This document shows, in pieces, positions 1 to 64,000 of a DNA stretch of 64,000 bases. Origin of the DNA: a virus (taxonomy: Duplodnaviria > Caudoviricetes); IMG/VR virus record IMGVR_UViG_3300023174_000144, positions 1 through 64,000 of that record. One strand, written 5' to 3'. The notes under the pieces are model-generated. The model worked only from the letters and a program-made list of their open reading frames with translations. It made no database searches and was not told the origin of the DNA. Within the stretch, counting starts at the first letter, position 1; the number at the start of each line of letters is the position of its first letter. The position numbers and the translations under genes were made by a program.

Positions 1-11
1 AGTAATAGATT

Positions 12-287
12 ATGACAAAGAAGATGAAGATGAAAAAGTTTAAAACTATCAAAGATTACCTTGAGACTTGTTCAGAGGACGAGAAAGAGTTTATCTATGA
101 TATTTATTTTGATATGTCAGTAGATGATCTTGTTGAAATTATCTTTGGCAATTTGCCACCAGATGATGTTATTCAAGAAATAGAAGAATACAGAGAAGAA
201 TTAGAATGGGATGATAATGAAGCTGAAAAATCAAATAAAGGCAAGAGAAAGTGTGATTGTGACTTTGTTGGATGCCAAGGTTGCTAA
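12..287 (+). CDS. hypothetical acidic protein
   Basis: ORF on the same strand as neighbours; D/E-rich, ends in CxCxxxGCxGC. Confidence 0.6.
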   Translation: MTKKMKMKKFKTIKDYLETCSEDEKEFIYDIYFDMSVDDLVEIIFGNLPPDDVIQEIEEYREELEWDDNEAEKSNKGKRKCDCDFVGCQGC

Positions 288-393
288 ATGAAAAATAAAC
301 ATAAACTTTCCAAAAAAGAAATAAAAAATTTAAGAAAGAACAAAAAGCAACTTTCAAAGTATGCTCTAAAAGAAATATCTGAAAGGTTAAATA

Positions 394-627
394 ATGAAAA
401 ATAAAATACCACAAATTACATATAGCAATCTCAAATCTGTTACATCTTATGTTGCAGATTTAAAAGGAGACGAGAAAGCATTTAAAATACTAAAGAATGT
501 GGGCAAGAAAGTTATTACAGAAGAAGAATATATTATGATTGGATTTAGGCATATATTTTCAAAATCAAAAAATAATAAATTTGAATTGACTTCTATTAAT
601 AAAAAGTTAAAATCTAAAAAGAAATGA
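394..627 (+). CDS. hypothetical protein
   Basis: Part of a tightly packed co-directional ORF string. Confidence 0.55.
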   Translation: MKNKIPQITYSNLKSVTSYVADLKGDEKAFKILKNVGKKVITEEEYIMIGFRHIFSKSKNNKFELTSINKKLKSKKK

Positions 628-806
628 AGAATAAAACTCAACTGATGATTGACCCGCCTTCTGGTTGGAGATATGGTTTTCCTAAACCATACGATGAAAA
701 CAAAGATGGAGATTTAAGAGCTTTCTTAAAAAGTAATGGTTATCCAACAAAAGATATTGACTTTGCTTTAGAACATTGTAGAATGTTTTATGAGGAGATT
801 GAATAA
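624..806 (+). CDS. hypothetical protein (IDPPSGWRYGFPK motif)
   Basis: ATGA overlap with the previous ORF; non-random motif typical of small phage proteins. Confidence 0.65.
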   Translation: MKNKTQLMIDPPSGWRYGFPKPYDENKDGDLRAFLKSNGYPTKDIDFALEHCRMFYEEIE

Positions 807-1057
807 TGAAAACAGATAAATTCCTCGAAAAAGCCCTGCTTAAAATGTTTAAAGCTGTTGGTGCAGAAAAAGAGTTTAGCTTAGATTACTGCAAGCAAAA
901 TAGCTGGTTCACGAACTATACTTGGGAAGCAGATCAAATCCAAGAATATAAAACTTGGTTCTTGAAAAATGCTACGAAAGATTTACAACTCACAAAAAAA
1001 GGTGCAGAGCGTGAATGGTCTTATTTCTTTCTACAATGGGGATGGAAGCAGGATTAA
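806..1057 (+). CDS. hypothetical protein
   Basis: TAATG coupling to the previous ORF. Confidence 0.65.
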   Translation: MKTDKFLEKALLKMFKAVGAEKEFSLDYCKQNSWFTNYTWEADQIQEYKTWFLKNATKDLQLTKKGAEREWSYFFLQWGWKQD

Positions 1058-1083
1058 TTTTAAGAACAAAGGAGATAAAAACT

Positions 1084-1296
1084 ATGAAAACAACAAATGA
1101 AACTAAAAATTATCTTAAAGTAGGTAAATTTAAGAAAAAGAATGTTTATGATGCTGATGTGGATATGAGTCCAGATATGGAACAAATGTTTGAAAGTTTA
1201 GGTAAAGAAAACATTACAAGAGAGCAATATATTAATATTGGCTTTAACTATGCACTAATTAAAGGCTTGGGCGAGATTAAAAATAAAAAGAAATGA
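1084..1296 (+). CDS. hypothetical protein
   Basis: Start moved from 1015 to ATG 1084, which has GGAG upstream; overlaps the next ORF by ATGA. Confidence 0.6.
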   Translation: MKTTNETKNYLKVGKFKKKNVYDADVDMSPDMEQMFESLGKENITREQYINIGFNYALIKGLGEIKNKKK

Positions 1297-1481
1297 AAAA
1301 TAAATTATCTTTAGATGATATAATTAAATTTAGTGAAGCATTAGATAGAATTGAAAGAAAACTAGATATTGCTCTTAAACTATTTAATCCACCTCGTTTA
1401 GATATAAAAGGTTATTCAGTTAAAAATATTGACTTAAAAACTAAAGTAGCGTATTTTAAGACTAAAGGCAACAAAGAATAA
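1293..1481 (+). CDS. hypothetical protein
   Basis: Coupled ORF. Confidence 0.55.
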   Translation: MKNKLSLDDIIKFSEALDRIERKLDIALKLFNPPRLDIKGYSVKNIDLKTKVAYFKTKGNKE

Positions 1482-1484
1482 GAT

Positions 1485-1679
1485 ATGAACAAAGAATTTT
1501 ACAATAATCCACTCTTAAAATCTCCTCAAGAACTTAAAAAAGATTTAGTAAAATACAAAAAGCTATTACGATCAGAATATAATAAACTTTGTAAGAAATA
1601 CGCTCAAAAAGGATTTATTCTTGTAGAAAATCCTATTAGTCACTATAATGGTAAAATATTCTTTAATAGTATTCAATAA
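1485..1679 (+). CDS. hypothetical protein
   Basis: Coupled ORF. Confidence 0.5.
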   Translation: MNKEFYNNPLLKSPQELKKDLVKYKKLLRSEYNKLCKKYAQKGFILVENPISHYNGKIFFNSIQ

Positions 1680-1680
1680 A

Positions 1681-2016
1681 ATGACATTTAATAATTTTCA
1701 GACTAATGCTAGTAGAACTGTTTTTTATCCAAGAGATTTAGCTGGTGATGGTTTATACTATACTACTTTAGGGCTTGTTGGTGAAGCTGGTGAGATTGCT
1801 AATAAAGTTAAGAAGGTAATGAGAGATAACAATGGAAATCTCTCAAAAGAAAATAAAGCTAGTATTGCTGATGAACTTGGTGATGTGCTTTGGTATTGTG
1901 CGAGTTTAGCAGATGAACTTGGTATGAATCTTGAAGATATTGCAGGAAATAATTTAATTAAACTTGCAGATAGATTAAAAAGAGGTAAAATAAAAGGAAG
2001 TGGAGATAAAAGATGA
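1681..2016 (+). CDS. mazG: MazG-like nucleoside triphosphate pyrophosphohydrolase
   Basis: LGLVGEAGEIANKVKK...ADELGDVLWY all-alpha NTP-PPase ExxE/ExxD signature; start at ATG 1681. Confidence 0.9.
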   Translation: MTFNNFQTNASRTVFYPRDLAGDGLYYTTLGLVGEAGEIANKVKKVMRDNNGNLSKENKASIADELGDVLWYCASLADELGMNLEDIAGNNLIKLADRLKRGKIKGSGDKR

Positions 2017-2300
2017 GTCCTATACTTGGAGCTAACCCATTAGATTATGATGCAAAATATCCTCAAACTGCTGATACTAGCGTAAATGAAGATGCTAAAA
2101 TGTTTATTATGGAACGAAATATTGGCAAAGAAGTAATGTTTCAGATCGAAGATGGAACTCAATACTATGGTAAGATTAGCTATGTGCCAAATAGCGAGCA
2201 TTATTGTGTTGTGGTTGATAACAAAGGAACTCCTTGGGAATGGTATGTTAGAGAAGAAGCTGTTCATTTTGTAGAAGATATTGGAACTAAAATAGTATGA
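2013..2300 (+). CDS. hypothetical protein
   Basis: ATGA overlap with mazG. Confidence 0.65.
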   Translation: MSPILGANPLDYDAKYPQTADTSVNEDAKMFIMERNIGKEVMFQIEDGTQYYGKISYVPNSEHYCVVVDNKGTPWEWYVREEAVHFVEDIGTKIV

Positions 2301-2369
2301 ATTGGAGTTTCTTGAGCTTAATTGTGCCATTATTCGCAGTATGTCTTGTTGGATGGTTTGTTTATTTAA

Positions 2370-2552
2370 TTGAAAGATAATATGCTTCTTATAGTTAATG
2401 ATAATCTAGCTTATACTGATCTAAACCCCACTATTAGCCTTGATCTTACAATATTCTTGTGCGGATTTTTGGCACTATTTATATTAACCTCTTGTATTTT
2501 GCTTGAAGTTAAAAGAATAAGGATGTATATTAAAAGGAGAGGAGATAAGTAA
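2370..2552 (+). CDS. small membrane protein
   Basis: One hydrophobic segment followed by a basic tail. Confidence 0.45.
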   Translation: MKDNMLLIVNDNLAYTDLNPTISLDLTIFLCGFLALFILTSCILLEVKRIRMYIKRRGDK

Positions 2553-2553
2553 T

Positions 2554-2751
2554 ATGTTGTCTTTGTTAGGTAGTCAAATGAACTTTAAAGGACATATATT
2601 TAAGCCTTTTTATTTGATACTAGGAGTGTTATGCTTTACTATACTATTACTTTTACTAGGTTGTTTGTATATTGTGTTGTTTTTAAGAAATACTCTAGAG
2701 ATAACACTAAAACAGATAGATAAGAATAGAAAAAAGTATAATAATATATAG
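2554..2751 (+). CDS. small membrane protein
   Basis: Hydrophobic segment LILGVLCFTILLLLLGCLYIVLF. Confidence 0.45.
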   Translation: MLSLLGSQMNFKGHIFKPFYLILGVLCFTILLLLLGCLYIVLFLRNTLEITLKQIDKNRKKYNNI

Positions 2752-2815
2752 TAGTATATAATTAGTGGGGTTTCTGAATATTATATTTATCTTAAAACAA
2801 TAATAAAAATCTATT

Positions 2816-3250
2816 ATGCAAGATTTATTTGATAACTTACAATCCTTTTATAAGCAGTATAAAGACCCTAAATATATAATAGATGATTGGGCTATTGTAG
2901 ATAACACCTTTTATGAAACTTATAAGAATAAAGTTAAACTAATAAGCATAAGACTTAATAGCACAGCTATACCAGTTAAAGATATAGATGGAGTATATGT
3001 AAATAATATTCAAAATACAGCTTATTGTGAGACTATGGATAAGTATGTTAAATTAAGATACAATAGTAATTTTATAGCAGTAAATATATATGAAAGAGAA
3101 CTAGAATACAATAAAGGTATTAAGCTAGTAGCTATAAGAAAGATGACTGACTTTAATCTATTAGATAAACCGCCCGAATTTAAATTCATTTTAAATATAC
3201 TTGGCTGGAAAGCAAGCAAAAAGGTATTAGATAATATTGAAACTTTTTAG
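2816..3250 (+). CDS. hypothetical protein
   Basis: 144-aa ORF. Confidence 0.6.
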   Translation: MQDLFDNLQSFYKQYKDPKYIIDDWAIVDNTFYETYKNKVKLISIRLNSTAIPVKDIDGVYVNNIQNTAYCETMDKYVKLRYNSNFIAVNIYERELEYNKGIKLVAIRKMTDFNLLDKPPEFKFILNILGWKASKKVLDNIETF

Positions 3251-3287
3251 TTGATTTTAGGTTATTTTAGAGTATATTAAATATAAT

Positions 3288-3503
3288 ATGAAAAAGAATA
3301 AAAAAGATAGCAAACTTATATTAAGTCCAACTCATCTTAAAGACCTCAATCATTGGCGAGATCAATTATTAGCATTAGAGAAAAGCTATTATAGCAAAGA
3401 CCCAGAAAAAGAAAGAACTATTAAGAATATGCTAAATAAGTATCTAGATGATGTGATTGATTATAATAAAAAAGTTAATGAACAATCTAAAAATAAGGTG
3501 TAA
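3288..3503 (+). CDS. hypothetical protein
   Basis: ORF behind TTGATT-N16-TATATT. Confidence 0.55.
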   Translation: MKKNKKDSKLILSPTHLKDLNHWRDQLLALEKSYYSKDPEKERTIKNMLNKYLDDVIDYNKKVNEQSKNKV

Positions 3504-3542
3504 AGCTATATACAACATTATGGAAATATTAATCCTTGGAGC

Positions 3543-3761
3543 TTGTTTTATAATTGGTGGAATAACTGGAATCAGAATATGAATTTTCTATCCGAAATTT
3601 ATTGGACTATCAAGTGGAAGATCGAAGATGCTCTATATGCTATTAAAGATAAGTTTAATAATGACAAATATGAACCTTTTGTTGGTGAAGAATATGTAGA
3701 AGAAGTTGAAGATAAGCCAAAAAAGAAAAAAGCTAAAAAGAAAGCCAAAAATAAGAAATAA
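3543..3761 (+). CDS. hypothetical protein
   Basis: ORF with Lys-rich tail; start uncertain. Confidence 0.5.
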   Translation: MFYNWWNNWNQNMNFLSEIYWTIKWKIEDALYAIKDKFNNDKYEPFVGEEYVEEVEDKPKKKKAKKKAKNKK

Positions 3762-4060
3762 GTGAAATTTCTAGTTAAACTCTGGAAAGCTATTATAGGA
3801 TTGAAATTGGGTTGTGGGTGTGGTGGTTGCAGAAGAAAATAAACAAAATAATATAAAATAATATATTGACATTAATCTAAATTAATGGCATAATACTAAT
3901 ATGAACAAAACATATACATACACATACAATCTTGATGGTCAAGTTGTTACAAGCCCAAAGGTCTATCCTACCCTCCGTGGTGCAAAGATCGCCCTAAAGC
4001 GTTTGAGCAACCAACTCGTCAAGCAAGGCAAGTCAGTTAGCAACCAAGTAGTTAATCATA

Positions 4061-4273
4061 ATGGCTAATAAAAATACTTTGCGTAAGCGTAGGGCAGGTG
4101 TGGAAGGTTATGGTGAAAAGCGAGGAGTCGCAATAAACACCAGTAGCAATCCAGACCGCAAATCTCCTAAAAGAAATTTTAAGATGAAAGATAGACCTGT
4201 GCAAGCTATATCTTTAGATTCTGATGATGCACCAAGAGTGCAAGACGAGAAGATAAAGAAGAAAGATAGCTAA
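4061..4273 (+). CDS. small basic hypothetical protein
   Basis: ORF. Confidence 0.55.
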   Translation: MANKNTLRKRRAGVEGYGEKRGVAINTSSNPDRKSPKRNFKMKDRPVQAISLDSDDAPRVQDEKIKKKDS

Positions 4274-4316
4274 ACGCTGGGTATGCTAATTAAGGTTCGA
4301 TTCCTTATTTAGCTAT
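4266..4316 (+). pseudogene. tRNA-like remnant (acceptor-like stem plus T-arm only)
   Basis: ATAGCTAAA (4266-74) pairs with TTTAGCTAT (4308-16); T-arm TAAGG-TTCGATT-CCTTA (4291-4307); only 16 nt where the D and anticodon arms should be. Confidence 0.45.
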
Positions 4317-4650
4317 TAAAAAATGTGAATACTTACTATGGTTTAACGACCCAATTAGTTTGGGTGAAGATTGCTGGCGAACAAGGTTCTGCCAGCGACT
4401 TCTTGCTTGTATTAGATGAGGAGAATTTCCGTAAGTTCATTAATCAAGCAAATGAATTATTAAATCAACAATAATATGTGGAGTCCAATAGATATTTTCG
4501 CACTTTGCTTTTTATTAAATTTTAGTCCAGATAGTAATGCTAGATTAAATGTGAAAGAAACTATCTTAAATAATCAAAATAAAGAGATAGCTCAAAGCGT
4601 TACTTTAAGAAAAGATTGACAAAATAATTTATTTAGAGTAGTATTATATA

Positions 4651-4756
4651 CTTGGAAGCCGTGACCCAAGGAAGCGTAGGTTGGTGGTTAGCCTAATAGG
4701 TATAACAGCCGAAGTTGAAGTTTCTACCTGTTGTATTTATAAAAACCACCATTTTT
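4651..4756 (+). ncRNA. candidate structured RNA
   Basis: Promoter TTGACA(4616)-N17-TAGTAT; stems TGGTGGTT/AACCACCA and ATAGGTATAACAG/CTGTTGTATTTAT, then a T-tract; no ORF. Confidence 0.35.
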
Positions 4757-4762
4757 AAATAA

Positions 4763-4999
4763 GTGATAACAAATAACCAAATAAATGCTTTGACCGAAGA
4801 AGAACTAACTTATCTTGTAGCTTGTTGTAATGATGAATGGTATCATCAAAATATGGGGTATCCATTTCAGTTTCATTATATTAAGTCTTGGAGAAATGAT
4901 AAAGTCCAATTAACTTTAAATAAATACTCAAATAATTTGCCAGATGACAAAAAGAATATTATAATGAGCATACTACAAAAATTGGAGGAAAATAAATGA
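4763..4999 (+). CDS. hypothetical protein
   Basis: ORF with GTG start. Confidence 0.55.
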   Translation: MITNNQINALTEEELTYLVACCNDEWYHQNMGYPFQFHYIKSWRNDKVQLTLNKYSNNLPDDKKNIIMSILQKLEENK

Positions 5000-5232
5000 A
5001 TCACTTAACAGCTTGGGCAATTACTATAACAGCTTTCAGTTCGGGGCTATATAGTATTTATAAATTTATTAGAGCTAAATATGTAAGCTATGATATAACT
5101 CCTATTCATTACTGGTCAAATAGAAAGCAAAAAATAAAGAAAAGATATAAGACTTACAGAAAGCATAAAGCTAAAAAGCGAAATAGCTATCTTGCAGTTA
5201 TAAATAAATATAAATTGACATCTCGTAAATAA
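4996..5232 (+). CDS. membrane-anchored basic protein
   Basis: N-terminal hydrophobic segment; ATGA overlap. Confidence 0.5.
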   Translation: MNHLTAWAITITAFSSGLYSIYKFIRAKYVSYDITPIHYWSNRKQKIKKRYKTYRKHKAKKRNSYLAVINKYKLTSRK

Positions 5233-5248
5233 AGGTTATATTAGATCT

Positions 5249-5431
5249 ATGAGCCAATATACAGATGAAAATTTTAAAAGAGAAGATTGGGAATTAATTC
5301 AAGATGCTATTGTTGATCAGATCTCGTACCTTAAGCATAGGCAACAATATGGGTATGAGGAGCAGGTTGAGCGTCTAGAAGCCTTGCTAGAAAAAGCTAG
5401 AATTAGTAGATTAGTTGCAAATAAGGGGTAA
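5249..5431 (+). CDS. hypothetical protein (leaderless)
   Basis: TTGACA(5215)-N16-TATATT-N6-ATG. Confidence 0.7.
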   Translation: MSQYTDENFKREDWELIQDAIVDQISYLKHRQQYGYEEQVERLEALLEKARISRLVANKG

Positions 5432-5540
5432 TCAAATAATGAATTATTATTATATCTTTGGTGTTATTTTTGTAGTATATATTTTAAATATTTTTCTGAA
5501 TAGAGATTGACAAAGTTTAAGTTTAGGTTATATTGGATGT

Positions 5541-6050
5541 ATGAGCAAAACATCTAAATCCAAAAAAGTTAAAATGCCCAAGATGGATGACATCATGGCA
5601 CAAATTAAAGCAGACCAAATTAAGAAAGCAGAGCAAGTAAAGCATAATGCTAAACTATTATTTGATACTCTACAAGAAACCAAAGTAGCCAGTATCGAAG
5701 TAACCTTTGATGGTTGTGGAGATAGTGGTCAGATCGAAAGCGTAGTCTACGAAGATCACAGAGGCAAAGAAGTATCAGAGCCTAAACTAGTAGTTAAAGG
5801 TTCATATAAAGGCAAGCATCAAGAATGGGATGACCAGAAGAAAACCTTTGTTGAAGTTGGTGGTGGCGAAGGAAAGGTTCGTGATATCGTTGAGCAAGTA
5901 TGCTATGATAAGTTAGAAGCCAGTCACGGAGGTTGGGAGATTAACGGAGGTAGCTATGGAACATTTCACTTTGATGTTCTAAACCGCAAAGTTAATCTTG
6001 AGTTCAATGAGAGGATTGAGGAAGTGAACTCTAGCGAGGAAAGTTTCTAA
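5541..6050 (+). CDS. DUF6878-like conserved phage protein
   Basis: EVTFDGCGDSGQIE ... GGWEINGGSYGTFHFD motifs recalled as DUF6878; leaderless promoter at 5507. Confidence 0.7.
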   Translation: MSKTSKSKKVKMPKMDDIMAQIKADQIKKAEQVKHNAKLLFDTLQETKVASIEVTFDGCGDSGQIESVVYEDHRGKEVSEPKLVVKGSYKGKHQEWDDQKKTFVEVGGGEGKVRDIVEQVCYDKLEASHGGWEINGGSYGTFHFDVLNRKVNLEFNERIEEVNSSEESF

Positions 6051-6400
6051 TGGCTAATCCATACCATCATTCTGTCTCTTCGTCAAAGAAGTGGGGTGGA
6101 ACGCCCGAAGATTATCAGAGGATTCATGATTGGTTTGATGAGAGTAAGATGATGATGGCAGACTTCCGACATCGTGCTCTTCGACATCACGCTGAAGGTA
6201 TCTTTATGTGTGAGAGGATATTTGGTCATACGATCACATTATCCAATGGCAAAAAGATTCCTACTCGTTGGGTTGGCGAACAGCATGTAGCAGAGGACTT
6301 GGGATTTATTCCATCTATGCAAGATTGGCTTAAACATATTATGCCAGAACCTTGGATGGGCAAGACGAAGAAACTTGATGTGGAGTTAAATCCCGCATAA
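6050..6400 (+). CDS. DUF6915-like His-rich conserved protein
   Basis: PYHHSVSSSKKWGG..DYQRIHDWFDESK...HRALRHHAEGIF...EQHVAED recalled as DUF6915; TAATG coupling. Confidence 0.75.
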   Translation: MANPYHHSVSSSKKWGGTPEDYQRIHDWFDESKMMMADFRHRALRHHAEGIFMCERIFGHTITLSNGKKIPTRWVGEQHVAEDLGFIPSMQDWLKHIMPEPWMGKTKKLDVELNPA

Positions 6401-6706
6401 ACTTTTGGTGAGGTGATGGTGGTCATCGGTGGTCACTCCGTTATAGTGAATCGTTTGTAAGTACCGAAGAACTTTCACTTTTTTAAAAAAAAAGTTCTAC
6501 AAGATGTAGTATTTGCTGTATAATATGGTGATGAAACATCAACCAATATTAGAAGCACTTAAACAACAAATAGAAATGGAGAAAAATTTAAGTTATGGAG
6601 ATAGTTTTAATTTCATTGGTGGGATTGTTGGTTGGTCTAGCGATCTCTTGGTAAAAAAAGAAGAAAACAATTTGACAGAAGTTAAAGTTTAGGTTAGTAT
6701 AACAAT

Positions 6707-6785
6707 AGTAGAAGGCAAACTCTCGGTTGCGAGAGGATGTAATGGAAGAGAGCGAGGCGCCGTATATCTTTTCCGTTCCTTCTAC
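6707..6785 (+). ncRNA. c-di-GMP-I (GEMM)-like three-way-junction RNA
   Basis: Promoter TTGACA(6672)-N17-TAGTAT; stems GTAGAAGG/CCTTCTAC, CTCTCG-GTTG-CGAGAG and GGAAGAGA/TCTTTTCC; junction GGCAAAC...GGATGTAATGG. Confidence 0.45.
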
Positions 6786-6897
6786 ATTGATTTCCGCACG
6801 AAATCAAGCATTGGTTGTTGAGGGGATTGCGGAATTAACCTCGACCATATATGTCTTGAGCGTTTTTTGGTGTCGCAGAAACCATATTTTTTTCAAA

Positions 6898-6971
6898 GGA
6901 ATCGTAGCTTAATTGGTTAAAGCATCGCCCTGTCACGGCGAGGAGTGAGGGTTCAAGTCCCTTCGATTCCG
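6898..6971 (+). tRNA. trnD: tRNA-Asp(GTC)
   Basis: Cloverleaf GGAATCG/CGATTCC; anticodon arm TCGCC-CTGTCAC-GGCGA; T-loop TTCAAGT; no encoded CCA. Confidence 0.95.
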
Positions 6972-7150
6972 AATTGACAAAAATAATAATCTAAATAATA
7001 TAAATAAATGAACAACTTACCAGAACAAAAAAGTCAATTCAGATTACTAATAGAAACAACATTAATAACTATTATAGCTTTGAGTGCTTGGATTGGTTTT
7101 GTTTATTTTATTTACTTGACAGATTAACAAAATAAATATATATTTATATT

Positions 7151-7372
7151 TGCAGGACAGATTGTGACGAAGTGGATTGGCATAGGCATATGTGATCTAT
7201 CGAGCCAAAGTAATCTGGTAGGGTCGCACCCTTGAGGTAGAAGGATAAGCATCTGAAAAGATGTGCCTTAAACTACACCGCTTCTGTGAAGAGCAGGAGT
7301 TCACAATTAATGGGCAGATCTGAGGATCTGAAAAGGTAAGCAACAAAAACTTATCGTGCCTAGTCCTTTTTT
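7151..7372 (+). ncRNA. candidate ~220-nt multi-hairpin RNA
   Basis: Promoter TTGACA(7116)-N17-TATATT; hairpins AGGGT-CGC-ACCCT, CATCT-GAAA-AGATG, TCT-GTGA-AGA and CAGATC-TGAG-GATCTG; AGGAC/GTCCT closure then a T-tract; no ORF. Confidence 0.5.
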
Positions 7373-7407
7373 CTTTACTAAATAATAATCTAAGTTATAT
7401 TTAACTT

Positions 7408-7692
7408 ATGACTAAAACATTCAAAATAGGCGAGACAGCACTTGGCGGAACTATCAAGGTAAGTATTCCTAAAACATTAACTAATATTAAGATAGATGTT
7501 ATATCTACTAATCATATTACCAGAGGTTCTTGTGATGCACCATACTTAATTAATCAGTATATCTATTATAGCTTTGATAGAATTAGAATCGAAAGAGATT
7601 TGTTTCAAATAGTAAGTGGTTACTGGTCAGATCAGATCCTTAAATGGATTACTAGCAAGTGGCAAATAGAGATTCCTAAAAATATAATTTGA
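7408..7692 (+). CDS. hypothetical protein (leaderless)
   Basis: TTTACT-N16-TATATT-N6-ATG. Confidence 0.65.
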   Translation: MTKTFKIGETALGGTIKVSIPKTLTNIKIDVISTNHITRGSCDAPYLINQYIYYSFDRIRIERDLFQIVSGYWSDQILKWITSKWQIEIPKNII

Positions 7693-7722
7693 CAATAAAT
7701 ATAAAAGGAGTATATTAAAACT

Positions 7723-7959
7723 ATGAACAACACCGAAAAACCCCTAAAGAAATTCACGATTCGTATGCAACGCAACCAAATCGCAGAAGTGGACATCGAG
7801 GTGGAGGCCACATCAGATGAGGAAGCGGTTGATAAAGCAACAGAGATGGCCGAGAATTGCACAGACGCAAATGGCTTTGCCCTTGAGTGGGATGAGGTTG
7901 ATTATAACTTTGAAGCTATTGATGTCGAGGAAGAAGAGGAGGACGAAGATGAAAGCTAA
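7723..7959 (+). CDS. small highly acidic protein (leaderless)
   Basis: TTGACA(7689)-N16-TATATT-N6-ATG; EVEATSDEEAVDKA motif; poly-E/D tail. Confidence 0.75.
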   Translation: MNNTEKPLKKFTIRMQRNQIAEVDIEVEATSDEEAVDKATEMAENCTDANGFALEWDEVDYNFEAIDVEEEEEDEDES

Positions 7960-8206
7960 AACAACGGAAGATATTATTAATAAAATTTATGATAGAATTG
8001 CTAGATGCTCACAAGAAATTCACCATAAGTCAGCATGGCAAACCAAGATGTTACTTGGAATTCCTTTAGACGAGAACGAAAAACAGGAAGAGCCAAAAGA
8101 ATTAGAAGCAGTAGTTCATGAATTGGAAGATGTAATAGATTGGATTGAAGGCAACGGCCCTAGAGAGGGTAGTCTATGGACTTCCGAGGAGTGGGCAAAC
8201 AAATGA
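7949..8206 (+). CDS. hypothetical protein
   Basis: Start moved to ATG 7949, which has GAGGAGG upstream. Confidence 0.65.
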   Translation: MKAKTTEDIINKIYDRIARCSQEIHHKSAWQTKMLLGIPLDENEKQEEPKELEAVVHELEDVIDWIEGNGPREGSLWTSEEWANK

Positions 8207-8358
8207 AGTCGAGTGAACAAATTGCTAAAGAAATCAGTGATAGGATTGTAGAATATAAAGCACTTATGGTTGAGCATAATAATAATCAAAGTGCGGTTGA
8301 TGAATTAGAAAGTGCAATTCACGAACTAGATCATCTATTAAGGTGGATTAATGAGTAA
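8203..8358 (+). CDS. hypothetical protein
   Basis: ATG 8203 overlaps the previous stop. Confidence 0.55.
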   Translation: MKSSEQIAKEISDRIVEYKALMVEHNNNQSAVDELESAIHELDHLLRWINE

Positions 8359-8831
8359 TGCACCTTTAATTTTTGCTATTATATTAAGCGTTGTTTTTGC
8401 TGTTTATATATACTTTAGCTATAATGAATAACTTATTTTGTATTGAAATACTAGAGGAAAAGCCAGTAATATGCTTTGATAAATTGCTGTATATTAGAAG
8501 TGTAATAAATAGTAATGAAGATACTCAAGAGTCTAGTTAATGTAGCTTTATTTTTCTTATTATTTCCTTTGATATTATTAAGTGATATGATAAATGATGA
8601 ATAATAGCCCGATCAGTAAATAAGAATCAAATAAGAATTAAATAAGAGAAAAATAACCCTATCGGTAAATAACCTCAGTACTTAAGGATATCTTAATAGC
8701 TAAATAATAAAAGATTAAATAACAAATAGTACCAGAATAAATACCAGCTTATACCAGCTTAAACCTTTAATAAGAAAAGTTGCTATTAAAGTATATATTG
8801 ACATAATTTTAATTTGAGTTATATTAAGAAT

Positions 8832-9143
8832 ATGAAAAATATATTTTCTTTAATATCTGTTAATAACTCTCCTAAACGAAGACCCTTTATACCCAAAAAA
8901 GCAAAACAAAAAGAAGTTTGGTATAATATCAAAAATGCTATAGACCCTCTATCTGGTGATAGTTATGGAGATATTAAATATAAAGTAGTATATATTAATA
9001 ATAAGTATGAAGCTTCTAATTTAATTACTTTAACTGATAGTCTAATAGGCGACAAAGAAATAGCAAAAAGATTCTATGCTGAATTAATTAATTTTTTAGA
9101 TGATCAAAAATTTAATAGCTTATTTAGTTTGACATCTAACTAA
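8832..9143 (+). CDS. hypothetical protein (leaderless)
   Basis: TTGACA(8798)-N16-TATATT-N6-ATG 8832. Confidence 0.6.
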   Translation: MKNIFSLISVNNSPKRRPFIPKKAKQKEVWYNIKNAIDPLSGDSYGDIKYKVVYINNKYEASNLITLTDSLIGDKEIAKRFYAELINFLDDQKFNSLFSLTSN

Positions 9144-9162
9144 TTTAGTATATTATGGGTAG

Positions 9163-9615
9163 ATGAAGTTAATTAATACCACCTCTTATTGTTCTGAAAA
9201 GCTAAAAGAAATTGTTAAATGGTGCTTGCCCCAAGGATTGCACCTTAAAGATATTAGAAAAATAGACTTTGGTAATACCAAAATTGGTTGGCATGGCAGA
9301 GCATGGGGAAGCATGAGGGCGCATATTGCTGTTCCAGCTTATTCTATTTACAAAAAGCCATATAAGAGTGGTGGATTTAGAGGATATTTACCTGTCAAGA
9401 CATATAGCTGGGAAGAATCTTTAATTGAATTAGTTGCCCATGAAGTAAGACACATATATCAATATAAGAAAGATAAGTTCTTTCATGGTATTAAAAAGAT
9501 AAGAAAATACAATATGGGCACTAGGGCTAAATTAAGTGAAGTAGATGCTAGTTTATATGCTATTAGAAAGATAAGAGAGTACAGAAAGAATAATATTAAA
9601 TTTAATTTGGTTTGA
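9163..9615 (+). CDS. putative zincin-like metalloprotein (HExxH)
   Basis: LVAHEVRHIYQ...EVDA; leaderless promoter at 9129. Confidence 0.6.
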   Translation: MKLINTTSYCSEKLKEIVKWCLPQGLHLKDIRKIDFGNTKIGWHGRAWGSMRAHIAVPAYSIYKKPYKSGGFRGYLPVKTYSWEESLIELVAHEVRHIYQYKKDKFFHGIKKIRKYNMGTRAKLSEVDASLYAIRKIREYRKNNIKFNLV

Positions 9616-9616
9616 C

Positions 9617-9747
9617 ATAAGTAGTTGATTATTATATAGTTACGTGGGCGGGCTCCCTGCGCGTGTAAATCGTTGATGGGTAAGCACTTACAACAATATA
9701 AAAAAACTTTCACAAGATTGGCAAGTGCTTGAGTATCAGAATCTTGT
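9617..9747. repeat. dispersed palindrome element R1 (three palindromes)
   Basis: 27-bp 12-3-12 palindromes at 9617, 9665 and 9721; 21-bp GC spacer GTGGGCGGGCTCCCTGCGCGT. Confidence 0.85.
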
Positions 9748-9797
9748 AACACGAAAAAAGTTCTTGTCATAAGTTAAAAGTATGGTATGATTACTAT

Positions 9798-10655
9798 ATG
9801 GCTAGAACAACAAAACCCGCTCAAAGTGTATACGATTTCGATGTACACCAAGAGCCACTCCTCACAACAGACGGCAAGAGGACAGGATACTTCGGCATGG
9901 TGCGCCGTGACACCGCCGAACCCATGACACTCGGAGTTTGCACCGAGCAGTATGGTGTGGTGAAGAATGCAGACCTCGTGACGATGGTCGAAGAGTCGCT
10001 ATCGCAGAACAGTATGCTCGCTAATCACACTTCTAAGAAGTTTGTGGTTCGTGATGGATCCCGTTTCTACGCTAGCTATGACTTCACTGACTTCAAGACT
10101 GAATTGAAGCCAGTTGGCAAGCGTGCCAAGGGAGACATTCTTGGTTTGCGATTGACTGTGAATAACAGTTATGATCGCTCCAGTCGTGTCTCGTTAACCC
10201 TCGGTTTCCTCCGTTTGATTTGCACTAACGGAATGAAATCGTTGACCAAGGAGTTCAGTATGACCAAGAGGCACACTCTTGCTGTTAATCTGGATTTTAT
10301 TGGTGATGCGTTGGCTAACGCTGTCTCCAGCGTTGACAACTCTGTAGCAATCTTTAACAGGTTGGCTCAGAAGGCAATCACTAACGAGCAGGGTTTGACC
10401 TTGCTCACCAAGTTGGAAGAGAAGGACGTTATCTCTGCCAAGGTGCGTGAAGGCATCGAAGCAGTGTGGCGGAATCCTTCTTACGAGGAGGATACTGATC
10501 GCAACCTGTACAATTTGTACAATGCGTCAACTCAGTTCCTGACTCGGAACGTTGCAGATGAACGCTATGAGTATAGCGAGCGCATCAGCACTGATTTGCT
10601 CAAAGTCTTCTCGGGCAAAACCCGTGACGAAGAGCTCCTGAAGCTGGTCGCCTAA
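9798..10655 (+). CDS. DUF932/DUF945-family phage protein
   Basis: G..TEQYGVVKN ... L.V.NSYDRS...LGFLRLICTNG ... NLYNLYNA.T signature; leaderless promoter TTGTCA(9764)-N16-TATGAT-N6-ATG. Confidence 0.8.
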   Translation: MARTTKPAQSVYDFDVHQEPLLTTDGKRTGYFGMVRRDTAEPMTLGVCTEQYGVVKNADLVTMVEESLSQNSMLANHTSKKFVVRDGSRFYASYDFTDFKTELKPVGKRAKGDILGLRLTVNNSYDRSSRVSLTLGFLRLICTNGMKSLTKEFSMTKRHTLAVNLDFIGDALANAVSSVDNSVAIFNRLAQKAITNEQGLTLLTKLEEKDVISAKVREGIEAVWRNPSYEEDTDRNLYNLYNASTQFLTRNVADERYEYSERISTDLLKVFSGKTRDEELLKLVA

Positions 10656-10674
10656 ACTAAAACGAAACTTTAAC

Positions 10675-10707
10675 AGGTGCGAGGGGCAAAACCCCTCGCA
10701 TCTTTTT
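10675..10707 (+). terminator. rho-independent terminator
   Basis: AGGTGCGAGGGG-CAAAA-CCCCTCGCATCT followed by a T-run. Confidence 0.85.
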
Positions 10708-10725
10708 GCTCAAATTTAATGAATT

Positions 10726-10800
10726 ATAAGTCGTTGACCATCAAGCACTTACAGCGCGCGGGACCCTGCGTTTGTAAGTCGTTAACCATTAACGAGATTT
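10726..10800. repeat. dispersed palindrome element R2
   Basis: ATAAGTCGTTGA-CCA-TCAAGCACTTAC, 21 nt, GTAAGTCGTTAA-CCA-TTAACGAGATTT, 5 nt, then TTGACA. Confidence 0.9.
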
Positions 10801-10839
10801 AAATGTTGACAAAAAACCAAGTTCTGTTATTCTTAACCT

Positions 10840-11052
10840 ATGACAAACAAACAATCAGTTCCATTCTATGTGATGAATGTGTTCGGCCAAGACCGAGCCG
10901 TTATCCTAAACACCTCAATTCGTATGTGCACGAGCAAAGAAACTTGTTCACTCAAAGATTTGGAAAATTATGCCAAGGCTTTTGCTGTGGAGTTCTTTCA
11001 AGTTCCAAAACCTTCGAGCTTTCCTGCTAAAGTGGGGCAAGTAGTTTCTTGA
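10840..11052 (+). CDS. hypothetical protein (leaderless)
   Basis: TTGACA(10806)-N16-TATTCT-N6-ATG. Confidence 0.7.
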   Translation: MTNKQSVPFYVMNVFGQDRAVILNTSIRMCTSKETCSLKDLENYAKAFAVEFFQVPKPSSFPAKVGQVVS

Positions 11053-11056
11053 AGAT

Positions 11057-11130
11057 GGGCATATAGCTCAATTGGTTAGAGCGAAGCACTCATAATGCTT
11101 GGGTTGTAGGTTCAAGTCCTACTGTGCCCA
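11057..11130 (+). tRNA. tRNA-CAT (elongator Met or Ile2)
   Basis: GGGCATA/TGTGCCC acceptor; anticodon arm AAGCA-CTCATAA-TGCTT. Confidence 0.92.
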
Positions 11131-11346
11131 TAAATTATGATAATCTTCATAATTATTTATTGACAAAATCACAAGAGGTGTTAAACTTAAAACAATGAAA
11201 GAACCACATACTCTCCATACTTCTCCTTGTGCGGATTGGATGCTTAACTCTTATAGTAAGTTTGTTGAGCCAACTCAAGCTGACATAGATTGGTATTTTA
11301 ACAATAAAAGCATTGACAATAAACAAGAATAGGATAAACTAAAACT

Positions 11347-11733
11347 ATGAAACTTACAAAACAGAATCTTGGTGGACATTGGGTAATTGGAATCGAAGGC
11401 AAGCGAGATGATATTGAGCAGTATCATAATCGAATCTATAATTGGGGTGGCACAAATGGTGAGCTTCAATGGATGAGTGAGACCTTCGCTTACTTTTGGA
11501 TTACGATGGAGAAGTTGGAGCGAGTAATGTTCAAGTATGTTATGAGTAGTGTGAGTGATAAACTTGGCAAGAAAATGAAAGGCAGTAAAGGTGGATTGAA
11601 GAAAGCTGTAATGAATCGAGTCCACAATACAATTAATAATATTCCAAACGATACTTTTGTTAGAACAGCACAAATCCAAGAGTTCTTTTCGCTCGGAAAG
11701 ATTTCTGCTGAAAAGTTAGATACTGATAGCTAA
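11347..11733 (+). CDS. conserved hypothetical protein, IYNWGGTNG family (paralog of 21568-21987)
   Basis: Leaderless promoter at 11313; motifs shared with the minus-strand paralog. Confidence 0.75.
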   Translation: MKLTKQNLGGHWVIGIEGKRDDIEQYHNRIYNWGGTNGELQWMSETFAYFWITMEKLERVMFKYVMSSVSDKLGKKMKGSKGGLKKAVMNRVHNTINNIPNDTFVRTAQIQEFFSLGKISAEKLDTDS

Positions 11734-11739
11734 TTTATC

Positions 11740-11824
11740 GGGCAAGTGGCGGAACTGGCGAGACGCATCTGGCTTAAGATCAGATACATTAGAAACATTG
11801 TGAGTTCAAATCTCACCTTGCCCA
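11740..11824 (+). tRNA. trnL: tRNA-Leu(TAA)
   Basis: GGGCAAG/CTTGCCC acceptor; TCTGG-CTTAAGA-TCAGA; long variable region. Confidence 0.92.
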
Positions 11825-11836
11825 AGTTTTGATGTT

Positions 11837-11908
11837 GCTCTTATAGCTTAATGGATAAAGTGAATGTCTTCTAAACATTCTATGCAGGTTCGATTCCTGC
11901 TAAGAGCA
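11837..11908 (+). tRNA. trnR: tRNA-Arg(TCT)
   Basis: GCTCTTA/TAAGAGC acceptor; AATGT-CTTCTAA-ACATT. Confidence 0.92.
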
Positions 11909-11960
11909 CTTTAGCTTAAAAAGATAATCTATTTCAATCTAATCTAGTGTAACTATAAGT

Positions 11961-12488
11961 ATGAATAAAACTCTGTTAAAGCAATATATAGATTCTGGCT
12001 ATTCTTCTTATAAGATAGCTAATATTTCTAATAAAGGCCAAACTACAATAAGATACTGGCTCAAAAAATATGATTTATTTACCAAAGGAAACAAAAGAGA
12101 TACTAAAATAATAAATGGAGATACTCATATTAAATGTGGAAACTGTGATAAATTTTATTCAAAAGATAATTTCTATAAAAAAACAAAAAAGTCATTTATG
12201 AGTTATTGCAAAGAATGCTTTAATGAATACGCAAAAGAGAGATGGAAAGCTAGAAAACGTAAGGCTATTGAATATAAAGGTGGCAAATGCTCTTCTTGTG
12301 GCTATAATAAATGTCCTGATGTTCTTGAATTTCATCATAGAGATCCTAAACAAAAAGAATTTGATTGGAAAAAACTTCGTCAGATGTCTTGGGATAAGGT
12401 AACAAACGAATTAGATAAGTGCGACATACTTTGTTCGAACTGCCATAGAGAGCGACATTACGAAATATTTTCTCTAAATAAAAAATAA
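11961..12488 (+). CDS. HNH endonuclease with N-terminal HTH and Zn-finger (putative homing endonuclease)
   Basis: SYKIA..TTIRYWLKKY HTH; CxxC pairs; LEFHHRDP...LCSNCHRERH HNH core. Confidence 0.85.
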   Translation: MNKTLLKQYIDSGYSSYKIANISNKGQTTIRYWLKKYDLFTKGNKRDTKIINGDTHIKCGNCDKFYSKDNFYKKTKKSFMSYCKECFNEYAKERWKARKRKAIEYKGGKCSSCGYNKCPDVLEFHHRDPKQKEFDWKKLRQMSWDKVTNELDKCDILCSNCHRERHYEIFSLNKK

Positions 12489-12847
12489 CATGTACTCTAT
12501 TTATGTGAGAGATTTTTTTGACAAGAATGCCCCAATCATTTTTCTTTGTGGAATAAGTTTGAGTATTTTTTGGGGAGCAATAGAAGAGTTAATTAAAATG
12601 TTAATTACACATCTAAAATAGTTTTTCCAAAATATCTAAGTACACAGTATAAATAGTTGAAATATAAACCAATATATTGTAATATATAATATATGAAGCA
12701 TGAGAATAGATTTGATAAGAAACTAGAACAAAAAATCTTGTCTGAGATCGATCAAAAAGATCTTAAACAAATTGATCAAATGCTTTCTGATTTAGAAATC
12801 GTCTGGAAGAAGTGGGTCAAAGCTCATCCAGATTGGAAGTCTCATGA

Positions 12848-12922
12848 ATAAGTCGTTGATACTCAAGTAGTTATAGAAGCAGGGAGCTTCGCGTTGTAAG
12901 TCGTTGACTCTCAAAGAGATAT
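12848..12922. repeat. dispersed palindrome element R3
   Basis: Palindromes at 12848 and 12896, 21-nt spacer; 5 nt to TTGACA at 12928. Confidence 0.9.
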
Positions 12923-13086
12923 AAAGCTTGACAATTTTCACATCTATATTAGAATTATTAAATGGCACTTCTTAAAGCTATTATTAATTTTCCTTTTGTT
13001 CAAATTTCGTATGGTGAAGGTAACATTTTATTAAGTTGGAAAGCCTGGCACTTGGCAGTATATTTATATTTTTGGTGGAATTATTC

Positions 13087-13428
13087 GTGAAAGCAAAGCA
13101 CAAAGTATACTATAACTTACATAAGCATTGTTTAAGTATAATGCTTCGTGGAAAAGTATTAGAGCATAACTCAGAGTTCTTTCTTAAAGATGTAGAGTTT
13201 AGAGTGAGTCAAGCTGGCAGAAACAGAGTATTAAAAGAAAAGCGGAAAAATGTTCACGCTTTTGTGTGTGGCACTCCAGATGATGGTTGGCCTATTGATC
13301 AAAATGAAAGAAAAGTAACATATAATCCTTATAAGTATAACAGCTTTGTTTATGCTGATACTCTTGAGCCAGTATACAAAGTAAAGTGGGCTGGTGTTAT
13401 AAATCGTGATATATTTGTCTTGAATTAA
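13087..13428 (+). CDS. conserved phage hypothetical protein
   Basis: YYNLHKHCLS...FRVSQAGRNRVLKEKRKNVHAFV; GTG start overlaps the stop of a small leaderless ORF at 12962-13090. Confidence 0.7.
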   Translation: MKAKHKVYYNLHKHCLSIMLRGKVLEHNSEFFLKDVEFRVSQAGRNRVLKEKRKNVHAFVCGTPDDGWPIDQNERKVTYNPYKYNSFVYADTLEPVYKVKWAGVINRDIFVLN

Positions 13429-13595
13429 TCTAAAAGTATAGTAGAATTATCTAATGGAAATTACTAAAGCCAAGAAACTAAAGGAGGGTGGTTACGCACT
13501 ATACGCAACTGACCCTAAAACTAAAACTGAAACCCAAGTTGGATATATTGGAGAAGGTCTGACTTTGGAAGCGTGGCTTCCTAAAGGAGTAAAAA

Positions 13596-14009
13596 TTGAA
13601 AATTCTTGAAGAAACATTTACCAGTCGAGGATTTAAGTTCACGATGATTGGTCGTGATGGCGATGTTGCAATCTATAAAAAGCAACTCGATGAACCAGAC
13701 AGCGAAGCGTTCAACTATGAAGTGATTGCTATTAAGCGTCACAATGGATATGAAATTGCAGGTGTGAAGATGCCACCAGCAGAAATGTATCCAAGCGATA
13801 GTCAATGGGGCGATTGGGCTTATACTTGTATTGATCGTGAAGATGCAGACAAGCGATTCGTTCAACTAAAAGAAAAACTAGAAGCTTATGTTGCGACATC
13901 AACCTTGCCTAATGGTGAGAAGCGTGGTCGTGGTCGTCCTCGTAAGAGCGATGTTCTTCCAGCACCTCCAGCAGAAATCCACTTGACACCAGAACAATTA
14001 GCAGTATAA
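13596..14009 (+). CDS. hypothetical protein with C-terminal AT-hook
   Basis: KRGRGRPRK motif; E.YPSDSQWG.WAYT conserved-looking core. Confidence 0.7.
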   Translation: MKILEETFTSRGFKFTMIGRDGDVAIYKKQLDEPDSEAFNYEVIAIKRHNGYEIAGVKMPPAEMYPSDSQWGDWAYTCIDREDADKRFVQLKEKLEAYVATSTLPNGEKRGRGRPRKSDVLPAPPAEIHLTPEQLAV

Positions 14010-14016
14010 TCCGATT

Positions 14017-14250
14017 ATGACATACAAATGTGCAGTAAGCGGTGAAGCAATTTCACCAGAGAGAGTTGAGGCTCTGCAAGTCCTCGGCGTTCCAGAAGCT
14101 CTATGGACTAAAAAAGAGCATAGTCAAACAAGAAAGCTAAAAGCTATATATGCAGGTGACGATGGCAGTAATGACATTGTTATTTGTGATAATGTAGATG
14201 GTGGCTCAATGTTTGAGAATGAAGTAATCGCAGAGGTAGAAAATGACTAA
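14017..14250 (+). CDS. possible degenerate TraR/DksA-like small protein
   Basis: YKCAVSGEAISPERVEAL resembles C..CG..I...RL.A but only one Cys remains in this motif. Confidence 0.4.
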   Translation: MTYKCAVSGEAISPERVEALQVLGVPEALWTKKEHSQTRKLKAIYAGDDGSNDIVICDNVDGGSMFENEVIAEVEND

Positions 14251-14423
14251 TAAATTTATAGTATTGAGAGACGGAGTTCGTGTCAGCGATGATATGTACA
14301 ATTCAGAAGCAGATGCCCAACACGAGGCAAACTTCTGGCGTGAAATCATCAAGCGTTGGCCAGACGGCACGAAAGTCGTTATCAAAAAAATCGGTGGATA
14401 ACTTCGGAGGCCGACACTAAAAT

Positions 14424-14514
14424 ACGAGGGTCGTCTAACTGGTTAAGACCCACGATTTATATTCGTGAAGCTCTAGATTTGAGCGTAATGAAGGTTCAAA
14501 TCCTTCCCCTCGTA
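14424..14514 (+). tRNA. tRNA with TAT anticodon (Ile) and long variable arm
   Basis: ACGAGGG/CCCTCGT; D-stem GTCT/AGAC; CACGA-TTTATAT-TCGTG; variable arm GCTC-TAGATTT-GAGC; GAAGG-TTCAAAT-CCTTC; A73. Confidence 0.85.
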
Positions 14515-14587
14515 AACCCTTAACAATCAACAAGAAAAAAAAGATAAAAAAGTTTGACAAAAAAGAAAGGTATAGTAAGATAAGAGT

Positions 14588-14854
14588 ATGAACAAAATCA
14601 AAAACGCAGTAATATACATAACCTCATTCACCAAGTATCTGTTCCTTTTCCTCGTAGGGCAAAGGTATCTGATCGAATACAAACCCTACGGCAAAGATGA
14701 AGTCTATACTTACATCATTGGTAAGCCTTCGTCTTATACGATTAGCAAGGCTGGCAACAAGTTGTTTACGACTTTTTGCTTCTCTGGTCGTATGGATTCT
14801 GGCGTGAAGCAATTCCGCTACGATAGAATTACTGGAGGTCTCTCGCCAGTTTAA
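14588..14854 (+). CDS. hypothetical protein (leaderless)
   Basis: TTGACA(14554)-N16-TAAGAT-N6-ATG. Confidence 0.7.
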   Translation: MNKIKNAVIYITSFTKYLFLFLVGQRYLIEYKPYGKDEVYTYIIGKPSSYTISKAGNKLFTTFCFSGRMDSGVKQFRYDRITGGLSPV

Positions 14855-14893
14855 CAACAGAGAGATGGGGTCGTGATTTACCCCTCCATATAG

Positions 14894-14926
14894 AAAAGGC
14901 GAGACCTAAAAAATCTCGCCTTTTTT
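14894..14926 (+). terminator. rho-independent terminator (possibly bidirectional)
   Basis: AAAAGGCGAGA-loop-TCTCGCCTTTTTT. Confidence 0.8.
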
Positions 14927-14961
14927 ATTGCACTTAAACAAAGTTATGTTAAGATAACTAT

Positions 14962-15100
14962 AGTTCTTTCCGCAAGGTGTGGAGTGACTAACCCATTAAC
15001 GCCCTTGAAACCCCAATGCCCAGAGTCTGAGGCAATTAGAGGTGGGTATATATTCTCTTTGATTCTAGAGCAAAGAGAGCGGAAAAAACTTATTTATTTT
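14962..15100 (+). ncRNA. candidate ~130-nt structured RNA
   Basis: TTGCAC(14928)-N16-TAAGAT; 5' AGTTCTTTCCGC pairs 11/12 with GCGGAAAAAACT (15079-90); internal hairpins; T-tract after. Confidence 0.45.
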
Positions 15101-15269
15101 TGCGCCAATCTTCTCTGTGGTTAAATACCCAACTTAACAAAGCTTTTTCAAAACCAATATCTTGACCAGCTTTTTCACTTTCAATCCATTTGTGTTTTAA
15201 GATCTCTTCTCGTTCTTCCATGAACTTTTTATATAACGCTGACGACTCTAATATTCCAGAGGTTTTCAT
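15090..15269 (-). CDS. conserved small phage protein
   Basis: EREEILKHKWIESEKAGQDIGFEKALLSW; GTGTAA motif upstream at 15291-96. Confidence 0.7.
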   Translation of the reverse strand: MKTSGILESSALYKKFMEEREEILKHKWIESEKAGQDIGFEKALLSWVFNHREDWRKNK

Positions 15270-15355
15270 CAAATATTATTATAAATAATATTACACAAAA
15301 TAGCAAATAGTAATTGCTAAATAGCTAAATAATAAATATAATAATACTACATATT

Positions 15356-15427
15356 GGGGCTATCGTCTAATGGTTAGGACTCCTCGCTTTCAATGAGGGT
15401 GTATCGGTTCGAATCCGTTTAGCCCTA
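15356..15427 (+). tRNA. trnE: tRNA-Glu(TTC)
   Basis: GGGGCTA/TAGCCCT; CCTCG-CTTTCAA-TGAGG; TTCGAAT T-loop. Confidence 0.9.
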
Positions 15428-15443
15428 TATACTTATGATAGTT

Positions 15444-15518
15444 ATAAGTGCTTAATTATCAAAGATTTATAGCGGCGGGCTCCCTGCCTTTGTAAGTTGT
15501 TGATAATGAGAGAGTTAT
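15444..15518. repeat. dispersed palindrome element R4
   Basis: Palindromes at 15444 and 15492; lies between tRNA-Glu and a convergent small ORF (15518-15652, minus strand). Confidence 0.85.
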
Positions 15519-15706
15519 TACTCTCCCATATCACGAGCATGGTCAGCATCAAGCTCTGCCTGAGTTTCTAAGGCTCGTTCCATAGCTTGATCGTCCCACA
15601 TTTCTTTTGCCCAGATTTTTAGTGTTTTTTCGTCATCGAATATGTTCATCATATTTACCTCCTTTCTTTCTATAGATTATCATATTTATCTATATAGTCA
15701 ACAATT

Positions 15707-15781
15707 ATATTTCATTGATTATTAGAGAGTTACAAAAGCGACCTCCCTTGTGCTGTAAGTCTTTGATGGTGAATGAGATTT
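15707..15781. repeat. dispersed palindrome element R5 (between divergent promoters)
   Basis: Palindromes at 15707 and 15755; each outer arm is 5 nt from a -35 box (TTGACT on minus, TAGACA on plus). Confidence 0.85.
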
Positions 15782-15820
15782 ATTAGTAGACAAAAAGAAA
15801 AAAACTGATATATTTAAACT

Positions 15821-16660
15821 ATGAAAGTAAACGAAATTATCACTGAAAAATTCATCGAAGCCCTCAACAAAGGTGTCATCCCTTGGCAGAAACCTTGGAA
15901 AGTTTTTGACCTCTGCAACGGAGTTTCCAAAAAGAATTATAGGGGCATCAATCAATTTTTGCTACGGATGCTTGCTTCTGATGATTTCTTTTTTACATTT
16001 AATCAGATCAAGGAACTAGGTGGGAGAATCAAAAAGGGTGCAAAGTCTCACATGGTAGTTTATTACAAACTCCTCAAGACAGAAAGCAACAATGAAACCA
16101 AAACTTTTCCAATGATGAGATTTTATAAAGTTTTTGGCTTGAGTGATATTGAGGGCATGAAGTGGAAACAGCCTGAAGTTAAGAAGTTGGATTTTTCACC
16201 AGTAGAAGAAGCAGAAAAGTTGATCAACAAGTGTTTGATTCAGATTAAGTATGGTGGCAGTCGTGCCTGTTATTATCCGCAGGAGCATAAAATTGATCTT
16301 CCTCCAAAAGAAAATTTCACCAGCGTTGAGGAGTATTATTCCACAGCGTTCCATGAGATTGGTCACGCTATGCACAAGGCTACCAATGACGATGTAAAAA
16401 ATGGATTTGGAACTCAGAATTATAGCAAAGAAGAATTGACAGCAGAGATTTTTGCAAGCCTATGCCTTAACTTCTGCGGAATTGATTCAGAAAAATGTTT
16501 CAACAATTCTGCCAGCTATCTCTCCAACTGGCTAGGAGTATTAAAGAAAGACATGAACTTTATTATCTCAGCTTCTAGCAAAGCACAAAAAAGATTTGAC
16601 GCTTTTATTGGTAGAAAAGAAAGCGAAGAGATTCCACAAGAAGAAGCTGTAACTGCTTAA
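15821..16660 (+). CDS. ardC: ArdC-like antirestriction protein (ssDNA-binding N-domain plus zincin domain)
   Basis: IIT..FIEAL.KGVIPWQKPW...YRGIN...TFNQIKELGG.IKKGAK; YYSTAFHEIGH; YSKEELTAEI; NSASYL.NWL. Confidence 0.9.
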   Translation: MKVNEIITEKFIEALNKGVIPWQKPWKVFDLCNGVSKKNYRGINQFLLRMLASDDFFFTFNQIKELGGRIKKGAKSHMVVYYKLLKTESNNETKTFPMMRFYKVFGLSDIEGMKWKQPEVKKLDFSPVEEAEKLINKCLIQIKYGGSRACYYPQEHKIDLPPKENFTSVEEYYSTAFHEIGHAMHKATNDDVKNGFGTQNYSKEELTAEIFASLCLNFCGIDSEKCFNNSASYLSNWLGVLKKDMNFIISASSKAQKRFDAFIGRKESEEIPQEEAVTA

Positions 16661-16723
16661 GTATTAACTACTTACGCAAGCGGGGTCCCTGCCGTTCTAA
16701 GTCATTGATAGTCAATGAGATTT
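16649..16723. repeat. dispersed palindrome element R6
   Basis: GTAACTGCTTAA-GTA-TTAACTACTTAC contains the ardC stop codon; second palindrome at 16697. Confidence 0.85.
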
Positions 16724-16774
16724 AACTGTAAAAAAAAAACTTGTACGAAAACAAAAACGTGGTAACCTATTTTT

Positions 16775-17410
16775 ATGTTCAAAAACAAAAAACAAGCCGA
16801 AGAGATTGTTGGCACACTCTCAAAACCCTCGAAGATGCCTGGATATGCTTATTCAACGCCCGCAAAGCGTTGTCTTATCGGGCAGAAAATGCGGAATGTT
16901 GTAGGAAGCATTTGTGCTTTTTGCTATGCTCTTAAAGGGCGTTATGTTTTCCCCAATGTTCAAAAAGCTATGGAAAAGCGTTTTGCTTCTCTTACCAATG
17001 ATTTGTGGGTGGATGCTATGACATACTTAATCGGCAAGGTTAAGAATCCGCATTTCAGGTGGCACGATTCGGGCGATTTGCAAGGTGTGTGGCATATTGA
17101 AAAGATTGTGAAGATTGCAAAGAATCTTCCTCACATTTCTTTTTGGCTTCCAACTCGTGAATATGCTTTCGTTTCAACCTATATTGAACAAGGCGGTGAA
17201 GTTCCTAGCAATCTTACTATCCGTTTGTCTGCTCTGATGATGGATGGCCCCGCACCCGTAGGAATTGCACAACGCCTTGGCTTATGCGTTAGCGGTGCAA
17301 GTAAGATTGGAAACTTCAACTGCCCAAGCTCCAAACAAGGCAACAAGTGCGGTGATTGTCGCAAGTGTTGGGATAAAAATGAGTTTGCAATAGATTATAA
17401 AAAGCATTAA
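16775..17410 (+). CDS. gp88-like Cys-rich protein (Fe-S / radical-SAM-like)
   Basis: SKMPG..YS.PA..C...C..CYALKGRY; FRWHDSGD; FWLPTRE; CP...GNKCGDCRKCW. Confidence 0.75.
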   Translation: MFKNKKQAEEIVGTLSKPSKMPGYAYSTPAKRCLIGQKMRNVVGSICAFCYALKGRYVFPNVQKAMEKRFASLTNDLWVDAMTYLIGKVKNPHFRWHDSGDLQGVWHIEKIVKIAKNLPHISFWLPTREYAFVSTYIEQGGEVPSNLTIRLSALMMDGPAPVGIAQRLGLCVSGASKIGNFNCPSSKQGNKCGDCRKCWDKNEFAIDYKKH

Positions 17411-17643
17411 GATGTCTAGATGACATTAATCTTTTTAATTATCCTTGGAATAATTTTATCATTATATATAACATACTAAAATGAAAATTGAAAAACTCTT
17501 AAATGAAAATCTAGAATCTTTTTATCCTTGGAATGATTCTGATAATCCTCCACTCGATACAGATAAAAGTTTCGCACAAAAACAAAAAGAGATAGATGAA
17601 ATCTTCGAAGGTTGGCGAGCGAGTATGTAAAAAACTTGCTGAT

Positions 17644-17717
17644 GTAAGTCTTTGATAGTCAAGGATTTACAACGGCAGGGCCCTGCGCCCGTAAGTCGTT
17701 GATAATCAATCACTTGG
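17644..17717. repeat. dispersed palindrome element R7 (between convergent genes)
   Basis: Palindromes at 17644 and 17691; 20-nt spacer containing the perfect dyad GCAGGGCCCTGC. Confidence 0.9.
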
Positions 17718-17738
17718 GACGATAGGTTATTTTACATT

Positions 17739-17972
17739 TTATTCTCCACAAATTTCTGGATCGCCGAAGTAACCATAGTCTTCGTCAGTGCCGTGGCCAG
17801 CAGAAGCCATAGCAGAGTCAAAGTCGCCATCCATAGATTCGTCTGGCTCGTTAGAGGTTTCGGATTTGATAGCGCGATCATCTTCGCGCATCTCGTTAAG
17901 GATGTCACGCACATCCTGCGAGCCCAACATATGTTGAGCCATCCACTCTTTAAGAGAGGCTTTGTAGTCCAT
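17739..17972 (-). CDS. small acidic hypothetical protein
   Basis: Start at MDYKASL; C-terminal DGDFDSAMASAGHGTDEDYG motif. Confidence 0.65.
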   Translation of the reverse strand: MDYKASLKEWMAQHMLGSQDVRDILNEMREDDRAIKSETSNEPDESMDGDFDSAMASAGHGTDEDYGYFGDPEICGE

Positions 17973-17973
17973 A

Positions 17974-18138
17974 TTATTTGACCTCCACGATGGTTTCAGT
18001 TTCGTTATAGCTCGGAGCCATCTTGTCGAGCATTTCATTGATAACGTCTGCGGAGTTGATGTAGTCGAAGAATGCTTCCGCATCAGCATAGACTTCAACG
18101 CAGTTAATCGAGGCAAGGTAGGTGATTTCGTTTGTCAT
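17974..18138 (-). CDS. small acidic hypothetical protein (leaderless; not in the ORF track)
   Basis: TTGCGC-N16-TACATT-N6-ATG; MTNEITYLASINCVEVYADAEAFFDY... Confidence 0.6.
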   Translation of the reverse strand: MTNEITYLASINCVEVYADAEAFFDYINSADVINEMLDKMAPSYNETETIVEVK

Positions 18139-18288
18139 AAGTTAAATGTATCACAGATTATTTTTAGCGCAACATTTATTTTCAGAAAAAGTAAATAGAA
18201 GAATTGCTAATAGTAAATAGGAAATAGCCTAATAGTAAATAGCCCAATCTTTTCGCTTCATTCAGTTTTATGTTGAAAATCATCATTT

Positions 18289-18363
18289 GTAAGTCGTTGA
18301 TAGTCAAGGATTTGCGCGCGGGGGCTCCCTGCGTGTGTAAGTCGTTGATAGTGAGCGACTTAT
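18289..18363. repeat. dispersed palindrome element R8
   Basis: Palindromes at 18289 and 18337; 21-nt spacer GCGCGGGGGCTCCCTGCGTGT. Confidence 0.9.
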
Positions 18364-18512
18364 AATTAGTCAAAAACCATAAAGAAAAAAGCGAGCTTCC
18401 AAAGCGTATTTAGAGATGTAATAAAAAAATCTCTCTCTCAAAAAGTTTTTCTTCTCACCATTTTTCACAGCGAGACGAAAAGTTTTTTTATTTATTTTGA
18501 AAAGTATTTTTT

Positions 18513-18707
18513 TCATTCGTATTGCCACTCACTAGCTTCTTCTTCGATCTCTGCTTCTATGTCAGGCCACATATGGTCAGGAATAGAATAATTTCGGTTT
18601 AACTTTTTATCTTTGGCGATTTGAATTGCTCGCCCTAAACTTTGGAGAGCTTCGCTCCCGAAGTAGATTTCTTCTTTTAATCTTTGAACACTATTTGTTA
18701 AGTCCAT
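18513..18707 (-). CDS. hypothetical protein
   Basis: Co-directional minus-strand string. Confidence 0.6.
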   Translation of the reverse strand: MDLTNSVQRLKEEIYFGSEALQSLGRAIQIAKDKKLNRNYSIPDHMWPDIEAEIEEEASEWQYE

Positions 18708-18708
18708 A

Positions 18709-18933
18709 TTATTTGCTCAACCTTTCTTGTGCATCTTTGAGATATTCAAGAGCCTCTCTGATTGATTCGTTTTGCCAACCTTTTGTGTAAGGTTTGACTG
18801 CTTCTAGTTTAATCACAGCAACCGAGAGGCAACCTTTTGCCCATCCTTTGTTGTGTGCTTCATTCATTATTTTTTCAATTTCAATTTCCATATTAGTCTC
18901 CTTTGTATTTTGAGGATTCGTTGAAACTTCCAA
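18709..18933 (-). CDS. hypothetical protein
   Basis: Co-directional string; true start probably 18894 (MEIEIE). Confidence 0.55.
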   Translation of the reverse strand: MEVSTNPQNTKETNMEIEIEKIMNEAHNKGWAKGCLSVAVIKLEAVKPYTKGWQNESIREALEYLKDAQERLSK

Positions 18934-19168
18934 TGAAGTTCATCGTTCCGTTTTTGCGTTCTTCGCATTGTTTGAGAAGTTCGGGAGTCATTTCGACTTC
19001 GGTCACTTCATCATAAAAAGCTAGGACACTTCCAACTCCAGAGATTCTAGAAAGGCATTTCTTGTTTGAGGTTGAGTTGAACATTTCGCAGATTGCGATA
19101 TGGTTTTCGATTTGGTAGTATTTACCCACTACGAGGGTTTCTATTGTGTTTTTCATTTGTTCTTTCAT
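18893..19168 (-). CDS. hypothetical protein (leaderless)
   Basis: TTGACA-N16-TAGATT-N6-ATG on the minus strand. Confidence 0.7.
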   Translation of the reverse strand: MKEQMKNTIETLVVGKYYQIENHIAICEMFNSTSNKKCLSRISGVGSVLAFYDEVTEVEMTPELLKQCEERKNGTMNFIGSFNESSKYKGD

Positions 19169-19208
19169 ATTCTTAATCTATCACACTTTCTGATTTTGTC
19201 AAGCTGTT

Positions 19209-19235
19209 AAATTTCGTTGATTTACAGCGACTTAG
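19209..19235. repeat. single palindrome R9
   Basis: AAATTTCGTTGA-TTT-ACAGCGACTTAG; overlaps the stop of ORF 19222-19437; 6 nt from a -35 box. Confidence 0.75.
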
Positions 19236-19437
19236 GACTTTTCCCATTAAGTTTTTCTTTAAGTAGAGCGTGAGCCCTAGCTTTTTCAGGGTTATTCTTT
19301 TTCCATTCAGCCCATCGCTTTTTGCGATTTGACCATATAGCTTGATTTTTTTCTTTGCGTTGAATTTCCCACTCTTGGGAAGTTAGTTCTTTTTTATTAT
19401 CTTTATTCATTTTATTTTTTCTTTCTTTCATTTTCAT
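19222..19437 (-). CDS. small basic hypothetical protein
   Basis: ORF; start may be 19410. Confidence 0.55.
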   Translation of the reverse strand: MKMKERKNKMNKDNKKELTSQEWEIQRKEKNQAIWSNRKKRWAEWKKNNPEKARAHALLKEKLNGKSPKSL

Positions 19438-19501
19438 TTCTTATCTTGTTATAAGTATAGTTTAGCATATTTCAGAGAAAACGCAACAAAAATCTTCATT
19501 T

Positions 19502-19576
19502 AAATTTCATTGATCATCAACGAGTTACAACGCAAGGGACCCTGCGTCTGTAAGTCATTATCTTGTAACAACTTAC
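19502..19576. repeat. dispersed palindrome element R10
   Basis: Palindromes at 19502 and 19550; spacer AACGCAAGGGACCCTGCGTCT. Confidence 0.85.
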
Positions 19577-19587
19577 ATCAGCTAATT

Positions 19588-19983
19588 TTAGAATGCCGTG
19601 AAAGTCATTTTTGTAGATTCATCTAAAGTTTTTTTAGAAGGTTTGAAAAAGATTACTTTTTCTGAAACTTTTTCAACTGTGATATTTTCTGGCAAAGAAA
19701 CTGTCTCACCTTCATCATCTGTGGCTACCATCAGAGCCTTGCCAGCATAAGGTTGAGATTGAATCCCATACTTAAAGTAGGCTTGATGCTCTGAATCTTT
19801 TAGTAGTCCTTCGTCATCTAGAATTAAATCGATTCCTCTGTATTGGTTTGATGTGCCAATGCCAGCAACTGTTATGATTTCGCAATCAATTAAGTTTTTA
19901 ATGGTTTGAAGTTTAGTATCAACCATCGTTACATCCATTACAGTTTCAGTAAATGGGTCTATGAGTATTGCTCTTGTCATCAT
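19588..19983 (-). CDS. DUF3846-like phage protein
   Basis: AILIDP...L..I..LI.C..I...LILDDEGL...YAGKALM..TDDEGET pattern. Confidence 0.6.
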   Translation of the reverse strand: MMTRAILIDPFTETVMDVTMVDTKLQTIKNLIDCEIITVAGIGTSNQYRGIDLILDDEGLLKDSEHQAYFKYGIQSQPYAGKALMVATDDEGETVSLPENITVEKVSEKVIFFKPSKKTLDESTKMTFTAF

Positions 19984-19984
19984 A

Positions 19985-20128
19985 TTAGATGTTCCTCGTT
20001 TTTAGTAGGTTGCTCAACTCTGCTAGATAAACTCCAGCGGTGAGGTTGTATTGTTTATTGTTTAGGTCTTTGATGATGTCCACCAAGTTGGAAGCCAACT
20101 CGATAATCTTGTCATTGGTATTGTTCAT
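19985..20128 (-). CDS. small hypothetical protein (leaderless; not in the ORF track)
   Basis: TTGACA-N17-TAACCT-N6-ATG. Confidence 0.5.
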   Translation of the reverse strand: MNNTNDKIIELASNLVDIIKDLNNKQYNLTAGVYLAELSNLLKTRNI

Positions 20129-20159
20129 ATGTTTAGGTTATCTCCTTTTGCTAATTTTG

Positions 20160-20342
20160 TCAAACACCAAACTTGTTACGATATTGATTATATAGGTTTT
20201 GATATTCTTCGCCACCTTGGGCGATAGCTTCTTCAATTTCTTTAAGTTGATTTTGACCTCTGCGATAGTAGTATGAGTCTTCACTCATTTGGTAAGTCCA
20301 ATCGTGATTCTTTAAGAGTTCTTCGAATTGTTGAATGTTCAT
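20160..20342 (-). CDS. hypothetical protein (LLKNHDWTYQMSED motif)
   Basis: Conserved-looking HDW.Y..S.D...Y..G motif. Confidence 0.65.
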   Translation of the reverse strand: MNIQQFEELLKNHDWTYQMSEDSYYYRRGQNQLKEIEEAIAQGGEEYQNLYNQYRNKFGV

Positions 20343-20618
20343 TTATTTATTTTCCTTTATTAGTTTAGCGTTATTAAGGTTGATAGTTCCAACCTTATCT
20401 TTATCTTTACCTTCTAGGAAGGTTACAACCGCAGTATTTGCAGAAGTTTTGTAAGAAACTTTTACTAGAGTTCCTTCGTAAAGGTATATTTCACCAAAGT
20501 AAGTTGGTGTATTGTTAGAGTTAGTAATGATTACTTCTTCAGAAGCATTCATATTTTTTCGCATATTTTCACGCATTTGTTTTCGTTGAAAATTCCAGTT
20601 TATCATTCTATGAGTCAT
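20343..20618 (-). CDS. hypothetical protein
   Basis: ORF behind TTGACT-N16-TAAACT with an A-rich leader. Confidence 0.55.
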   Translation of the reverse strand: MTHRMINWNFQRKQMRENMRKNMNASEEVIITNSNNTPTYFGEIYLYEGTLVKVSYKTSANTAVVTFLEGKDKDKVGTINLNNAKLIKENK

Positions 20619-20691
20619 TTTATTTTTTTCTTTCTTTGTTATTTGTTATCTTTTATCTTATGTATATAGTTTACCACAATTCGTCCAAAAG

Positions 20692-20880
20692 TCAAATTAT
20701 TTCTTCAATTTGTTTTTCGTTGATTATCATAGAGTTATGATGAGCAACTTCAACTTTCTGCTGATATTTTGAGAAACTTTCGTCTAATCTCTTTTGAGAT
20801 TCTTCGATTGATTTTTTCAGTTCGGCAGAAGCCTTGTCGATATTTCCTAGGAGGATTTCTAATTTGTTTTTTCTTTTCAT
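20692..20880 (-). CDS. coiled-coil hypothetical protein (leaderless)
   Basis: TTGCAA-N16-TAGATT-N6-ATG. Confidence 0.6.
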   Translation of the reverse strand: MKRKNKLEILLGNIDKASAELKKSIEESQKRLDESFSKYQQKVEVAHHNSMIINEKQIEEII

Positions 20881-20929
20881 ACCTATAATCTATCACATTT
20901 TAGAAATTTTGCAAGATATTTTTACATTT

Positions 20930-21004
20930 AAATTTCGTTGACCATCAAGAACTTACAACGCAAGGGAGGCGGCTTACATAACTCATTGATACTTAATGGT
21001 TTAG
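20930..21004. repeat. dispersed palindrome element R11
   Basis: Palindromes at 20930 and 20978; 21-nt spacer. Confidence 0.85.
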
Positions 21005-21089
21005 ATTTTATGCGTTCCATCAGGTTTTGGTCTAAGATCGGTGAGGATCTTTTGCCTTTCATCAGGTTTGTCCCTAAGATCGAGGATAC

Positions 21090-21164
21090 GTAAGTCGTTA
21101 GCTATTAAGCACTTAGGTAAGATCCCTCCCTGCGCGCGTAAGTCCTTGATGGGTAGGTACTTAC
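21090..21164. repeat. dispersed palindrome element R12
   Basis: Palindromes at 21090 and 21138; 21-nt spacer. Confidence 0.85.
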
Positions 21165-21185
21165 AAGCAGTAGGTTAGCTAATCG

Positions 21186-21563
21186 TTACAGCTTATAAAA
21201 CTTATGATTGCGTATTGTTGCTACCAGCTTTGTATTCTTTGCCCATTTGGGCGAGACGCTGATAGCGTGATAGTGATTAGCACCCTTGACGATGTCGGGC
21301 ATCTGCTTATGTATAACTAGATCAGCAAGGTAGAGAGCGTTCTTACCTTGTGCTGTTGCTAGTAGTTTTCTTTTAGTGGATTCACTCACGCCACCATTCC
21401 AGAAACTAAACTGCTTGGATGCTAGACACACTTGGCTTGCTGATTGCTTACGCTCTACCATCCTTGTTTGGATAACGCTAGCAACGCCAGCCATTCCCTC
21501 GAATGTCTCGCCCCTAGCTTCACCCAAGAGCGTCAATGCTACGATGAATAGTTCTGCTGTCAT
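21186..21563 (-). CDS. cell wall hydrolase, SleB/CwlJ-like (Hydrolase_2)
   Basis: LTLLGEARGE...GVASVIQTR...QVC...QFSFWN...GANHYHA...PKWA...IRNHKFY. Confidence 0.88.
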   Translation of the reverse strand: MTAELFIVALTLLGEARGETFEGMAGVASVIQTRMVERKQSASQVCLASKQFSFWNGGVSESTKRKLLATAQGKNALYLADLVIHKQMPDIVKGANHYHAISVSPKWAKNTKLVATIRNHKFYKL

Positions 21564-21567
21564 AGGA

Positions 21568-21987
21568 TTAGTCCCTTCCATTACTTACTGCCCCGCAGTA
21601 GTCACTAGGTTTCTCTGCACTGATAGTGCCAAGGTTGTAGACGCTCGACCAGCTATCATTCCTTAAGAATCTGCCCTTCTCAATGCTATCCACAATGCCT
21701 TGAGCCTTTGCCCTTGCAAGGTCAATGAGGCCACCTTTGCGACCCTTTGCATTGATCTTGTTGGTCAATGAATGAATGGCAATCTTGGTAAGAGCCTTCA
21801 TTACATCATCAGGATGAGCGTAGAAGTAAAACGCTTTGCCGTTGCCCATATCGTGCAACTTGCCGTTTGTTCCACCCCAATTATAAATGGAGTTGAAGAA
21901 GTGATTGATCTGCTTGAGGTTTCCTTCTAGTAGATAAGCGTGGCTTTCACCGAAGGTTTCGTAGGTTATTTTTAGGTTTTGTTTCAT
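21568..21987 (-). CDS. IYNWGGTNG-family protein (paralog of 11347-11733)
   Basis: Shared IYNWGGTNG.L, KG.KGGL and LG.ISAEK motifs; start moved to ATG 21987. Confidence 0.75.
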   Translation of the reverse strand: MKQNLKITYETFGESHAYLLEGNLKQINHFFNSIYNWGGTNGKLHDMGNGKAFYFYAHPDDVMKALTKIAIHSLTNKINAKGRKGGLIDLARAKAQGIVDSIEKGRFLRNDSWSSVYNLGTISAEKPSDYCGAVSNGRD

Positions 21988-22106
21988 AGGTAGTATATTG
22001 CCTTTTTGTTTATGTTTCGTCAACTATTATTTTTTAGCTGTTACCATACCATAGATGCCCACGAGGATGCTTCCAATGGTAAGGGTAAAGATTAGGGTAT
22101 CGATAT

Positions 22107-22256
22107 TCATTTGCTCATCGCTTTCTGATGGATAGCTTCCACCTTTTCGGCGTGAGCGTCAAGGATTAGAACTGCCTTGGTAGAGGCGTTCTTAAGGTCT
22201 TGGCTAGCCTTGTTTAGGTTTGCGATCAGTTGTTCGTATTTACTTAGTTTCTTCAT
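22107..22256 (-). CDS. small hypothetical protein (leaderless; not in the ORF track)
   Basis: TTGCAC-N16-TAGATT-N6-ATG. Confidence 0.55.
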   Translation of the reverse strand: MKKLSKYEQLIANLNKASQDLKNASTKAVLILDAHAEKVEAIHQKAMSK

Positions 22257-22306
22257 ATAGGTAATCTATCACAGAATAGGAATAGTGCAAGGGATTTTCT
22301 TCAGTT

Positions 22307-22333
22307 AAATTTCATTGACCATCAACGACTTAC
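22307..22333. repeat. single palindrome R13 (last copy in the window)
   Basis: AAATTTCATTGA-CCA-TCAACGACTTAC. Confidence 0.85.
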
Positions 22334-22625
22334 GCCTACCCCATTAAATTGTTTGAAGATATTATATGGAAAATGCCATAGGGGTACCCCTACCCCTTTT
22401 TGAAAAAGCAGGCTTTCTAAAAAACACAAAAGAGGGGGGAGGGGGTAAATTTCATTCGCTCTATTAATAATAACCTATTCTTCTTATGCCCTCTTATACC
22501 CCTACCCTTTTTTAAAATCTAATAGGTTAAAAGGTTCATCTATAATAAATAGATCCAAAAAATTCGGGACCCTTCTTATTTTTAAACCTGTTTATTATAT
22601 AACCTCTATTTGTGTAATATAAAAC

Positions 22626-22871
22626 ATGAAGAAAAGTAAGGTTAATAAGATAACTACTATAGTATTTGGGCTAATTATCTTTAGTTTAGCTAAGTACTAT
22701 ACAAAAGGATTAAAAGTAACCAAAAAAGAACCAATAGAAGCTTCTACTGTAGAAACTACTATTATTGATAAAAAAGACAAATCAATAGTGATCCCCAGCG
22801 CCCAAGCTATAAATTCTGCGCCACAGCAAAATCATCTTGGTACTGGAGGCAAAATGAACTCTAAAAGGTAA
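22626..22871 (+). CDS. membrane-anchored hypothetical protein
   Basis: N-terminal TM segment; GTGTAA 8 nt upstream. Confidence 0.55.
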   Translation: MKKSKVNKITTIVFGLIIFSLAKYYTKGLKVTKKEPIEASTVETTIIDKKDKSIVIPSAQAINSAPQQNHLGTGGKMNSKR

Positions 22872-23046
22872 AAAATATATGCCCCACAAAAAGAAAATAA
22901 ACAAGATGAGCCTCAAAGAATGTGAAAGTATTTTAATTCGTTTAAATAATCAAACAGAGTCTCAGTACTATAAAGAAGTAGACAAGCAGTTAAATAGACT
23001 AAAAGACCAATCAAGTAAAAGTTAAAAGGTCTCAAAAAATATCCCT

Positions 23047-24021
23047 ATGTTCAAAAAGATATTAAATTTATCAGCATTTTTATTAGCAGGATGTGCAGCT
23101 TTCTTTTCTGTTAAAGGCATAGCATTGTTATTCTCAGCTAGTTTCTGGAGCGTAGGTATTATGGCAGGATCTCTTGAGATAGCAAAACTTGTATCAGCTA
23201 GTTACTTATATCGCTATTGGGATAGTATAAATAAAGTTTTAAGAACTTATATGCTATGTGCCACAATTCTTTTAATGGGTATTACTAGTCTAGGTATTTT
23301 TGGCTTTCTTTCAGATGCATTTCAAAGAAACTTTTCTCAATATAGTTTAAATATTAATAAGGTCCAAGCTTTAAAATCTCAGCAAACTTTTGTAACTTCT
23401 CAAGTAGATTTCAATAAGGGTAAGTTAAAAGATCTAATAGAACTTCAAAAAACATATCAAGGATCACTAGATAGCGCTGTTAAACAAGATGTAACTATAA
23501 CAAAAACTAGTAGCGGCGGATTGTTTAGTTCTGGTAAAACCGAAAAAGTAACAGACAATAAACTATTAGATAGCAAAAACAAAATCATAGAAGGTTCTCA
23601 GCAAAATATTAATAGTTTATTTAATCAAATAGGAATAGTCTCATCTGATCTTCAAAATCTGGAGCAACAAGCTTCTAAATTAGCTCAAGATATTATGTTA
23701 TTAGAAAGCGATAATAGCAAAGGAGAGATTGGTACATTTAAATTTGTAGCAGAAGCATTTGGATTAAAAATAGAAACCGCAGTTAGATTATTTATTGTTC
23801 TTATTGTTATTGTATTTGATCCTCTTGCAGTAGCTCTTGTGATAGCTTATAACAGCTTGCTTAATAAAAAAGATATTATAGAAGTTGAAAAACCTGTAGA
23901 GAAAATAGTTGAAAGAATTATAGAAAAACCTGTGACAGTATTTCAAGATATTTTTCACCAATACAAAAGAGGCACCAAAAAGAAGCATAATCCAGAAGTT
24001 GCAGATCCTAGTATTAAATAG
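23047..24021 (+). CDS. multi-pass membrane protein with coiled coil
   Basis: Three N-terminal TMs (AAFFSVKG..LEIAKLV), coiled coil, then IVIVFDPLAVALV TM; pattern common in aquatic phages. Confidence 0.75.
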   Translation: MFKKILNLSAFLLAGCAAFFSVKGIALLFSASFWSVGIMAGSLEIAKLVSASYLYRYWDSINKVLRTYMLCATILLMGITSLGIFGFLSDAFQRNFSQYSLNINKVQALKSQQTFVTSQVDFNKGKLKDLIELQKTYQGSLDSAVKQDVTITKTSSGGLFSSGKTEKVTDNKLLDSKNKIIEGSQQNINSLFNQIGIVSSDLQNLEQQASKLAQDIMLLESDNSKGEIGTFKFVAEAFGLKIETAVRLFIVLIVIVFDPLAVALVIAYNSLLNKKDIIEVEKPVEKIVERIIEKPVTVFQDIFHQYKRGTKKKHNPEVADPSIK

Positions 24022-24046
24022 TGTAAATACAAATAAGGATTAAGGC

Positions 24047-25315
24047 ATGTCGAAAAATAGAGTAACATACAATTGTCAAGGTATTTATATAGGTCCAAGC
24101 CCTAGTTCTGGAGATCATTTTATAGATGTTAATGGTAATTTAAACAATACGACAGATTACTCAACAGGTAATTTTAATTTAATAAAAAGAATTTCAAGAG
24201 TCACTAATTTATCTTACCAAATAACTTTACCTAGAGAAGAAATAAAACAAATTGGAAAATCTACAATTGCTGCCCATCCAATTATTAATAATCCAAATAT
24301 AGCATTAGATTTTGAATATTATCCTAATGGAATTGTAAATGAAGCAAGGCTTGGTTTTAATATAAATACTTTTGACAAGAATCTTAATAAAAATATATAT
24401 CAAAATAATTTTGATGCATTTATTTTTTCTGGTTTAAATGTTTATCAAGAGAATATATTACCAACAGGAAGACCATTTTGGCCAGGGAATAATCGTTCAT
24501 GTAAAAATATTTTTGCAACTATAACAAAGCAAGATAATAAAGATGAAATTATAACTCATGATACTGGTAAACAAATAAATTTTGTAGATAACAATGTAAT
24601 TGCTTTTGGCGACGCTTATATAACGAATTATAGTACAACTTGCTCCGTTGGCAACCTACCGAAGGTAAATACAAGTTTTATTTCTGATAATGTAGTTTTT
24701 TATACATCTTCAAGTGGACAATCTATTCCATCTATAAATCCAAAAAATGGTTTAAATTTTTCTGGAAAAAAATTTGTTATTCCCAATGAAGCAGATGTAC
24801 AAGATTTATTTGTAATTGCTCCTGGAGATATTACTGTTGATATACAAAAAACTGGAAATGGAACACAAACTTTAATGGATAATATTGCTGATCTTGGAAT
24901 AAAATTTTCTGACATTAAATTGCAAAATTATTCAATCAATATTCCATTTGAAAGAGAAGACTTGAATTCTATTGGATATAAAGCCCCAAGTATAAGAAGA
25001 TTAAATTTTCCAGTTAAAGTAGATTTAAAATTTTCTGCTGTAGTAGGAGAAGAATCTAATGCAAATCTTAGAGATATTCTTATAAATGATGATAAATATA
25101 ACATAACAATTAAAATGAAAAAAAATTCAAATCCAGAAATTATTCGTTATGATTTTAAAAATGCATTTCTAGAAAACTTCAATTACAATTCATCAGTAGG
25201 ACAAAATAGAATTATTGATTTTTCATTAACCACATATTGCGCGCCAGATGATATTTCTCAAGGGTTTTTTATAAGTGGAACAATCCCTAACGAAAACTCA
25301 ACTATATCATATTAA
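24047..25315 (+). CDS. tail-tube-protein paralog
   Basis: N-terminus KNRVTYNCQGIYIGPSPSSGDHF aligns with RNRIIYQSEALYAGPSPATGDHF of 41373-42464; shared APGDI/RPGDI, FGDAYITNYST/IGNGFITSYST, NFPVKV/NFPVTV. Confidence 0.7.
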   Translation: MSKNRVTYNCQGIYIGPSPSSGDHFIDVNGNLNNTTDYSTGNFNLIKRISRVTNLSYQITLPREEIKQIGKSTIAAHPIINNPNIALDFEYYPNGIVNEARLGFNINTFDKNLNKNIYQNNFDAFIFSGLNVYQENILPTGRPFWPGNNRSCKNIFATITKQDNKDEIITHDTGKQINFVDNNVIAFGDAYITNYSTTCSVGNLPKVNTSFISDNVVFYTSSSGQSIPSINPKNGLNFSGKKFVIPNEADVQDLFVIAPGDITVDIQKTGNGTQTLMDNIADLGIKFSDIKLQNYSINIPFEREDLNSIGYKAPSIRRLNFPVKVDLKFSAVVGEESNANLRDILINDDKYNITIKMKKNSNPEIIRYDFKNAFLENFNYNSSVGQNRIIDFSLTTYCAPDDISQGFFISGTIPNENSTISY

Positions 25316-25364
25316 TTATTAGAATAATTAATTTTGTGTGAATATAATTATAGTGTAATATAAT

Positions 25365-25646
25365 ATGAAAACTATGCTATCTAAAATATTTGGCCCAAAT
25401 TGGAGATCTAGCTCATCTGGAATAGCTACAGTTGTAGCGGTTTGTACAGCAATAGCGATTCACTCTGATCCTTCATTAGTAGCTTTTCTTCCAGATAATG
25501 CAGAAGTTTATATTCTTGGAATTTCAAAATTAGTAGCAGTTGTTAGTGGAATTATCTTTGCACTTACAGTAAAAGATGCAGCAGTTACTGGCGGAACAGT
25601 GGCTCAAACAAACGAAGCAGAAAAAAGAACTGGAGAAAATATATGA
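25365..25646 (+). CDS. putative holin
   Basis: 93 aa, two TMs, NWRSS..GI motif, lysis-gene context. Confidence 0.6.
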   Translation: MKTMLSKIFGPNWRSSSSGIATVVAVCTAIAIHSDPSLVAFLPDNAEVYILGISKLVAVVSGIIFALTVKDAAVTGGTVAQTNEAEKRTGENI

Positions 25647-26092
25647 ATAAATTAAATCTAATTGCAGTTGCTCTTTTGAGCGTATTTCTTGGTGCTTGTG
25701 CCACAACCCCAACTGGTCAAGTTGATCCAGCAACAAGTGTTTCAAATGCTCTGCCTTATGTTAAACCAGCAGTTGTGTTAGCTTGTACTGTTGTTCTTGA
25801 TCAAGCTGTTTCTGGTGATGATAGAATAGAAAAAGCCAAAATGATTAATCATGTAGCTACAATAGTAGAAGGATTAACAGTTGGAACTGCACCAACTCCA
25901 GAGCAACTTCAAAAAGCTCTTAATAATTATCTTCCATCTGAGAAAACTCATTGGGTAAATTATGTAAGCGTAATTAAAGATATTTACGCTCAACAATTCG
26001 CTAGAATAGATGGAAACACAGCACTTGCAATTAAAGTACTTAATGCTATTGCATCTGGATGTAAAGATGCTACAGCAAGTTACGTAGAGTAA
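25643..26092 (+). CDS. lipoprotein
   Basis: Signal peptide with lipobox LGAC. Confidence 0.7.
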   Translation: MNKLNLIAVALLSVFLGACATTPTGQVDPATSVSNALPYVKPAVVLACTVVLDQAVSGDDRIEKAKMINHVATIVEGLTVGTAPTPEQLQKALNNYLPSEKTHWVNYVSVIKDIYAQQFARIDGNTALAIKVLNAIASGCKDATASYVE

Positions 26093-26094
26093 TC

Positions 26095-26295
26095 ATGCCA
26101 ACTGGAATACTCCAAGCTTTACTTTCGGCAGTATCTGGAATATTCTCAGCAATTAATAATGTATTTGGTGCGAAGAATACAAAAGAAATGAAAGAGCGTC
26201 AAGAGGCTCAAAAAGAAGTTAATCATCAAAGTGAAATAGAAAAAGAAGTACAGGAGAAAAATCTTGAAGAAATTCGTAAGCGCATTAGTTCTTAA
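26095..26295 (+). CDS. putative i-spanin (Rz-like)
   Basis: N-terminal hydrophobic helix plus coiled coil; overlaps the following lipoprotein. Confidence 0.45.
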   Translation: MPTGILQALLSAVSGIFSAINNVFGAKNTKEMKERQEAQKEVNHQSEIEKEVQEKNLEEIRKRISS

Positions 26296-26680
26296 TCTCA
26301 TTATAATTGGTTGTGCTACTGTGACCCCAAATAAAATAGAAGATGATAAATCTTCATATGATGCAAGTACTCCAAAGCAATATCAAAAAGATAATGGTGG
26401 ATTAATTTGTTTTGTTGGAGATGATGCTTTAATTACTTCACAAGCGCGCGAGAGATATAATAATTTAATTAAAATGTATAGAATCAAATTCAAAAAAGAA
26501 AAAGCAATTGATCTAGTTGAAGATTCTGGAATTAAACCTTATAAGGATACTTTCGGTAATGAATTGTTTTTAATTGATAGCGAGCATCTTGTTTATTTTG
26601 GTGTTATGAACTCTTGGCTAAAAGAAAAAGTCCCAGCAGATAATATTATAGATAAAACAATAGATAAAATAAATAATTAA
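26264..26680 (+). CDS. lipoprotein, putative o-spanin (Rz1-like)
   Basis: Lipobox IIGC; TTG start overlapping the previous gene. Confidence 0.5.
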   Translation: MKKFVSALVLNLIIIGCATVTPNKIEDDKSSYDASTPKQYQKDNGGLICFVGDDALITSQARERYNNLIKMYRIKFKKEKAIDLVEDSGIKPYKDTFGNELFLIDSEHLVYFGVMNSWLKEKVPADNIIDKTIDKINN

Positions 26681-26681
26681 A

Positions 26682-27353
26682 ATGGGCAAATTAATTTCTA
26701 GTAAAAGATATTTGTATATTGCTAATGGCGCAGGATTATCTCCAAACATTAATGGATTAAGATTTTATGATAGTGGATTAATACAGCTTGGCATACCTAT
26801 TTATTATGATGAAACAAATACTTATAAACTAAGATCGTTGGCTGGGCTTTGGGGGTTATCAAGAATTGATAACACGATAGGTGATTTTGTCCGATTTAAT
26901 AGTTCAATATTAGGAGATTACACTGCCGCAAATGGATGGTCTGGAACACTTACAATATCTGAATATAAAAATAAAATTTCAATTAAAAAACAAAATCTTG
27001 GTGGTGGAAAAATAATTGCACCACGAAAAAGTAAATATGAATTAATTCTAACAATTTCTCCAACAAATGAAGTATATAAGATATATACTGATAATATTGA
27101 TCCAATGGGTTTTTACGGGCGAACATCTAAAAATGAATATAACATTGACATTGTAAAAGACGACGGATCGTATTGGTACGTGCATTTTAGAAATATAAAC
27201 GATGGAGATTATTGTAATTCATTTGGAACATCCGACAATGACCAAGAAGATTTTAGAGATGTTAATTGGGATATTTATTATTATAAATATCAGAATGGAT
27301 GTCCCAATTTAAATTATACGAGATTAGATATAATAATTAATCAAAGATATTAA
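26682..27353 (+). CDS. hypothetical protein (accessory, possibly virion-associated)
   Basis: 223-aa ORF with an internal ISIKKQNLGGGKII segment suggesting two fused modules. Confidence 0.6.
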   Translation: MGKLISSKRYLYIANGAGLSPNINGLRFYDSGLIQLGIPIYYDETNTYKLRSLAGLWGLSRIDNTIGDFVRFNSSILGDYTAANGWSGTLTISEYKNKISIKKQNLGGGKIIAPRKSKYELILTISPTNEVYKIYTDNIDPMGFYGRTSKNEYNIDIVKDDGSYWYVHFRNINDGDYCNSFGTSDNDQEDFRDVNWDIYYYKYQNGCPNLNYTRLDIIINQRY

Positions 27354-27355
27354 CT

Positions 27356-28042
27356 ATGCTCTCAAAAAAATCCTTAGATCTTATTCTCGAATTTGAAGTT
27401 GGCGGTGGTCAAAACTATTATAATAAATTTTTAAAAAATCCAACATGGCCAGGAGAGCAAAGTGGAGTTACAATTGGTGTTGGTTATGATCTAGGATATG
27501 TAAATAAAACTGAATTCACAAATGATTGGAAAGATCTTCCTCAAAAAGATTTTGATAGATTATACAAAGTAGTTGGAATAAAAGGAATAGCTGCAAAAGA
27601 TCTTATTAGAGGATTAAGAGATATAGTTATTCTTTGGGAATTATCTTTGCAAGTCTTCAATAATAAAACTGTAGCTAAATTTTACAACTTAACAAAAGAC
27701 ACTTTTCCTAACTTTGATAATCTTCCAGAAGATGCAAAAGGTGGATTGGTTAGTCTTGTATTTAATAGAGGAGCAGCTTTAGAAGGTGATCGTCGCCGTG
27801 AAATGAAGTTAATAAGAGATGGCATGAAATTAGTATATAATTATGATCAAAAAGCATTAACATTTATAGCTAATCAAATAAGAAACATGAAAAGAATATG
27901 GATTGGTGGAAGCATAGAAAAAGGAATGAGTAGAAGAAGAGACGCAGAAGCTAAATTAATAGAAGAATCATTAATAACATCTCCAATTAATAAATTAGAA
28001 CAATCTGATAAAGCTATAAAAGAAGTTTTTAAAAATTTGTAA
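27356..28042 (+). CDS. endolysin, GH24/pesticin-like muramidase
   Basis: LILEFEVG...SGVTIGVGYDLG...LVSLVFNRG...RRRDAEAKL. Confidence 0.85.
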   Translation: MLSKKSLDLILEFEVGGGQNYYNKFLKNPTWPGEQSGVTIGVGYDLGYVNKTEFTNDWKDLPQKDFDRLYKVVGIKGIAAKDLIRGLRDIVILWELSLQVFNNKTVAKFYNLTKDTFPNFDNLPEDAKGGLVSLVFNRGAALEGDRRREMKLIRDGMKLVYNYDQKALTFIANQIRNMKRIWIGGSIEKGMSRRRDAEAKLIEESLITSPINKLEQSDKAIKEVFKNL

Positions 28043-28059
28043 TAGTGTAAATTTATATT

Positions 28060-28887
28060 ATGGGTAATTTATCTTGCAGATCAGGTCCTGGAAAAATAGA
28101 TTTCAAAAAATCAATAGGATTAGGGTCTATATATGGTATTTTATTTACTGTTCGATCGCTATCTAATTTAGAACTTTGGTTGAAAGGTGATACTGGAATA
28201 ATTTTAAATGGTAGTTCTAGAGTCACAACATGGCAAGATCAAAGCGGCAATAATAGACATTTTGTTGATAGATCAACCATAGGAATTGGAGGATCTTATG
28301 TTTTACCAACTGTTGTTGGAAATACTTTAAAATTTACTGCTAGTAGTACTTATTCTTCTCCAACTGCGACAGTATTAGCTTGTGCAAGTTCTTCTTTGAA
28401 TTTAACAACTCCATATACTATATTTGTAGTTGCTAGAGGAAGAAATGGAGCAATAATATCTAAAAGTACGGAAGATCAAAAAAGAAGAAAAACACAAATA
28501 TCAATGGATGATGCTGGAGTAGTATTTTCTTTTGAATCTTATGGTGTTGCGGCTGATACTGGAATTACTTATACAACTGGCACAGGATTAAATTTAAATA
28601 CTAAAAGATTAATAGCCGCGAGATATAACTCTAATACTTCTAGAGAATTAAGATATAATGGAGTTCTTGTAAATACATCAAGTGCAGAAGCAGGTTTGCA
28701 GTATACAAATTCTGCTCCAGTTTATATTGGAGCATCACCATTTTCATATGGAAATAATCCTAGTTATAATGCAGAAGCATGTTTAGAAACTTATATTTAT
28801 GAAATAATTTTATATGGTAGATCTTTAAGTAATACTGAAGTATCAAAAGTAGAATCTTATTTGAATCAAAAATATACAATTTATTAA
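28060..28887 (+). CDS. LamG/concanavalin-A-like domain protein
   Basis: LELWLKGD...WQDQSGNNRH...IYEIILYGRSLSNTEVSKVESYLNQKY. Confidence 0.75.
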   Translation: MGNLSCRSGPGKIDFKKSIGLGSIYGILFTVRSLSNLELWLKGDTGIILNGSSRVTTWQDQSGNNRHFVDRSTIGIGGSYVLPTVVGNTLKFTASSTYSSPTATVLACASSSLNLTTPYTIFVVARGRNGAIISKSTEDQKRRKTQISMDDAGVVFSFESYGVAADTGITYTTGTGLNLNTKRLIAARYNSNTSRELRYNGVLVNTSSAEAGLQYTNSAPVYIGASPFSYGNNPSYNAEACLETYIYEIILYGRSLSNTEVSKVESYLNQKYTIY

Positions 28888-28906
28888 AATGTGTAATTAA
28901 GATATA

Positions 28907-29056
28907 ATGAAAAAAATAATATTAATACTACCATTATTTTTATTAATATCTTGTTCTGAGCAGAATTTTGAAAGTAGGGAATTACCTACAAAATATCCAG
29001 AAACTCCAACTATGGGTAATGCAGATGATGCAACAAAAGGCACTTTAAATCCTTAA
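28907..29056 (+). CDS. small lipoprotein (not in the ORF track)
   Basis: MKKIILILPLFLLISC lipobox; GTGTAA upstream. Confidence 0.55.
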   Translation: MKKIILILPLFLLISCSEQNFESRELPTKYPETPTMGNADDATKGTLNP

Positions 29057-29098
29057 TTTTAATTCGATTTAATTGTCTCTTAGGTGTATATTATATAA

Positions 29099-29686
29099 AT
29101 GAGTATAGACAATCCCGATAATTTCGGCTTTGAACCCATAGAAGCCGCTAGAAGTGGTCCAAAATCATCTGCTCAAACTCCCGCTAAACCTAGCGAAAAA
29201 AGAAAAGGATCGTCTAAAAATAAACCTGGAAGTGCTGGTACAAAAAGTGATAAAGCTATTGACTTTTCTAAAAAAGTAATAGAAGCTCTTAAAAATAAAG
29301 TTAAAGAGCACAATAGTAAAAGCAAAAAGAAGGTCACTTTAGGTCAATTAAAAAAAGTATATCGTCGTGGCGCAGGAGCATTCTCCTCTTCTCATCGCCC
29401 AGGAAAAACTCGTGGACAATGGGCAATGGCTAGAGTAAATATGTTTTTAAAAATGGTTGGTGGCGGAAAAGTTAAAGACTCCTATCGTAAAGCTGATAGT
29501 GATGTTGCTAGAGCCTCTATTAAAGACTATGAAATCGATACATCTTTTGAGCCAACAGATGAAGACTTTATTCAAGCAGATGAAGATATTAAAAATTTTG
29601 AATTAAATGATTTTGAATTTGATAGCATAGAAGAACTTTATCTTGATGATGAGAGTGACGGTCAAATATATGGCTTTGAATTATAA
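29099..29686 (+). CDS. DUF5824-like protein
   Basis: LKKVYRRGAGAFSSSHRPGKTRGQWAMARVNMFL recalled as DUF5824; acidic tail. Confidence 0.6.
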   Translation: MSIDNPDNFGFEPIEAARSGPKSSAQTPAKPSEKRKGSSKNKPGSAGTKSDKAIDFSKKVIEALKNKVKEHNSKSKKKVTLGQLKKVYRRGAGAFSSSHRPGKTRGQWAMARVNMFLKMVGGGKVKDSYRKADSDVARASIKDYEIDTSFEPTDEDFIQADEDIKNFELNDFEFDSIEELYLDDESDGQIYGFEL

Positions 29687-29697
29687 AGGATAAATAT

Positions 29698-31224
29698 ATG
29701 GAAACAAAATATACAACAATTTTTAGCGCAGAATTAAAATGCATAGTTTCTGAAGAAAAAGATTTGCATCTTAGTCTTGCTTCATTAGAAAGTCTCAGAG
29801 AATTTTTACCAGAGATTGATACAGAAAAAAATATTGATCTTCTTCCAATTTCTACTAATGCTTTTGTTGCTGGTAGAGTAAATCGTAATGGAGATGTTAT
29901 AGATAATAAAACAGCAGTAGAGATTGCTAAACATTTTATTAACAAGCCAATTAATCTTGAGCACAATAGAAATCAAGTTATTGGTTGCATTTTAAATTAT
30001 GGATTTAATACATTTGGCACAGAAGAAACGATAACAGAAGAGCAAGCCTTGAATTCTAAAGATCCATTTAATGTAACTCTCGGTGGAGTAGTTTGGAAAG
30101 TTGTTAATAAAGATATTGCTAATCTTATCGAAGAGAGCAATGATCCTTCTAGTCCAAATTATATGTCTGTAAGTTCTAGCTGGGAACTCGGCTTTAATGA
30201 TTATAATCTAGTTTTATTAGATAATGAACAAAAGAATATTATGGATGGAACTATCGTACAAGATGCAGAACAAATTGATAAACTTAAGAGTAAATTAAGA
30301 TCATTTGGCGGCTCTGGTAGAATGAACGATAAGCAAAAGATTTATAGATTAGTAGTTGGAAATATCATACCACTAGGTATAGGACTAACTGGAACTCCAG
30401 CAGCAGATGTAGTAGGAGTAGCAGTAGAAGAGAAGGAAAAAGACCTATCTAGCGTTATGGCTACAGAGGCAACGGAAATTAATATTTCACAAAATGAAGA
30501 TTTAAATGTAAATTCAACTAAGGATACTAATAATATTATGAAAATAACCAAAATTGAAGATATTACAGCAGAGACTCTTAAAGAGATTCAAGCTTCCCAA
30601 GTTGCAGAATTTATCTCAGAAGAAATTAAAAAAGCTTCTGAGGCTTTTGATCTTGAAAGAAAAGAAAAAGAAGAAGCAATTAAATCTACTAACGAAAAGT
30701 ATGAAGTTCTCACAAAAGACTATACCTCAATGAAAGAAGAGCTAGAAAAAGTTAAAAACTCTCTAGCTGGACTTGAAGAGGAAAAAGTTGCTAAGATCCG
30801 TGAAGAAGTTTTCAATGTTCGTATGGCCTCATTTGATGAGGAATATGAACTATCTGATGAGGATCGTCAAATTCTCGCTTCAGACATCAAAGATTTAAAT
30901 GACGAAACTTTTGCTGCTTATAAAAATAAGATGACAGTCCTTATGAAAGAAAAAAATAAGGCTGCTAAAAAAGCAAAAATGGATAAAGAAGATATCAAAG
31001 ACAAAGGTGTTGATGAATCTAAAGAAGATAAAAATGGTAAAATCATTAAATCTTCCATAACTGAACTCAAGGCTTCCGAAGAAGCCAAAGAAGTAGTCAA
31101 TCAAGCTTTAGACAATGGCATCCAGCAAGTAACTGATGTTCCTGCTACTGCCACTGCTAATGAACCTTCCTTGTACGAAAGGTACAAGAAAGCCTTTAGC
31201 ATTGAAGGTTTCAATGTATCATAA
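29698..31224 (+). CDS. prohead protease fused to scaffolding region
   Basis: NRNGD, KPINLEH, SVSSSWELGF catalytic-type motifs; long coiled-coil C-terminal half; upstream of capsid genes. Confidence 0.75.
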   Translation: METKYTTIFSAELKCIVSEEKDLHLSLASLESLREFLPEIDTEKNIDLLPISTNAFVAGRVNRNGDVIDNKTAVEIAKHFINKPINLEHNRNQVIGCILNYGFNTFGTEETITEEQALNSKDPFNVTLGGVVWKVVNKDIANLIEESNDPSSPNYMSVSSSWELGFNDYNLVLLDNEQKNIMDGTIVQDAEQIDKLKSKLRSFGGSGRMNDKQKIYRLVVGNIIPLGIGLTGTPAADVVGVAVEEKEKDLSSVMATEATEINISQNEDLNVNSTKDTNNIMKITKIEDITAETLKEIQASQVAEFISEEIKKASEAFDLERKEKEEAIKSTNEKYEVLTKDYTSMKEELEKVKNSLAGLEEEKVAKIREEVFNVRMASFDEEYELSDEDRQILASDIKDLNDETFAAYKNKMTVLMKEKNKAAKKAKMDKEDIKDKGVDESKEDKNGKIIKSSITELKASEEAKEVVNQALDNGIQQVTDVPATATANEPSLYERYKKAFSIEGFNVS

Positions 31225-31243
31225 AAAATAGGAGATAAAAAAT

Positions 31244-31819
31244 ATGGCATACGTATCAACAACAAAACTAATCAAGCCATTTCGCGATTATGATGAGCAT
31301 AATGTCATCAATTTATTCGCATTTGATGGCACAGCCAACAAAGGAACACTTGTAAAAGTTAGTACTGGTTGGAGTAATACAGACGCTAACGGTGGCATTA
31401 CCCCAGTTGCAAATCCACATGCTGCAACTTTTAATGGCACAGTTAGTCAATATCACGTTTTAACACCACGCGTTTTAGATGCTGGAACAGGAGATGCACC
31501 AATCGGCATTCTTTTGAATGACGTTAGACTAACCGACGAAAACGGTGAGTTTCTAATATACAAACCAGCTAAAGCTGCAGAACTCGGAGCAGTAGCTTCT
31601 GGTCAAGCAGTTCCAATTCTAACAAGAGGAACGGTTCTTTATGCTGCTAACGCAATCACAGCAGGCATGGTCGCTGTAAGTGCTGCAAATGGTACAATCA
31701 CTGGTTATACCGATGCAAATCTTCCAGGTGCTAACACACTAGCTCAACGCAAAGTTGTCGGAAGATGGCTTGGCGCAACCGATAGTGATGGTTACGCTTT
31801 ACTAAAATTAGATATCTAA
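31244..31819 (+). CDS. capsid decoration / auxiliary head protein
   Basis: Between protease and MCP; PIGILLNDV, GQAVPILTRG pattern. Confidence 0.6.
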   Translation: MAYVSTTKLIKPFRDYDEHNVINLFAFDGTANKGTLVKVSTGWSNTDANGGITPVANPHAATFNGTVSQYHVLTPRVLDAGTGDAPIGILLNDVRLTDENGEFLIYKPAKAAELGAVASGQAVPILTRGTVLYAANAITAGMVAVSAANGTITGYTDANLPGANTLAQRKVVGRWLGATDSDGYALLKLDI

Positions 31820-31840
31820 TTTTATAAGGAGAAAAATTAA

Positions 31841-32995
31841 ATGAAATTAAAATTAAAAAATACACCAGAACAAGTTGAACTCATCAAAGCTATGGGTTCC
31901 AGAAATGGTACAGAAAGCCGCGAAGCTCTAGAAGCTTTTGCAGCTTTTGTTGGACCAGTCGTTCAAAAGGTTCTTAACGAAAGTGCTCTCTCTTCTGCCC
32001 TCTATACTGATATGGCATATGATGAAGATGATAGTCCTTCTATCCCTCTTGATCTATACTACAACGAAGATACAGGATTAATCTCTGTATGGAGTCAAAA
32101 TGTAGCAGGTGGCATGCCAACTTCTACAGTTGACGTTCCAGTACAAGAAATGAAATTCAGTACCTATCGTTTGGATAGTGCTGTTTCTTTCAATAAGAAA
32201 TATGCTCGCAAGAGCCGTCTTGATGTAGTAAGCAAAGCTATCGAGCGCATGACCCAAGAGGTTCTTGTAAAACAAGAGCGTAATGCTTGGTCAGTTGTTC
32301 TAAAAGCTGTTGCTGAAGCTGCAACAAAGAATGGTAAAGCTGCTTCTGTAGGTTCTACAGGATCTCTTCGTCATCTAGTTGATGGAGCTGCAACTGCGGC
32401 TGCTTTCACATTAGCAGATCTAAACAGGCTTGTAACTCGCATGAAAAGAATCAGTCAAGGTTTTGCAGGTGGCACAGCTGCTGAAACTCGCGGAGTAACA
32501 GATATTTTTGTTAGTCCAGAAGTTAAAGCTGCTATCAGAGCATTTGCTTATAACCCAATCTTCCCAGTATCTGGAACTGCTCAAAGCTCAGTACCAAATA
32601 GTGTTCGTGAAGACATCTATCGCGGTGCAGGCACAGAAGAAATTTATGGTATAACAATCAATGAATTGCTTGAACTTGGCCTAAACCAAAGATACAATAC
32701 TCTATTCAGTAACGTATTTAATAATGCCACTGCACCAAGTGGCGATTCTGATGGTTACTATAATGGTAGTGGTTTCGCTACAGCTTCACAAGAATTAATC
32801 GTCGCAGTTGACGGAACTCGTGATGCATTTGTGCGCCCAGTAGCTCGTCAAGCCGAGAGCGGTGGTCAATTTGTTGTCCTACCAGACGACCAATTCTACG
32901 CTGCTCGCCAAGACAAGACAGGCTTCTACGGATTCGTAGAAGAAGGTCGTGTTTGCTTGGATGCTCGCGCAGTAGGCGGAATTGTACTAGGCTAA
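31841..32995 (+). CDS. major capsid protein (HK97 fold inferred)
   Basis: 384 aa after protease and decoration genes; highly biased codons; strong terminator behind. Confidence 0.8.
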   Translation: MKLKLKNTPEQVELIKAMGSRNGTESREALEAFAAFVGPVVQKVLNESALSSALYTDMAYDEDDSPSIPLDLYYNEDTGLISVWSQNVAGGMPTSTVDVPVQEMKFSTYRLDSAVSFNKKYARKSRLDVVSKAIERMTQEVLVKQERNAWSVVLKAVAEAATKNGKAASVGSTGSLRHLVDGAATAAAFTLADLNRLVTRMKRISQGFAGGTAAETRGVTDIFVSPEVKAAIRAFAYNPIFPVSGTAQSSVPNSVREDIYRGAGTEEIYGITINELLELGLNQRYNTLFSNVFNNATAPSGDSDGYYNGSGFATASQELIVAVDGTRDAFVRPVARQAESGGQFVVLPDDQFYAARQDKTGFYGFVEEGRVCLDARAVGGIVLG

Positions 32996-33014
32996 TTCTG
33001 ATACAATCAGTCAT

Positions 33015-33055
33015 GAAAACCCTCAAGGTAAATCCTTGGGGGTTTTCTTTTTTTT
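33015..33055 (+). terminator. rho-independent terminator after MCP
   Basis: GAAAACCCTCAAGG-TAAAT-CCTTGGGGGTTTTC plus T-run. Confidence 0.85.
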
Positions 33056-33101
33056 AGAAAAGGGTATAGTTAATCAATATAATAAGGTTAAAGGCAAAAA
33101 T

Positions 33102-33449
33102 ATGGCAAAAAAGAAATTAAAATTAAACGATCTTCATCAAGCTCATGGTAAAGATGAAAGCAAAGAAACAGTTCAAAGTCTAGATCAATTATGGGGTGAC
33201 GATGGTCTTTCAAAATATAAGACTTTAGATGTTGTTGAATATACTCAAAATCTTGCAGAAATGAATAAAAGCGATCTTCAAAATCATGCTGCAAAATTAG
33301 GTCTTGTACCAATTGATAGTAGAGAAATTCTTGTTAAAAGACTAGTTGCAGAATTTAAAAAGCACGTTACAAAATATCAACCAGTTCGCAAGCAAGAAAA
33401 CGTAGACGAAAGCAAAGAAGCTAAAGTAAGAAAATTATTATCAGAATAA
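33102..33449 (+). CDS. small head-associated protein (Rho-N-like helix pair)
   Basis: LAEMNKSDLQNHAAKLGL; start moved to 33102. Confidence 0.55.
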   Translation: MAKKKLKLNDLHQAHGKDESKETVQSLDQLWGDDGLSKYKTLDVVEYTQNLAEMNKSDLQNHAAKLGLVPIDSREILVKRLVAEFKKHVTKYQPVRKQENVDESKEAKVRKLLSE

Positions 33450-33495
33450 TTTAGATTAATTCTGATTAATTTTTCTGCCATGTGTAATTATTACT

Positions 33496-33840
33496 ATGGC
33501 AACAAGTTATAATATATCCACATATCAAGGCGATTTCTTACAAGCATCTTTATCAATAAAAGACTCTAATAATAATCTTATTAATTTAAGCGGATATGAT
33601 GTAAGAGGTCAAGTTAGAGTTAGTTATGGCTCTACTGGAGTTTTATTAAATTTAAATCCAGTTATAACAAGTTATGTTTCTGGACTAATAAATATTAACA
33701 TATCTTCAAATACAACGCAAGATCTTCCAGTAGGAATGTATGTTTATGATATAGAAAGATTTCCTTCTGGTATAGCTACAGGAAATAGCATCAAATTAAT
33801 GGTTGGAAAATTTATAGTAAGCCCAGAAACTACGAGATAA
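33496..33840 (+). CDS. BppU-N-like structural protein
   Basis: YQGD...INLSGY.VRGQVR...LPVG.YVYDIE. Confidence 0.65.
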   Translation: MATSYNISTYQGDFLQASLSIKDSNNNLINLSGYDVRGQVRVSYGSTGVLLNLNPVITSYVSGLININISSNTTQDLPVGMYVYDIERFPSGIATGNSIKLMVGKFIVSPETTR

Positions 33841-33844
33841 TAAA

Positions 33845-35302
33845 ATGTCTGATATTAAAGTAGACATTGTCCTTCCTGGTCAAGTTAATACTAATGTAGA
33901 ATCTCCTAGCCAATCTGTTGCTGCAAATGTATCGATCCCTAGCGCAATTAATGTTGATATAATATCTCCGACCCAAGCTCTTGCTACAAATATATCTATT
34001 CCTGGACCACAAGGACCAGCTGGAATTCAAGGTCCTAGTGGATCAATAGGTCCTAGTGGTGCTACTGGACCAAGTGGTGCTACTGGTCCATCTGGAGTCC
34101 AAGGGCCAAGCGGATTAATTGGTCCAAGTGGAGCAATAGGTCCAAGTGGTGCTACTGGTCCATCTGGAGTCCAAGGGCCAAGCGGATTAATTGGTCCAAG
34201 TGGAGCAATAGGTCCAAGTGGAGCTACTGGTCCATCTGGAGTCCAAGGGCCAAGCGGATTAATTGGTCCAAGTGGAGCAATAGGTCCAAGTGGAGCTACT
34301 GGTCCAAGTGGTCAAAAAGGTAATCCAACTACGATTAATAACTTATCTGAACAAAATATTATTATAACTGGAGCAGATGGTAATATAGTTACAACAAGTG
34401 GGCTTACAACAATTTATATTTCTGGTAATAGCGGATATTTCCAATCTGCAGTAAATTCTCTTAGTGGAACTGTTACTGGAAATTACGTTACAAAATCTAA
34501 TGGACAATTTATCAATCGTCCTACTGTAAATGGTACTGGTGTTCTTTTAAGTGGTGAAGCAGCTAGGTTACCAACTACAATTCTTTATACAACTGGAAAT
34601 CAAATTAAAAGCGGTCGTTTAATAATTGGTGATGATGCAATTAGCATAGTAGATCCAAATTCTCAATATACACTAAGTCTTCAAACAAATAGCCCAAGAA
34701 CTTGGTTAGAAATTTTAAATAATAGTGGCGCTAATAAAGGAGTATTTTTTGGAATAGAAGGTAATAATTTTGAACAATGGAATTATCAAGGTGGAGATAT
34801 AGTATTTTTCACTGCAGAAAATGTTTCTGATGGAGTAGCAAGATTAACAATAAAAAATGATGGCAAAGTTGGCATAGGCACAAGCTCTCCATCTCAAAAA
34901 CTAGAAGTAGTTGGAAATATAAAAGTTACTAATAGTGGATTCTTTAATAGTGGAATTCAAATCGGAACTGGATCGGTATATATAGAACAACACAGAATAA
35001 CAATTGATAGCGAACCTGTAATTACTAGACCTGGCCTTAATGCCATAAGTGGCTATTTTGAATCAGAAAATACCATAGGCTATAGCTATGTTATACCAGT
35101 TGGAAATGATAATTATTTTGTTACTTATCCATCTGTTTTAAATTCTGACCCTAGATCAATTAACTGCATATTCCAAAACACTGTAGATAACATAATTTAC
35201 TACTATTCTATTGGTAATATCAATAAAACTGGTTTTTATATCAATTTTAGTGACCAAATAAATAATACTGGATATTCTTTAAATATTAATATCAAAAAAT
35301 AA
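33845..35302 (+). CDS. collagen-like fibre protein
   Basis: Gly-X-Y run at 34004-34327; GKVGIGTSSP.QKLEV.GNI fibre motif. Confidence 0.85.
   Translation: MSDIKVDIVLPGQVNTNVESPSQSVAANVSIPSAINVDIISPTQALATNISIPGPQGPAGIQGPSGSIGPSGATGPSGATGPSGVQGPSGLIGPSGAIGPSGATGPSGVQGPSGLIGPSGAIGPSGATGPSGVQGPSGLIGPSGAIGPSGATGPSGQKGNPTTINNLSEQNIIITGADGNIVTTSGLTTIYISGNSGYFQSAVNSLSGTVTGNYVTKSNGQFINRPTVNGTGVLLSGEAARLPTTILYTTGNQIKSGRLIIGDDAISIVDPNSQYTLSLQTNSPRTWLEILNNSGANKGVFFGIEGNNFEQWNYQGGDIVFFTAENVSDGVARLTIKNDGKVGIGTSSPSQKLEVVGNIKVTNSGFFNSGIQIGTGSVYIEQHRITIDSEPVITRPGLNAISGYFESENTIGYSYVIPVGNDNYFVTYPSVLNSDPRSINCIFQNTVDNIIYYYSIGNINKTGFYINFSDQINNTGYSLNINIKK
34076..34300 (+). repeat. 72-bp tandem repeat x3 (GATGPSGVQGPSGLIGPSGAIGPS)
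   Basis: Units start at 34076, 34148 and 34220. Confidence 0.85.
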
Positions 35303-35338
35303 AAAAAATGTGTAATACTATAAAAGGTAAACAAAACT

Positions 35339-35977
35339 ATGATTAGCGCATTCAAACATATTCGTCTAAGTGGTCAAAACTTACTTCCAACATTTGATTC
35401 AACAAGTAATACTTTAAGACTTTCTCTTGGCAATACAGGATTAGCCTATTATCCAGAATTAACTGGTCTTAGTGGCTATTTAAGAGGTTTAATTCAAACA
35501 GCAGACGATGATGTAACGCGTATTAATGGTTTAAGTGGCGCAGTAACAATAACAGGCGGAGCAGGAGTATCGATAGGTATTAATTCAACAACTAATACAA
35601 TCACAATTAGTGGTGCAGATAGTGGATATTTTCAAGGCTTAGTCGATACTTTAACTACAAATCTTGGTAATACTGGCTCTAATCTAAATATAAAAATAGA
35701 TAATCTTAGTGGCTATGTTACAGGAACATTTGTTAGAAAATTAAATCAACAAGTATTTAATACTAATATTCCAGTTGGGATTGAAAGTACTGGAATATTG
35801 TTTCCATTAGCATTCTCTTCAACACCAAGCACAGTAAATGTGACTCTTGAAACTGCTGGCGATGTAATGTATATGGTAGGAGTAAGAAACAGAAGTGCAA
35901 CTGGATACTTTGCAGATTTCTCTGATATAGTTTTAGAGAATACTGTTAAACTCAATACATTTGCTAGTAATCAATAA
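35339..35977 (+). CDS. fibre-associated structural protein
   Basis: INGLSGAVTI and NTGSNL..KIDNLSGY motifs shared with the neighbouring fibres. Confidence 0.65.
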   Translation: MISAFKHIRLSGQNLLPTFDSTSNTLRLSLGNTGLAYYPELTGLSGYLRGLIQTADDDVTRINGLSGAVTITGGAGVSIGINSTTNTITISGADSGYFQGLVDTLTTNLGNTGSNLNIKIDNLSGYVTGTFVRKLNQQVFNTNIPVGIESTGILFPLAFSSTPSTVNVTLETAGDVMYMVGVRNRSATGYFADFSDIVLENTVKLNTFASNQ

Positions 35978-36070
35978 TTAATTTGTGTAATCTACATTGA
36001 TTTTACATATAATGTGTAAAGTCTAGTCTATCGAAAGATAGCAGATTGGGTAAAACCAACAAAAAAGATT

Positions 36071-38866
36071 ATGGCAAATATATTTAGAGCTAAAAGTTTA
36101 ATATCTCGCACAGGAGTTTTCTCTAACGAAGTTCTTTCTCCAAATTTAATTTATAATACTGGCGATCAAACTATTTCTGGAGTTAAAACATTTGCATCCA
36201 GACCAAATGTAAATGGCACAGGAGTTTTATTAAGTGGAGAAGCTGCAAGTCTTCCAACAACAATCGTTTATACAACTGGAAATCAAAATATTTCTGGAAT
36301 TAAAACATTCATAAACAATCTTGAAGTTCAAGGAACTGGGATCTTCAATGCTTTAGACTTAAGTAATATTAGTGACTTTAATTTTTCTGGAACAAATATT
36401 AATTTAATAAGTGGAAATGTCAATATCTCTGGTCAAATTTATATTTCTGGTAACCCAGTATTAACTGGAGTAGATTTAAGCTCTTACGCAACAACATCTA
36501 ATCTAGCATCAACTGGTTCTACTTTAAATTCTAATATAATTTCCTTAAGTGGATTGTTCACGGGTTATACTGGAACTTTAGATAACACTTATGCAACTGA
36601 TACTCAACTTGCTAACACTGGCTCAACTTTAGATAATAAGATAAATTCACTTAGCGGAGTTTCAGTATTGACATTTGGTGAGCAAAATATATCTGGAAAT
36701 AAAACATTCATAAATAACATCAATGTATCTGGAAGTGGAGTTTTTAATGCTCTTGATTTAAATAATATTGATGTATTAAGTTTATCTGGAGTAGACATAA
36801 GTATAACCAGTGGGAATATTGTTCTAACAAATCGCCCAACAGTTAATGGTACAGGAGTTGTTTTAAGTGGAGAGCTTAACAGTACTGGAATTTTATTAAG
36901 TAATAGAATAAACTCTTTGAGTGGCTATATAAACTCAACATCTAGCAATATCGTTTTTATAACAGGAAACCAAACCATTTCTGGGGTTAAAACTTTTGTA
37001 GAAAATGCAACATTTGGTGATACTGGTCAAGGAGACTTTTTAGTTATTTCTGGTAATAATTTCACAGTCTATGGAAGTGGTAACTTTATTAGTGGACTTT
37101 TTGTAAATGGGAACGCAGTGCTAACTGGAATTAATTTAAGTTCATATGCAACGGTAACTAATCTTGCTTCAACTGGCTCAACTCTTGATACGAAAATCAA
37201 CAATTTGAGTGGATACGTTACTGGAGCACATGCAACGTTTGCTTCTATTACGAATTTAGGTAATACTGGTTCGAATCTTGATACGAAAATCAACAATTTG
37301 AGTGGCTATATTAATTCCTCAAATAGTAATATCGTATTTACAACTGGAGATCAAACTATAGATGGAACAAAAACTTTTTCTTCAAATTCATATTTTACAA
37401 ATGATATTAATATCGCTCAAAATTTAAGAGTTACTGGTTCATCTTTTTTCAGTAATAATTTGAGCGTAACAGGTAATTTAAATGTTAGCGGGAATATAAA
37501 TAATTCGACCTTAGTTTTAACAAAAGGGAAACAAACAATCAGTGGAGAAAAAACTTTTGTAGATAACATGTCTCTTAATGCTTTTACTGGAAATGGATAT
37601 GATACTTCAAATCTTGATTTTCGTTTAAATATTGGAGGAAACACAGGGGAAAATGTAGGAATTCAAATCGATGCTTACGGAATTAATCCACCTCAAATAT
37701 TAATGAGAAGAGCTCGCGGACTTCCAACTAATCTCTCTGGAGTATTAAAAAATGATGTTTTATTTAATTTGCAAGCAAGAGGTTATGTTTCTGGATTAAA
37801 CGATTACTCTACAAATAGCAGAGCAGCAATAAGATTAATTGCAGCAGAAGATTGGGTAGGAAGACCAAATTACACTGGGCAAGGAACAAATATTTTATTT
37901 AGAACGACAAATATTGGCACTGGTTTAGCAATGGATAAAGTAATTATTAATACTAGTGGATTAAATGTATTAGATGGTAATATTTATATTAGCGGAAATC
38001 AAGTATTGACAGGCGTAGACCTTTCGAATTACTATACAAAAAATAATCCTAGCGGATTTATTACGGGCGTAGACCTTAGCTCTTATTTAACCTCTACAAA
38101 CGCATCAAATACTTACGTTACAAAATCTAATGGTCAATTTACTAATCGTCCTACTGTAAATGGAACAGGAGTTCTTCTTAGCGGAGAAGCAGCAAGTTTA
38201 CCTGACACAATTGTTTATACTACAGGTAATCAAATTATCAGCGGAAATAAAACTTTCATCAACAATATTCAAGTCTCAGGTACTGGAATTTTCAATAATT
38301 TTAATTTAAATGAAATTGATATTCTCAATTTATCTGGCATATCTGTTAATATAACAGGTAGTGTTTCTTTAAATACAAGGCCAACTGTAAATGGATCTGG
38401 TGTTCTTTTAATTGGAGAGGCTGCTTCATCAGTTATATCTTCAAATAATTTCTTTGTATTATCATTTGATCATACTAGTGACCAACCTACATCTGGTGGA
38501 GGCCATAATTATTTTGCAGCAGGTAATTTAGGATTTAATTCTGCTGGCGCTAATAGAAGATATATTCAAGTACTAGAAACTGGCACAGCAAGAAAAGCTA
38601 CTTGGCAACATATAGCAGGAACTTCACTACCTTCACCAGCTTTAAATTCTACTGGATATTTTATTAATGTTACAACAAATACTCTAGGAGTAATTAGCAC
38701 TTCTATTTTAAGCAATAATACAAATATTCCCAATAATTTTAGTGGACTAATTAATCCTCCAGTTCCATTAAATATGGGTGATTATGTTGTATGCTCTTTA
38801 TATACCCCTGTATTTACTATAAATCCATCAGGACTTAGAGATACTGTTAGAGTATATTGCTATTAA
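36071..38866 (+). CDS. long repetitive tail/head fibre protein
   Basis: Repeats of TGxQTISGxKTF, NTGSTLDxKINxLSG, RPTVNGTGVLLSGEAA and LTGVDLS. Confidence 0.8.
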   Translation: MANIFRAKSLISRTGVFSNEVLSPNLIYNTGDQTISGVKTFASRPNVNGTGVLLSGEAASLPTTIVYTTGNQNISGIKTFINNLEVQGTGIFNALDLSNISDFNFSGTNINLISGNVNISGQIYISGNPVLTGVDLSSYATTSNLASTGSTLNSNIISLSGLFTGYTGTLDNTYATDTQLANTGSTLDNKINSLSGVSVLTFGEQNISGNKTFINNINVSGSGVFNALDLNNIDVLSLSGVDISITSGNIVLTNRPTVNGTGVVLSGELNSTGILLSNRINSLSGYINSTSSNIVFITGNQTISGVKTFVENATFGDTGQGDFLVISGNNFTVYGSGNFISGLFVNGNAVLTGINLSSYATVTNLASTGSTLDTKINNLSGYVTGAHATFASITNLGNTGSNLDTKINNLSGYINSSNSNIVFTTGDQTIDGTKTFSSNSYFTNDINIAQNLRVTGSSFFSNNLSVTGNLNVSGNINNSTLVLTKGKQTISGEKTFVDNMSLNAFTGNGYDTSNLDFRLNIGGNTGENVGIQIDAYGINPPQILMRRARGLPTNLSGVLKNDVLFNLQARGYVSGLNDYSTNSRAAIRLIAAEDWVGRPNYTGQGTNILFRTTNIGTGLAMDKVIINTSGLNVLDGNIYISGNQVLTGVDLSNYYTKNNPSGFITGVDLSSYLTSTNASNTYVTKSNGQFTNRPTVNGTGVLLSGEAASLPDTIVYTTGNQIISGNKTFINNIQVSGTGIFNNFNLNEIDILNLSGISVNITGSVSLNTRPTVNGSGVLLIGEAASSVISSNNFFVLSFDHTSDQPTSGGGHNYFAAGNLGFNSAGANRRYIQVLETGTARKATWQHIAGTSLPSPALNSTGYFINVTTNTLGVISTSILSNNTNIPNNFSGLINPPVPLNMGDYVVCSLYTPVFTINPSGLRDTVRVYCY

Positions 38867-38888
38867 TTTAAAGTGTAATATTTATTAT

Positions 38889-39401
38889 ATGAACATTAAA
38901 GTTGTAGACGTAGCTACTGAATTATACGATGAACTAGGTGAACCAGTTGATATTAGTGTGCCTTCTATAGCTTATTGGCTTAGAAGCAATATTGGTGATC
39001 TTAATATCATGATAAATAAAAAATTTTATATAGACCAAACAACTCTAGAAATTACTTCTGAAGATACTGATTTATTTGGAAATGTAGAAAAAAGCATATT
39101 TAAAATGATATACAGCATTCATTACTATGAAAGATTATTTCGTAATGCCTTATATGCTGCAACTCAAGACAGCGTTATTAGCATAAGTGATGAAGGTAGC
39201 TCTGTAACCAAGATTAATAAAAATGAATTAGCTAAAAATTATGCATCATTAAGAAAACAAATTAATGATGAGTTAAATGTTTTAACTAAGAATTATAACC
39301 TTAATGAAGCCAAACCTCTTCAAGTTGCTGGGGATGATACTATTCCTGGATTTTCTAACGAAGGAAATCAATCAGCTAATATATATCATAGGTCAATCTA
39401 A
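38889..39401 (+). CDS. putative head-tail adaptor
   Basis: First gene of the neck block; helical; synteny. Confidence 0.55.
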   Translation: MNIKVVDVATELYDELGEPVDISVPSIAYWLRSNIGDLNIMINKKFYIDQTTLEITSEDTDLFGNVEKSIFKMIYSIHYYERLFRNALYAATQDSVISISDEGSSVTKINKNELAKNYASLRKQINDELNVLTKNYNLNEAKPLQVAGDDTIPGFSNEGNQSANIYHRSI

Positions 39402-39844
39402 TGGCAAGCTTATTATCAGAGATCGAAATAGCAAATGCTACTGGAGTTTTAGGAGATCTTTTTGATACCTTTTCAAGAGAAATTTTAGTTTACAAAGAGC
39501 CTAAAAAAATAATAAATCAACTTTCCACAAATTCGCTTCCTGGATATGGCGAAGCAGCAATGAAAACAAATATCACTTATATTCCTGTAAGCGGAGCTTT
39601 TCAAGCTAAAGTTAAATATAATCCAAAACAAGATCTTGAATTATTGCCAGAATTAAAAAGCAGAGTCAGCAAAGGAATAGTCAAAATTAAAGTAGAACAA
39701 GAAGCTAAGGATTTTATTACCAGCAATGGAAAAACAGAAAAAATTATGATTGATGGCAAGCCTTATAATATCATAACAGATTATACTCTTAAAAAATTTA
39801 TCTCCTTAGATTATTTTGTTTTCTTCTTAGAAGCAGCAGCATAA
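39401..39844 (+). CDS. putative head-closure/stopper protein
   Basis: Synteny; beta-rich with IDGKPY motif. Confidence 0.55.
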   Translation: MASLLSEIEIANATGVLGDLFDTFSREILVYKEPKKIINQLSTNSLPGYGEAAMKTNITYIPVSGAFQAKVKYNPKQDLELLPELKSRVSKGIVKIKVEQEAKDFITSNGKTEKIMIDGKPYNIITDYTLKKFISLDYFVFFLEAAA

Positions 39845-40461
39845 TGAAAGTTAAATTAAATCAAAATAAAATTGCAGAAGCTATTTCAAAAAATTCAAAA
39901 ATGGCAAGCTTGATTCGTAAAGAAGTTCGTGCAATAGTAGAAGAGTATGTTGAAAAAAGTCAAGATGAAATGGTTAGTGAATTTTTGAATCATCCAGTTA
40001 CAAAAGAAATTGATAATGGTCCAGAAGCATCAAATATTTCTAGTACTTTAGGCGGACAAGGAAATCTTTTTAGCTATATTGGATTTGAAGAAGGCTCAGA
40101 GCCAACGGAATCTGTTAAAGAAATACTAGAAAATTCAGTTAAAGTAAGTACTAGACCAGAGATATCTGTAAATGGTAAAAATATAAAAATTAATTTTCCA
40201 GTATCTGGGCCAACTATTTCAGAAATTGAATCTGAAACTCCAATGCCATTTGAAGGTGGAAAAAGTTGGGTTAGCGGAGTTGAAAAAGGAATTTCTGGAT
40301 TCAGTTATTATGTATTTAGAAAGTTCATTAAAAATAGTAGATCATCTACTGGAATTCAAGCTGAACCACAAGTTAGAACTGGTAGCTTTAAACCTTCACC
40401 TTACTTGTCTGTAATATTAAAGAAGTTCTATTCAAAAATTAATGCTAAATTTAACATATGA
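39844..40461 (+). CDS. putative neck / tail-completion protein
   Basis: Synteny; GNLFSYIGF and SWVSGVEKGISG motifs. Confidence 0.55.
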   Translation: MKVKLNQNKIAEAISKNSKMASLIRKEVRAIVEEYVEKSQDEMVSEFLNHPVTKEIDNGPEASNISSTLGGQGNLFSYIGFEEGSEPTESVKEILENSVKVSTRPEISVNGKNIKINFPVSGPTISEIESETPMPFEGGKSWVSGVEKGISGFSYYVFRKFIKNSRSSTGIQAEPQVRTGSFKPSPYLSVILKKFYSKINAKFNI

Positions 40462-41312
40462 AACCACAATTTGAAAACATTTTAATGAGTAGCATGGTTC
40501 TTTGGTTTGATCATACATTAATCAAAAAGGGTGAAGCTTTTAGTAATTATAATAGTGAATTTTATCCTATTACAAATATATATAATGGCTACTATACTTA
40601 TGGCGCACCTTTTAAAAATTTAATAAGAGATGAATCTATAACTGGAGTTAATATTATTAGTGGAGTTTATTTAAATAATAATTTTATTAGAACTGGTCAA
40701 AGTGGTTTAGTAGCAATTAACGCAGATCAAGGACAACTCTATTTTAATTCAGGACTAAATAATCCAACTATTAGTGGGAATTATGCTGTGAAAGATTACG
40801 GAATATATCTTACTAATGAAAACGAAGAAAAGATATTATTTGAAACAAAATTTAATTTAAATCCAAAAACAACAGAGAATCCAACTGGATTACCAATTAA
40901 TGCTCAAAGTTATCCAGCAATATATTTAAAGAATAATGGTGGCAATAATACTCCTCTAGCTTTTGGTGGCTTAGATAGTAGCAATATTAATGTAAGAGCT
41001 ATTGTAATATCTGATTCTATATTTAGCATGGACGCTGTAAGTAGCATATTCAAGGATACAGCTAGGACTTATATTCCAATAATCCAACCCTCTGAAATGC
41101 CATTTAATAGTTTAAATGGACTAAAATCTCGTTATAATTATGATTTATTAACTACTGGTAGAGCAGGAACAGCTAATAGTGTTTATATTAAAAACGTATA
41201 TATTAGCAAAAATGTTGCAAATAGAACTCAATATCAGGACCTAAATCCAGATGCTATTTCAGCTTTTGTAGACTTTGAATTAGAAGTTTATAGATATCCA
41301 AGAAGCTCATAA
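40458..41312 (+). CDS. putative tail terminator
   Basis: Directly upstream of the tail tube; YPAIYL...AFVDFELEVYRYPR. Confidence 0.55.
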   Translation: MKPQFENILMSSMVLWFDHTLIKKGEAFSNYNSEFYPITNIYNGYYTYGAPFKNLIRDESITGVNIISGVYLNNNFIRTGQSGLVAINADQGQLYFNSGLNNPTISGNYAVKDYGIYLTNENEEKILFETKFNLNPKTTENPTGLPINAQSYPAIYLKNNGGNNTPLAFGGLDSSNINVRAIVISDSIFSMDAVSSIFKDTARTYIPIIQPSEMPFNSLNGLKSRYNYDLLTTGRAGTANSVYIKNVYISKNVANRTQYQDLNPDAISAFVDFELEVYRYPRSS

Positions 41313-41372
41313 AAAAAATCAGAAAACTAATAAATTTGAGTGTAATAACAGATAATATAGGAGAATTTTAAT

Positions 41373-42464
41373 ATGGCAAGAAATAGAATTATTTATCAAT
41401 CAGAAGCTCTTTACGCAGGACCAAGTCCAGCAACAGGAGATCACTTTTCAGCTGGAAATAGCGGAACCAATTTAGTTAATCAATTGCACAGAGTTCAAAG
41501 TGCAAATTACAGCTTTAACATCGCTCGTCAAGATGTTAATCAATTCGGTGAACTTGGAGCTATTGATCGCGTAATTCTAGAATCTCCTACAGTTTCTCTT
41601 GATTTCAGCTATATTTTAAATAGTTTTGGTAATGAAGAATCTTTAGGTTTTGGTCCTCTAGACAGCACTGATGTAACATGTATTTCTGGAATTCTTAACA
41701 AAACAGCAGATGAAAGAAATTACTTCATTCGTACAGTAGCAGAAGGAAGTGATGCACTTTCAATCGGAACTGGTGCAGCTAATCAAAACGTTATCGCTAT
41801 TGGAAACGGATTTATTACTTCATATTCTACAGAAGCTTCTGTTGGTAATTTCCCAACAGCTACTATTAATGTTGAAGGCTTAAACATGCAATTTGATGCT
41901 GGAGTAACTGGAAATTATATTCCAGCTGTTACCGCAACTAATGGTGCAAAAATTACAAGTAAAAAATATGCACTACCTACAGCAACAAGCTCTATCGCTC
42001 AAAATTCAGTAAGTGCTTTGCGCCCAGGAGATATTAATCTTACAATAGATCAACCATCTGGCGGAGCTACAATCTCTGATGCAAAAATTCAAAGTTATAC
42101 TCTTAGTTTTGATCTAGCTCGTACTCCACTACAAAAACTTGGAAGTAAATTTGCTTTCGCAAGAGAAATCAACTTCCCAGTTACAGTTAACATGCAAATC
42201 CAAGCAGAACTTGGTGAGCTAACAACTGGTAGTCTAGCTGATATTATCACTGCAGATAGAACCTACGATCTACAAGTCACTCTAAAACATCCAACAAGTG
42301 GCACAGATCAAATGATCTACAAGCTAGAAGGAGCAAAACTAGATAGTCAAGAGTTTTCAAGCTCCATCGGTGCTAATAAAGCAGTAACATTAAGCTTCTC
42401 AACACAAATCAATGGTCCAAGCGTAACAGATCGCGGATTATTCATGAGTGGATTAAAAGACTAA
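41373..42464 (+). CDS. major tail tube protein
   Basis: Strong SD (AGGAG), biased codons, terminator behind, upstream of chaperones and TMP. Confidence 0.75.
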   Translation: MARNRIIYQSEALYAGPSPATGDHFSAGNSGTNLVNQLHRVQSANYSFNIARQDVNQFGELGAIDRVILESPTVSLDFSYILNSFGNEESLGFGPLDSTDVTCISGILNKTADERNYFIRTVAEGSDALSIGTGAANQNVIAIGNGFITSYSTEASVGNFPTATINVEGLNMQFDAGVTGNYIPAVTATNGAKITSKKYALPTATSSIAQNSVSALRPGDINLTIDQPSGGATISDAKIQSYTLSFDLARTPLQKLGSKFAFAREINFPVTVNMQIQAELGELTTGSLADIITADRTYDLQVTLKHPTSGTDQMIYKLEGAKLDSQEFSSSIGANKAVTLSFSTQINGPSVTDRGLFMSGLKD

Positions 42465-42490
42465 TATACAGAATAGTTAAAGATATAAAG

Positions 42491-42527
42491 TACCCCGCTA
42501 AGTTTAATCTTGGCGGGGTATTTTTTT
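42491..42527 (+). terminator. rho-independent terminator
   Basis: TACCCCGCTAAG-TTTAAT-CTTGGCGGGGTA plus T7. Confidence 0.9.
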
Positions 42528-42567
42528 GGTGTAATATATAGTAAGGTAAAAGGTCAAAGGTAAATCT

Positions 42568-42798
42568 ATGGAAAAAGGCGATCCTATTAAGGAATATGTT
42601 GTATTTCAACTTCGTAGAAAAATAACTAATCTATACAAACAGTTTTTATTTATTCTTGAAGATGCTCATACTTCAAAGTATAATACTAGTGATGAAACAT
42701 ATCAAAAATATCGCAAAAGAGTACTTGATTATGGTAACGATACTATAAGAGAGATTGAAGATGATATATCTAAATTAGATTTCAATTTAAAAAAATGA
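42568..42798 (+). CDS. hypothetical protein
   Basis: ORF in the tail block. Confidence 0.65.
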   Translation: MEKGDPIKEYVVFQLRRKITNLYKQFLFILEDAHTSKYNTSDETYQKYRKRVLDYGNDTIREIEDDISKLDFNLKK

Positions 42799-43070
42799 AA
42801 AAGATCCGCTTCAAATATTCTGAAGAAGACATTATTAAAGGTAATTTAGGACTGCAAACAATCCAAAGATCTTTAAGAAGTTATGGTATTTTAAATCCTA
42901 CTTTTGAAGTAGTAACAAGTCAAAATTTCTTAAAAAATGTATATGACAATTGGAATGAAGAAAAACGTAAAGGCTTCATTAATCTACTAGGAGGTAGAGT
43001 TCAATTTAAGAAAATTAAAAATTATATAGAATCAATCGAAAGGAAAAAGGCATATGAAAAAACTATTTGA
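42795..43070 (+). CDS. hypothetical protein
   Basis: Coupled ORF. Confidence 0.6.
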   Translation: MKKIRFKYSEEDIIKGNLGLQTIQRSLRSYGILNPTFEVVTSQNFLKNVYDNWNEEKRKGFINLLGGRVQFKKIKNYIESIERKKAYEKTI

Positions 43071-43854
43071 ATTTAATGTACCAAAAAATGTAGAGGTAGA
43101 AGAGATCGAAATCTCTAAGAATGAAAAAGGAGAAGAAGTAAAAACTACTAAAAAGACTAATAAAAAAGAATTAGTTAAAGTTTTTCTCCGCAAGCCAACT
43201 CGTTCTTTATTTGATGAAGCTGAACTATTCTATGGAGTTAGATTATCAGAGGGCATCAAAGCTGGTCTTTTAACAAGAGCTTTACTATCTAAAAGATTCA
43301 CAAATGATGGTGGAGTTTTAAGCGAAGAAGAAAAGAATGTTTATGCCACGCTTTATGTTGCGCTTTTTGAAAAACAAAATGAATTTCAAAAACTTAGCAT
43401 TAAAGATGAATCAGAAAGAACAGATGCCGAAAAAGCAAGATATCAACAAGTTATTGTTGAATTAACAGAACTTAGAACACAAATTCAAAATTTTGAAACG
43501 GCTCAAGCTAGTCTTTTTGATCAAACCGCAGAAAATAGAGCTAGAAATAAAACTATTCTTTGGTGGGTATTACAACTTTCTTATATTATAGATGACAAAG
43601 GAAATGAAATTCCATTCTTTGGTCATGGAGAATTTGAAAGTAAATTAAGTATTTACGATAACATGGAAGAAAATGGTAGTGAATTTGAGAGTTTAGTTTG
43701 TCGTAAATTAGCTTATTTTGTAAGCTTCTGGTATGTTGGTCGTGCAGCTTCTCAAGAAGAGTTCGAAAGACTTGCAGCTTTGTCTGTTGATGATTCAGCA
43801 GTTGAACAAGCTGTTACTGAAAACAAAGAAGAAGCCAAAAAATCAGATTCATGA
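43054..43854 (+). CDS. putative tail assembly chaperone
   Basis: Between tube and TMP; helical and charged. Confidence 0.55.
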   Translation: MKKLFEFNVPKNVEVEEIEISKNEKGEEVKTTKKTNKKELVKVFLRKPTRSLFDEAELFYGVRLSEGIKAGLLTRALLSKRFTNDGGVLSEEEKNVYATLYVALFEKQNEFQKLSIKDESERTDAEKARYQQVIVELTELRTQIQNFETAQASLFDQTAENRARNKTILWWVLQLSYIIDDKGNEIPFFGHGEFESKLSIYDNMEENGSEFESLVCRKLAYFVSFWYVGRAASQEEFERLAALSVDDSAVEQAVTENKEEAKKSDS

Positions 43855-43857
43855 TGA

Positions 43858-44868
43858 ATGATCGAAAACAATTTAAAGATATTATTTTCTGAAATTATAA
43901 AAGGATATTCTAAAAAGAATATCGAAGGTTTCGGGACTTTATTCTTTAAGCACGTTAATAATCAAGATTCTGCTGAGATAGATATATATAATGAGCAATT
44001 CTTCATTAAAGCTAAAAATATGGGTTTGCCTACTGAAAAAGACCAAGAAGAATATTTAATAAAAGAAGGTCTATGGGAAGTCAAAAAAGATAAAAGAATC
44101 AAAGAATTAGAAAATTTTTTAATCAATTTAAAAACAACAAAAAGCAAGCTATTTCTTAAAGCTCAAATTGATCAAATTAATAATGAAATTGAGAAAAACG
44201 AATTAGAATTAAAGACTTTAAAATTCGAAAAGAAAGATCTCATAGGATTTACATCAGAAGATTATACATTTAAAAAGCTTAATGAATATTATATGTATGT
44301 ATCTTTATTTAAGGATGAATCTTTAAAAGAAAAATTCTTTAAAGAATCAGATTACGAAGACCTTGATAATAAAGAAATAATGCTATTAATTAAGAGCTAT
44401 AATGAAGTAAATGGAAGATTTAATGATAGAAATTTAAAAAAGATTAGCCTTGCTGGATATTTCTCTAATTTATTTTACTTGAGTAAAGATGATCCTTACA
44501 TTTTCTATGGAAAACCTCTTGTAGAATTAAGTTTTTATCAAATTGAGCTATTTAGTTATGGTAAATACTTTAAAAATATATTAAGTAATGCTAAAACTAG
44601 ACCACCAGATTATTTAATGACTGATCCAGAAAAGCTTATTGAATGGTACGAAGGTTCTAAAAATGTTGAAGAAGTGCTTAATAAGAATAGCAAAGTGGCT
44701 CAAAAGGATAATGTAGCCACATCTATAATAGGTGCTACATCAGAAGATATTAATAGATTAGGCATTAAAAATGATAATGAAACAGTAGCAATTGATCTTA
44801 ATAAGGAAGCAGCTAAAAAGGGTGGCAAATTAGATATGCAAGATCTTATTAAATTGCATGGATTATAA
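43858..44868 (+). CDS. putative tail assembly chaperone 2
   Basis: Immediately upstream of the TMP. Confidence 0.5.
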   Translation: MIENNLKILFSEIIKGYSKKNIEGFGTLFFKHVNNQDSAEIDIYNEQFFIKAKNMGLPTEKDQEEYLIKEGLWEVKKDKRIKELENFLINLKTTKSKLFLKAQIDQINNEIEKNELELKTLKFEKKDLIGFTSEDYTFKKLNEYYMYVSLFKDESLKEKFFKESDYEDLDNKEIMLLIKSYNEVNGRFNDRNLKKISLAGYFSNLFYLSKDDPYIFYGKPLVELSFYQIELFSYGKYFKNILSNAKTRPPDYLMTDPEKLIEWYEGSKNVEEVLNKNSKVAQKDNVATSIIGATSEDINRLGIKNDNETVAIDLNKEAAKKGGKLDMQDLIKLHGL

Positions 44869-44941
44869 GAGAAAATATATTATATATACTAGCTGAATAT
44901 TTTTCCAATAAATGTGTAATTTATGATAGGAAAAAGGCATT

Positions 44942-47900
44942 ATGGCTGGAAATATAGGAGATCTACAAGTCAATTTATCGGCAAATACATCCCCAATGGA
45001 AAGGGATGTATCGGCCGCTTTAAAGCGATTAGAGAGTAAAGGGTTTAATTTTGGTGCTGGAATTAATGCTAAAGCATTTACTCAGCCATTAGGTAGAATT
45101 ACTGGGGCAGCAAATGAGTTCCAAAAATCACTAGACGCTTCTAATGCTCGTGTTATTGCATTCGGTGCTTCAGCAGGAGCAATATATAGTATACAAAAAG
45201 CTTTTACATCTTTAATTAGTAGCACAATAGAAGTTCAAAAATCACTAACAGATATTAATGTTATTTTAGGAGCTAGTCAAAAAACTCTTGGACAATTTGG
45301 TGATTCATTATTTAAAATCGCGAAAGATAGTGGTCAAGCATTCTCAACTGTTGCTACTGCAGCTGGAGAATTAGCTCGTCAAGGTTTAAGCGTTGAGCAA
45401 ACTTTAAAAAGAACTAGTGATGCATTAGTTCTCGCTCGTCTTTCTGGTTTAGATGCAGCATCAAGTGTAGAAGCTCTTACTGCATCAATTAATTCATTTA
45501 ATACTTCAGCCTTAGATTCAACGCAAATTGTTAATAAGTTAGCGGCTGTTGATTCTGCTTTTGCAGTTAGTAGTGGAGATCTTGCAGAAGCTCTTAAACG
45601 AGTTGGTAGTTCTGCTCAAGATGTTGGAGTTAGTTTTGATGAACTACTTGCAATTGTTGCTAGCGTTAATCAAACTACTGCACGAGGTGGAGCTGTAATT
45701 GGTAACTCATTAAAAACTATTTTCACAAGAGTTCAAAGAACAGAAGTATTAGATCAATTAGAGTCTCTTGGAGTTGCTGTTAGAGATCTCAATGGAAATA
45801 CTGCACCTGCAATTCAAGTATTAACTGGTTTAGCAAGTAAATTTGATGAATTGGGCGCAGCTCAAAAATCTCAAGTAGCAGAATTAGTTGGTGGTGTTTT
45901 CCAGATTAATATTTTGAAAGCTGCTTTAGGAGATTTAAGTAAGCAATATTCTGTATATGGCAACGCACTAAAGATTTCTCAAGGAGCAACGGATGAAGCT
46001 ACTCGAAGAAATGAAGAATTAAATAAAACCTTATCTGCTCTTTTAAATAGAACTGTAGCAAATTTAACAAAAGTTGGAAGTGATATTGGAAGTTTAAGTT
46101 TTGCTCCAGCAATAGAAAAAGTTTTAGGTGGAATTAATACTGCTTTAGAAGCTTTTGATGTTAAAGGAGATTCAATTGGTGGCAAAATTGGAAAAGGAAT
46201 TTTTGAAGGAATTGGCTCTTTTGTATCTGGACCAGGACTTGCGATTTTAATTGGAGTTTTTCTAAAAATATTTGGTAATCTTGCTAAATTTACAACAGAA
46301 GCAGTTAGAACAGTATTAGGATTAAATAAAGAAGCTCAAGCTCAAGCTCAAATTCAAGAACGTATCAACAGTATTCTTTCTCAAAATCCTCAATTAATTC
46401 AAAATATTTTAAACAAACAAGTTTCACTTTTGCAAGTTGAAAAAGATATATTAACTGTAATTCAAGCTCAATCTCAAGCTCGAGCACAATCTACAGCTAT
46501 TGCTGCAAGTTTAACAAGAGGCTTAATTGGCAGAGGAGTCACTTCTGAAAAAGGAGTTATTACAGCTAAAACAAAAAGCCAAGGATTTATTCCTAATTTT
46601 AACGCTAACAAAGAAATGATGGGTGCAATTTCTGGTGGATATATGCCAGGTCAAGTTCGCTCTATGAATATTCCAAATTATGGAAGAGTAACTTATAATG
46701 ATGCAGAAACTGTAAAACAATTTTCTGGATTATCTCAACCTGGAATTATGCCACCAGCTAATAGCGATGCAGGAAAAGCTTATAAAGAAAAATTTCAAAA
46801 TAAATATGGTATTAATCCGTATGCTAGTAGTGGATTCGTTCCTAATTTTGCAGCAGGAATTCGTCCAGAAGTACAACAAAGAATAGATAAAGCTATCGCA
46901 AGTGGGAAATTAACAACATTAACACCAAATAAGACAGGAGTTCTTAGTAATATAAGCCCAGAAGAATCAGCAGCTCTTGAAAGAGCTAAAAAAACGATCT
47001 TAGCTACCAGATCTACTAATAATCCAACTAAAATAACTAAACCTTTTGATGCAACAAGTTTAGGAGTTTTATCTTTAAGAGGCAAAAGCGGTGATCTATC
47101 TACCTCTACTTCGTTAGCTACATTACCAATGTTTTCTGACGCAGTTAAAGCGGACCCATCTATAGGTTTAAATACGGTTCAATTTAATGGCGTGCAAGTT
47201 AGATCTTTGGACGCTTTAGGTAAGCAAAAACCCAACGAGTTTATTCAATTATTAACACAACAACTTTTACCACCTTTAGCTAATGTGGCAACACAGTTTA
47301 TAGGTAGTGCATTAGGAAATCAAGGAGATGGAGTGAATGAAGTACTTGGAAAATTAAAAAATGGCAAAACCTTTTTACCTCCAGGAACTATCGGAGATCT
47401 TTTTGAAACAGTAGTAAAAATTGCTACAAAAAATCCAACAAAATTTTTACAATCTGTAGAGGACGATTTTAGAAGACCTTTTGATTTTGAAGAATCTGGT
47501 GCAGCAAGTGGACAATTTAAGTCAAGATTTGGATTTGAATCCAGCTTAATCAAAGCTGATGCAAAATTAACCTCTGATGCTGGAGCGATTAGATCAATAA
47601 TTAAAAAAGCTTATAATTCTAATCTCGATGGTCTCCCATTTAAAGAATTATTAAATGCTAAAATTCCAAAAACTTCTTCTAAGAAAAACAAATCTCAAGG
47701 TTTCATTCCTAACTTTTCTCCAATAGATAGAGCTTTAAGTACCGAAGGAAAAATGGGAGGAAAAGGAGTATTAGATTTTCAACAAGGTGTTGGTCTTTAC
47801 GTTAGAGATGGTAAAACTCAACCAAACTTTGCAGCAGTAATGAGAGATCATCCAGAAGGAATAGGTAATGCAGTTCAAAATTCCAAAAAGATGCAAAGCA

Positions 47901-50900
47901 TGATGTCTGCAGGATTTATACCTAATTTTGCTGGCTTTGATCCTATGAGTTTATTTTATATTATGCAGAGTATCGGTGGGTCTGGCAGAGCAGCAGGAGC
48001 AGAGTTGGAATTAGAAAAAAGTAAATTAGATGCAATTTTAAAAGATAGAATAGCCGCACAACAATTGCTCAAAGTAGAAGAAGCAAAAGAAATTAAAGAC
48101 CAAGCACAGATTAATTATCTTAAAAATGAACAACAACAATTATTGTCTCAAGAAAATGCACAAAGAGCCACTATGAATAGTCAGATGGGAGTTTTCGCAA
48201 GAGATAAAGGAGGAAAAATATCTGGTGGTTTTGGAGGAGCATTAGGAAGATTTGGATCAAGATATGGAGCAGGACTTGCATTAGCTGCACCATTATTAGC
48301 AGATACAGCTGCTCAATTTATTGGAGATGAAAATACTCGTGGTGGAAGAGCTCTTAAATCTGGAATATCTGGACTTGGCACAACAGCTTCTTATGCTGGA
48401 TTAGGATTTCAAGTTGGTGGAGGTTATGGCGCAGCGATTGGAGGTGGTGCTGGTTTAGCAATCGGAATTTACGATGTATTTAAAAAATTAAATGATATCA
48501 TGCCAGATGTTGCAAGAAGATTAGAAACTGCAACAGAAAAATTTAATAATATTTCAGCTGCAACTCAGACTATGTCTGTTTCATTGGAGACTTTAAGTTC
48601 AATAGAGGGCAGAGCAGATTTAAGTGCTCAAACAAGAGTTCAATTAAGAACCAAAGCAGAAGAAGACTTTGCTAAAAGTATAGCTCAATTAAACCAAGTA
48701 TTACCAGGAGCAGGTAAACAGATCACAGATCTTTATGCAAGAATAGGAGATACCGCAGAGTTGAGACAAAAAATTACACAATTACAAACAGAAGCTCAAA
48801 AAGAATCAAAAGGTCTCGCTGCATCTGCGAATTTATATACTAATAATCAAAAAATGAATGATCTTGTTGATCCAAAACTGTATCAACAAGGAGCTCTTGG
48901 AGCTGGAAAAATGTTACTCCAAAACATGCTACCTGGAAATATAGGAGTCGCTGCTAGCCTTGGTGTGGATTTGGTCAGTAAAGACTACATCAAAGGAGAA
49001 AATAAAAAAGGATTACAGGGTGCCGAAAAAATACAATATGATGAACAAATAAAAAATGGAGCATATCAATTAGATCAACTTTTTGCTAATTTTGGTAAAA
49101 ACGGACCTCTAAGTTCTGAAGAAATAGGGAAACTTCAAGCTGAATTAAAAAATGCAAAAGGACTAGATGGAATTAAAAAAGTAGTAGAAGCGTATACTGC
49201 AAATGGAACATATGCGACAGTCGTTGCAGAAAATTTAAATGCTTTAACTAAATCTGGATTTGCAGATCGTCTCATCCAAGCTTTCCGTGATCTTAAACTA
49301 GAAGCTGAAAGAATTCAAAAGGCTATAGCTGACGAGAATCAAAAACTTATCGGAGGACAAAGAAAGATTGCAGATCTCGAAAGTTATGGTAGAGCTTTTG
49401 GAGGCCAAACTCCAATTAGTGCTCAAGCTTTAGGTAGAATAGATTATAGTTCTCTTGGAGAACAGGCTAATATAGCCAGAGGTCAAGCTTTTGGAGACAG
49501 TGCTAAAAGTCAATTCTCACAATTAATGCAAGAAGTTGGATATAGCGCAGAAAATGTTCAAAAATTTAGTCAATACAATCAAGAAGCCGCAAATATACAA
49601 AAAGATCTAATCAACAAAACGATAACATTATCACAAGCCACAGAAAGATTAAAGAATTTATTTAGCGAAGTTCAATTTGAGAAAAATGCTCCATTTATGT
49701 TTTCTGGAGAAAAAGCAGCTGCACAGCAAAGCATATTAGAAGGAAAATTAAGGCAAGGAAAAATTCAAGAAGGTCTTCGACCTGCAGATTCTTTCTTTAG
49801 TAATCTTGGAGACAATGCTGCAACAACAGCAGATAAAATTAATAAATCTTTTGCTAATCTTGCATCTAATTTACAAACTGGATTTGAAGATGCATTTGGT
49901 GCATTTATTGATGGAACAAAAACTGCAGATCAAGCTTTTCAAGATATGTTATTAAGCATATCTCAGCAAATTATTAAAGAACAATTTAGTATTGGAATGA
50001 GAAGCTTGCTTGGTGGTTTAACTGGTGGCGGTGGATTTGGTGGAACATCAGATAATAGTGGCGGATTACTTGGAGGCGTATTTAATAGTATATTTGGTGG
50101 TGGCAAAGCTCAAGGAGGAATTATTCGTAAATATAGTTCTGGTGGGCATGTGCAAGGAGGAAGCGGAACAAAAGATGATGTTCCTGCAATGCTAACAGAT
50201 GGCGAATATGTTTTAAGAAAAAGTGCTGTTAATAAATATGGCAAAGGCATGTTAGATATGTTAAATAGCGGAGGGATGGTCAGAGGTTATGCTAGTGGCG
50301 GAAGTATATCTATGGGTCTTGCAAATACTTTTGATATTTTTGATCCTCAAGGAAATCTTGTGCAAAATCCTATTGGTCCATATGCTCTTGAAAGAACTAT
50401 ATCTAGTCCAGAACAATTAAAAAATATTCCAGAATACACAGGCAAATATAATATATCTAATTTATTAAGTAGTTATGGAATGACCAGAGAAGATAATCCA
50501 ATGAATGATTTGAGATCTGAAAATGCAAGAACATTTCAAGGATATCAACAAAATGTATCTAGTTTTAAAACTAGCTATAATGAAGCTATGCGTCAAGTAG
50601 AAGAGCAAAGAAAACAAGCTCAACAACAAGCAGATGAAATAAATTCTCAAGCTATGGCTCAATACAATCGAAGTCTCACAAATACTTTTATTGGTGGATT
50701 AGCTAGTGCAGGATTGAGCGCATTTGGAGCTATATCATCTTTACCCAAGGCTCCTTTTGGAACAGGTTTACAAAAATTGTTTGGAGGAGCAGCTTCTGGA
50801 GGATCTTCTGGAGGAAGCGGTGGAACATATTCTTTAAATGGATCAGGTGGTATGATTGCTGATTTCTTAGGAAAAATTGGAGGTACTGCACTTGGGGGCT

Positions 50901-53311
50901 TTGGTGGAGGTGGAGGTAGTAGTTTTCAGCCTGGAGAACAATTTAATGATCCAAGATATCAAGAACAAATATCAAAACAAATTGAAAGCGCAATACAAAA
51001 ACAAACATTCGATAGAGCTGCTATGGGAATTACCAGTCCATATCAATCGTATGGGGGCATGGGAGGATATGGCGGTTTTGATGGAAGTCAAATTCCATAT
51101 TATGGGGCTGGATCAGGAATAAATGTAGGATTAGGTGCGCCAGCTGGATTATCAACATTTACTCAAAATAAAAGCTATCTAGAGCAATATCTCACACGAC
51201 CAGCTATGCTTGTACCACCAACAGGATTAGTTACAAAACCTAATTTAATGATTTCTGGATTAGAAGGTTATGGCTATGGACAAGGAAGCACATATGGTGG
51301 ATATGCAAAAGGCGGAATTGTTAAAGGATATGCTGATGGTGGAGAAGTTAACAAATTTGTTAAAACATATTATCCATACGCAGTTCAAGCTGCTCAAAGA
51401 TTAGGCACATCTCCAGAAGCTATATTAGCTCAACTTGCATTTGAAAGTAATTATGGAAAATCTGAATTGTCTCAAAAATCATTTAACTTAGGTGGTATTC
51501 AAGCTCAAAAAGGTTATCAAGGACAAACAATATCAATGCCAGCGAATGCAGACGAAAGAGCTAGAGGAGATTTTGCTCCAAAATCATATAGAAGTTATAA
51601 TAATACAGAAGAATTTTTTAATGACTATGTGGGATTTTTATCTAAAGATAGATATTCTAAAACAATTGGAGTTGCTGATCCTGCACAAAGAGCTCAACTT
51701 TTATATGAAGCAGAATATGCTGGAGAATATCCAGGATATTCAAAACAAATTGCAAGCGTTGCAGGAAAAATAAAATCTTTTTTACCTAATAATATAGCTG
51801 GTACAAATAATTCTGTTATAGCTGGTGGTGGATTACCATCTAGTGATCTTGTTAAAAAACCTTTAAATGAAGCATTTTATGCAGGATATGATGAATACAT
51901 GAAAAACATGCTTTTACCAAAAGCAACCGCTATAGCAGAAACAAATGCTGTTACAAATGCTGTTACAAATAGTCAAGCGAAAAGTGCTAATTCTCCTGTA
52001 GGAAATTTGCGTGGAACAACACAAAATTTAGCTCAAAAGGCTTATTCTATGATATTTGATCCATTAGGTAAAGGTAAAAATGCATTACCTAGTATTTTTA
52101 GAGATGCAAATGGTATACCTACCATTGGAGCTCAATCTAATGCAAAAGCCGTCGGTCAACAATCCGTGAGTCAACAATCCGTGAGTCAACAAACCTCTAG
52201 TCAACAATATCCATGGGAAAATCCAAATCAATATCCATGGGAAAATCCAAATGCACCATCGTATGATCCATCGTTTCCAATCAAAATGTTTCTTGATAAA
52301 ATGAAGTCTGAGTCTCCTAGCCTTTATCAAAGTGTTGGAAATTTATATGAGCAAGTTGGATTAGCAAGAAAAAATCCTCAAATTCCATCTTATTTAAATA
52401 GATACTCATCATTTTATGGTTCAGGAAAAGATTATTATAACCCAGGAGGAATGTCAGGTTTTAATAATTACATGAATTACTTAGGTCTTGGATCAGGAAC
52501 TTCATTAAGTTCATTATCTTCATTCCAATTCCCAATGACTCCTACAACTTTAAGTCCATATGCATTTTCAAGTTCTCCTTTTGGTGGTGGAGCAATAAGC
52601 TATGGAGCAGGAATTGCTTCTGCGCCTTCTACATATTTTTCAGCAGGAAGCAGGTTAGGAGCTACTCCAAGCTGGGCTAGCCGAGCAACTGGAGGAATGA
52701 TTTATGGTGGAACTTCAGTAAAAGATGATGTACCAGCTATGCTTATGGGTGGAGAATATGTTGTAAGAAAAGATGCTGTAGATCGTTTTGGGCAACCATT
52801 TTTCGATAGATTAAATAGAGGACAAGTTACTGGATTTGCAGAAGGCGGACCAGTTGGAACTAATTTGCCATCTTTAACTCAAAATTTAGGGCAAAACAAT
52901 GGTCAGAAACAAGATAGTCAAACTCAAATGACAGATGCTTTGACTAAATTATTAAAATCTTTAGAGCAATTAAACCGATCAGTAGAAGACCAAACAAAAG
53001 AAATTCAAGACCAAAATCAAACAAGTGATAATGGAAATACTACATCATCATCATCAGATGGAATAACCAATAACATTAATATAAATGTTAGCGTTGGTCA
53101 AGATGGTCAAGAAGGCAAGTCTTCTACAGATTCTAATTCAGAAGATAATGGAAAAGGTGGAAATGATCAAGAAAAACTCAAAAAGACATTAGAAAAATCA
53201 AGAATGTTTGCAGAATTATTAAGACAACAAGTATTAAAAACTATAGTAGAAGAACAACGACCAGGAGGAGTATTGTATCAAGGCAGTAAAGGTCGTGATA
53301 TGGGAAGATAA
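44942..53311 (+). CDS. tape measure protein with cargo domains including a GH73/FlgJ-like glucosaminidase
   Basis: TP901-type TMP core (ELARQGL..ARLSGLD..KLAAVDSAFAVSSGDLAEALKR..TARGGAVIGNSLKTIF); GH73-like AILAQLAFESNYG...FNLGGI...YRSY at ~51350-51790. Confidence 0.92.
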   Translation: MAGNIGDLQVNLSANTSPMERDVSAALKRLESKGFNFGAGINAKAFTQPLGRITGAANEFQKSLDASNARVIAFGASAGAIYSIQKAFTSLISSTIEVQKSLTDINVILGASQKTLGQFGDSLFKIAKDSGQAFSTVATAAGELARQGLSVEQTLKRTSDALVLARLSGLDAASSVEALTASINSFNTSALDSTQIVNKLAAVDSAFAVSSGDLAEALKRVGSSAQDVGVSFDELLAIVASVNQTTARGGAVIGNSLKTIFTRVQRTEVLDQLESLGVAVRDLNGNTAPAIQVLTGLASKFDELGAAQKSQVAELVGGVFQINILKAALGDLSKQYSVYGNALKISQGATDEATRRNEELNKTLSALLNRTVANLTKVGSDIGSLSFAPAIEKVLGGINTALEAFDVKGDSIGGKIGKGIFEGIGSFVSGPGLAILIGVFLKIFGNLAKFTTEAVRTVLGLNKEAQAQAQIQERINSILSQNPQLIQNILNKQVSLLQVEKDILTVIQAQSQARAQSTAIAASLTRGLIGRGVTSEKGVITAKTKSQGFIPNFNANKEMMGAISGGYMPGQVRSMNIPNYGRVTYNDAETVKQFSGLSQPGIMPPANSDAGKAYKEKFQNKYGINPYASSGFVPNFAAGIRPEVQQRIDKAIASGKLTTLTPNKTGVLSNISPEESAALERAKKTILATRSTNNPTKITKPFDATSLGVLSLRGKSGDLSTSTSLATLPMFSDAVKADPSIGLNTVQFNGVQVRSLDALGKQKPNEFIQLLTQQLLPPLANVATQFIGSALGNQGDGVNEVLGKLKNGKTFLPPGTIGDLFETVVKIATKNPTKFLQSVEDDFRRPFDFEESGAASGQFKSRFGFESSLIKADAKLTSDAGAIRSIIKKAYNSNLDGLPFKELLNAKIPKTSSKKNKSQGFIPNFSPIDRALSTEGKMGGKGVLDFQQGVGLYVRDGKTQPNFAAVMRDHPEGIGNAVQNSKKMQSMMSAGFIPNFAGFDPMSLFYIMQSIGGSGRAAGAELELEKSKLDAILKDRIAAQQLLKVEEAKEIKDQAQINYLKNEQQQLLSQENAQRATMNSQMGVFARDKGGKISGGFGGALGRFGSRYGAGLALAAPLLADTAAQFIGDENTRGGRALKSGISGLGTTASYAGLGFQVGGGYGAAIGGGAGLAIGIYDVFKKLNDIMPDVARRLETATEKFNNISAATQTMSVSLETLSSIEGRADLSAQTRVQLRTKAEEDFAKSIAQLNQVLPGAGKQITDLYARIGDTAELRQKITQLQTEAQKESKGLAASANLYTNNQKMNDLVDPKLYQQGALGAGKMLLQNMLPGNIGVAASLGVDLVSKDYIKGENKKGLQGAEKIQYDEQIKNGAYQLDQLFANFGKNGPLSSEEIGKLQAELKNAKGLDGIKKVVEAYTANGTYATVVAENLNALTKSGFADRLIQAFRDLKLEAERIQKAIADENQKLIGGQRKIADLESYGRAFGGQTPISAQALGRIDYSSLGEQANIARGQAFGDSAKSQFSQLMQEVGYSAENVQKFSQYNQEAANIQKDLINKTITLSQATERLKNLFSEVQFEKNAPFMFSGEKAAAQQSILEGKLRQGKIQEGLRPADSFFSNLGDNAATTADKINKSFANLASNLQTGFEDAFGAFIDGTKTADQAFQDMLLSISQQIIKEQFSIGMRSLLGGLTGGGGFGGTSDNSGGLLGGVFNSIFGGGKAQGGIIRKYSSGGHVQGGSGTKDDVPAMLTDGEYVLRKSAVNKYGKGMLDMLNSGGMVRGYASGGSISMGLANTFDIFDPQGNLVQNPIGPYALERTISSPEQLKNIPEYTGKYNISNLLSSYGMTREDNPMNDLRSENARTFQGYQQNVSSFKTSYNEAMRQVEEQRKQAQQQADEINSQAMAQYNRSLTNTFIGGLASAGLSAFGAISSLPKAPFGTGLQKLFGGAASGGSSGGSGGTYSLNGSGGMIADFLGKIGGTALGGFGGGGGSSFQPGEQFNDPRYQEQISKQIESAIQKQTFDRAAMGITSPYQSYGGMGGYGGFDGSQIPYYGAGSGINVGLGAPAGLSTFTQNKSYLEQYLTRPAMLVPPTGLVTKPNLMISGLEGYGYGQGSTYGGYAKGGIVKGYADGGEVNKFVKTYYPYAVQAAQRLGTSPEAILAQLAFESNYGKSELSQKSFNLGGIQAQKGYQGQTISMPANADERARGDFAPKSYRSYNNTEEFFNDYVGFLSKDRYSKTIGVADPAQRAQLLYEAEYAGEYPGYSKQIASVAGKIKSFLPNNIAGTNNSVIAGGGLPSSDLVKKPLNEAFYAGYDEYMKNMLLPKATAIAETNAVTNAVTNSQAKSANSPVGNLRGTTQNLAQKAYSMIFDPLGKGKNALPSIFRDANGIPTIGAQSNAKAVGQQSVSQQSVSQQTSSQQYPWENPNQYPWENPNAPSYDPSFPIKMFLDKMKSESPSLYQSVGNLYEQVGLARKNPQIPSYLNRYSSFYGSGKDYYNPGGMSGFNNYMNYLGLGSGTSLSSLSSFQFPMTPTTLSPYAFSSSPFGGGAISYGAGIASAPSTYFSAGSRLGATPSWASRATGGMIYGGTSVKDDVPAMLMGGEYVVRKDAVDRFGQPFFDRLNRGQVTGFAEGGPVGTNLPSLTQNLGQNNGQKQDSQTQMTDALTKLLKSLEQLNRSVEDQTKEIQDQNQTSDNGNTTSSSSDGITNNININVSVGQDGQEGKSSTDSNSEDNGKGGNDQEKLKKTLEKSRMFAELLRQQVLKTIVEEQRPGGVLYQGSKGRDMGR

Positions 53312-56300
53312 TTAAGGCTGATTTACAAATACAAAAGTTTGTTCTACTTTATCTGCACTACGATCTATTGACACTATTCTTACAGCAAATGTTTGTCCAT
53401 TATTAATCCAAGAAGCATATTTAGTAATTAAATTACCATACATTTCTTGTGAAAGTTTAGAGTATTTGAAATCTGGCAAAGAAAGCATGATTGGATAACT
53501 TTTTACAACATCATCAAATTGATAAGTATCTATAAGATCTGAACCAGACCAATCACTAGATGTTATATTTACATCATTTGTTTGTTTAATATATATTGCT
53601 ACTTTGTATAAAGATACATCATGCTCTGGTGAAAAATTAATCATTGTATATAATGTGCTATTTTGTTTTGTTGGTTTTTTATAATAAATAACTTGATTAC
53701 TTGCTGAATAATTTAAAGCTAAAAATCTCCAATTTAAAGATCCAATCACAAAAGTATTAGCTCCTACTATTTTACCATATGGTAAATCTATATTAAAAGA
53801 TGGATCTTCATTATATGAGCTTAATATATAGAATTGTTTATATGGTACTCTTTGAAGAGATTTTAAATTATCTTCAAGGCAACAGCCATCAACGCAGTCA
53901 CTTGAATTTGTTAAAGATACATAATCTTTTGGGCAACTTCTTAAAAACATAAATTCATTACTTGAAGCATCATTAGCAAAAAGATAATATTTTCCAAAAT
54001 AAGGTACATCACCCTCATCTTCAAATATTTTTAACTTGGTAGGATAAATAACAAAAGATATAATCTTTTTTGAATCTACTATATTTGTTAAATTAACTTC
54101 TTTTCCATTCAATATGGGATCATTATCAATACCACAAGATGAAACAAATTTTGCTACAAAGTAATGATAATTAATTCCATTTATTTGTTTAATGCCCTTT
54201 TCTAGAACTGTATCTGAACCAGATATTCCTTGCACAATAAAGTCTTCTGCATCTGGTAAGTCTAGTATAAATTCTATTATAGAATAAGCATCTTCTTTTT
54301 GTGTTCCAGCACCCAAAACTTTAACAGAATAAATATTTTTTGCAGAAAACAATTTTAAATCATCACATACATATTTAAAATCTCGAGTTTCTGGAGAGTC
54401 TACATCTCCAATGTTACCTGGATCCCAAACTCCAAGATAAGCAGGATTACTATTAATTCCACTAGAAGGCACATCTTCTGGACAGGTTACATTTTGAGAA
54501 CTTAAAGAGCTGTATTTATAACTATCTAAACATCTATATGTAGTATAATAAGAGTAATCATTAGGAAATGTATTATTGATTAATTTTGCTTGAGATCTTG
54601 GGAAATAATTAAAAAATTGAGGTCCAGAAGCAAATCCATCTTTAACAAAATCTAACATTCTTGCTCCACGATTATTCAAATAATCATTACAATAGTTTTC
54701 ATCAGGCCAAGCTATATTTTTGTAACTTTCTGGGGTAAAGAAGTACACAAGACCTTGATAACTTGCTGCAATTGTAGATGTATAAAGAGGATTTTGTTTA
54801 ATACATTTTGTTAATGTTATATATTTATCTATTAGATTATTAGAATCAATAAATGCCCTTACTTGATCATTATCAATCGCAGCATTAAATTGAGTCAAGA
54901 ATGATCTAAATACAGAAGTTTGAAGTGCATTCATATAATATATTTTCATAGAGAATATAGTATCTTGAGGCAATAAACTATCTGGTGATAATTTTACAGT
55001 TAATTTATAAATTGATTGAGTTTGATCATCTATTCTTTCTACAGGATAGTTTTTAAGAGAGATGTTATCATCTATATTAAATAAATCATCTATAAATATA
55101 AAATTATCTTCTCGGACTTTGTCTTGATCATTATTGATGTTTTTATTAAATTTCTGTGGAAACATAATGATAGATTCTAATCCTATGTTTTCTGGTAAAA
55201 GCTCTTTAAATGTAAATGAAATATTTTCTGGAGTCTCTCTTTTGTAATTTTTAAATAATTTCAATACATTTGAGCGATCAATATTTACATGACTAATATT
55301 TAATAATTTATATCCTTTGTAATTTGTATATCTAGCTTCTTTAGTGCTTTCATTATACACATTTCCACCAGCAGAAGAGTTTCCACTGAAATCAATAGCT
55401 TCTATAACGCTATAATAATCGTTATAATATCCCACATTACTTACTTGTATAAATGATTTTGGAGAGTATCCAGATCCTGTTAAATTTTGAATTTGATTAT
55501 TAATATAGCCAGAGATTGTTTGACTATTTGGATTAAAAAATGTTTGTCCTAAAGTTGTAATTCCTTCTACATAAAATGTATTATTTTGAATATATGAATT
55601 TAAATTATCTTTTGCATTAAATATTAAAAATCTTGTATTTTCTCCTTTTGTTAGTTGTTGTCCACCAGTTGTATACATTGGTCCAACATCTCCAACGCTA
55701 TAAGAGTTTAAATTAGTATTTGATGTTGAAGATGATGAATGATCATAATCTAATCTTCTAATATCATTTGAGAAGTTTTTTAATATAGTCTGATTTGTTG
55801 ATATTGTTTCGTCTTTTGGTTTTGGTATAATTCGATCTAAAAATGTTATTTTTTTATCTACAAGATAATTAGCAAAATCAATATTTGTTGTATTTGGTAC
55901 GTAATACTTAAATTCATCTGTAGTAGGAGCAGAGAAATCGAATTCCCATCCAACCACTAAATCACTTGAAGGATTGACAAAGCTTCCACCTGATATATCA
56001 GGAATCATTGAATTATATTGTTTTGAATAAAAATTAATGTTCTTAAAATTTATTTCTTTTATAGGATCTAGAATATTTACTATCCCAGAAAAAGCTTGTC
56101 CAGAAGATTCAAATCCTAATTGACTTTTAGAAAAGACTTGAAAGAAATAATTACCCGTGTTTTTTGGTATAAAAAAAGAAGATACATAACCAGAAGAATA
56201 TATTGATTCTGCTATAAGATTTCTTCGGTCATTAGAATTTGGTAAATTACTTAAAGTATCTGAATCAGAAGAATATATTTTATATCCATTTTGATCTTGA

Positions 56301-56404
56301 TTTTCTTCTGGCGGAGGGAATCTAAAAACAAAACCTTCAGCAAAATTTGTTATTTTAATTTTTTTAAATTCTACTATTGGTTGATCTGGTAATTCAGCAC
56401 TCAT
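53312..56404 (-). CDS. tail tip / central fibre protein (gpJ C-terminal-like, FN3-type repeats)
   Basis: Follows the gpJ core gene; FN3-like FRFPPP..YKIY and FSP..DVSLYKVAIY. Confidence 0.55.
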   Translation of the reverse strand: MSAELPDQPIVEFKKIKITNFAEGFVFRFPPPEENQDQNGYKIYSSDSDTLSNLPNSNDRRNLIAESIYSSGYVSSFFIPKNTGNYFFQVFSKSQLGFESSGQAFSGIVNILDPIKEINFKNINFYSKQYNSMIPDISGGSFVNPSSDLVVGWEFDFSAPTTDEFKYYVPNTTNIDFANYLVDKKITFLDRIIPKPKDETISTNQTILKNFSNDIRRLDYDHSSSSTSNTNLNSYSVGDVGPMYTTGGQQLTKGENTRFLIFNAKDNLNSYIQNNTFYVEGITTLGQTFFNPNSQTISGYINNQIQNLTGSGYSPKSFIQVSNVGYYNDYYSVIEAIDFSGNSSAGGNVYNESTKEARYTNYKGYKLLNISHVNIDRSNVLKLFKNYKRETPENISFTFKELLPENIGLESIIMFPQKFNKNINNDQDKVREDNFIFIDDLFNIDDNISLKNYPVERIDDQTQSIYKLTVKLSPDSLLPQDTIFSMKIYYMNALQTSVFRSFLTQFNAAIDNDQVRAFIDSNNLIDKYITLTKCIKQNPLYTSTIAASYQGLVYFFTPESYKNIAWPDENYCNDYLNNRGARMLDFVKDGFASGPQFFNYFPRSQAKLINNTFPNDYSYYTTYRCLDSYKYSSLSSQNVTCPEDVPSSGINSNPAYLGVWDPGNIGDVDSPETRDFKYVCDDLKLFSAKNIYSVKVLGAGTQKEDAYSIIEFILDLPDAEDFIVQGISGSDTVLEKGIKQINGINYHYFVAKFVSSCGIDNDPILNGKEVNLTNIVDSKKIISFVIYPTKLKIFEDEGDVPYFGKYYLFANDASSNEFMFLRSCPKDYVSLTNSSDCVDGCCLEDNLKSLQRVPYKQFYILSSYNEDPSFNIDLPYGKIVGANTFVIGSLNWRFLALNYSASNQVIYYKKPTKQNSTLYTMINFSPEHDVSLYKVAIYIKQTNDVNITSSDWSGSDLIDTYQFDDVVKSYPIMLSLPDFKYSKLSQEMYGNLITKYASWINNGQTFAVRIVSIDRSADKVEQTFVFVNQP

Positions 56405-56406
56405 AA

Positions 56407-59400
56407 TTAAATTTTATCTGTTTCCATAAACTTAGTTTCATCATATTCTAAAGCTGAAATTTTATATTTATTTTCTTCTGTTTCTTCTATATCCAAAATT
56501 CTAAATTTCTGAGTTTGATCAATATATGGCTCTAATTGTGCTCCTAAATATGGCTTTTCTCTTTTTTCTAAATTTTTTTCACTAAAAATACTAGGACTTT
56601 TTTCGTATTTGTATGTTTCTGGATCTAACTCAATTGTCCATACTGTATTTTGTAATAATGTATGTTCTACATTATCTAAACTTCCAAGAAAATTAATTTT
56701 TGCATATCCACTATAATTAATTCCAGTTTCTTCAGTAACAAATGTTTGAAATGATAATCCACTAACTCCAGTAGTAGTATTAAAATTAATAGTTTGTACT
56801 TGTTTTCTTCTGATTGTATTGCTATCTGGGGTTTTAACAGGTATATTTTCGCCTTTTAAATTTATATTAATGCTATCATTTTGTAAAGAAGAATTTTCTG
56901 AAATTTGATCCATAAAATCATTTGAATTGTCTGTGCCAATTTCTAGATTTCCAGCTGGCGTTAAAACATTAAATTTACAATCTCCAATTGCTGGTAAAAA
57001 TCCAGTCATATCATTGTATTTTATATCAATAATTGCAGAATCTGTTCTTAATTGATATGTTCTTCCGCCAAGAATTTTATTTTGTCTATTTTGATCTTGT
57101 ATCATAACAATATCTCCAGGTTTTAAATATAAAGCTGGAAGACTTGTTTCAAAAGATACAAGTTCTGACTCTGAATTTTCTGATAATAAAGTCCATTTTC
57201 CATATCTCTCAGCTTGACTTTCACTTGTGCATCCAAAAGCGCTCATTTCCATTTCTCTTATGCCATTTCTTAATATACCTTCTCTATTTTCTACATACTT
57301 AATAGCTGGTTTATAAAAATTGTCTTTATCATTATATCTAACTAAGGCTACATTTCTTCTTACTCTTTTGCTTGTGTTGCTATATGTAAATTCTCCTTCT
57401 TTGACATTTGAATTATTAAAAATATAAATTGGATCTTTAGGTTTATCTTGAGAAGCAAAAATAAGTCCAGCCGTATAATACACAATACCTCTAAAAATAC
57501 TTGCCATATCATTTATTATTTTATAAGCATCTTCTCTAGTAGAAAAAAGAAGATTGCATGTAAACCTTGGCTCTACATCTGCTATTTTTGTTTTATCAAC
57601 ATCATTTGGAGTATTTGATCTTTTACTCTTAACTAATTCATCACAATATCTTGATATTTCATATAGAGTCCATTTATCAACATATTTTGAATCAAAATAC
57701 TTACCTAATCCAAATCTATTATTTGTAATCATATCATAAAAACACCAAGCTGGATTATCTGTCCAAGCTAAAGCGAATTCTCCATTCCAACTACCTTGAT
57801 AAGTTCTAGTATATGGATTATAATTAGATGGAACTTTTACTTTTAATAGTCTTGTATCATAAGATCTCTGAGGTATAGTACTGAAGAATCTGGCATCAAA
57901 ATTAGTTAAAATTGCAGCTGTATTTGGATATATTAATTTCTCATCGTATATTTCTGTAACAGAATCAACATTTGCTTTATTAGCTATATTTATATCAACT
58001 GATTCAAAATGTAATGGGGTAATTTCTATTTCCCATCCTATTGTCTCTGGTAAGGAAACTTTATCTAAACCAAGCCATTCGAAACTTTCTATATATGCTC
58101 CTTGATTTAATTTTCCAACTATCTTTAAAACCCACGTATCTGATCCAACATTATAAGAATCTGCACTAATTTGTGATGCTGGAACTGGAGTTCCATCCCA
58201 TTTAATATAAGAAATTTTTTGTGGTTCAGTGATGCTAGAATCAATTCTTTTAAGTCTCAAATAATAAAGCTGTGCATATCTATCTACTCTTCCAGTTGTT
58301 GTATTCTTTGCAGCATCTGCAGCACTTTCCCATATAGTTAAATCAACAATTTGTTTAAATAATACAGAAGCTTTAATATTTAATCTTAAACCAGATAAAT
58401 TTTTAGTTAAAAGATTTATTGATTTTTTATATCTTATAATCTCTCCTGTATCTTGTATTTTTCTGGCTCCTAATAATTTCATTCCAGAAGTTTTTGTTTT
58501 TGAAATACTCTTAGGAATTCTAACTAATAAATTAGATTGATCATAATCTTTTATAATTTTAACATTTTTTGCATTATTTTCTTGAGTTGTTTGTTTTATA
58601 TTAAGTATATCTGTTACTTTAGATCCTGGCGCTAATATCTTGGTATAAACTTCTTCTTTTAAATCTATATGTTTGTGCTGTCGTAAATTAGAATGTAAAG
58701 ATGGCTTTCCTCCATTTGTATAACCTAATCTAATAAAATCAAAATTAAGAGATGCATTCTGCGGATATGTATTATCTGCCAAAGGCGTTTCATTCCAATA
58801 TATAGAACGAATTAACGGATCGGGTCCAGGATATTTTTCTATTCTTACTCCATTTTCGTATCCGAGCATACCTTCTTTATTTCCTGGAAGTGGTATTATT
58901 TCGTAATCTGTTATTCCTTCTATTGGTCCTTCGCTGATAATATCTAATATAGATATATTTGTTAAAGTTGTTATACCAACATCTTCAGATTTTTTAGCTT
59001 CATTTATATATACAGTAGAGTAATTAGTCAATGTACGGTAGTCTTCTACTGTTTGGCCAGGCTTACATGTTGCTTGATTTGGTATGACATTTGCAAGATA
59101 ATTAAATTGATCCTTTGCTCCAAAAAAAGAGATTGCAGTAGTTCGTGTTTTATTTGTTTTAGTTGGATAAGTGCATGTATAAATTTGATTGTTTGTTGCT
59201 ATTTTACTTTTTTCATCTTCGGTGTATAAATATAATGTAAATGCTATTTGATTAACAAATTGAGGTTCTAAAAATGAACAATCTGCAGCTGGTACAATTC
59301 TACAAGTATAAACTCCTGCTTTTGTGGGTATACCATTAGGATATTTTAATTTGTTTGGATTGACTTTTAATTTTTTAGCGTTGCTTTCACCAATTCCTGC

Positions 59401-61746
59401 AATATCTTTTTCTAATTTGACTTCTCCAATTAATGCTGGTGGAATAGTTATATCGTTATAAGAGCTTGGAGCAGAATAATAAGCTTGATATTCATTTAGT
59501 TCTTGGAAGTCGTCTATTGCCTTTTGGCTTGAGAAAAATGCCTTAATAGTTTTAGGAACTCTTTTTGCTTCTAATGGCTTACTTTCAGTAAAAAGAACAT
59601 CAGGAATCAAATAGTCATCATTTTTGTTTTCAATTTTTTGATATGTTTCTGTTGGCAAATTAGAATAATAAGTTCCTACAGTTGTAGTTTTTCCAGCAAT
59701 TGCCTTGTTTGGGTTCTTATTTGGTACATCATTTGTTGTATAAGATACTGATTGCGTTATGAATTTTCTATTTATATCTCTAATAGTCAAGCTCATTAGT
59801 GCGCTTCTTAATTTAGAAACTGGACCATCTTTTTTGCCTCCACCTTTTGGAGCGGTAGGTGGTGTATAACAAACTTTTCCATTGCTATCTATTCTAGTAT
59901 CTTCTCCAGCATCTATTACCATAAGAACATCAACATTAATTGATGTAGATGTATCAATATTCTTACCTTTTTTGGTGCTTCCAACAAATTTATATATTGT
60001 TAATCCTGTAACGGGATCTATTCTAGGTTTATCTTTTTTTAATCCAGTTCTACTATCTAAAACTGAATCTGTTTCTACTACCCAATTTCCAGCGCTTGAA
60101 GTAGGATCATCTATATAAACAAAAAATTTTCTACTATCAGGATTTGTAATATTTGAAAAAGTTATAGGTTTAGAACTATTTCTTGGTATAGGCTTTAAGA
60201 TAGCATTAGCAGTAGCATCATTAAATAATCCGCCTAATATTCCTAATCCACTCTTTCCTAAACTTTGAGCAATCGAACCATATCCTTTACCAGTTGCAGA
60301 AATTATATCTGACATTTTTGCAAATCTTACTATTGCATCTGAAGTAGGAGATAATGTAAGAGTTATTGTTCCATTTTGAACTGTAAATGCTGGATTAGAA
60401 TATATATTTATGCTAGATGGAAAACTAGCAGAAGGTTTGATATTTTTTGTTTCATCTGGAGTAATATTTAAAGTTATATTAACTCCTGTAGATACTGCTT
60501 TATTATTAGCAACGTAACATGTGATTGTTTCATTAAATGCATGTTTTGGAGTTCCAGATATAACACCTGTGGTTCTGTTTAGTGATAATCCTTCTGGTAA
60601 ATAATCAACAGCAAAACATAAATTACTTGCATTATTGTGTTTGATTGTTCCTGAAGATTTTTGATTAACAACGAAATTAAAAGTTTGTGAAGGTGTTATG
60701 GTTGGGGTAGAGCCGCTAATTGTTCCTGTAACAATTTGTAAATTAAAATTAATACTTTGGCCTGAAGCAGCATCACTATTAAATAATGTTATTGGTATTG
60801 AAGTGATAGTTATTAAATTTGATGGACTTTTTATAGTACCAGATATTTTTTTTGTTTCTTTATTAAAACTTAATCCTAATATACTTAATCTAGCTAATCC
60901 TTCATTATCTATACTAGCGTCCCATGTTCCATTTGATATATTTGTATTGATTGTATAATCTATAGTTGTGCCTGCTTGTGCTCTTATAATAGGAGCAGAT
61001 GTACTTCTTATAGGATTATTTCCCAAAGAATCTTTACATTTAATTGTTAAAGTTTTAAAAGAATCAATTGTTATTGGTTTTTTATTTTTGTCTACTCCAG
61101 CAGTTAAGATGCTAGCATTTAATTGAACTGTATAATAACCAACTTTGGAGACTGGTTTATCTGAAGTCCATAAAGTATCTGTAGCTATAGTTTTTGATGG
61201 ATCAGTACTTGCAGTTTTAAATTGTAAATAAGTTTCAAAGCTTTCATTTCTTGATATATAATAATATGTTACTGCCTGAGCGGAATTTATTGTATATGAA
61301 AATAACTGTCCTTTAGTTGCATCTGCAAATCCAGAAGTTGTAATTTTTGCTGGAACTAAAGAAGTTTCACCAGCGGCTCCTCTTAATATCGTTCCATCTG
61401 CAAAATCAAATACAAACCAAAATCCTTTATTTCTATCAACTCCTTGTATTGAACCTCGGGATATACCATCCTGAACTTTATTAGTATTATTACTTGGATT
61501 CAATGCTGGATTATAAGCTTGGACTAAATCAAGAAGATCTGCGTCTACATCTAATCCTGTGCTTACATCAGTAATTTCATCTTTCTTTGGGTCGCCAAGA
61601 TCATTAAAAAAAGGAATTACTTCATCATTAAAATAAGTATTTTTATCATTATCAAAGTTATGTCCATTTGCGCCTCTATATGCAATACCTTCAATGTATT
61701 TGTTTGGATCACAATCTTTACACCTTTTAGCGTTATCTGCAGCCAT
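56407..61746 (-). CDS. tail tip host-specificity protein J (TipJ) with N-terminal Ig-like extension
   Basis: ISEGPIEG; YPNTA...DAR.F..IPQRSY..R..KVKVPSNYNP; WTDNPAWCFYD...RFGLG; EPRFTCN; LPEGLSLN..TGVISGTP (He_PIG-like). Confidence 0.92.
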   Translation of the reverse strand: MAADNAKRCKDCDPNKYIEGIAYRGANGHNFDNDKNTYFNDEVIPFFNDLGDPKKDEITDVSTGLDVDADLLDLVQAYNPALNPSNNTNKVQDGISRGSIQGVDRNKGFWFVFDFADGTILRGAAGETSLVPAKITTSGFADATKGQLFSYTINSAQAVTYYYISRNESFETYLQFKTASTDPSKTIATDTLWTSDKPVSKVGYYTVQLNASILTAGVDKNKKPITIDSFKTLTIKCKDSLGNNPIRSTSAPIIRAQAGTTIDYTINTNISNGTWDASIDNEGLARLSILGLSFNKETKKISGTIKSPSNLITITSIPITLFNSDAASGQSINFNLQIVTGTISGSTPTITPSQTFNFVVNQKSSGTIKHNNASNLCFAVDYLPEGLSLNRTTGVISGTPKHAFNETITCYVANNKAVSTGVNITLNITPDETKNIKPSASFPSSINIYSNPAFTVQNGTITLTLSPTSDAIVRFAKMSDIISATGKGYGSIAQSLGKSGLGILGGLFNDATANAILKPIPRNSSKPITFSNITNPDSRKFFVYIDDPTSSAGNWVVETDSVLDSRTGLKKDKPRIDPVTGLTIYKFVGSTKKGKNIDTSTSINVDVLMVIDAGEDTRIDSNGKVCYTPPTAPKGGGKKDGPVSKLRSALMSLTIRDINRKFITQSVSYTTNDVPNKNPNKAIAGKTTTVGTYYSNLPTETYQKIENKNDDYLIPDVLFTESKPLEAKRVPKTIKAFFSSQKAIDDFQELNEYQAYYSAPSSYNDITIPPALIGEVKLEKDIAGIGESNAKKLKVNPNKLKYPNGIPTKAGVYTCRIVPAADCSFLEPQFVNQIAFTLYLYTEDEKSKIATNNQIYTCTYPTKTNKTRTTAISFFGAKDQFNYLANVIPNQATCKPGQTVEDYRTLTNYSTVYINEAKKSEDVGITTLTNISILDIISEGPIEGITDYEIIPLPGNKEGMLGYENGVRIEKYPGPDPLIRSIYWNETPLADNTYPQNASLNFDFIRLGYTNGGKPSLHSNLRQHKHIDLKEEVYTKILAPGSKVTDILNIKQTTQENNAKNVKIIKDYDQSNLLVRIPKSISKTKTSGMKLLGARKIQDTGEIIRYKKSINLLTKNLSGLRLNIKASVLFKQIVDLTIWESAADAAKNTTTGRVDRYAQLYYLRLKRIDSSITEPQKISYIKWDGTPVPASQISADSYNVGSDTWVLKIVGKLNQGAYIESFEWLGLDKVSLPETIGWEIEITPLHFESVDINIANKANVDSVTEIYDEKLIYPNTAAILTNFDARFFSTIPQRSYDTRLLKVKVPSNYNPYTRTYQGSWNGEFALAWTDNPAWCFYDMITNNRFGLGKYFDSKYVDKWTLYEISRYCDELVKSKRSNTPNDVDKTKIADVEPRFTCNLLFSTREDAYKIINDMASIFRGIVYYTAGLIFASQDKPKDPIYIFNNSNVKEGEFTYSNTSKRVRRNVALVRYNDKDNFYKPAIKYVENREGILRNGIREMEMSAFGCTSESQAERYGKWTLLSENSESELVSFETSLPALYLKPGDIVMIQDQNRQNKILGGRTYQLRTDSAIIDIKYNDMTGFLPAIGDCKFNVLTPAGNLEIGTDNSNDFMDQISENSSLQNDSININLKGENIPVKTPDSNTIRRKQVQTINFNTTTGVSGLSFQTFVTEETGINYSGYAKINFLGSLDNVEHTLLQNTVWTIELDPETYKYEKSPSIFSEKNLEKREKPYLGAQLEPYIDQTQKFRILDIEETEENKYKISALEYDETKFMETDKI

Positions 61747-61747
61747 A

Positions 61748-63064
61748 TTAAGATGTTAATGAAGTTGTTGACATGTCTTCATTATTTATATTTGTTATCT
61801 TTACTGGATATCCTCTTGTGTTAAAATAATAACTTTTAGATGGATAGCTGAGATCTCCTCCTGGGTCTCTTTTTGGTTTACCAACCTGTTTGCCTTCTGT
61901 TTCAAGATGAGATTCTCTTGATTGAATTCTATAATATTGATCGTAAGATGCAAAAACTTGATGACTTCCTATAATAAGTCTTCCATATCCTACTGGAACA
62001 GGTCCACCTTCTCCAACCGTGTTAACTGGTCCATTAAATAAATAAGAGGGTTCTCCTCCACCACCATTTGGAGAGCCACTAAAATCTGCAGAAGGATTGG
62101 CTATAGCGGCTGGACTTACCATTGGAGGTGGTTTAGATAACATTAAACTAACTCCAACAGCAACTAGTCCTAAAATTGCTGGCATCATCATTTGTAGTGT
62201 TAATCCAGCAAATACTTGAGTTCCTGGAATAATAGCTAATATAACAGCTAAAAAAATAGCTATAATACCTTTCATCATTCCTCCTCCACCTTTACCACCT
62301 TTGCCACCTCCTCCATTATGAACTAAAATTTCTTCAGCAATATATGTATGATGATCTTTTACATGCATATTATAAACATCTTCATAACCATCTTCTTCTA
62401 TTCTTTCTATTGGTAAAACATCTCCACTTTGATGTATTAATATATCTCCTATTTTAAAATTTGACAATGGTGCAAATCTATTGTGTTCATTTAAAAACCA
62501 ATGATTTTCTGTTGCACGTATAGTTTTGCCTCCCCACAAGGTAATTTTTAATATTTTATTTTTTTCATGGAAAAAAGTTTCTTCGACTACAGATGTTTTA
62601 ATATTTTTATCTTTATCAAAACAAAGAATCTCATCTCCTGCTTTAAAATTTTCTATATTTTTATTTCCATTTGGAGTAGATATTTTAATTCCAGCTGGAA
62701 AACATCCTCCTCCACCTCCACCGCCACCACCTGCGCCTTCAATAACTGGAATTATATCAATTGAAGAAAGCTTGTCGTTTTCAAACGGCATGTTCAATTC
62801 TGAATTTCTTAATGAATCAATATGTTTTTTTGTTAAATCTTTATTTTTTTGAGGTAAACTTTCTATGTTTGGTACCCATACAGATCTATTATTAATAAAT
62901 ATCTCATATTTTGCTTCATTTTGTGCTTGTTGAATAAGGTATTTTATCAATTTTCCAGTATTAGCTTCTATAGCTCTTATAGCTTCTGAAACACTGTTCA
63001 CTTTTAAATTCCATTCGGAACCAATTTGATCACCTAAATCACCATGTAATGTAACCTTTACCAT
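61748..63064 (-). CDS. tail assembly protein I (Ubl) with inserted Hint domain
   Basis: VTLHGDLG..SVSEAIRAI..IDIIPVIEGAGGG; SYLFNGPVNTVGEGGPVPVGYGRLIIGS. Confidence 0.9.
   Translation of the reverse strand: MVKVTLHGDLGDQIGSEWNLKVNSVSEAIRAIEANTGKLIKYLIQQAQNEAKYEIFINNRSVWVPNIESLPQKNKDLTKKHIDSLRNSELNMPFENDKLSSIDIIPVIEGAGGGGGGGGGCFPAGIKISTPNGNKNIENFKAGDEILCFDKDKNIKTSVVEETFFHEKNKILKITLWGGKTIRATENHWFLNEHNRFAPLSNFKIGDILIHQSGDVLPIERIEEDGYEDVYNMHVKDHHTYIAEEILVHNGGGGKGGKGGGGMMKGIIAIFLAVILAIIPGTQVFAGLTLQMMMPAILGLVAVGVSLMLSKPPPMVSPAAIANPSADFSGSPNGGGGEPSYLFNGPVNTVGEGGPVPVGYGRLIIGSHQVFASYDQYYRIQSRESHLETEGKQVGKPKRDPGGDLSYPSKSYYFNTRGYPVKITNINNEDMSTTSLTS
62315..62704 (-). other. intein-like Hint domain (130 aa, no homing endonuclease, Gly at +1)
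   Basis: CFPAG N-terminal block, ATENHWF (TxxH) block B, VYNMHV block F, ILVHN end; flanked by Gly runs. Confidence 0.88.
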
Positions 63065-63065
63065 A

Positions 63066-63815
63066 TTAAATCATGCTCCTATGCCTGACGATATATTTCG
63101 TATGTTTTCGATAAAAATCGTCATATATATTTACACAAGAAAAAGAATTATATGGATGGTGTAAAATCGTATTATTTCCTATATTCATTGCGCAGTGAGT
63201 AGCATACACTTCAGAAACGTTAGGAAATAGCATAAAAAAGGCATCGTGCTTTTTAAAAGGGGTATTTTTATCTAGCTTAATAAAATTTTGTTTTTCAAAA
63301 AAATCTTCATATATAGAATTTATATCTTTTAAATTTTTTGGATATGCTATTTCTTTTGGGCAATATATTGAAACATTTAATTCTTTTTTGTAATAGTCTA
63401 TAGCCAAAGAGAAGCAGTCTGAAACTTCAGTGATGTATGGTCTGCCAATGTATTTATTTTTGTAAGTATTTGGATAATACATATTGAATATGTCATTTTT
63501 TATATTATAGAGTATAAATGTTATATTATGTTTGTTACTATTTAACATATCTATTTCGCTAAATTCATTATTGTCGTTATTATGAGAATGAAAACAAGCA
63601 ACAATTTTACCTAATTGACTACATTTTAAATACTCTAAAGAAGATATTGAGAAGAAGTTTTTTTTATCAAATGCTATATTTTTACAAGAATATATATTAA
63701 ATTTTAATTTTTTTTCATCAAAATATATTAGACCACAAGATTCTATATCTTTTCTATTATTAGATAGATCTTTAATTTCATTTTTTAATGAACTATTAAA
63801 ATCTATATTAATCAT
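63066..63815 (-). CDS. tail assembly protein K (JAB/MPN plus NlpC/P60)
   Basis: ESCGLI; FHSH-N7-SEID; PY...DCFSLAIDYY; HCAM..ILHH. Confidence 0.9.
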   Translation of the reverse strand: MINIDFNSSLKNEIKDLSNNRKDIESCGLIYFDEKKLKFNIYSCKNIAFDKKNFFSISSLEYLKCSQLGKIVACFHSHNNDNNEFSEIDMLNSNKHNITFILYNIKNDIFNMYYPNTYKNKYIGRPYITEVSDCFSLAIDYYKKELNVSIYCPKEIAYPKNLKDINSIYEDFFEKQNFIKLDKNTPFKKHDAFFMLFPNVSEVYATHCAMNIGNNTILHHPYNSFSCVNIYDDFYRKHTKYIVRHRSMI

Positions 63816-64000
63816 GATCCACCTTGAGATTGTTGAGTCCTATATTTTCCTTCTGCTGAAGGGAATCCACCAAATGGAAGAATACCTAATAATCTTTCGT
63901 TATTTTGATCAATAGGAGGACGAATAGTTTCTGCAGAAATATCTTCTTGCACGTTTGCGTATGCACTGATGCCAGTAACAAAATCCGACCTTTCAACAAA
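63812..64000 (-). CDS. minor tail protein L, C-terminal fragment (truncated by the window edge)
   Basis: Minus frame ...LGILPFGGFPSA...; its TGA overlaps the ATG of K. Confidence 0.8.
   Translation of the reverse strand, partial: FVERSDFVTGISAYANVQEDISAETIRPPIDQNNERLLGILPFGGFPSAEGKYRTQQSQGGS

Follow-up and report, generated by a model that had tools for sequence, protein, structure and literature searches.

A repeated module of ~75 bp marks the boundaries of early gene units in this uncultured lake phage, and we consider that it would act as a protein-bound insulator and operator that delimits early transcription units, with recombination between copies as a by-product (probability about 0.55). 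A consensus scan of the window (the whole 64-kb stretch of DNA analysed), allowing up to 8 mismatches, found 25 palindromes, every one inside 9617-22333, and 0 in the remaining 51 kb; with the limit set at 3 mismatches, 4 matches remained vs. 0.00 expected (100 shuffles). The palindrome is 27 bp long with a 12-3-12 layout, although its nominally 3-bp spacer is effectively 1 bp, as positions 13 and 15 prolong the palindrome to give a symmetric site of 27-29 bp; its conserved positions include A3, A4, T10, A18, T24, and T25. The copies are grouped into 11 doubles and three singles (19209, 20712, and 22307). Within a double, the second palindrome starts 48 bp after the first (47 bp in R7), with a GC-rich imperfect dyad (GCGGG..CCCTGC type) between the two, and the entire element is self-folding.

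This anatomy agrees exactly with the preliminary description, which had counted 25 palindromes (11 doubles, two singles, and one extra copy), none outside 9.6-22.3 kb, and had reported the 48-bp repeat (47 bp in R7), the GC-rich centre, and the inverted-repeat character of the whole element. The stop codons said to abut or lie inside R1, R3, R4, R6, and R9 (the 19209 single) are likewise present, and the paralogous genes on opposite strands (11347-11733, +; 21568-22023, -) are real (32% identity, E=1e-19). The division into one- or two-gene units was too narrow: transcription units comprise 1 to about 8 genes, plus tRNAs, and the strand does switch, but at R4/R5 and R7 only. The features of the array, at window positions, are as follows.

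9617..9691, no strand: R1 double module, free-standing; adjoins the stop of 9163-9615; neither flank with a strict-pattern promoter.
10675..10703, + strand: classic intrinsic terminator (12-bp stem and T-run), just 5' of R2; the sole one in the region.
10726..10800, + strand: R2 double module; promoter-facing variant GAGATTT in the right outer arm.
10806..10833, + strand: predicted promoter TTGACA-16-TATTCT, 5 bp past R2; ATG 6 nt after the -10, predicted leaderless.
12848..12922, + strand: R3 double module; holds the stop of 12693-12851; right arm variant.
12928..12955, + strand: predicted promoter TTGACA-16-TAGAAT, gap 5; ATG predicted leaderless.
14527..14538, + strand: possible degenerate half-site remnant TCAACAAGAAAA, 5' of the promoter at 14554; by eye only.
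15444..15518, no strand: R4 double module, at the convergent ends of tRNA-Glu (+) and the 15518-15652 gene (-).
15674..15701, - strand: predicted leftward promoter TTGACT-16-TAATCT, gap 5 from R5; gene with a Shine-Dalgarno leader.
15707..15781, no strand: R5 double module; divergent predicted promoters either side; variant in both outer arms.
15787..15814, + strand: predicted rightward promoter TAGACA-16-TATATT, gap 5 from R5; ArdC-like gene 15821-16660 predicted leaderless.
16649..16723, + strand: R6 double module; holds the stop of the ArdC-like gene; right arm variant.
16741..16768, + strand: predicted promoter TTGTAC-16-TAACCT, gap 17; predicted leaderless ATG at 16775.
17644..17717, no strand: R7 double module; palindromes at 47-bp spacing around a perfect GCAGGGCCCTGC centre; flanked by convergent genes.
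18289..18363, no strand: R8 double module, free-standing; best-conserved copy (3 mismatches per palindrome).
19209..19235, - strand: R9 single palindrome, variant arm; overlaps the stop of 19222-19437.
19202-19175, - strand: predicted R9 promoter TTGACA-16-TAGATT, gap 6.
19502..19576, - strand: R10 double module, left arm variant; predicted promoter TTGCGT-16-TAAACT at 19486-19459, gap 15.
20712..20738, - strand: R11 single palindrome; predicted promoter TTGACT-16-TAAACT at 20695-20668, gap 16.
20930..21004, - strand: R12 double module, left arm variant; predicted promoter TTGCAA-16-TAGATT at 20914-20887, gap 15, predicted leaderless.
21090..21164, no strand: R13 double module, free-standing, 86 bp to the right of R12.
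22307..22333, - strand: R14 single palindrome, right edge of the array; predicted promoter TTGCAC-16-TAGATT at 22290-22263, gap 16, predicted leaderless.

The promoters and leaderless starts are predictions from sequence. A strict sigma-70-type pattern (T[TA]GNNN-N16-TANNNT), searched within 45 nt of each flank, is present on precisely the 10 flanks that bear the variant outer arm, and on none of the remaining 18. The gaps between module and promoter form two groups one helical turn apart (5, 5, 5, 5, 6 and 15, 15, 16, 16, 17), and a looser scan across all loci gives peaks at 5, 15-16, and 25-26. This strict coupling and helical phasing supports the view that the palindromes behave as protein-binding sites, and fits the regulatory-operator role suggested in the preliminary description. 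Five of the 11 doubles (R1, R4, R7, R8, and R13) lack an adjoining promoter; thus, promoter control cannot be the sole role of the module. Several predicted consensus promoters in the region have no palindrome (e.g., 9129, 11160, 11313, and 13983).

Across 559 phage palindromes, arm-to-arm Watson-Crick pairing equals the independence expectation at all 12 positions (for pair 8/20, 251 pairs observed vs. 236 expected), and the mean is only about 9 of 12 Watson-Crick pairs per palindrome. This lack of co-variation shows the palindrome to be not a hairpin but a site read by sequence in double-stranded DNA, and comparison of the copies thereby supports the view that the palindromes act like protein-binding DNA sites. 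The half-site sequence is conserved even though contigs range from 35 to 49% GC and paired sites lie 40-60 bp apart; the centre is lineage-dependent. It is improbable that the transcribed palindromes and GC-rich centre instead function in RNA as hairpins, whether as terminator, 3'-end stabiliser, or processing site of the RNase III type that separates the early genes of T7. Hairpins would fit the location of copies at gene 3' ends, with stop codons inside, and the strong folding of whole elements (e.g., R8, -44 kcal/mol), but they do not fit a primary sequence that is kept across lineages while its structure goes uncompensated. Within the window, transversions predominate among arm mismatches, and on the + strand G-T mismatches exceed A-C regardless of transcription direction; the leftward-transcribed half accordingly shows no excess of G-U on the sense strand. 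Furthermore, R2 is probably little transcribed because a strong classic terminator precedes it, the promoter-facing arm variant disrupts the outer stem, and Rfam searches of the window and 10 related loci matched tRNAs alone.

The centres themselves are 79% GC, compared with 42% across the loci, and their dyad symmetry (0.51) exceeds that of shuffles (0.36). Also in favour of a hairpin is a related 58-bp class, in which the centre is a true GC hairpin followed by a T-tract (a canonical terminator) and is co-oriented with the genes in 27/27. The class found in the window has a weak dyad without a T-tract, and in the 50-bp class, which is the commonest, the centre folds barely above shuffles. 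Only one classic terminator is present in the 14 kb.

The same module is present in more than 80 IMG/VR contigs, and thus in dozens of other uncultured phages. In a complete relative of 171,916 bp, all copies (up to 5 mismatches) save two weak ones are at 124.7-136.4 kb. The spacing of paired sites differs across classes (40-60 bp) and is helically inconstant; thus, cooperative binding of the pair is not implied. The marker gene pair of the group was identified in at least 540 IMG/VR contigs, and the early-gene cargo includes ArdC-like and DUF932 proteins, homologues of L5 gp82 and gp88, DUF3846, and many ORFans. No cultured relative was found in INPHARED by DNA search of the array or with the 508-aa structural protein, the perfect element, or the sigma-like protein, and a literature search for the motif strings returned coincidental primer matches only. 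Array-less loci carry no alternative repeated palindrome.

Compared with five relatives, 21 of 35 breakpoints fall at elements, vs. 14.0 expected (P=0.004), and the changes seen are block transposition, gain, and loss. The 15518-15652 gene relocates as a whole unit together with its flanking doubles. In a three-junction block swap, two junctions are within, or no more than about 40 nt from, R2 and R3; the third is at the possible half-site remnant (14527..14538) recognised by eye, which the automatic test scores as not at an element. Such mobility is what would be expected if the modules were dedicated site-specific recombination sites, at which a recombinase bound to the paired arms would shuffle or invert cassettes in the manner of integrons or invertase systems, and a 12-3-12 geometry does fall in the range of serine-recombinase sites. 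We nevertheless regard this explanation as very improbable. About 40% of breakpoints are away from elements, including an HNH insertion and the departure of the 19222-19437 gene from an operon without elements; copies within one genome are merely 60-80% identical; and no inversion between copies was seen among the five relatives. Phage_integrase (PF00589) and Resolvase (PF00239) are absent from five array-bearing records (three complete and two partial; controls positive), which extends to these genomes the earlier remark that the window has no visible recombinase. Because three complete array-bearing genomes lack a tyrosine or serine recombinase, it is unlikely that a dedicated system shuffles or inverts the units, and such a system would leave promoter phasing unexplained. 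The likeness once drawn to paired-arm core sites of tyrosine recombinases does not hold, as such sites are incompatible with a 3-bp spacer. Site-specific recombination sites would be expected to show either a crossover spacer of 6-8 bp, unlike the 3 bp (effectively 1 bp) here, or, as in integron attC, hairpins conserved in structure and variable in sequence, unlike the present palindromes, in which the sequence is conserved and the arms do not co-vary. Of the original proposal of recombination points, then, the preference of breakpoints for elements stands, and the dedicated inversion or shuffling system is not supported.

The preliminary description also proposed that a phage protein binds the sites; they do behave as protein-binding sites in DNA, but no known phage-encoded DNA-binding family was found in the searches below, so that a phage-encoded binder may have a novel fold. 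Among the top 25 families per batch listed by Pfam and PHROGs searches, none was a DNA-binding domain in ~100 ORFs of the window. For the complete relative, no DNA-binding Pfam domain was among the matches listed (25 of 40 families) for 95 ORFs of the early half, and none was among the top 25 families per batch listed for ~190 ORFs (Pfam and PHROGs). In family searches, HTH_3, HU/IHF, and ParB were absent from five array-bearing genomes. A clade-conserved Zn-ribbon and sigma-like pair is not a specific candidate for the binder, since it is present with or without a nearby array (77/79 loci). Among 79 loci centred on the sigma-like gene, cargo-like small ORFs alone tracked the array. IHF was considered in view of the sequence WATCAANNNNTTR that the right half and spacer often make up together, which is now seen as a by-product of the palindrome running into the spacer.

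The lack of a phage-encoded family would be accounted for if the sites were those of a host regulator, either borrowed by the phage to time its early genes or titrated by it. The same palindrome is present in phage lineages that are otherwise wholly different, and Fibrobacter genomes each carry an identical 27-bp word at 1-7 intergenic sites (reversed-pattern control, 0), 5' of orthologous genes across species. We consider this explanation unlikely, if less so than hairpins in RNA. Fibrobacter is an improbable host (30% vs. ~50% GC), and the phages contain no homologues of the genes beside its sites, among them purL and those for a giant adhesin and a 136-aa protein. Other bacterial matches mostly resemble ordinary terminator hairpins or repeats; the chance figure for the bacterial scan (about 4 matches) underestimates what palindromic words would give, since perfect hairpins are plentiful in genomes, and the per-genome control applies to the Fibrobacter sites only.

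Under the insulator-operator reading, each module would form the boundary of a transcription unit, at which one dimeric, sequence-specific protein would occupy both sites (half-site GTAAGTCGTTGA) around a GC-rich dyad that may halt or insulate transcription. Where a predicted promoter follows, the promoter-facing outer arm gives way to A/T-rich, UP-like sequence, and the site keeps to one helix face relative to the -35 box, so that the bound protein could contact or compete with RNA polymerase. The entire early anti-defence gene set might thereby be switched together. As to the sign of regulation, we favour shut-off or insulation because the predicted promoters are near-consensus unaided. As a ~75-bp word stands at every boundary and is shared by many phage lineages, its copies would undergo general short-homology recombination that shifts, adds, and deletes gene units as a by-product. 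A more tentative version, which we hold to be possible but doubtful, is a clade-wide bidirectional insulator: a conserved dimeric protein, possibly host-encoded given the identical word at conserved Fibrobacter sites, would clamp the GC dyad, act as a roadblock that enforces termination where a U-tract is lacking, and gate the next promoter from its fixed helical face.

PeSL cassettes of T4-type phages are described as repeated small modules, each with a strong sigma-70-like early promoter and a stem-loop terminator. They are scattered through a hyperplastic region of small, non-essential early genes, and recombination between copies explains insertions, deletions, and replacements between relatives (Arbiol et al., 2010; PMC2839356). 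Already suggested as an analogue, they remain a close match: in both systems the repeat is dispersed among small early genes, recombination at copies distinguishes relatives, and a sigma-70-like promoter (predicted, in ten copies here) is joined to it. As a putative counterpart of the stem-loop terminator, the 58-bp class has its co-oriented hairpin and T-tract, and the window's class its weak dyad. The added feature here is conserved operators, the terminator-like centre being bracketed by two 27-bp palindromes that, unlike the centre, are conserved across many phage lineages; in addition, the promoter is optional, and helically phased when present, and the carriers are unrelated, siphovirus-like lake phages. 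Stoperators of Cluster A mycobacteriophages, bound by L5 gp71-type repressors, are many copies of one protein-binding word in early-region intergenic gaps; they are short (13-14 bp), asymmetric, and monomer-read, and have been proposed to block elongation in addition to controlling promoters (McGinnis et al., 2022; PMC9283540). The distribution of the present sites is similar, with cargo that shares the L5 gp82 and gp88 homologues; however, these sites are 27 bp, symmetric, and paired around a GC dyad, and neither repressor gene nor integrase was found by Pfam searches. Stoperators are also oriented with transcription. KorB OB sites of IncP plasmids, C1 operators of P1, and the conserved inverted repeats of phiC31 each place one word at many promoters to co-regulate establishment and early genes, as the palindrome might here, although no ParB/KorB-type protein is present in the five array-bearing genomes. 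None of these three operator systems is known to place paired sites on either side of a terminator.

Should one protein read all the sites, it would be a master switch of the whole early anti-defence gene set in a group of aquatic phages that is both abundant and uncultured. Should the clade-wide insulator prove true, it would be a common plug-in socket for anti-defence genes in many unrelated lake and marine phages. A terminator between two operators, with an optional phased promoter, would be a compact insulating design that is testable and reusable. Because the modules mark insertion points of new early genes, a computational search for them can point to early and counter-defence genes in phage contigs from metagenomes.

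A search of the whole 64-kb window with the pattern GTAAGTCGTTGA-N3-TCAACGACTTAC at up to 8 mismatches returned exactly 25 sites, every one inside 9617–22333, as the preliminary description had it; at up to 3 mismatches, four sites were found in the window vs. 0.00 expected. The 25 sites form 11 doubles and three singles (together R1–R14, numbered left to right), each double being laid out as palindrome, GC-rich dyad of ~21 bp, and palindrome, with a start-to-start distance of 48 bp (47 bp in R7). The G+C content of the array region is 35–41% vs. 27–37% elsewhere in the window. Among the elements and features in the window are:

10675–10703, the only classic intrinsic terminator predicted in the 14 kb
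10726–10800, R2, double
11961–12488, HNH endonuclease gene (PHROG 2255, E=6e-37)
12848–12922, R3, double
14423–14515, tRNA-Ile gene (anticodon UAU, long variable arm)
14527–14538, possible half-site remnant, identified by eye
15444–15518, R4, double
15518–15652, single-gene unit
15707–15781, R5, double
17644–17717, R7, double
18289–18363, R8, double
19209, 20712, and 22307, the singles R9, R11, and R14
20930–21004, R12, double
21090–21164, R13, double

Other short repeats accompany the array. The 86-bp gap between R12 and R13 (21004–21082) is filled by two 37-nt direct repeats, 78% identical and both ending CTAAGATCG. A second short repeat, AGTAAATAG/TAAATAGC, has at least three copies between a leftward promoter and R8 (18188–18245) and recurs at 15274–15346, within an A/T-rich inverted repeat close to tRNA-Glu; a CTATTT repeat resembling it comes after an array in another retrieved locus (L115).

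By its behavior, the palindrome is a dimer-binding site on duplex DNA, binding itself being predicted. Among 559 palindromes from array-bearing phage loci, a mean of ~9 of the 12 arm positions pair, and Watson–Crick pairs between arms occur at the level expected from independence at all 12 positions. Of the arm mismatches in the window, 63 of 108 are transversions, and G-T exceeds A-C on the plus strand in the rightward- and leftward-transcribed halves alike; thus, the signature of sense-strand wobble is absent. The sequence logo is near-invariant at A3, A4, T10, A18, T24, and T25, and reaches one base further out (C...G) and into the spacer (T13, A15). Furthermore, the outer stem is destroyed by the arm variant that faces promoters, and a strong terminator precedes R2. 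With the arms behaving in this manner, we consider it unlikely that the modules are RNA hairpins.

The GC-rich center has properties of its own. In 325 doubles, its G+C content is 79% (vs. 42% for the loci), its symmetry about the midpoint is 0.51 (vs. 0.36 in shuffles), and its folding is modestly better than that of shuffles. Lineages differ in the sequence and length of the center, with pair spacings of 40–42, 48, 50–53, and 58–60 bp. The 58-bp class has a 6–7-bp GC stem and a 4-nt loop (TTCG, GAAG, or GTAG), then TTTT, on the coding strand of the flanking genes in 27 of 27 cases (six loci); because of this structure and its constant strand, the center is predicted to be an ordinary intrinsic terminator. 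The T-tract is vestigial in the 48-bp class of the window. Loci of the 50- and 58-bp classes (L014, L067, L091, L245, and L246) also contain another dispersed word, CTAACAG/CTGTTAG, at 8–9 copies per locus in spacers beside double modules, and their first palindrome is often preceded by an A-tract, then TTGACA.

The modules separate transcription units. R1, R3, R4, R6, and the single at 19209 either contain a stop codon or directly adjoin one; convergent gene ends lie on either side of R4 and R7, and divergent starts flank R5. On 10 palindrome flanks the outer arm GACTTAC is replaced by the variant GAGATTT, usually with AAATG next. When the promoter pattern T[TA]GNNN-N16-TANNNT was searched within 45 nt of every flank, one predicted promoter was found on each of the 10 variant-arm flanks and none on the other 18. 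The gaps between palindrome and –35 box (5, 5, 5, 5, 6 and 15, 15, 16, 16, 17) fall into two classes that differ by one helical turn. An ATG lies 6 nt past the –10 box in seven of the 10 predicted promoters, which implies leaderless mRNAs (also predicted). R5, in which both outer arms are the variant, serves a pair of divergent predicted promoters, and the doubles without an adjacent promoter (R1, R4, R7, R8, and R13) retain consensus arms.

Five of the six tRNA genes in the window fall within the array, with those for Met, Leu, Arg, and Glu scattered among early units. Numerous small ORFs are also found in the array, alongside cargo of a type typical for entry and anti-defense: a DUF932 protein, DUF3846, an ArdC-like anti-restriction protein bearing a zincin domain, homologues of gp82 and gp88 from mycobacteriophage L5, the HNH endonuclease, and a cell-wall hydrolase. 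Outside it are siphovirus tail genes, among them those for a J-like fiber and a tape measure of 2789 aa; a tail assembly protein I homologue (61748–63064) has a Hint/PT-HINT domain (E=1e-12). Located 10–25 nt ahead of structural-gene start codons (upstream of 22626, 24047, 28060, 29099, 35339, 38889, and 44942) is a GTGTAA(T/A)AT-like motif, possibly a late-promoter element that the sigma-like protein of the clade might read. No similar phage was found in the INPHARED collection.

The palindromes had been proposed as regulatory operators and/or recombination points that shuffle or invert cassettes. Five close relatives share genes at 75–100% protein identity in differing order (REARRANGEMENT). 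The block order is D, g3–g8, D, g9–g13 in the window vs. D, g9–g13, S, g3–g8, D in four relatives (D, double; S, single). The unit at 15518–15652 has a double on either side in three genomes, occupies a different position in one, and is missing from another; genes 19222–19437 and 19588–19983 likewise change place. Of the three block-swap junctions, examined in the nucleotide sequence, two are inside or within ~40 nt of a palindrome (R2 and R3); the third has only the possible half-site remnant, and the automatic test did not count it as lying at an element. The tRNA-Ile gene is located at this third junction. The proposed placing of breakpoints at elements holds in part: 21 of 35 collinearity breaks touch one vs. 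14.0 expected (P=0.004, from five non-independent comparisons), with exceptions that include the HNH insertion and a gene lying in an element-free operon in relatives. The HNH gene is absent from the same place in all five relatives, and looks like a homing-endonuclease insertion between a tRNA pair and the next small gene. None of the five relatives showed an inversion between copies. Five array-bearing genomes, three complete and two partial, yielded no tyrosine or serine recombinase; the controls were positive. Despite the enrichment of breaks, it is highly improbable that the modules are dedicated recombination sites.

An exact-word scan of IMG/VR matched at least 118 contigs; among those listed, ~80 are multi-copy and 67 have arrays of at least four. 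They range in size from fragments up to 318 kb, with 35–49% G+C. In a complete array-bearing relative (171,916 bp; IMGVR_UViG_3300027763_000027), copies at up to 5 mismatches lie in one 11.7-kb stretch, with two weak ones elsewhere. One genome that has direct terminal repeats carries its array inside the first 30 kb, consistent with first-entered early DNA. Array phages have in common a conserved gene block for a Zn-ribbon protein, a sigma-70-region-2-like protein, an ERCC4 nuclease, terminase, and PhoH. The palindrome is within 10 kb of the sigma-like gene in only 16 of 79 sampled loci. The sigma-like gene, counted alone, is present in at least 540 IMG/VR contigs, and the phage group is thus very abundant; INPHARED has no cultured member. 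In sampled loci, the Zn-ribbon gene overlaps the sigma-like gene (weak ECF-sigma similarity), as a conserved pair beside terminase and ERCC4 nuclease (L004:5347–6426; L070:5077–6064; retrieved genome G004:141510–142639).

Candidate binders were sought in the phages. No Pfam DNA-binding domain was identified in ~100 ORFs of the window or ~190 of the complete relative (25 families listed per batch), and HTH_3, HU/IHF, and ParB are absent from the five genomes searched. The palindrome word is also present in bacterial genomes. Many matches are terminator-like hairpins beside tRNA genes or pieces of non-coding repeats (Saprospiraceae, Microscillaceae), and may be chance. A TAACTC variant lies inside a multi-copy non-coding repeat on many contigs of one Saprospiraceae and one Microscillaceae MAG (L143, L188, L192, L205, L208, L209, L215, L217, L221, L222, and L229). 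Fibrobacter genomes have 1–7 intergenic sites each vs. 0 for a reversed-pattern control; the sites precede orthologous genes in many species, and some agree with the word at every one of the 24 specified positions. These sites suggest that Fibrobacter has an uncharacterised regulator whose specificity equals that for the phage palindrome. Fibrobacter sites (L126, L151, L164, L172, L177, L184, L231, and others) also keep the flanking C...G; they are found in the gap that separates a 136-aa ORFan from a giant Big_9/cadherin-repeat protein, ahead of the genes for a 1302-aa protein and an HD-domain protein, and ahead of purL. That the modules are sites of a borrowed host regulator, which overlaps with our main reading, is doubtful: a connection of the Fibrobacter sites to the phages was sought, and none was established.

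The most likely reading (probability roughly 0.55) is that the modules act as boundary elements bound by a protein. Transcription would be stopped at the GC dyad, with help, where a U-tract is lacking, from a roadblock at the downstream site, and the symmetric site pair would make the module functional in both directions. The site facing a promoter, which is in phase with the –35 box and overlaps the position of an UP element (center near –53 or –64), would allow the same protein to govern the next unit. Recombination at the repeats would be a consequence of the modules, as shown for the promoter-early stem-loop (PeSL) cassettes of T4-type phages (PMC2839356). The general kind is already known: early regions of phages carry regulatory cassette repeats and operator arrays, exemplified by PeSLs and by the stoperators of Cluster A mycobacteriophages (PMC9283540). 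What is new is the composite of two operators flanking a predicted terminator, its conservation across many lineages while the center drifts, and the all-or-none coupling of the arm variant with a phased, predicted promoter.

Follow-up and report, generated by a model that had tools for sequence, protein, structure and literature searches.

Why should a phage tail assembly protein carry, between its ubiquitin-like (Ubl) head and the rest of the chain, a Hint domain that lacks the +1 nucleophile of canonical inteins? The question is raised by a 438 aa reading frame on the minus strand of the window (the whole 64,000-nucleotide stretch of viral DNA analysed in this study). The gene lies between gpK (JAB plus NlpC/P60) and gpJ, as in the lambda gpI (TAPI) family, and the following features were recognised in and around it.

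61748..63064, minus strand: gpI-like tail assembly protein ORF, from its phrog_32 and phrog_4554 matches and its position between gpK and gpJ
62732..63064, minus strand: N-terminal beta-grasp (Ubl-like) domain, residues 1-111, from the AF2 model and Foldseek against the PDB
62705..62731, minus strand: nine-glycine run, residues 112-120, with Gly120 as the -1 residue, read from the sequence
62315..62704, minus strand: A-type BIL / PT-HINT domain, residues 121-250, from Pfam PF07591, AF2, Foldseek and phmmer
62279..62314, minus strand: C-flank GGGGKGGKGGGG, residues 251-262, with Gly251 as the +1 residue, from the sequence
62129..62278, minus strand: hydrophobic helical segment, residues 263-312, from the AF2 model
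61751..62128, minus strand: C-terminal gpI domain, residues 313-438, with a conserved GEGGPxPxGYG motif, from alignment A1 and phrog_4554
63066..63815, minus strand: gpK, JAB plus NlpC/P60 tail assembly protein of 249 aa, from phrog_30 and the HSH-x7-SEID motif
56407..61746, minus strand: gpJ-like central tail fibre / hub protein of 1779 aa, without a Hint, from Phage-tail_3 and phrog_31

The order of Ubl, glycine run, Hint and Gly/Lys linker had been proposed for gpI in an earlier, sequence-only reading and was borne out by the sequence of the frame, AF2 and Pfam, except that the run, said to hold eight glycines, is encoded by nine codons. Residues 1-115 match phrog_32 'tail assembly protein' (1.2e-25) and residues 286-371 match phrog_4554 'tail protein'. 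The Pfam gpI family, which we take to be the lambda tail protein I family, was matched neither by the whole protein (E up to 0.01) nor by either half searched at E up to 10, and in the latter searches the part downstream of the Hint had no Pfam match. The Ubl-like domain was modelled with a mean pLDDT of 85.5, and its top Foldseek PDB rows were all MoaD/Urm1/SAMP/CysO beta-grasp proteins, albeit weak ones (E 0.013-0.2; TM on target 0.57-0.70). It closes with IEGA (residues 108-111), of which Gly110 is shared by at least 90% of the alignment rows, and nine glycines then separate Ala111 from Cys121 of the Hint. On the other side, Asn250 of the Hint is followed by Gly251 and a flexible GGGKGGKGGGG linker, whose lysines are Lys255 (+5) and Lys258 (+8). 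AF2 helices at residues 266-278 and 294-308 have low pLDDT; by position, segment 263-312 probably corresponds to helices H1/H2 of lambda gpI, as given in the available text of PMC11101478, and the C-terminal domain may be equivalent to the lambda plug domain. The neighbouring gpK matches phrog_30 at 8.5e-49, with Pfam scores just under the cut-offs (Prok-JAB 24.5 against 25; NlpC/P60 22.8 against 23), while gpJ matches Phage-tail_3 at 3.6e-19 and phrog_31 at 4.9e-122.

The insert itself is readily placed. Its PT-HINT (PF07591) score of 48.6 bits against a cut-off of 27.7, the phmmer match to 2lwy (1e-14) and an AF2 pLDDT of 86-95, with one ten-residue block at 80, exceed chance. The best Foldseek match in the PDB was again 2lwy, a BIL domain of Clostridium thermocellum (34% identity, TM on target 0.86), followed by Tetrahymena BIL2 (22% identity) and then by mini-inteins; 65 PDB entries matched at E <= 0.001, and those of them that were listed are inteins, BIL or Hedgehog domains. 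Catalytic residues are present as Cys121, the block B pair Thr185-x-x-His188, and His249-Asn250. Because the 130 aa domain aligns end to end with mini-inteins and BIL domains of 128-138 aa, there is no space for an endonuclease. The Cys, Ser or Thr that a canonical intein carries at +1 is replaced by Gly251, and the domain sits in a poly-Gly/Lys linker of variable length among relatives, as BIL domains do in the variable regions of non-conserved proteins, rather than at a conserved site of an essential enzyme. The insert is thus an A-type BIL domain and not a canonical intein, in agreement with the earlier claim of a Hint without +1 nucleophile or endonuclease. A tblastn search of the window with the Hint returned the gpI copy only.

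It could be argued that the domain is a canonical mini-intein which has recently lost its +1 nucleophile and is heading for decay or loss. The Intein_splicing family of Pfam is matched below threshold (31.7 bits against 35.8), the gp41-1 and DnaB mini-inteins match it well in structure, and the distribution described below is patchy. A recent loss is nevertheless scarcely credible given what is seen among relatives. Gly stands at +1 in every gpI copy, whichever of the two Hint subtypes it carries and even where identity falls to 50%. The catalytic residues and this glycine were kept in each of the 65 gpI sequences with a Hint that were examined; 36/36 Hint-bearing gpI proteins extracted and 29/29 full-length IMG/VR loci with the Hint have Cys1, His-Asn and +1 Gly, and each of the 21 rows of alignment A1 that carry the Hint has the catalytic residues, including Cys and Thr-x-x-His. 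No sign of decay was seen in any of these copies, dN/dS is low (see below), and the insertion site is a low-complexity linker instead of a conserved active-site motif. A separate query of IMG/VR (P0136) returned three related loci, only one of which (L082) has a Hint, in degenerate form with a Ser-Asn end.

The wider family tells against recent loss as well. The nearest relatives were surveyed as 149 representatives of 50%-identity clusters, with 284 domain matches. Among 249 related domains the first residue is Cys in 248 and the end is His-Asn in 240, and the +1 residue is Lys in 141, Gly in 54, Ala in 16 and Cys, Ser or Thr in only 19. Judged from these sequences, a missing +1 nucleophile is the rule in this Hint lineage.

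The closest single-Hint relatives of the gpI domain were found not in gpI but at the very start of gpJ tail-tip proteins, which have no Ubl. A Hint lies inside the first 35 residues of a gpJ-type protein in 8 of 49 proteins scanned, and by motif count a gpJ-type N-terminal Hint occurs in 36 of the 149 cluster representatives. In all ten prophage/MAG loci inspected an in-frame stop precedes the gpJ-type Hint ORF closely; a leader of 13-19 residues stands before the Hint in nine of them, and five have a complete, Hint-less gpI upstream. The gpJ-type domains carry Gly at +1 in 32 of 38 cases, with Gly-Gly after the Hint in seven of the ten prophage/MAG loci, and the nearest lysine is often distant from the junction. 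The same Hint family appears to have colonised the glycine-rich gpJ N-terminus in many prophages. If C-terminal cleavage were all that is needed, the conservation of Cys1 even in gpJ copies with an N-extein of 13-19 residues would be left unexplained.

Presence of the domain in gpI is itself patchy. Sister phages with an uninterrupted gpI linker and no Hint were found inside the clade (alignment A1). On an extein tree of 47 rows, AU tests of monophyly rejected a single clade for each of three groups: the hosts of subtype 2 (four; p 1.2e-5), the rows without a Hint (six; p 1.6e-4) and those with one (36; p 6e-4). The groups were named after a first quick tree had been viewed, although their labels derive from features of the sequences rather than from that tree. 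In the Hint tree, the two subtypes are about 1.7 changes per site apart. A survey of gpI homologues with and without the Hint had been suggested in the sequence-only reading, which named a patchy, selfish mini-intein-like distribution as evidence against its own proposal; presence and subtype are indeed patchy on the extein tree, so that the survey partly bears out that contrary outcome. A possible route for such movement is found in the DNA.

62705..62744, no strand: copy 2 of the direct repeat flanking the Hint, paired with 62279-62318 (family D1)

The two copies are identical over 13 nt and 70% identical over 40 nt, at a spacing of 426 nt (142 codons), in frame. The Hint is best read as a recombination-mobile cassette that would be moved, swapped and lost through these flanking glycine-codon repeats. 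Recent acquisition from a compositionally different source was considered and rejected: the GC content of the Hint (0.26; GC3 0.085) is like that of neighbouring tail genes. Among 50,697 cultured phage records (tblastn, E <= 1e-5), the gpI flanks had no match; the Hint alone matched, at about 30%, inteins in the helicases of Vibrio phages and Ruminococcus phage proteins annotated as hypothetical. Every annotation in the region around one of these matches (H1) reads 'hypothetical protein'.

Does the phage gain from the domain? Median dN/dS was 0.14 for the Hint, 0.18 for the Ubl, 0.25 for the helices and 0.16 for the C-domain, as estimated from 190 pairs of 20 distinct CDS in which many dS values are near saturation. 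On these values the Hint appears to be under strong purifying selection, and it persists throughout a clade whose dS is near 1 although the repeats offer a ready path to its in-frame deletion, so that it could be useful and not a passenger.

One form of usefulness would be an adaptive maturation switch, in which the Hint was recruited as a protease-independent device that frees the glycine-headed plug part of gpI (elsewhere gpJ) at the proper stage of tail-tip assembly, alongside the JAB peptidase of gpK or before it. We regard this as unlikely, although several observations speak for it: the dN/dS of the Hint is at or below that of the flanking domains, all 65 copies examined are catalytically intact, the domain persists even though the exact 13-nt repeat would permit its deletion, it recurs at two tail-tip sites that would both be left with a Gly-Gly N-terminus, and a cut of gpI after the Ubl was predicted by Iyer et al. 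(PMC1779556). Set against these are the Hint-less sisters that share the linker inside the clade, and the consideration that a self-excising insert in an essential gene faces purifying selection whether it is helpful or not. The JAB motif is also undecayed: as the earlier reading had stated for the adjacent gpK, it is intact in the window, where it reads HSH-x7-SEID, and it is likewise intact in 29/29 further Hint-bearing loci (30/30 together). Since it is undecayed in any Hint-bearing locus, nothing has been replaced, and the Hint as a replacement of the JAB peptidase was rejected.

The account that we prefer, and which is probably correct, is that of a catalytically competent BIL cassette, mobile by recombination, that cleaves both of its junctions to remove itself, perhaps with some ligation via the Gly251 amine. 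The Hint interrupts the poly-glycine stretch between the Ubl-like head and the hydrophobic helices with the putative C-terminal plug domain. After translation, Cys121 would form a thioester with Gly120, and cyclisation of Asn250 would cut the Asn250-Gly251 bond. With glycine at +1 there would be no branched intermediate, and therefore three pieces are expected as the main products: Ubl-Gly9, the free Hint, and GGGGK...-helices-plug. A minor fraction might be re-ligated by attack of the new Gly251 alpha-amine on the thioester, the route proposed for A-type BILs. Such cleavage would be harmless to gpI: in lambda, the only portion of the protein seen within the tail-tip lumen is the C-terminal one. 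The analysis shows the family, fold, residues, selection and distribution of the domain; the chemistry, the products and any gain to the phage are predictions.

The sequence-only reading had gone further and suggested a use for the Ubl-Gly thioester. As an alternative to self-removal, the amine of a lysine or of an N-terminus (Lys255/Lys258, another tail protein or a host protein) might resolve the Gly120 thioester, so that the Ubl is transferred without E1 or E2 in the manner of BUBL/BIL2. The idea has a real precedent in the Tetrahymena BUBL domain BIL2, for which ATP-free conjugation of ubl4 to lysines is reported in the available text of PMC8616854. The order of Ubl, glycine run and BIL-type Hint resembles BUBL, BIL2 ranks second among the structural matches, lysines stand at +5 and +8 in the flexible linker, and Lys is the commonest +1 state in the wider family. 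Transfer is still highly improbable here: identity to BIL2 is only 22%, no acceptor is known, the gpJ-type copies often have no lysine near the junction, and the Hint-less sisters manage without the domain. Upstream of the nearest single-Hint relatives stands the short leader and not a Ubl; with such relatives beside a Hint-less gpI, uninterrupted linkers in sister phages and a patchy distribution, nothing was found that ties the Hint to the Ubl, and this part of the earlier proposal gained no specific support.

A broader variant would have a BIL-type Hint sub-family adapted to glycine-rich junctions in lambda-like tail-tip proteins, namely the linker of gpI and the N-terminus of gpJ, and used there, not just tolerated: maturation would proceed independently of a protease by thioester formation and asparagine cyclisation, and in gpI the Ubl-Gly acyl group could be handed, free of E1 and E2, to an amine of the tail or host as in BUBL/BIL2. 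This we consider decidedly doubtful.

Taken with the gpJ copies, gpI is one case of what looks like a wider and apparently undescribed habit of Hint domains in the glycine-rich ends of lambda-like tail-tip proteins; in the literature searched, outside which most subscription journals fall, no account of gpI or gpJ with a Hint or BIL domain was found. The reviews consulted place BIL domains in variable bacterial surface and toxin proteins and do not mention phage hosts. Recurrence of a BIL lineage in tail-tip proteins of phages would extend the known habitats of these domains by a new one, which is invariably a Gly-rich segment with Gly or Lys at +1, and recombination between glycine-codon repeats would supply a simple model for the spread of nucleophile-less Hint domains. 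It would also locate self-cleavage chemistry exactly where the gpK JAB peptidase has long been predicted to cut gpI.

Among known systems, the PT-HINT (pretoxin HINT) domains of polymorphic toxins have a proposed role in self-cleavage that releases a C-terminal module. The gpI Hint scores above the cut-off of this family, but downstream of it lie the helices and plug of gpI (phrog_4554 'tail protein') and not a toxin module. With class 1 mini-inteins (gp41-1, Npu/Ssp DnaB) it shares the fold and catalytic blocks A, B and G, whereas those inteins have Cys, Ser or Thr at +1 and a conserved functional site, and the gpI domain, in its low-complexity linker, has neither.

The lambda gpI/gpK/gpJ module (TAPI, TAPK, TAPJ; Iyer et al. 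2006) has the same K-I-J order, Ubl head, glycine-rich linker, hydrophobic helices, C-terminal domain, and gpK with JAB and NlpC/P60. The window differs from it in a much longer linker with the Hint, an extra helical insert in the Ubl, a gpI that does not match the Pfam gpI model, and an N-terminal extension of about 890 aa in gpJ. In lambda, residues 101 or 135 to 223 of gpI form a plug in the tip lumen and the N-terminal domain is unseen, according to the available text of PMC10721106 and PMC11101478. A lambda virion mass-spectrometry table lists gpI by a single peptide with 9.9% coverage, too little to show whether the Ubl part is present in virions.

Closest of all are the A-type BIL domains (Amitai 2003; Dassa 2004; structure 2LWY, Aranko 2013; as cited in the available parts of PMC4031507, PMC7664689 and PMC7765530), of which 2lwy ranks first in the sequence search as well as in the structural one. 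The HINT fold, Cys1, Thr-x-x-His, His-Asn, the missing +1 nucleophile and endonuclease and the length of about 130 aa are all shared. Cleavage products dominate in A-type BILs, and splicing through amine attack on the thioester has been proposed (PMC4031507 and PMC7664689, available parts). Their hosts are variable secreted bacterial proteins, in contrast to the phage tail-tip assembly protein found here, with poly-Gly on both sides and an activity predicted from sequence.

Ciliate BUBL loci, polyubiquitin-like genes with BIL domains (BIL2, PDB 6Y75/6TMM), likewise have a Ubl directly upstream of the intein-like domain. They differ in holding a ubiquitin array, where gpI has a single MoaD/ThiS-type Ubl and its nearest Hint relatives have none, and conjugation by gpI would be expected only by analogy. 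The gpI copy is a compact natural Ubl-BIL fusion, and the idea of BUBL-style conjugation is therefore directly testable in a bacterial system.

The gpI protein of the window (438 aa) carries a 130-aa Hint domain of the bacterial intein-like (BIL)/PT-HINT type, and its gene belongs to a lambda-type tail-tip block on the minus strand that converges on the tape measure gene. The window, which has a GC content of 33% and also encodes tail fibre proteins and an endolysin, appears to come from a tailed phage that is uncultured. The genes of this region are:

44942-53311, plus strand: tape measure protein, 2789 aa
53312-56404, minus strand: 1030-aa ORF with no PHROG match
56407-61746, minus strand: gpJ, 1779 aa (Phage-tail_3; phrog_31 at 4.9e-122)
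61748-63064, minus strand: gpI, between gpK and gpJ
63066-63815, minus strand: gpK (phrog_30 at 8.5e-49; Pfam Prok-JAB and NlpC/P60 slightly below cut-offs)

The tape measure gene runs head-on into this block, and its product includes an endolysin-like segment (residues 2137-2274, phrog_3513). In the early region of the window, far from the Hint domain, lie plus-strand genes for a MazG-like pyrophosphatase (phrog_229, 1648-2016), an HNH endonuclease (phrog_2255, 11961-12488) and an anti-restriction protein (phrog_7245, 15821-16660).

Inspection of the ORF and its DNA bore out the domain order put forward in the sequence-only reading, but the glycine run before the Hint domain has nine codons rather than the eight given there. 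The layout of gpI by residue is:

1-111: N-terminal domain
112-120: nine Gly
121-250: Hint domain, with Cys121, Thr185-Glu-Asn-His188 and His249-Asn250
251-262: Gly251, then GGGKGGKGGGG
263-312: two hydrophobic helices
313-438: conserved C-terminal domain

Residues 1-115 were assigned to phrog_32 ('tail assembly protein', 1.2e-25) and residues 286-371 to phrog_4554. The Pfam lambda tail protein I family matched neither the whole of gpI nor either half, so it is PHROGs, fold, architecture and gene order that identify the sequences flanking the Hint domain as gpI. An AF2 model of residues 1-118 (30 sequences) reached a mean pLDDT of 85.5, and its best PDB matches were all beta-grasp proteins (MoaD, Urm1, SAMP and CysO), with weak E-values of 0.013 to 0.2. 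These agree with the ThiS/MoaD-like ubiquitin-like domain (Ubl) which, according to Iyer et al. (2006, PMC1779556), precedes a glycine-rich linker and a C-terminal domain in lambda tail assembly protein I; the gpK JAB is predicted there to cut at the last Ubl glycine. The JAB motif His-x-His-x7-Ser-x-x-Asp, already noted as intact in the adjacent gpK, is kept in the window and in 29/29 Hint-bearing loci.

The insert in gpI is an A-type BIL domain, as judged from Pfam, fold, and structural and sequence matches. It scored 48.6 bits against Pfam PT-HINT (cut-off 27.7) and, below the cut-off, 31.7 against Intein_splicing (35.8). An AF2 model of whole gpI was poor (mean pLDDT 63.5), but its Hint portion (residues 121-250) reached 86-95, with a single ten-residue stretch lower, at 80. 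The top Foldseek match in the PDB was 2lwy, a Clostridium thermocellum bacterial intein-like domain (34% identity, TM on target 0.86, rmsd 1.7), followed by BIL2 of the Tetrahymena BUBL1 locus and then the gp41-1 and DnaB mini-inteins; phmmer against the PDB gave 1e-14 for 2lwy and 7.7e-9 for gp41-1. Since the 130 residues align end to end with such mini-domains, there is no room for an endonuclease, whose absence the sequence-only reading had noted. According to reviews (PMC4031507, PMC7664689, PMC7765530), A-type BILs retain the C-terminal His-Asn and lack the +1 nucleophile, which makes the branched intermediate impossible. Their output is chiefly cleavage products, and their flanks can be ligated if the N-terminal thioester is attacked by the amine that Asn cyclisation releases. 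By that chemistry, a thioester would form at Gly120-Cys121 and Asn250 would cyclise, so that the chain would yield Ubl-Gly9, the free Hint domain and a Gly-headed C-terminal fragment; partial ligation via the Gly251 amine may also occur.

The lack of a +1 nucleophile, also claimed from the sequence, is evident at Gly251 and characterises the wider family. A phmmer search with the Hint domain alone against 1.84 billion cluster representatives found 7169 proteins at E <= 0.001, the best 149 of which, with the gpI representative set aside, gave 284 domain matches. Among these 149 proteins, Cys is first in 248/249 domains aligned to the first residue and His-Asn last in 240/249 aligned to the last residue; at the position following the aligned end of these 249, Lys is commonest (141), ahead of Gly (54) and Ala (16), and only 19 have Cys, Ser or Thr. 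This rarity points to a lineage long without a +1 nucleophile. That the gpI Hint domain is an intein which has just lost this residue is very unlikely, given its nucleophile-less near relatives.

A Pfam architecture scan of the first 49 of the best 149 relatives found 8 gpJ-type proteins, recognised by FNIII-A_GpJ and/or Phage-tail_3, in which the Hint domain starts within the first 35 residues. Another 12 (P0121-P0125, P0129, P0142, P0145, P0155, P0160, P0166, P0167) have a signal-peptide-like N-terminus ending Ala-Arg-Gly-Gly-Gly-Gly, then 2-5 tandem Hint domains joined only by Lys-Gly(-Gly) with +1 Lys at every junction; a stretch rich in Gly then leads to one or two Tim44-like domains. One is a polyubiquitin (P0151, 810 aa) in which four ubiquitin repeats are interleaved with several Hint domains, resembling ciliate BUBL polyubiquitin-like loci.

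By motif count, 36 of the best 149 relatives carry the Hint domain at the N-terminus of gpJ, with +1 Gly in 32/38 domains. Examples of this arrangement include P0126, P0136, P0141, P0149, P0162 and P0163 and the locus L086 (3471-7538, plus strand); many such proteins are carried by prophages and MAGs with titles such as Oxalobacter, Castellaniella and Betaproteobacteria, and the 130-aa Hint domain is followed by the usual Gly/Lys-rich gpJ N-terminus. Ten loci from prokaryote genomes (L084-L093) supplied DNA for this class. An in-frame stop lies closely upstream of the Hint domain in all ten, a 13-19-residue leader ending in a Gly run precedes it in nine (L088 was not cleanly parsed), and His-Asn is followed by Gly-Gly in seven and Ala-Gly in two. 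At least five have a complete Hint-less gpI directly upstream. In several the short leader echoes a motif downstream of the Hint domain, as in L085, where a hydrophobic pair plus Ala-Gly-Ala-Gly-Gly-Gly-Gly stands on both sides; in sequence this looks like a duplicated target.

Other gpJ arrangements were also observed. In the window gpJ, itself without a Hint domain, the canonical start is preceded by an N-terminal extension of some 890 aa, which begins Cys-rich and contains a He_PIG Ig domain. A 1758-aa homologue of this gpJ, P0132, which was also among the 49 relatives scanned (55% identity over the C-terminal 900 residues, only 28% between the extensions) has a Hint domain at 725-856 (-1 Thr, +1 Met), between extension and canonical part. 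In the IMG/VR locus L082, a small ORF that by eye is HNH-endonuclease-like (2984-3355, minus strand) lies between an apparently frame-split gpI and a gpJ (3546-4712, plus strand) whose N-terminal Hint domain ends Ser-Asn, not His-Asn.

Among gpI proteins, a word-indexed search found 199 relatives, and 28 of the 120 listed bear the Hint domain, 27 of them full-length (434-455 aa, 50-95% identity) and one a fragment. In IMG/VR, full-length Hint-bearing gpI occurs in 29/79 loci, with one more cut by a contig end. The Hint tree divides the domains, with full support, into a 130-aa and a 144-aa subtype that lie about 1.7 changes per site apart. An extein tree was built from 47 rows, of which 36 bear the Hint domain, 6 lack it and 5 are outgroup. 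In it neither Hint-bearing nor Hint-less proteins form a clade, and the four subtype-2 hosts are scattered over three places. AU tests rejected monophyly of subtype-2 hosts (p 1.2e-5), Hint-less (p 1.6e-4) and Hint-bearing proteins (p 6e-4), these values being somewhat weakened as the groups were tested after a quick tree had been seen. The patchiness that the sequence-only reading associated with a selfish mini-intein is present in part. Cys1, Thr-x-Asn-His, His-Asn and +1 Gly are kept in every gpI copy examined. Within subtype 1, several groups are common to the Hint and extein trees (e.g. the window with P0001, L001, P0002 and P0003), which suggests mostly vertical inheritance, with occasional gain, loss or swap.

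The Hint domain is under purifying selection: Nei-Gojobori dN/dS was 0.14, compared with values of 0.18 (Ubl), 0.25 (helices) and 0.16 (C-domain) for the other parts of gpI (190 pairs, 20 distinct CDS), in a set partly saturated with dS near 1. Its GC (0.26) and GC3 (0.085) are similar to those of adjoining tail genes. A glycine-codon direct repeat brackets it (13 nt exact, 40 nt at 70%, spacing 426 nt = 142 codons). If its copies recombined, the Hint domain would be lost without a frame shift, and the remaining linker would resemble that of the close Hint-less relatives (P0029-P0033, L031), whose Gly/Lys linker is unbroken at the same place.

The sequence-only reading had proposed that the Ubl-Gly thioester is passed to an amine. 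PMC8616854 reports that BIL2 of the Tetrahymena BUBL locus conjugates a Ubl to lysines without ATP, and the gpI order of Ubl, Hint domain and lysine-bearing flexible linker fits that picture. Such transfer is nevertheless considered very improbable in gpI, given that the nearest relatives of the Hint domain lack a Ubl, that Hint-less gpI sisters exist and that identity with BIL2 is only 22%. The one observation behind the suggested link to the host Ubl-conjugating defence Bil is that the central tail fibre is the target of Bil, as stated in the Bil preprint, whose authors speculate that Bil might be countered by the deubiquitinase (DUB) domains that phage tail assembly proteins carry.

The Hint domain is here read as a cassette that spreads, is swapped and is lost via recombination between Gly-codon runs, and that persists where its cutting is harmless. 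In descriptions of the lambda virion (PMC10721106, PMC11101478), gpI is visible only from residue 101 or 135 to residue 223, where it forms a trimeric plug inside the lumen of the tip; the gpI N-terminal domain is unseen and gpK is absent. Because only this C-terminal part appears there, cleavage of gpI should be tolerated; at the gpJ N-terminus, C-terminal cleavage alone would suffice. The cassette reading does not, however, explain the retention of Cys1 behind an N-extein that is only a leader of 13-19 residues, or the long survival of the Hint domain beside an easy deletion route, and both leave room for a useful role.

No description of such Hint domains was found in the largely open-access literature searched on BILs or inteins and phage tails, in which the original BIL papers are represented by reviews. 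The Hint domain belongs to a known family and its host protein gpI is also known; what appears to be new is their combination and, more broadly, the occurrence of nucleophile-less Hint domains in the glycine-rich ends of lambda-like tail-tip proteins.
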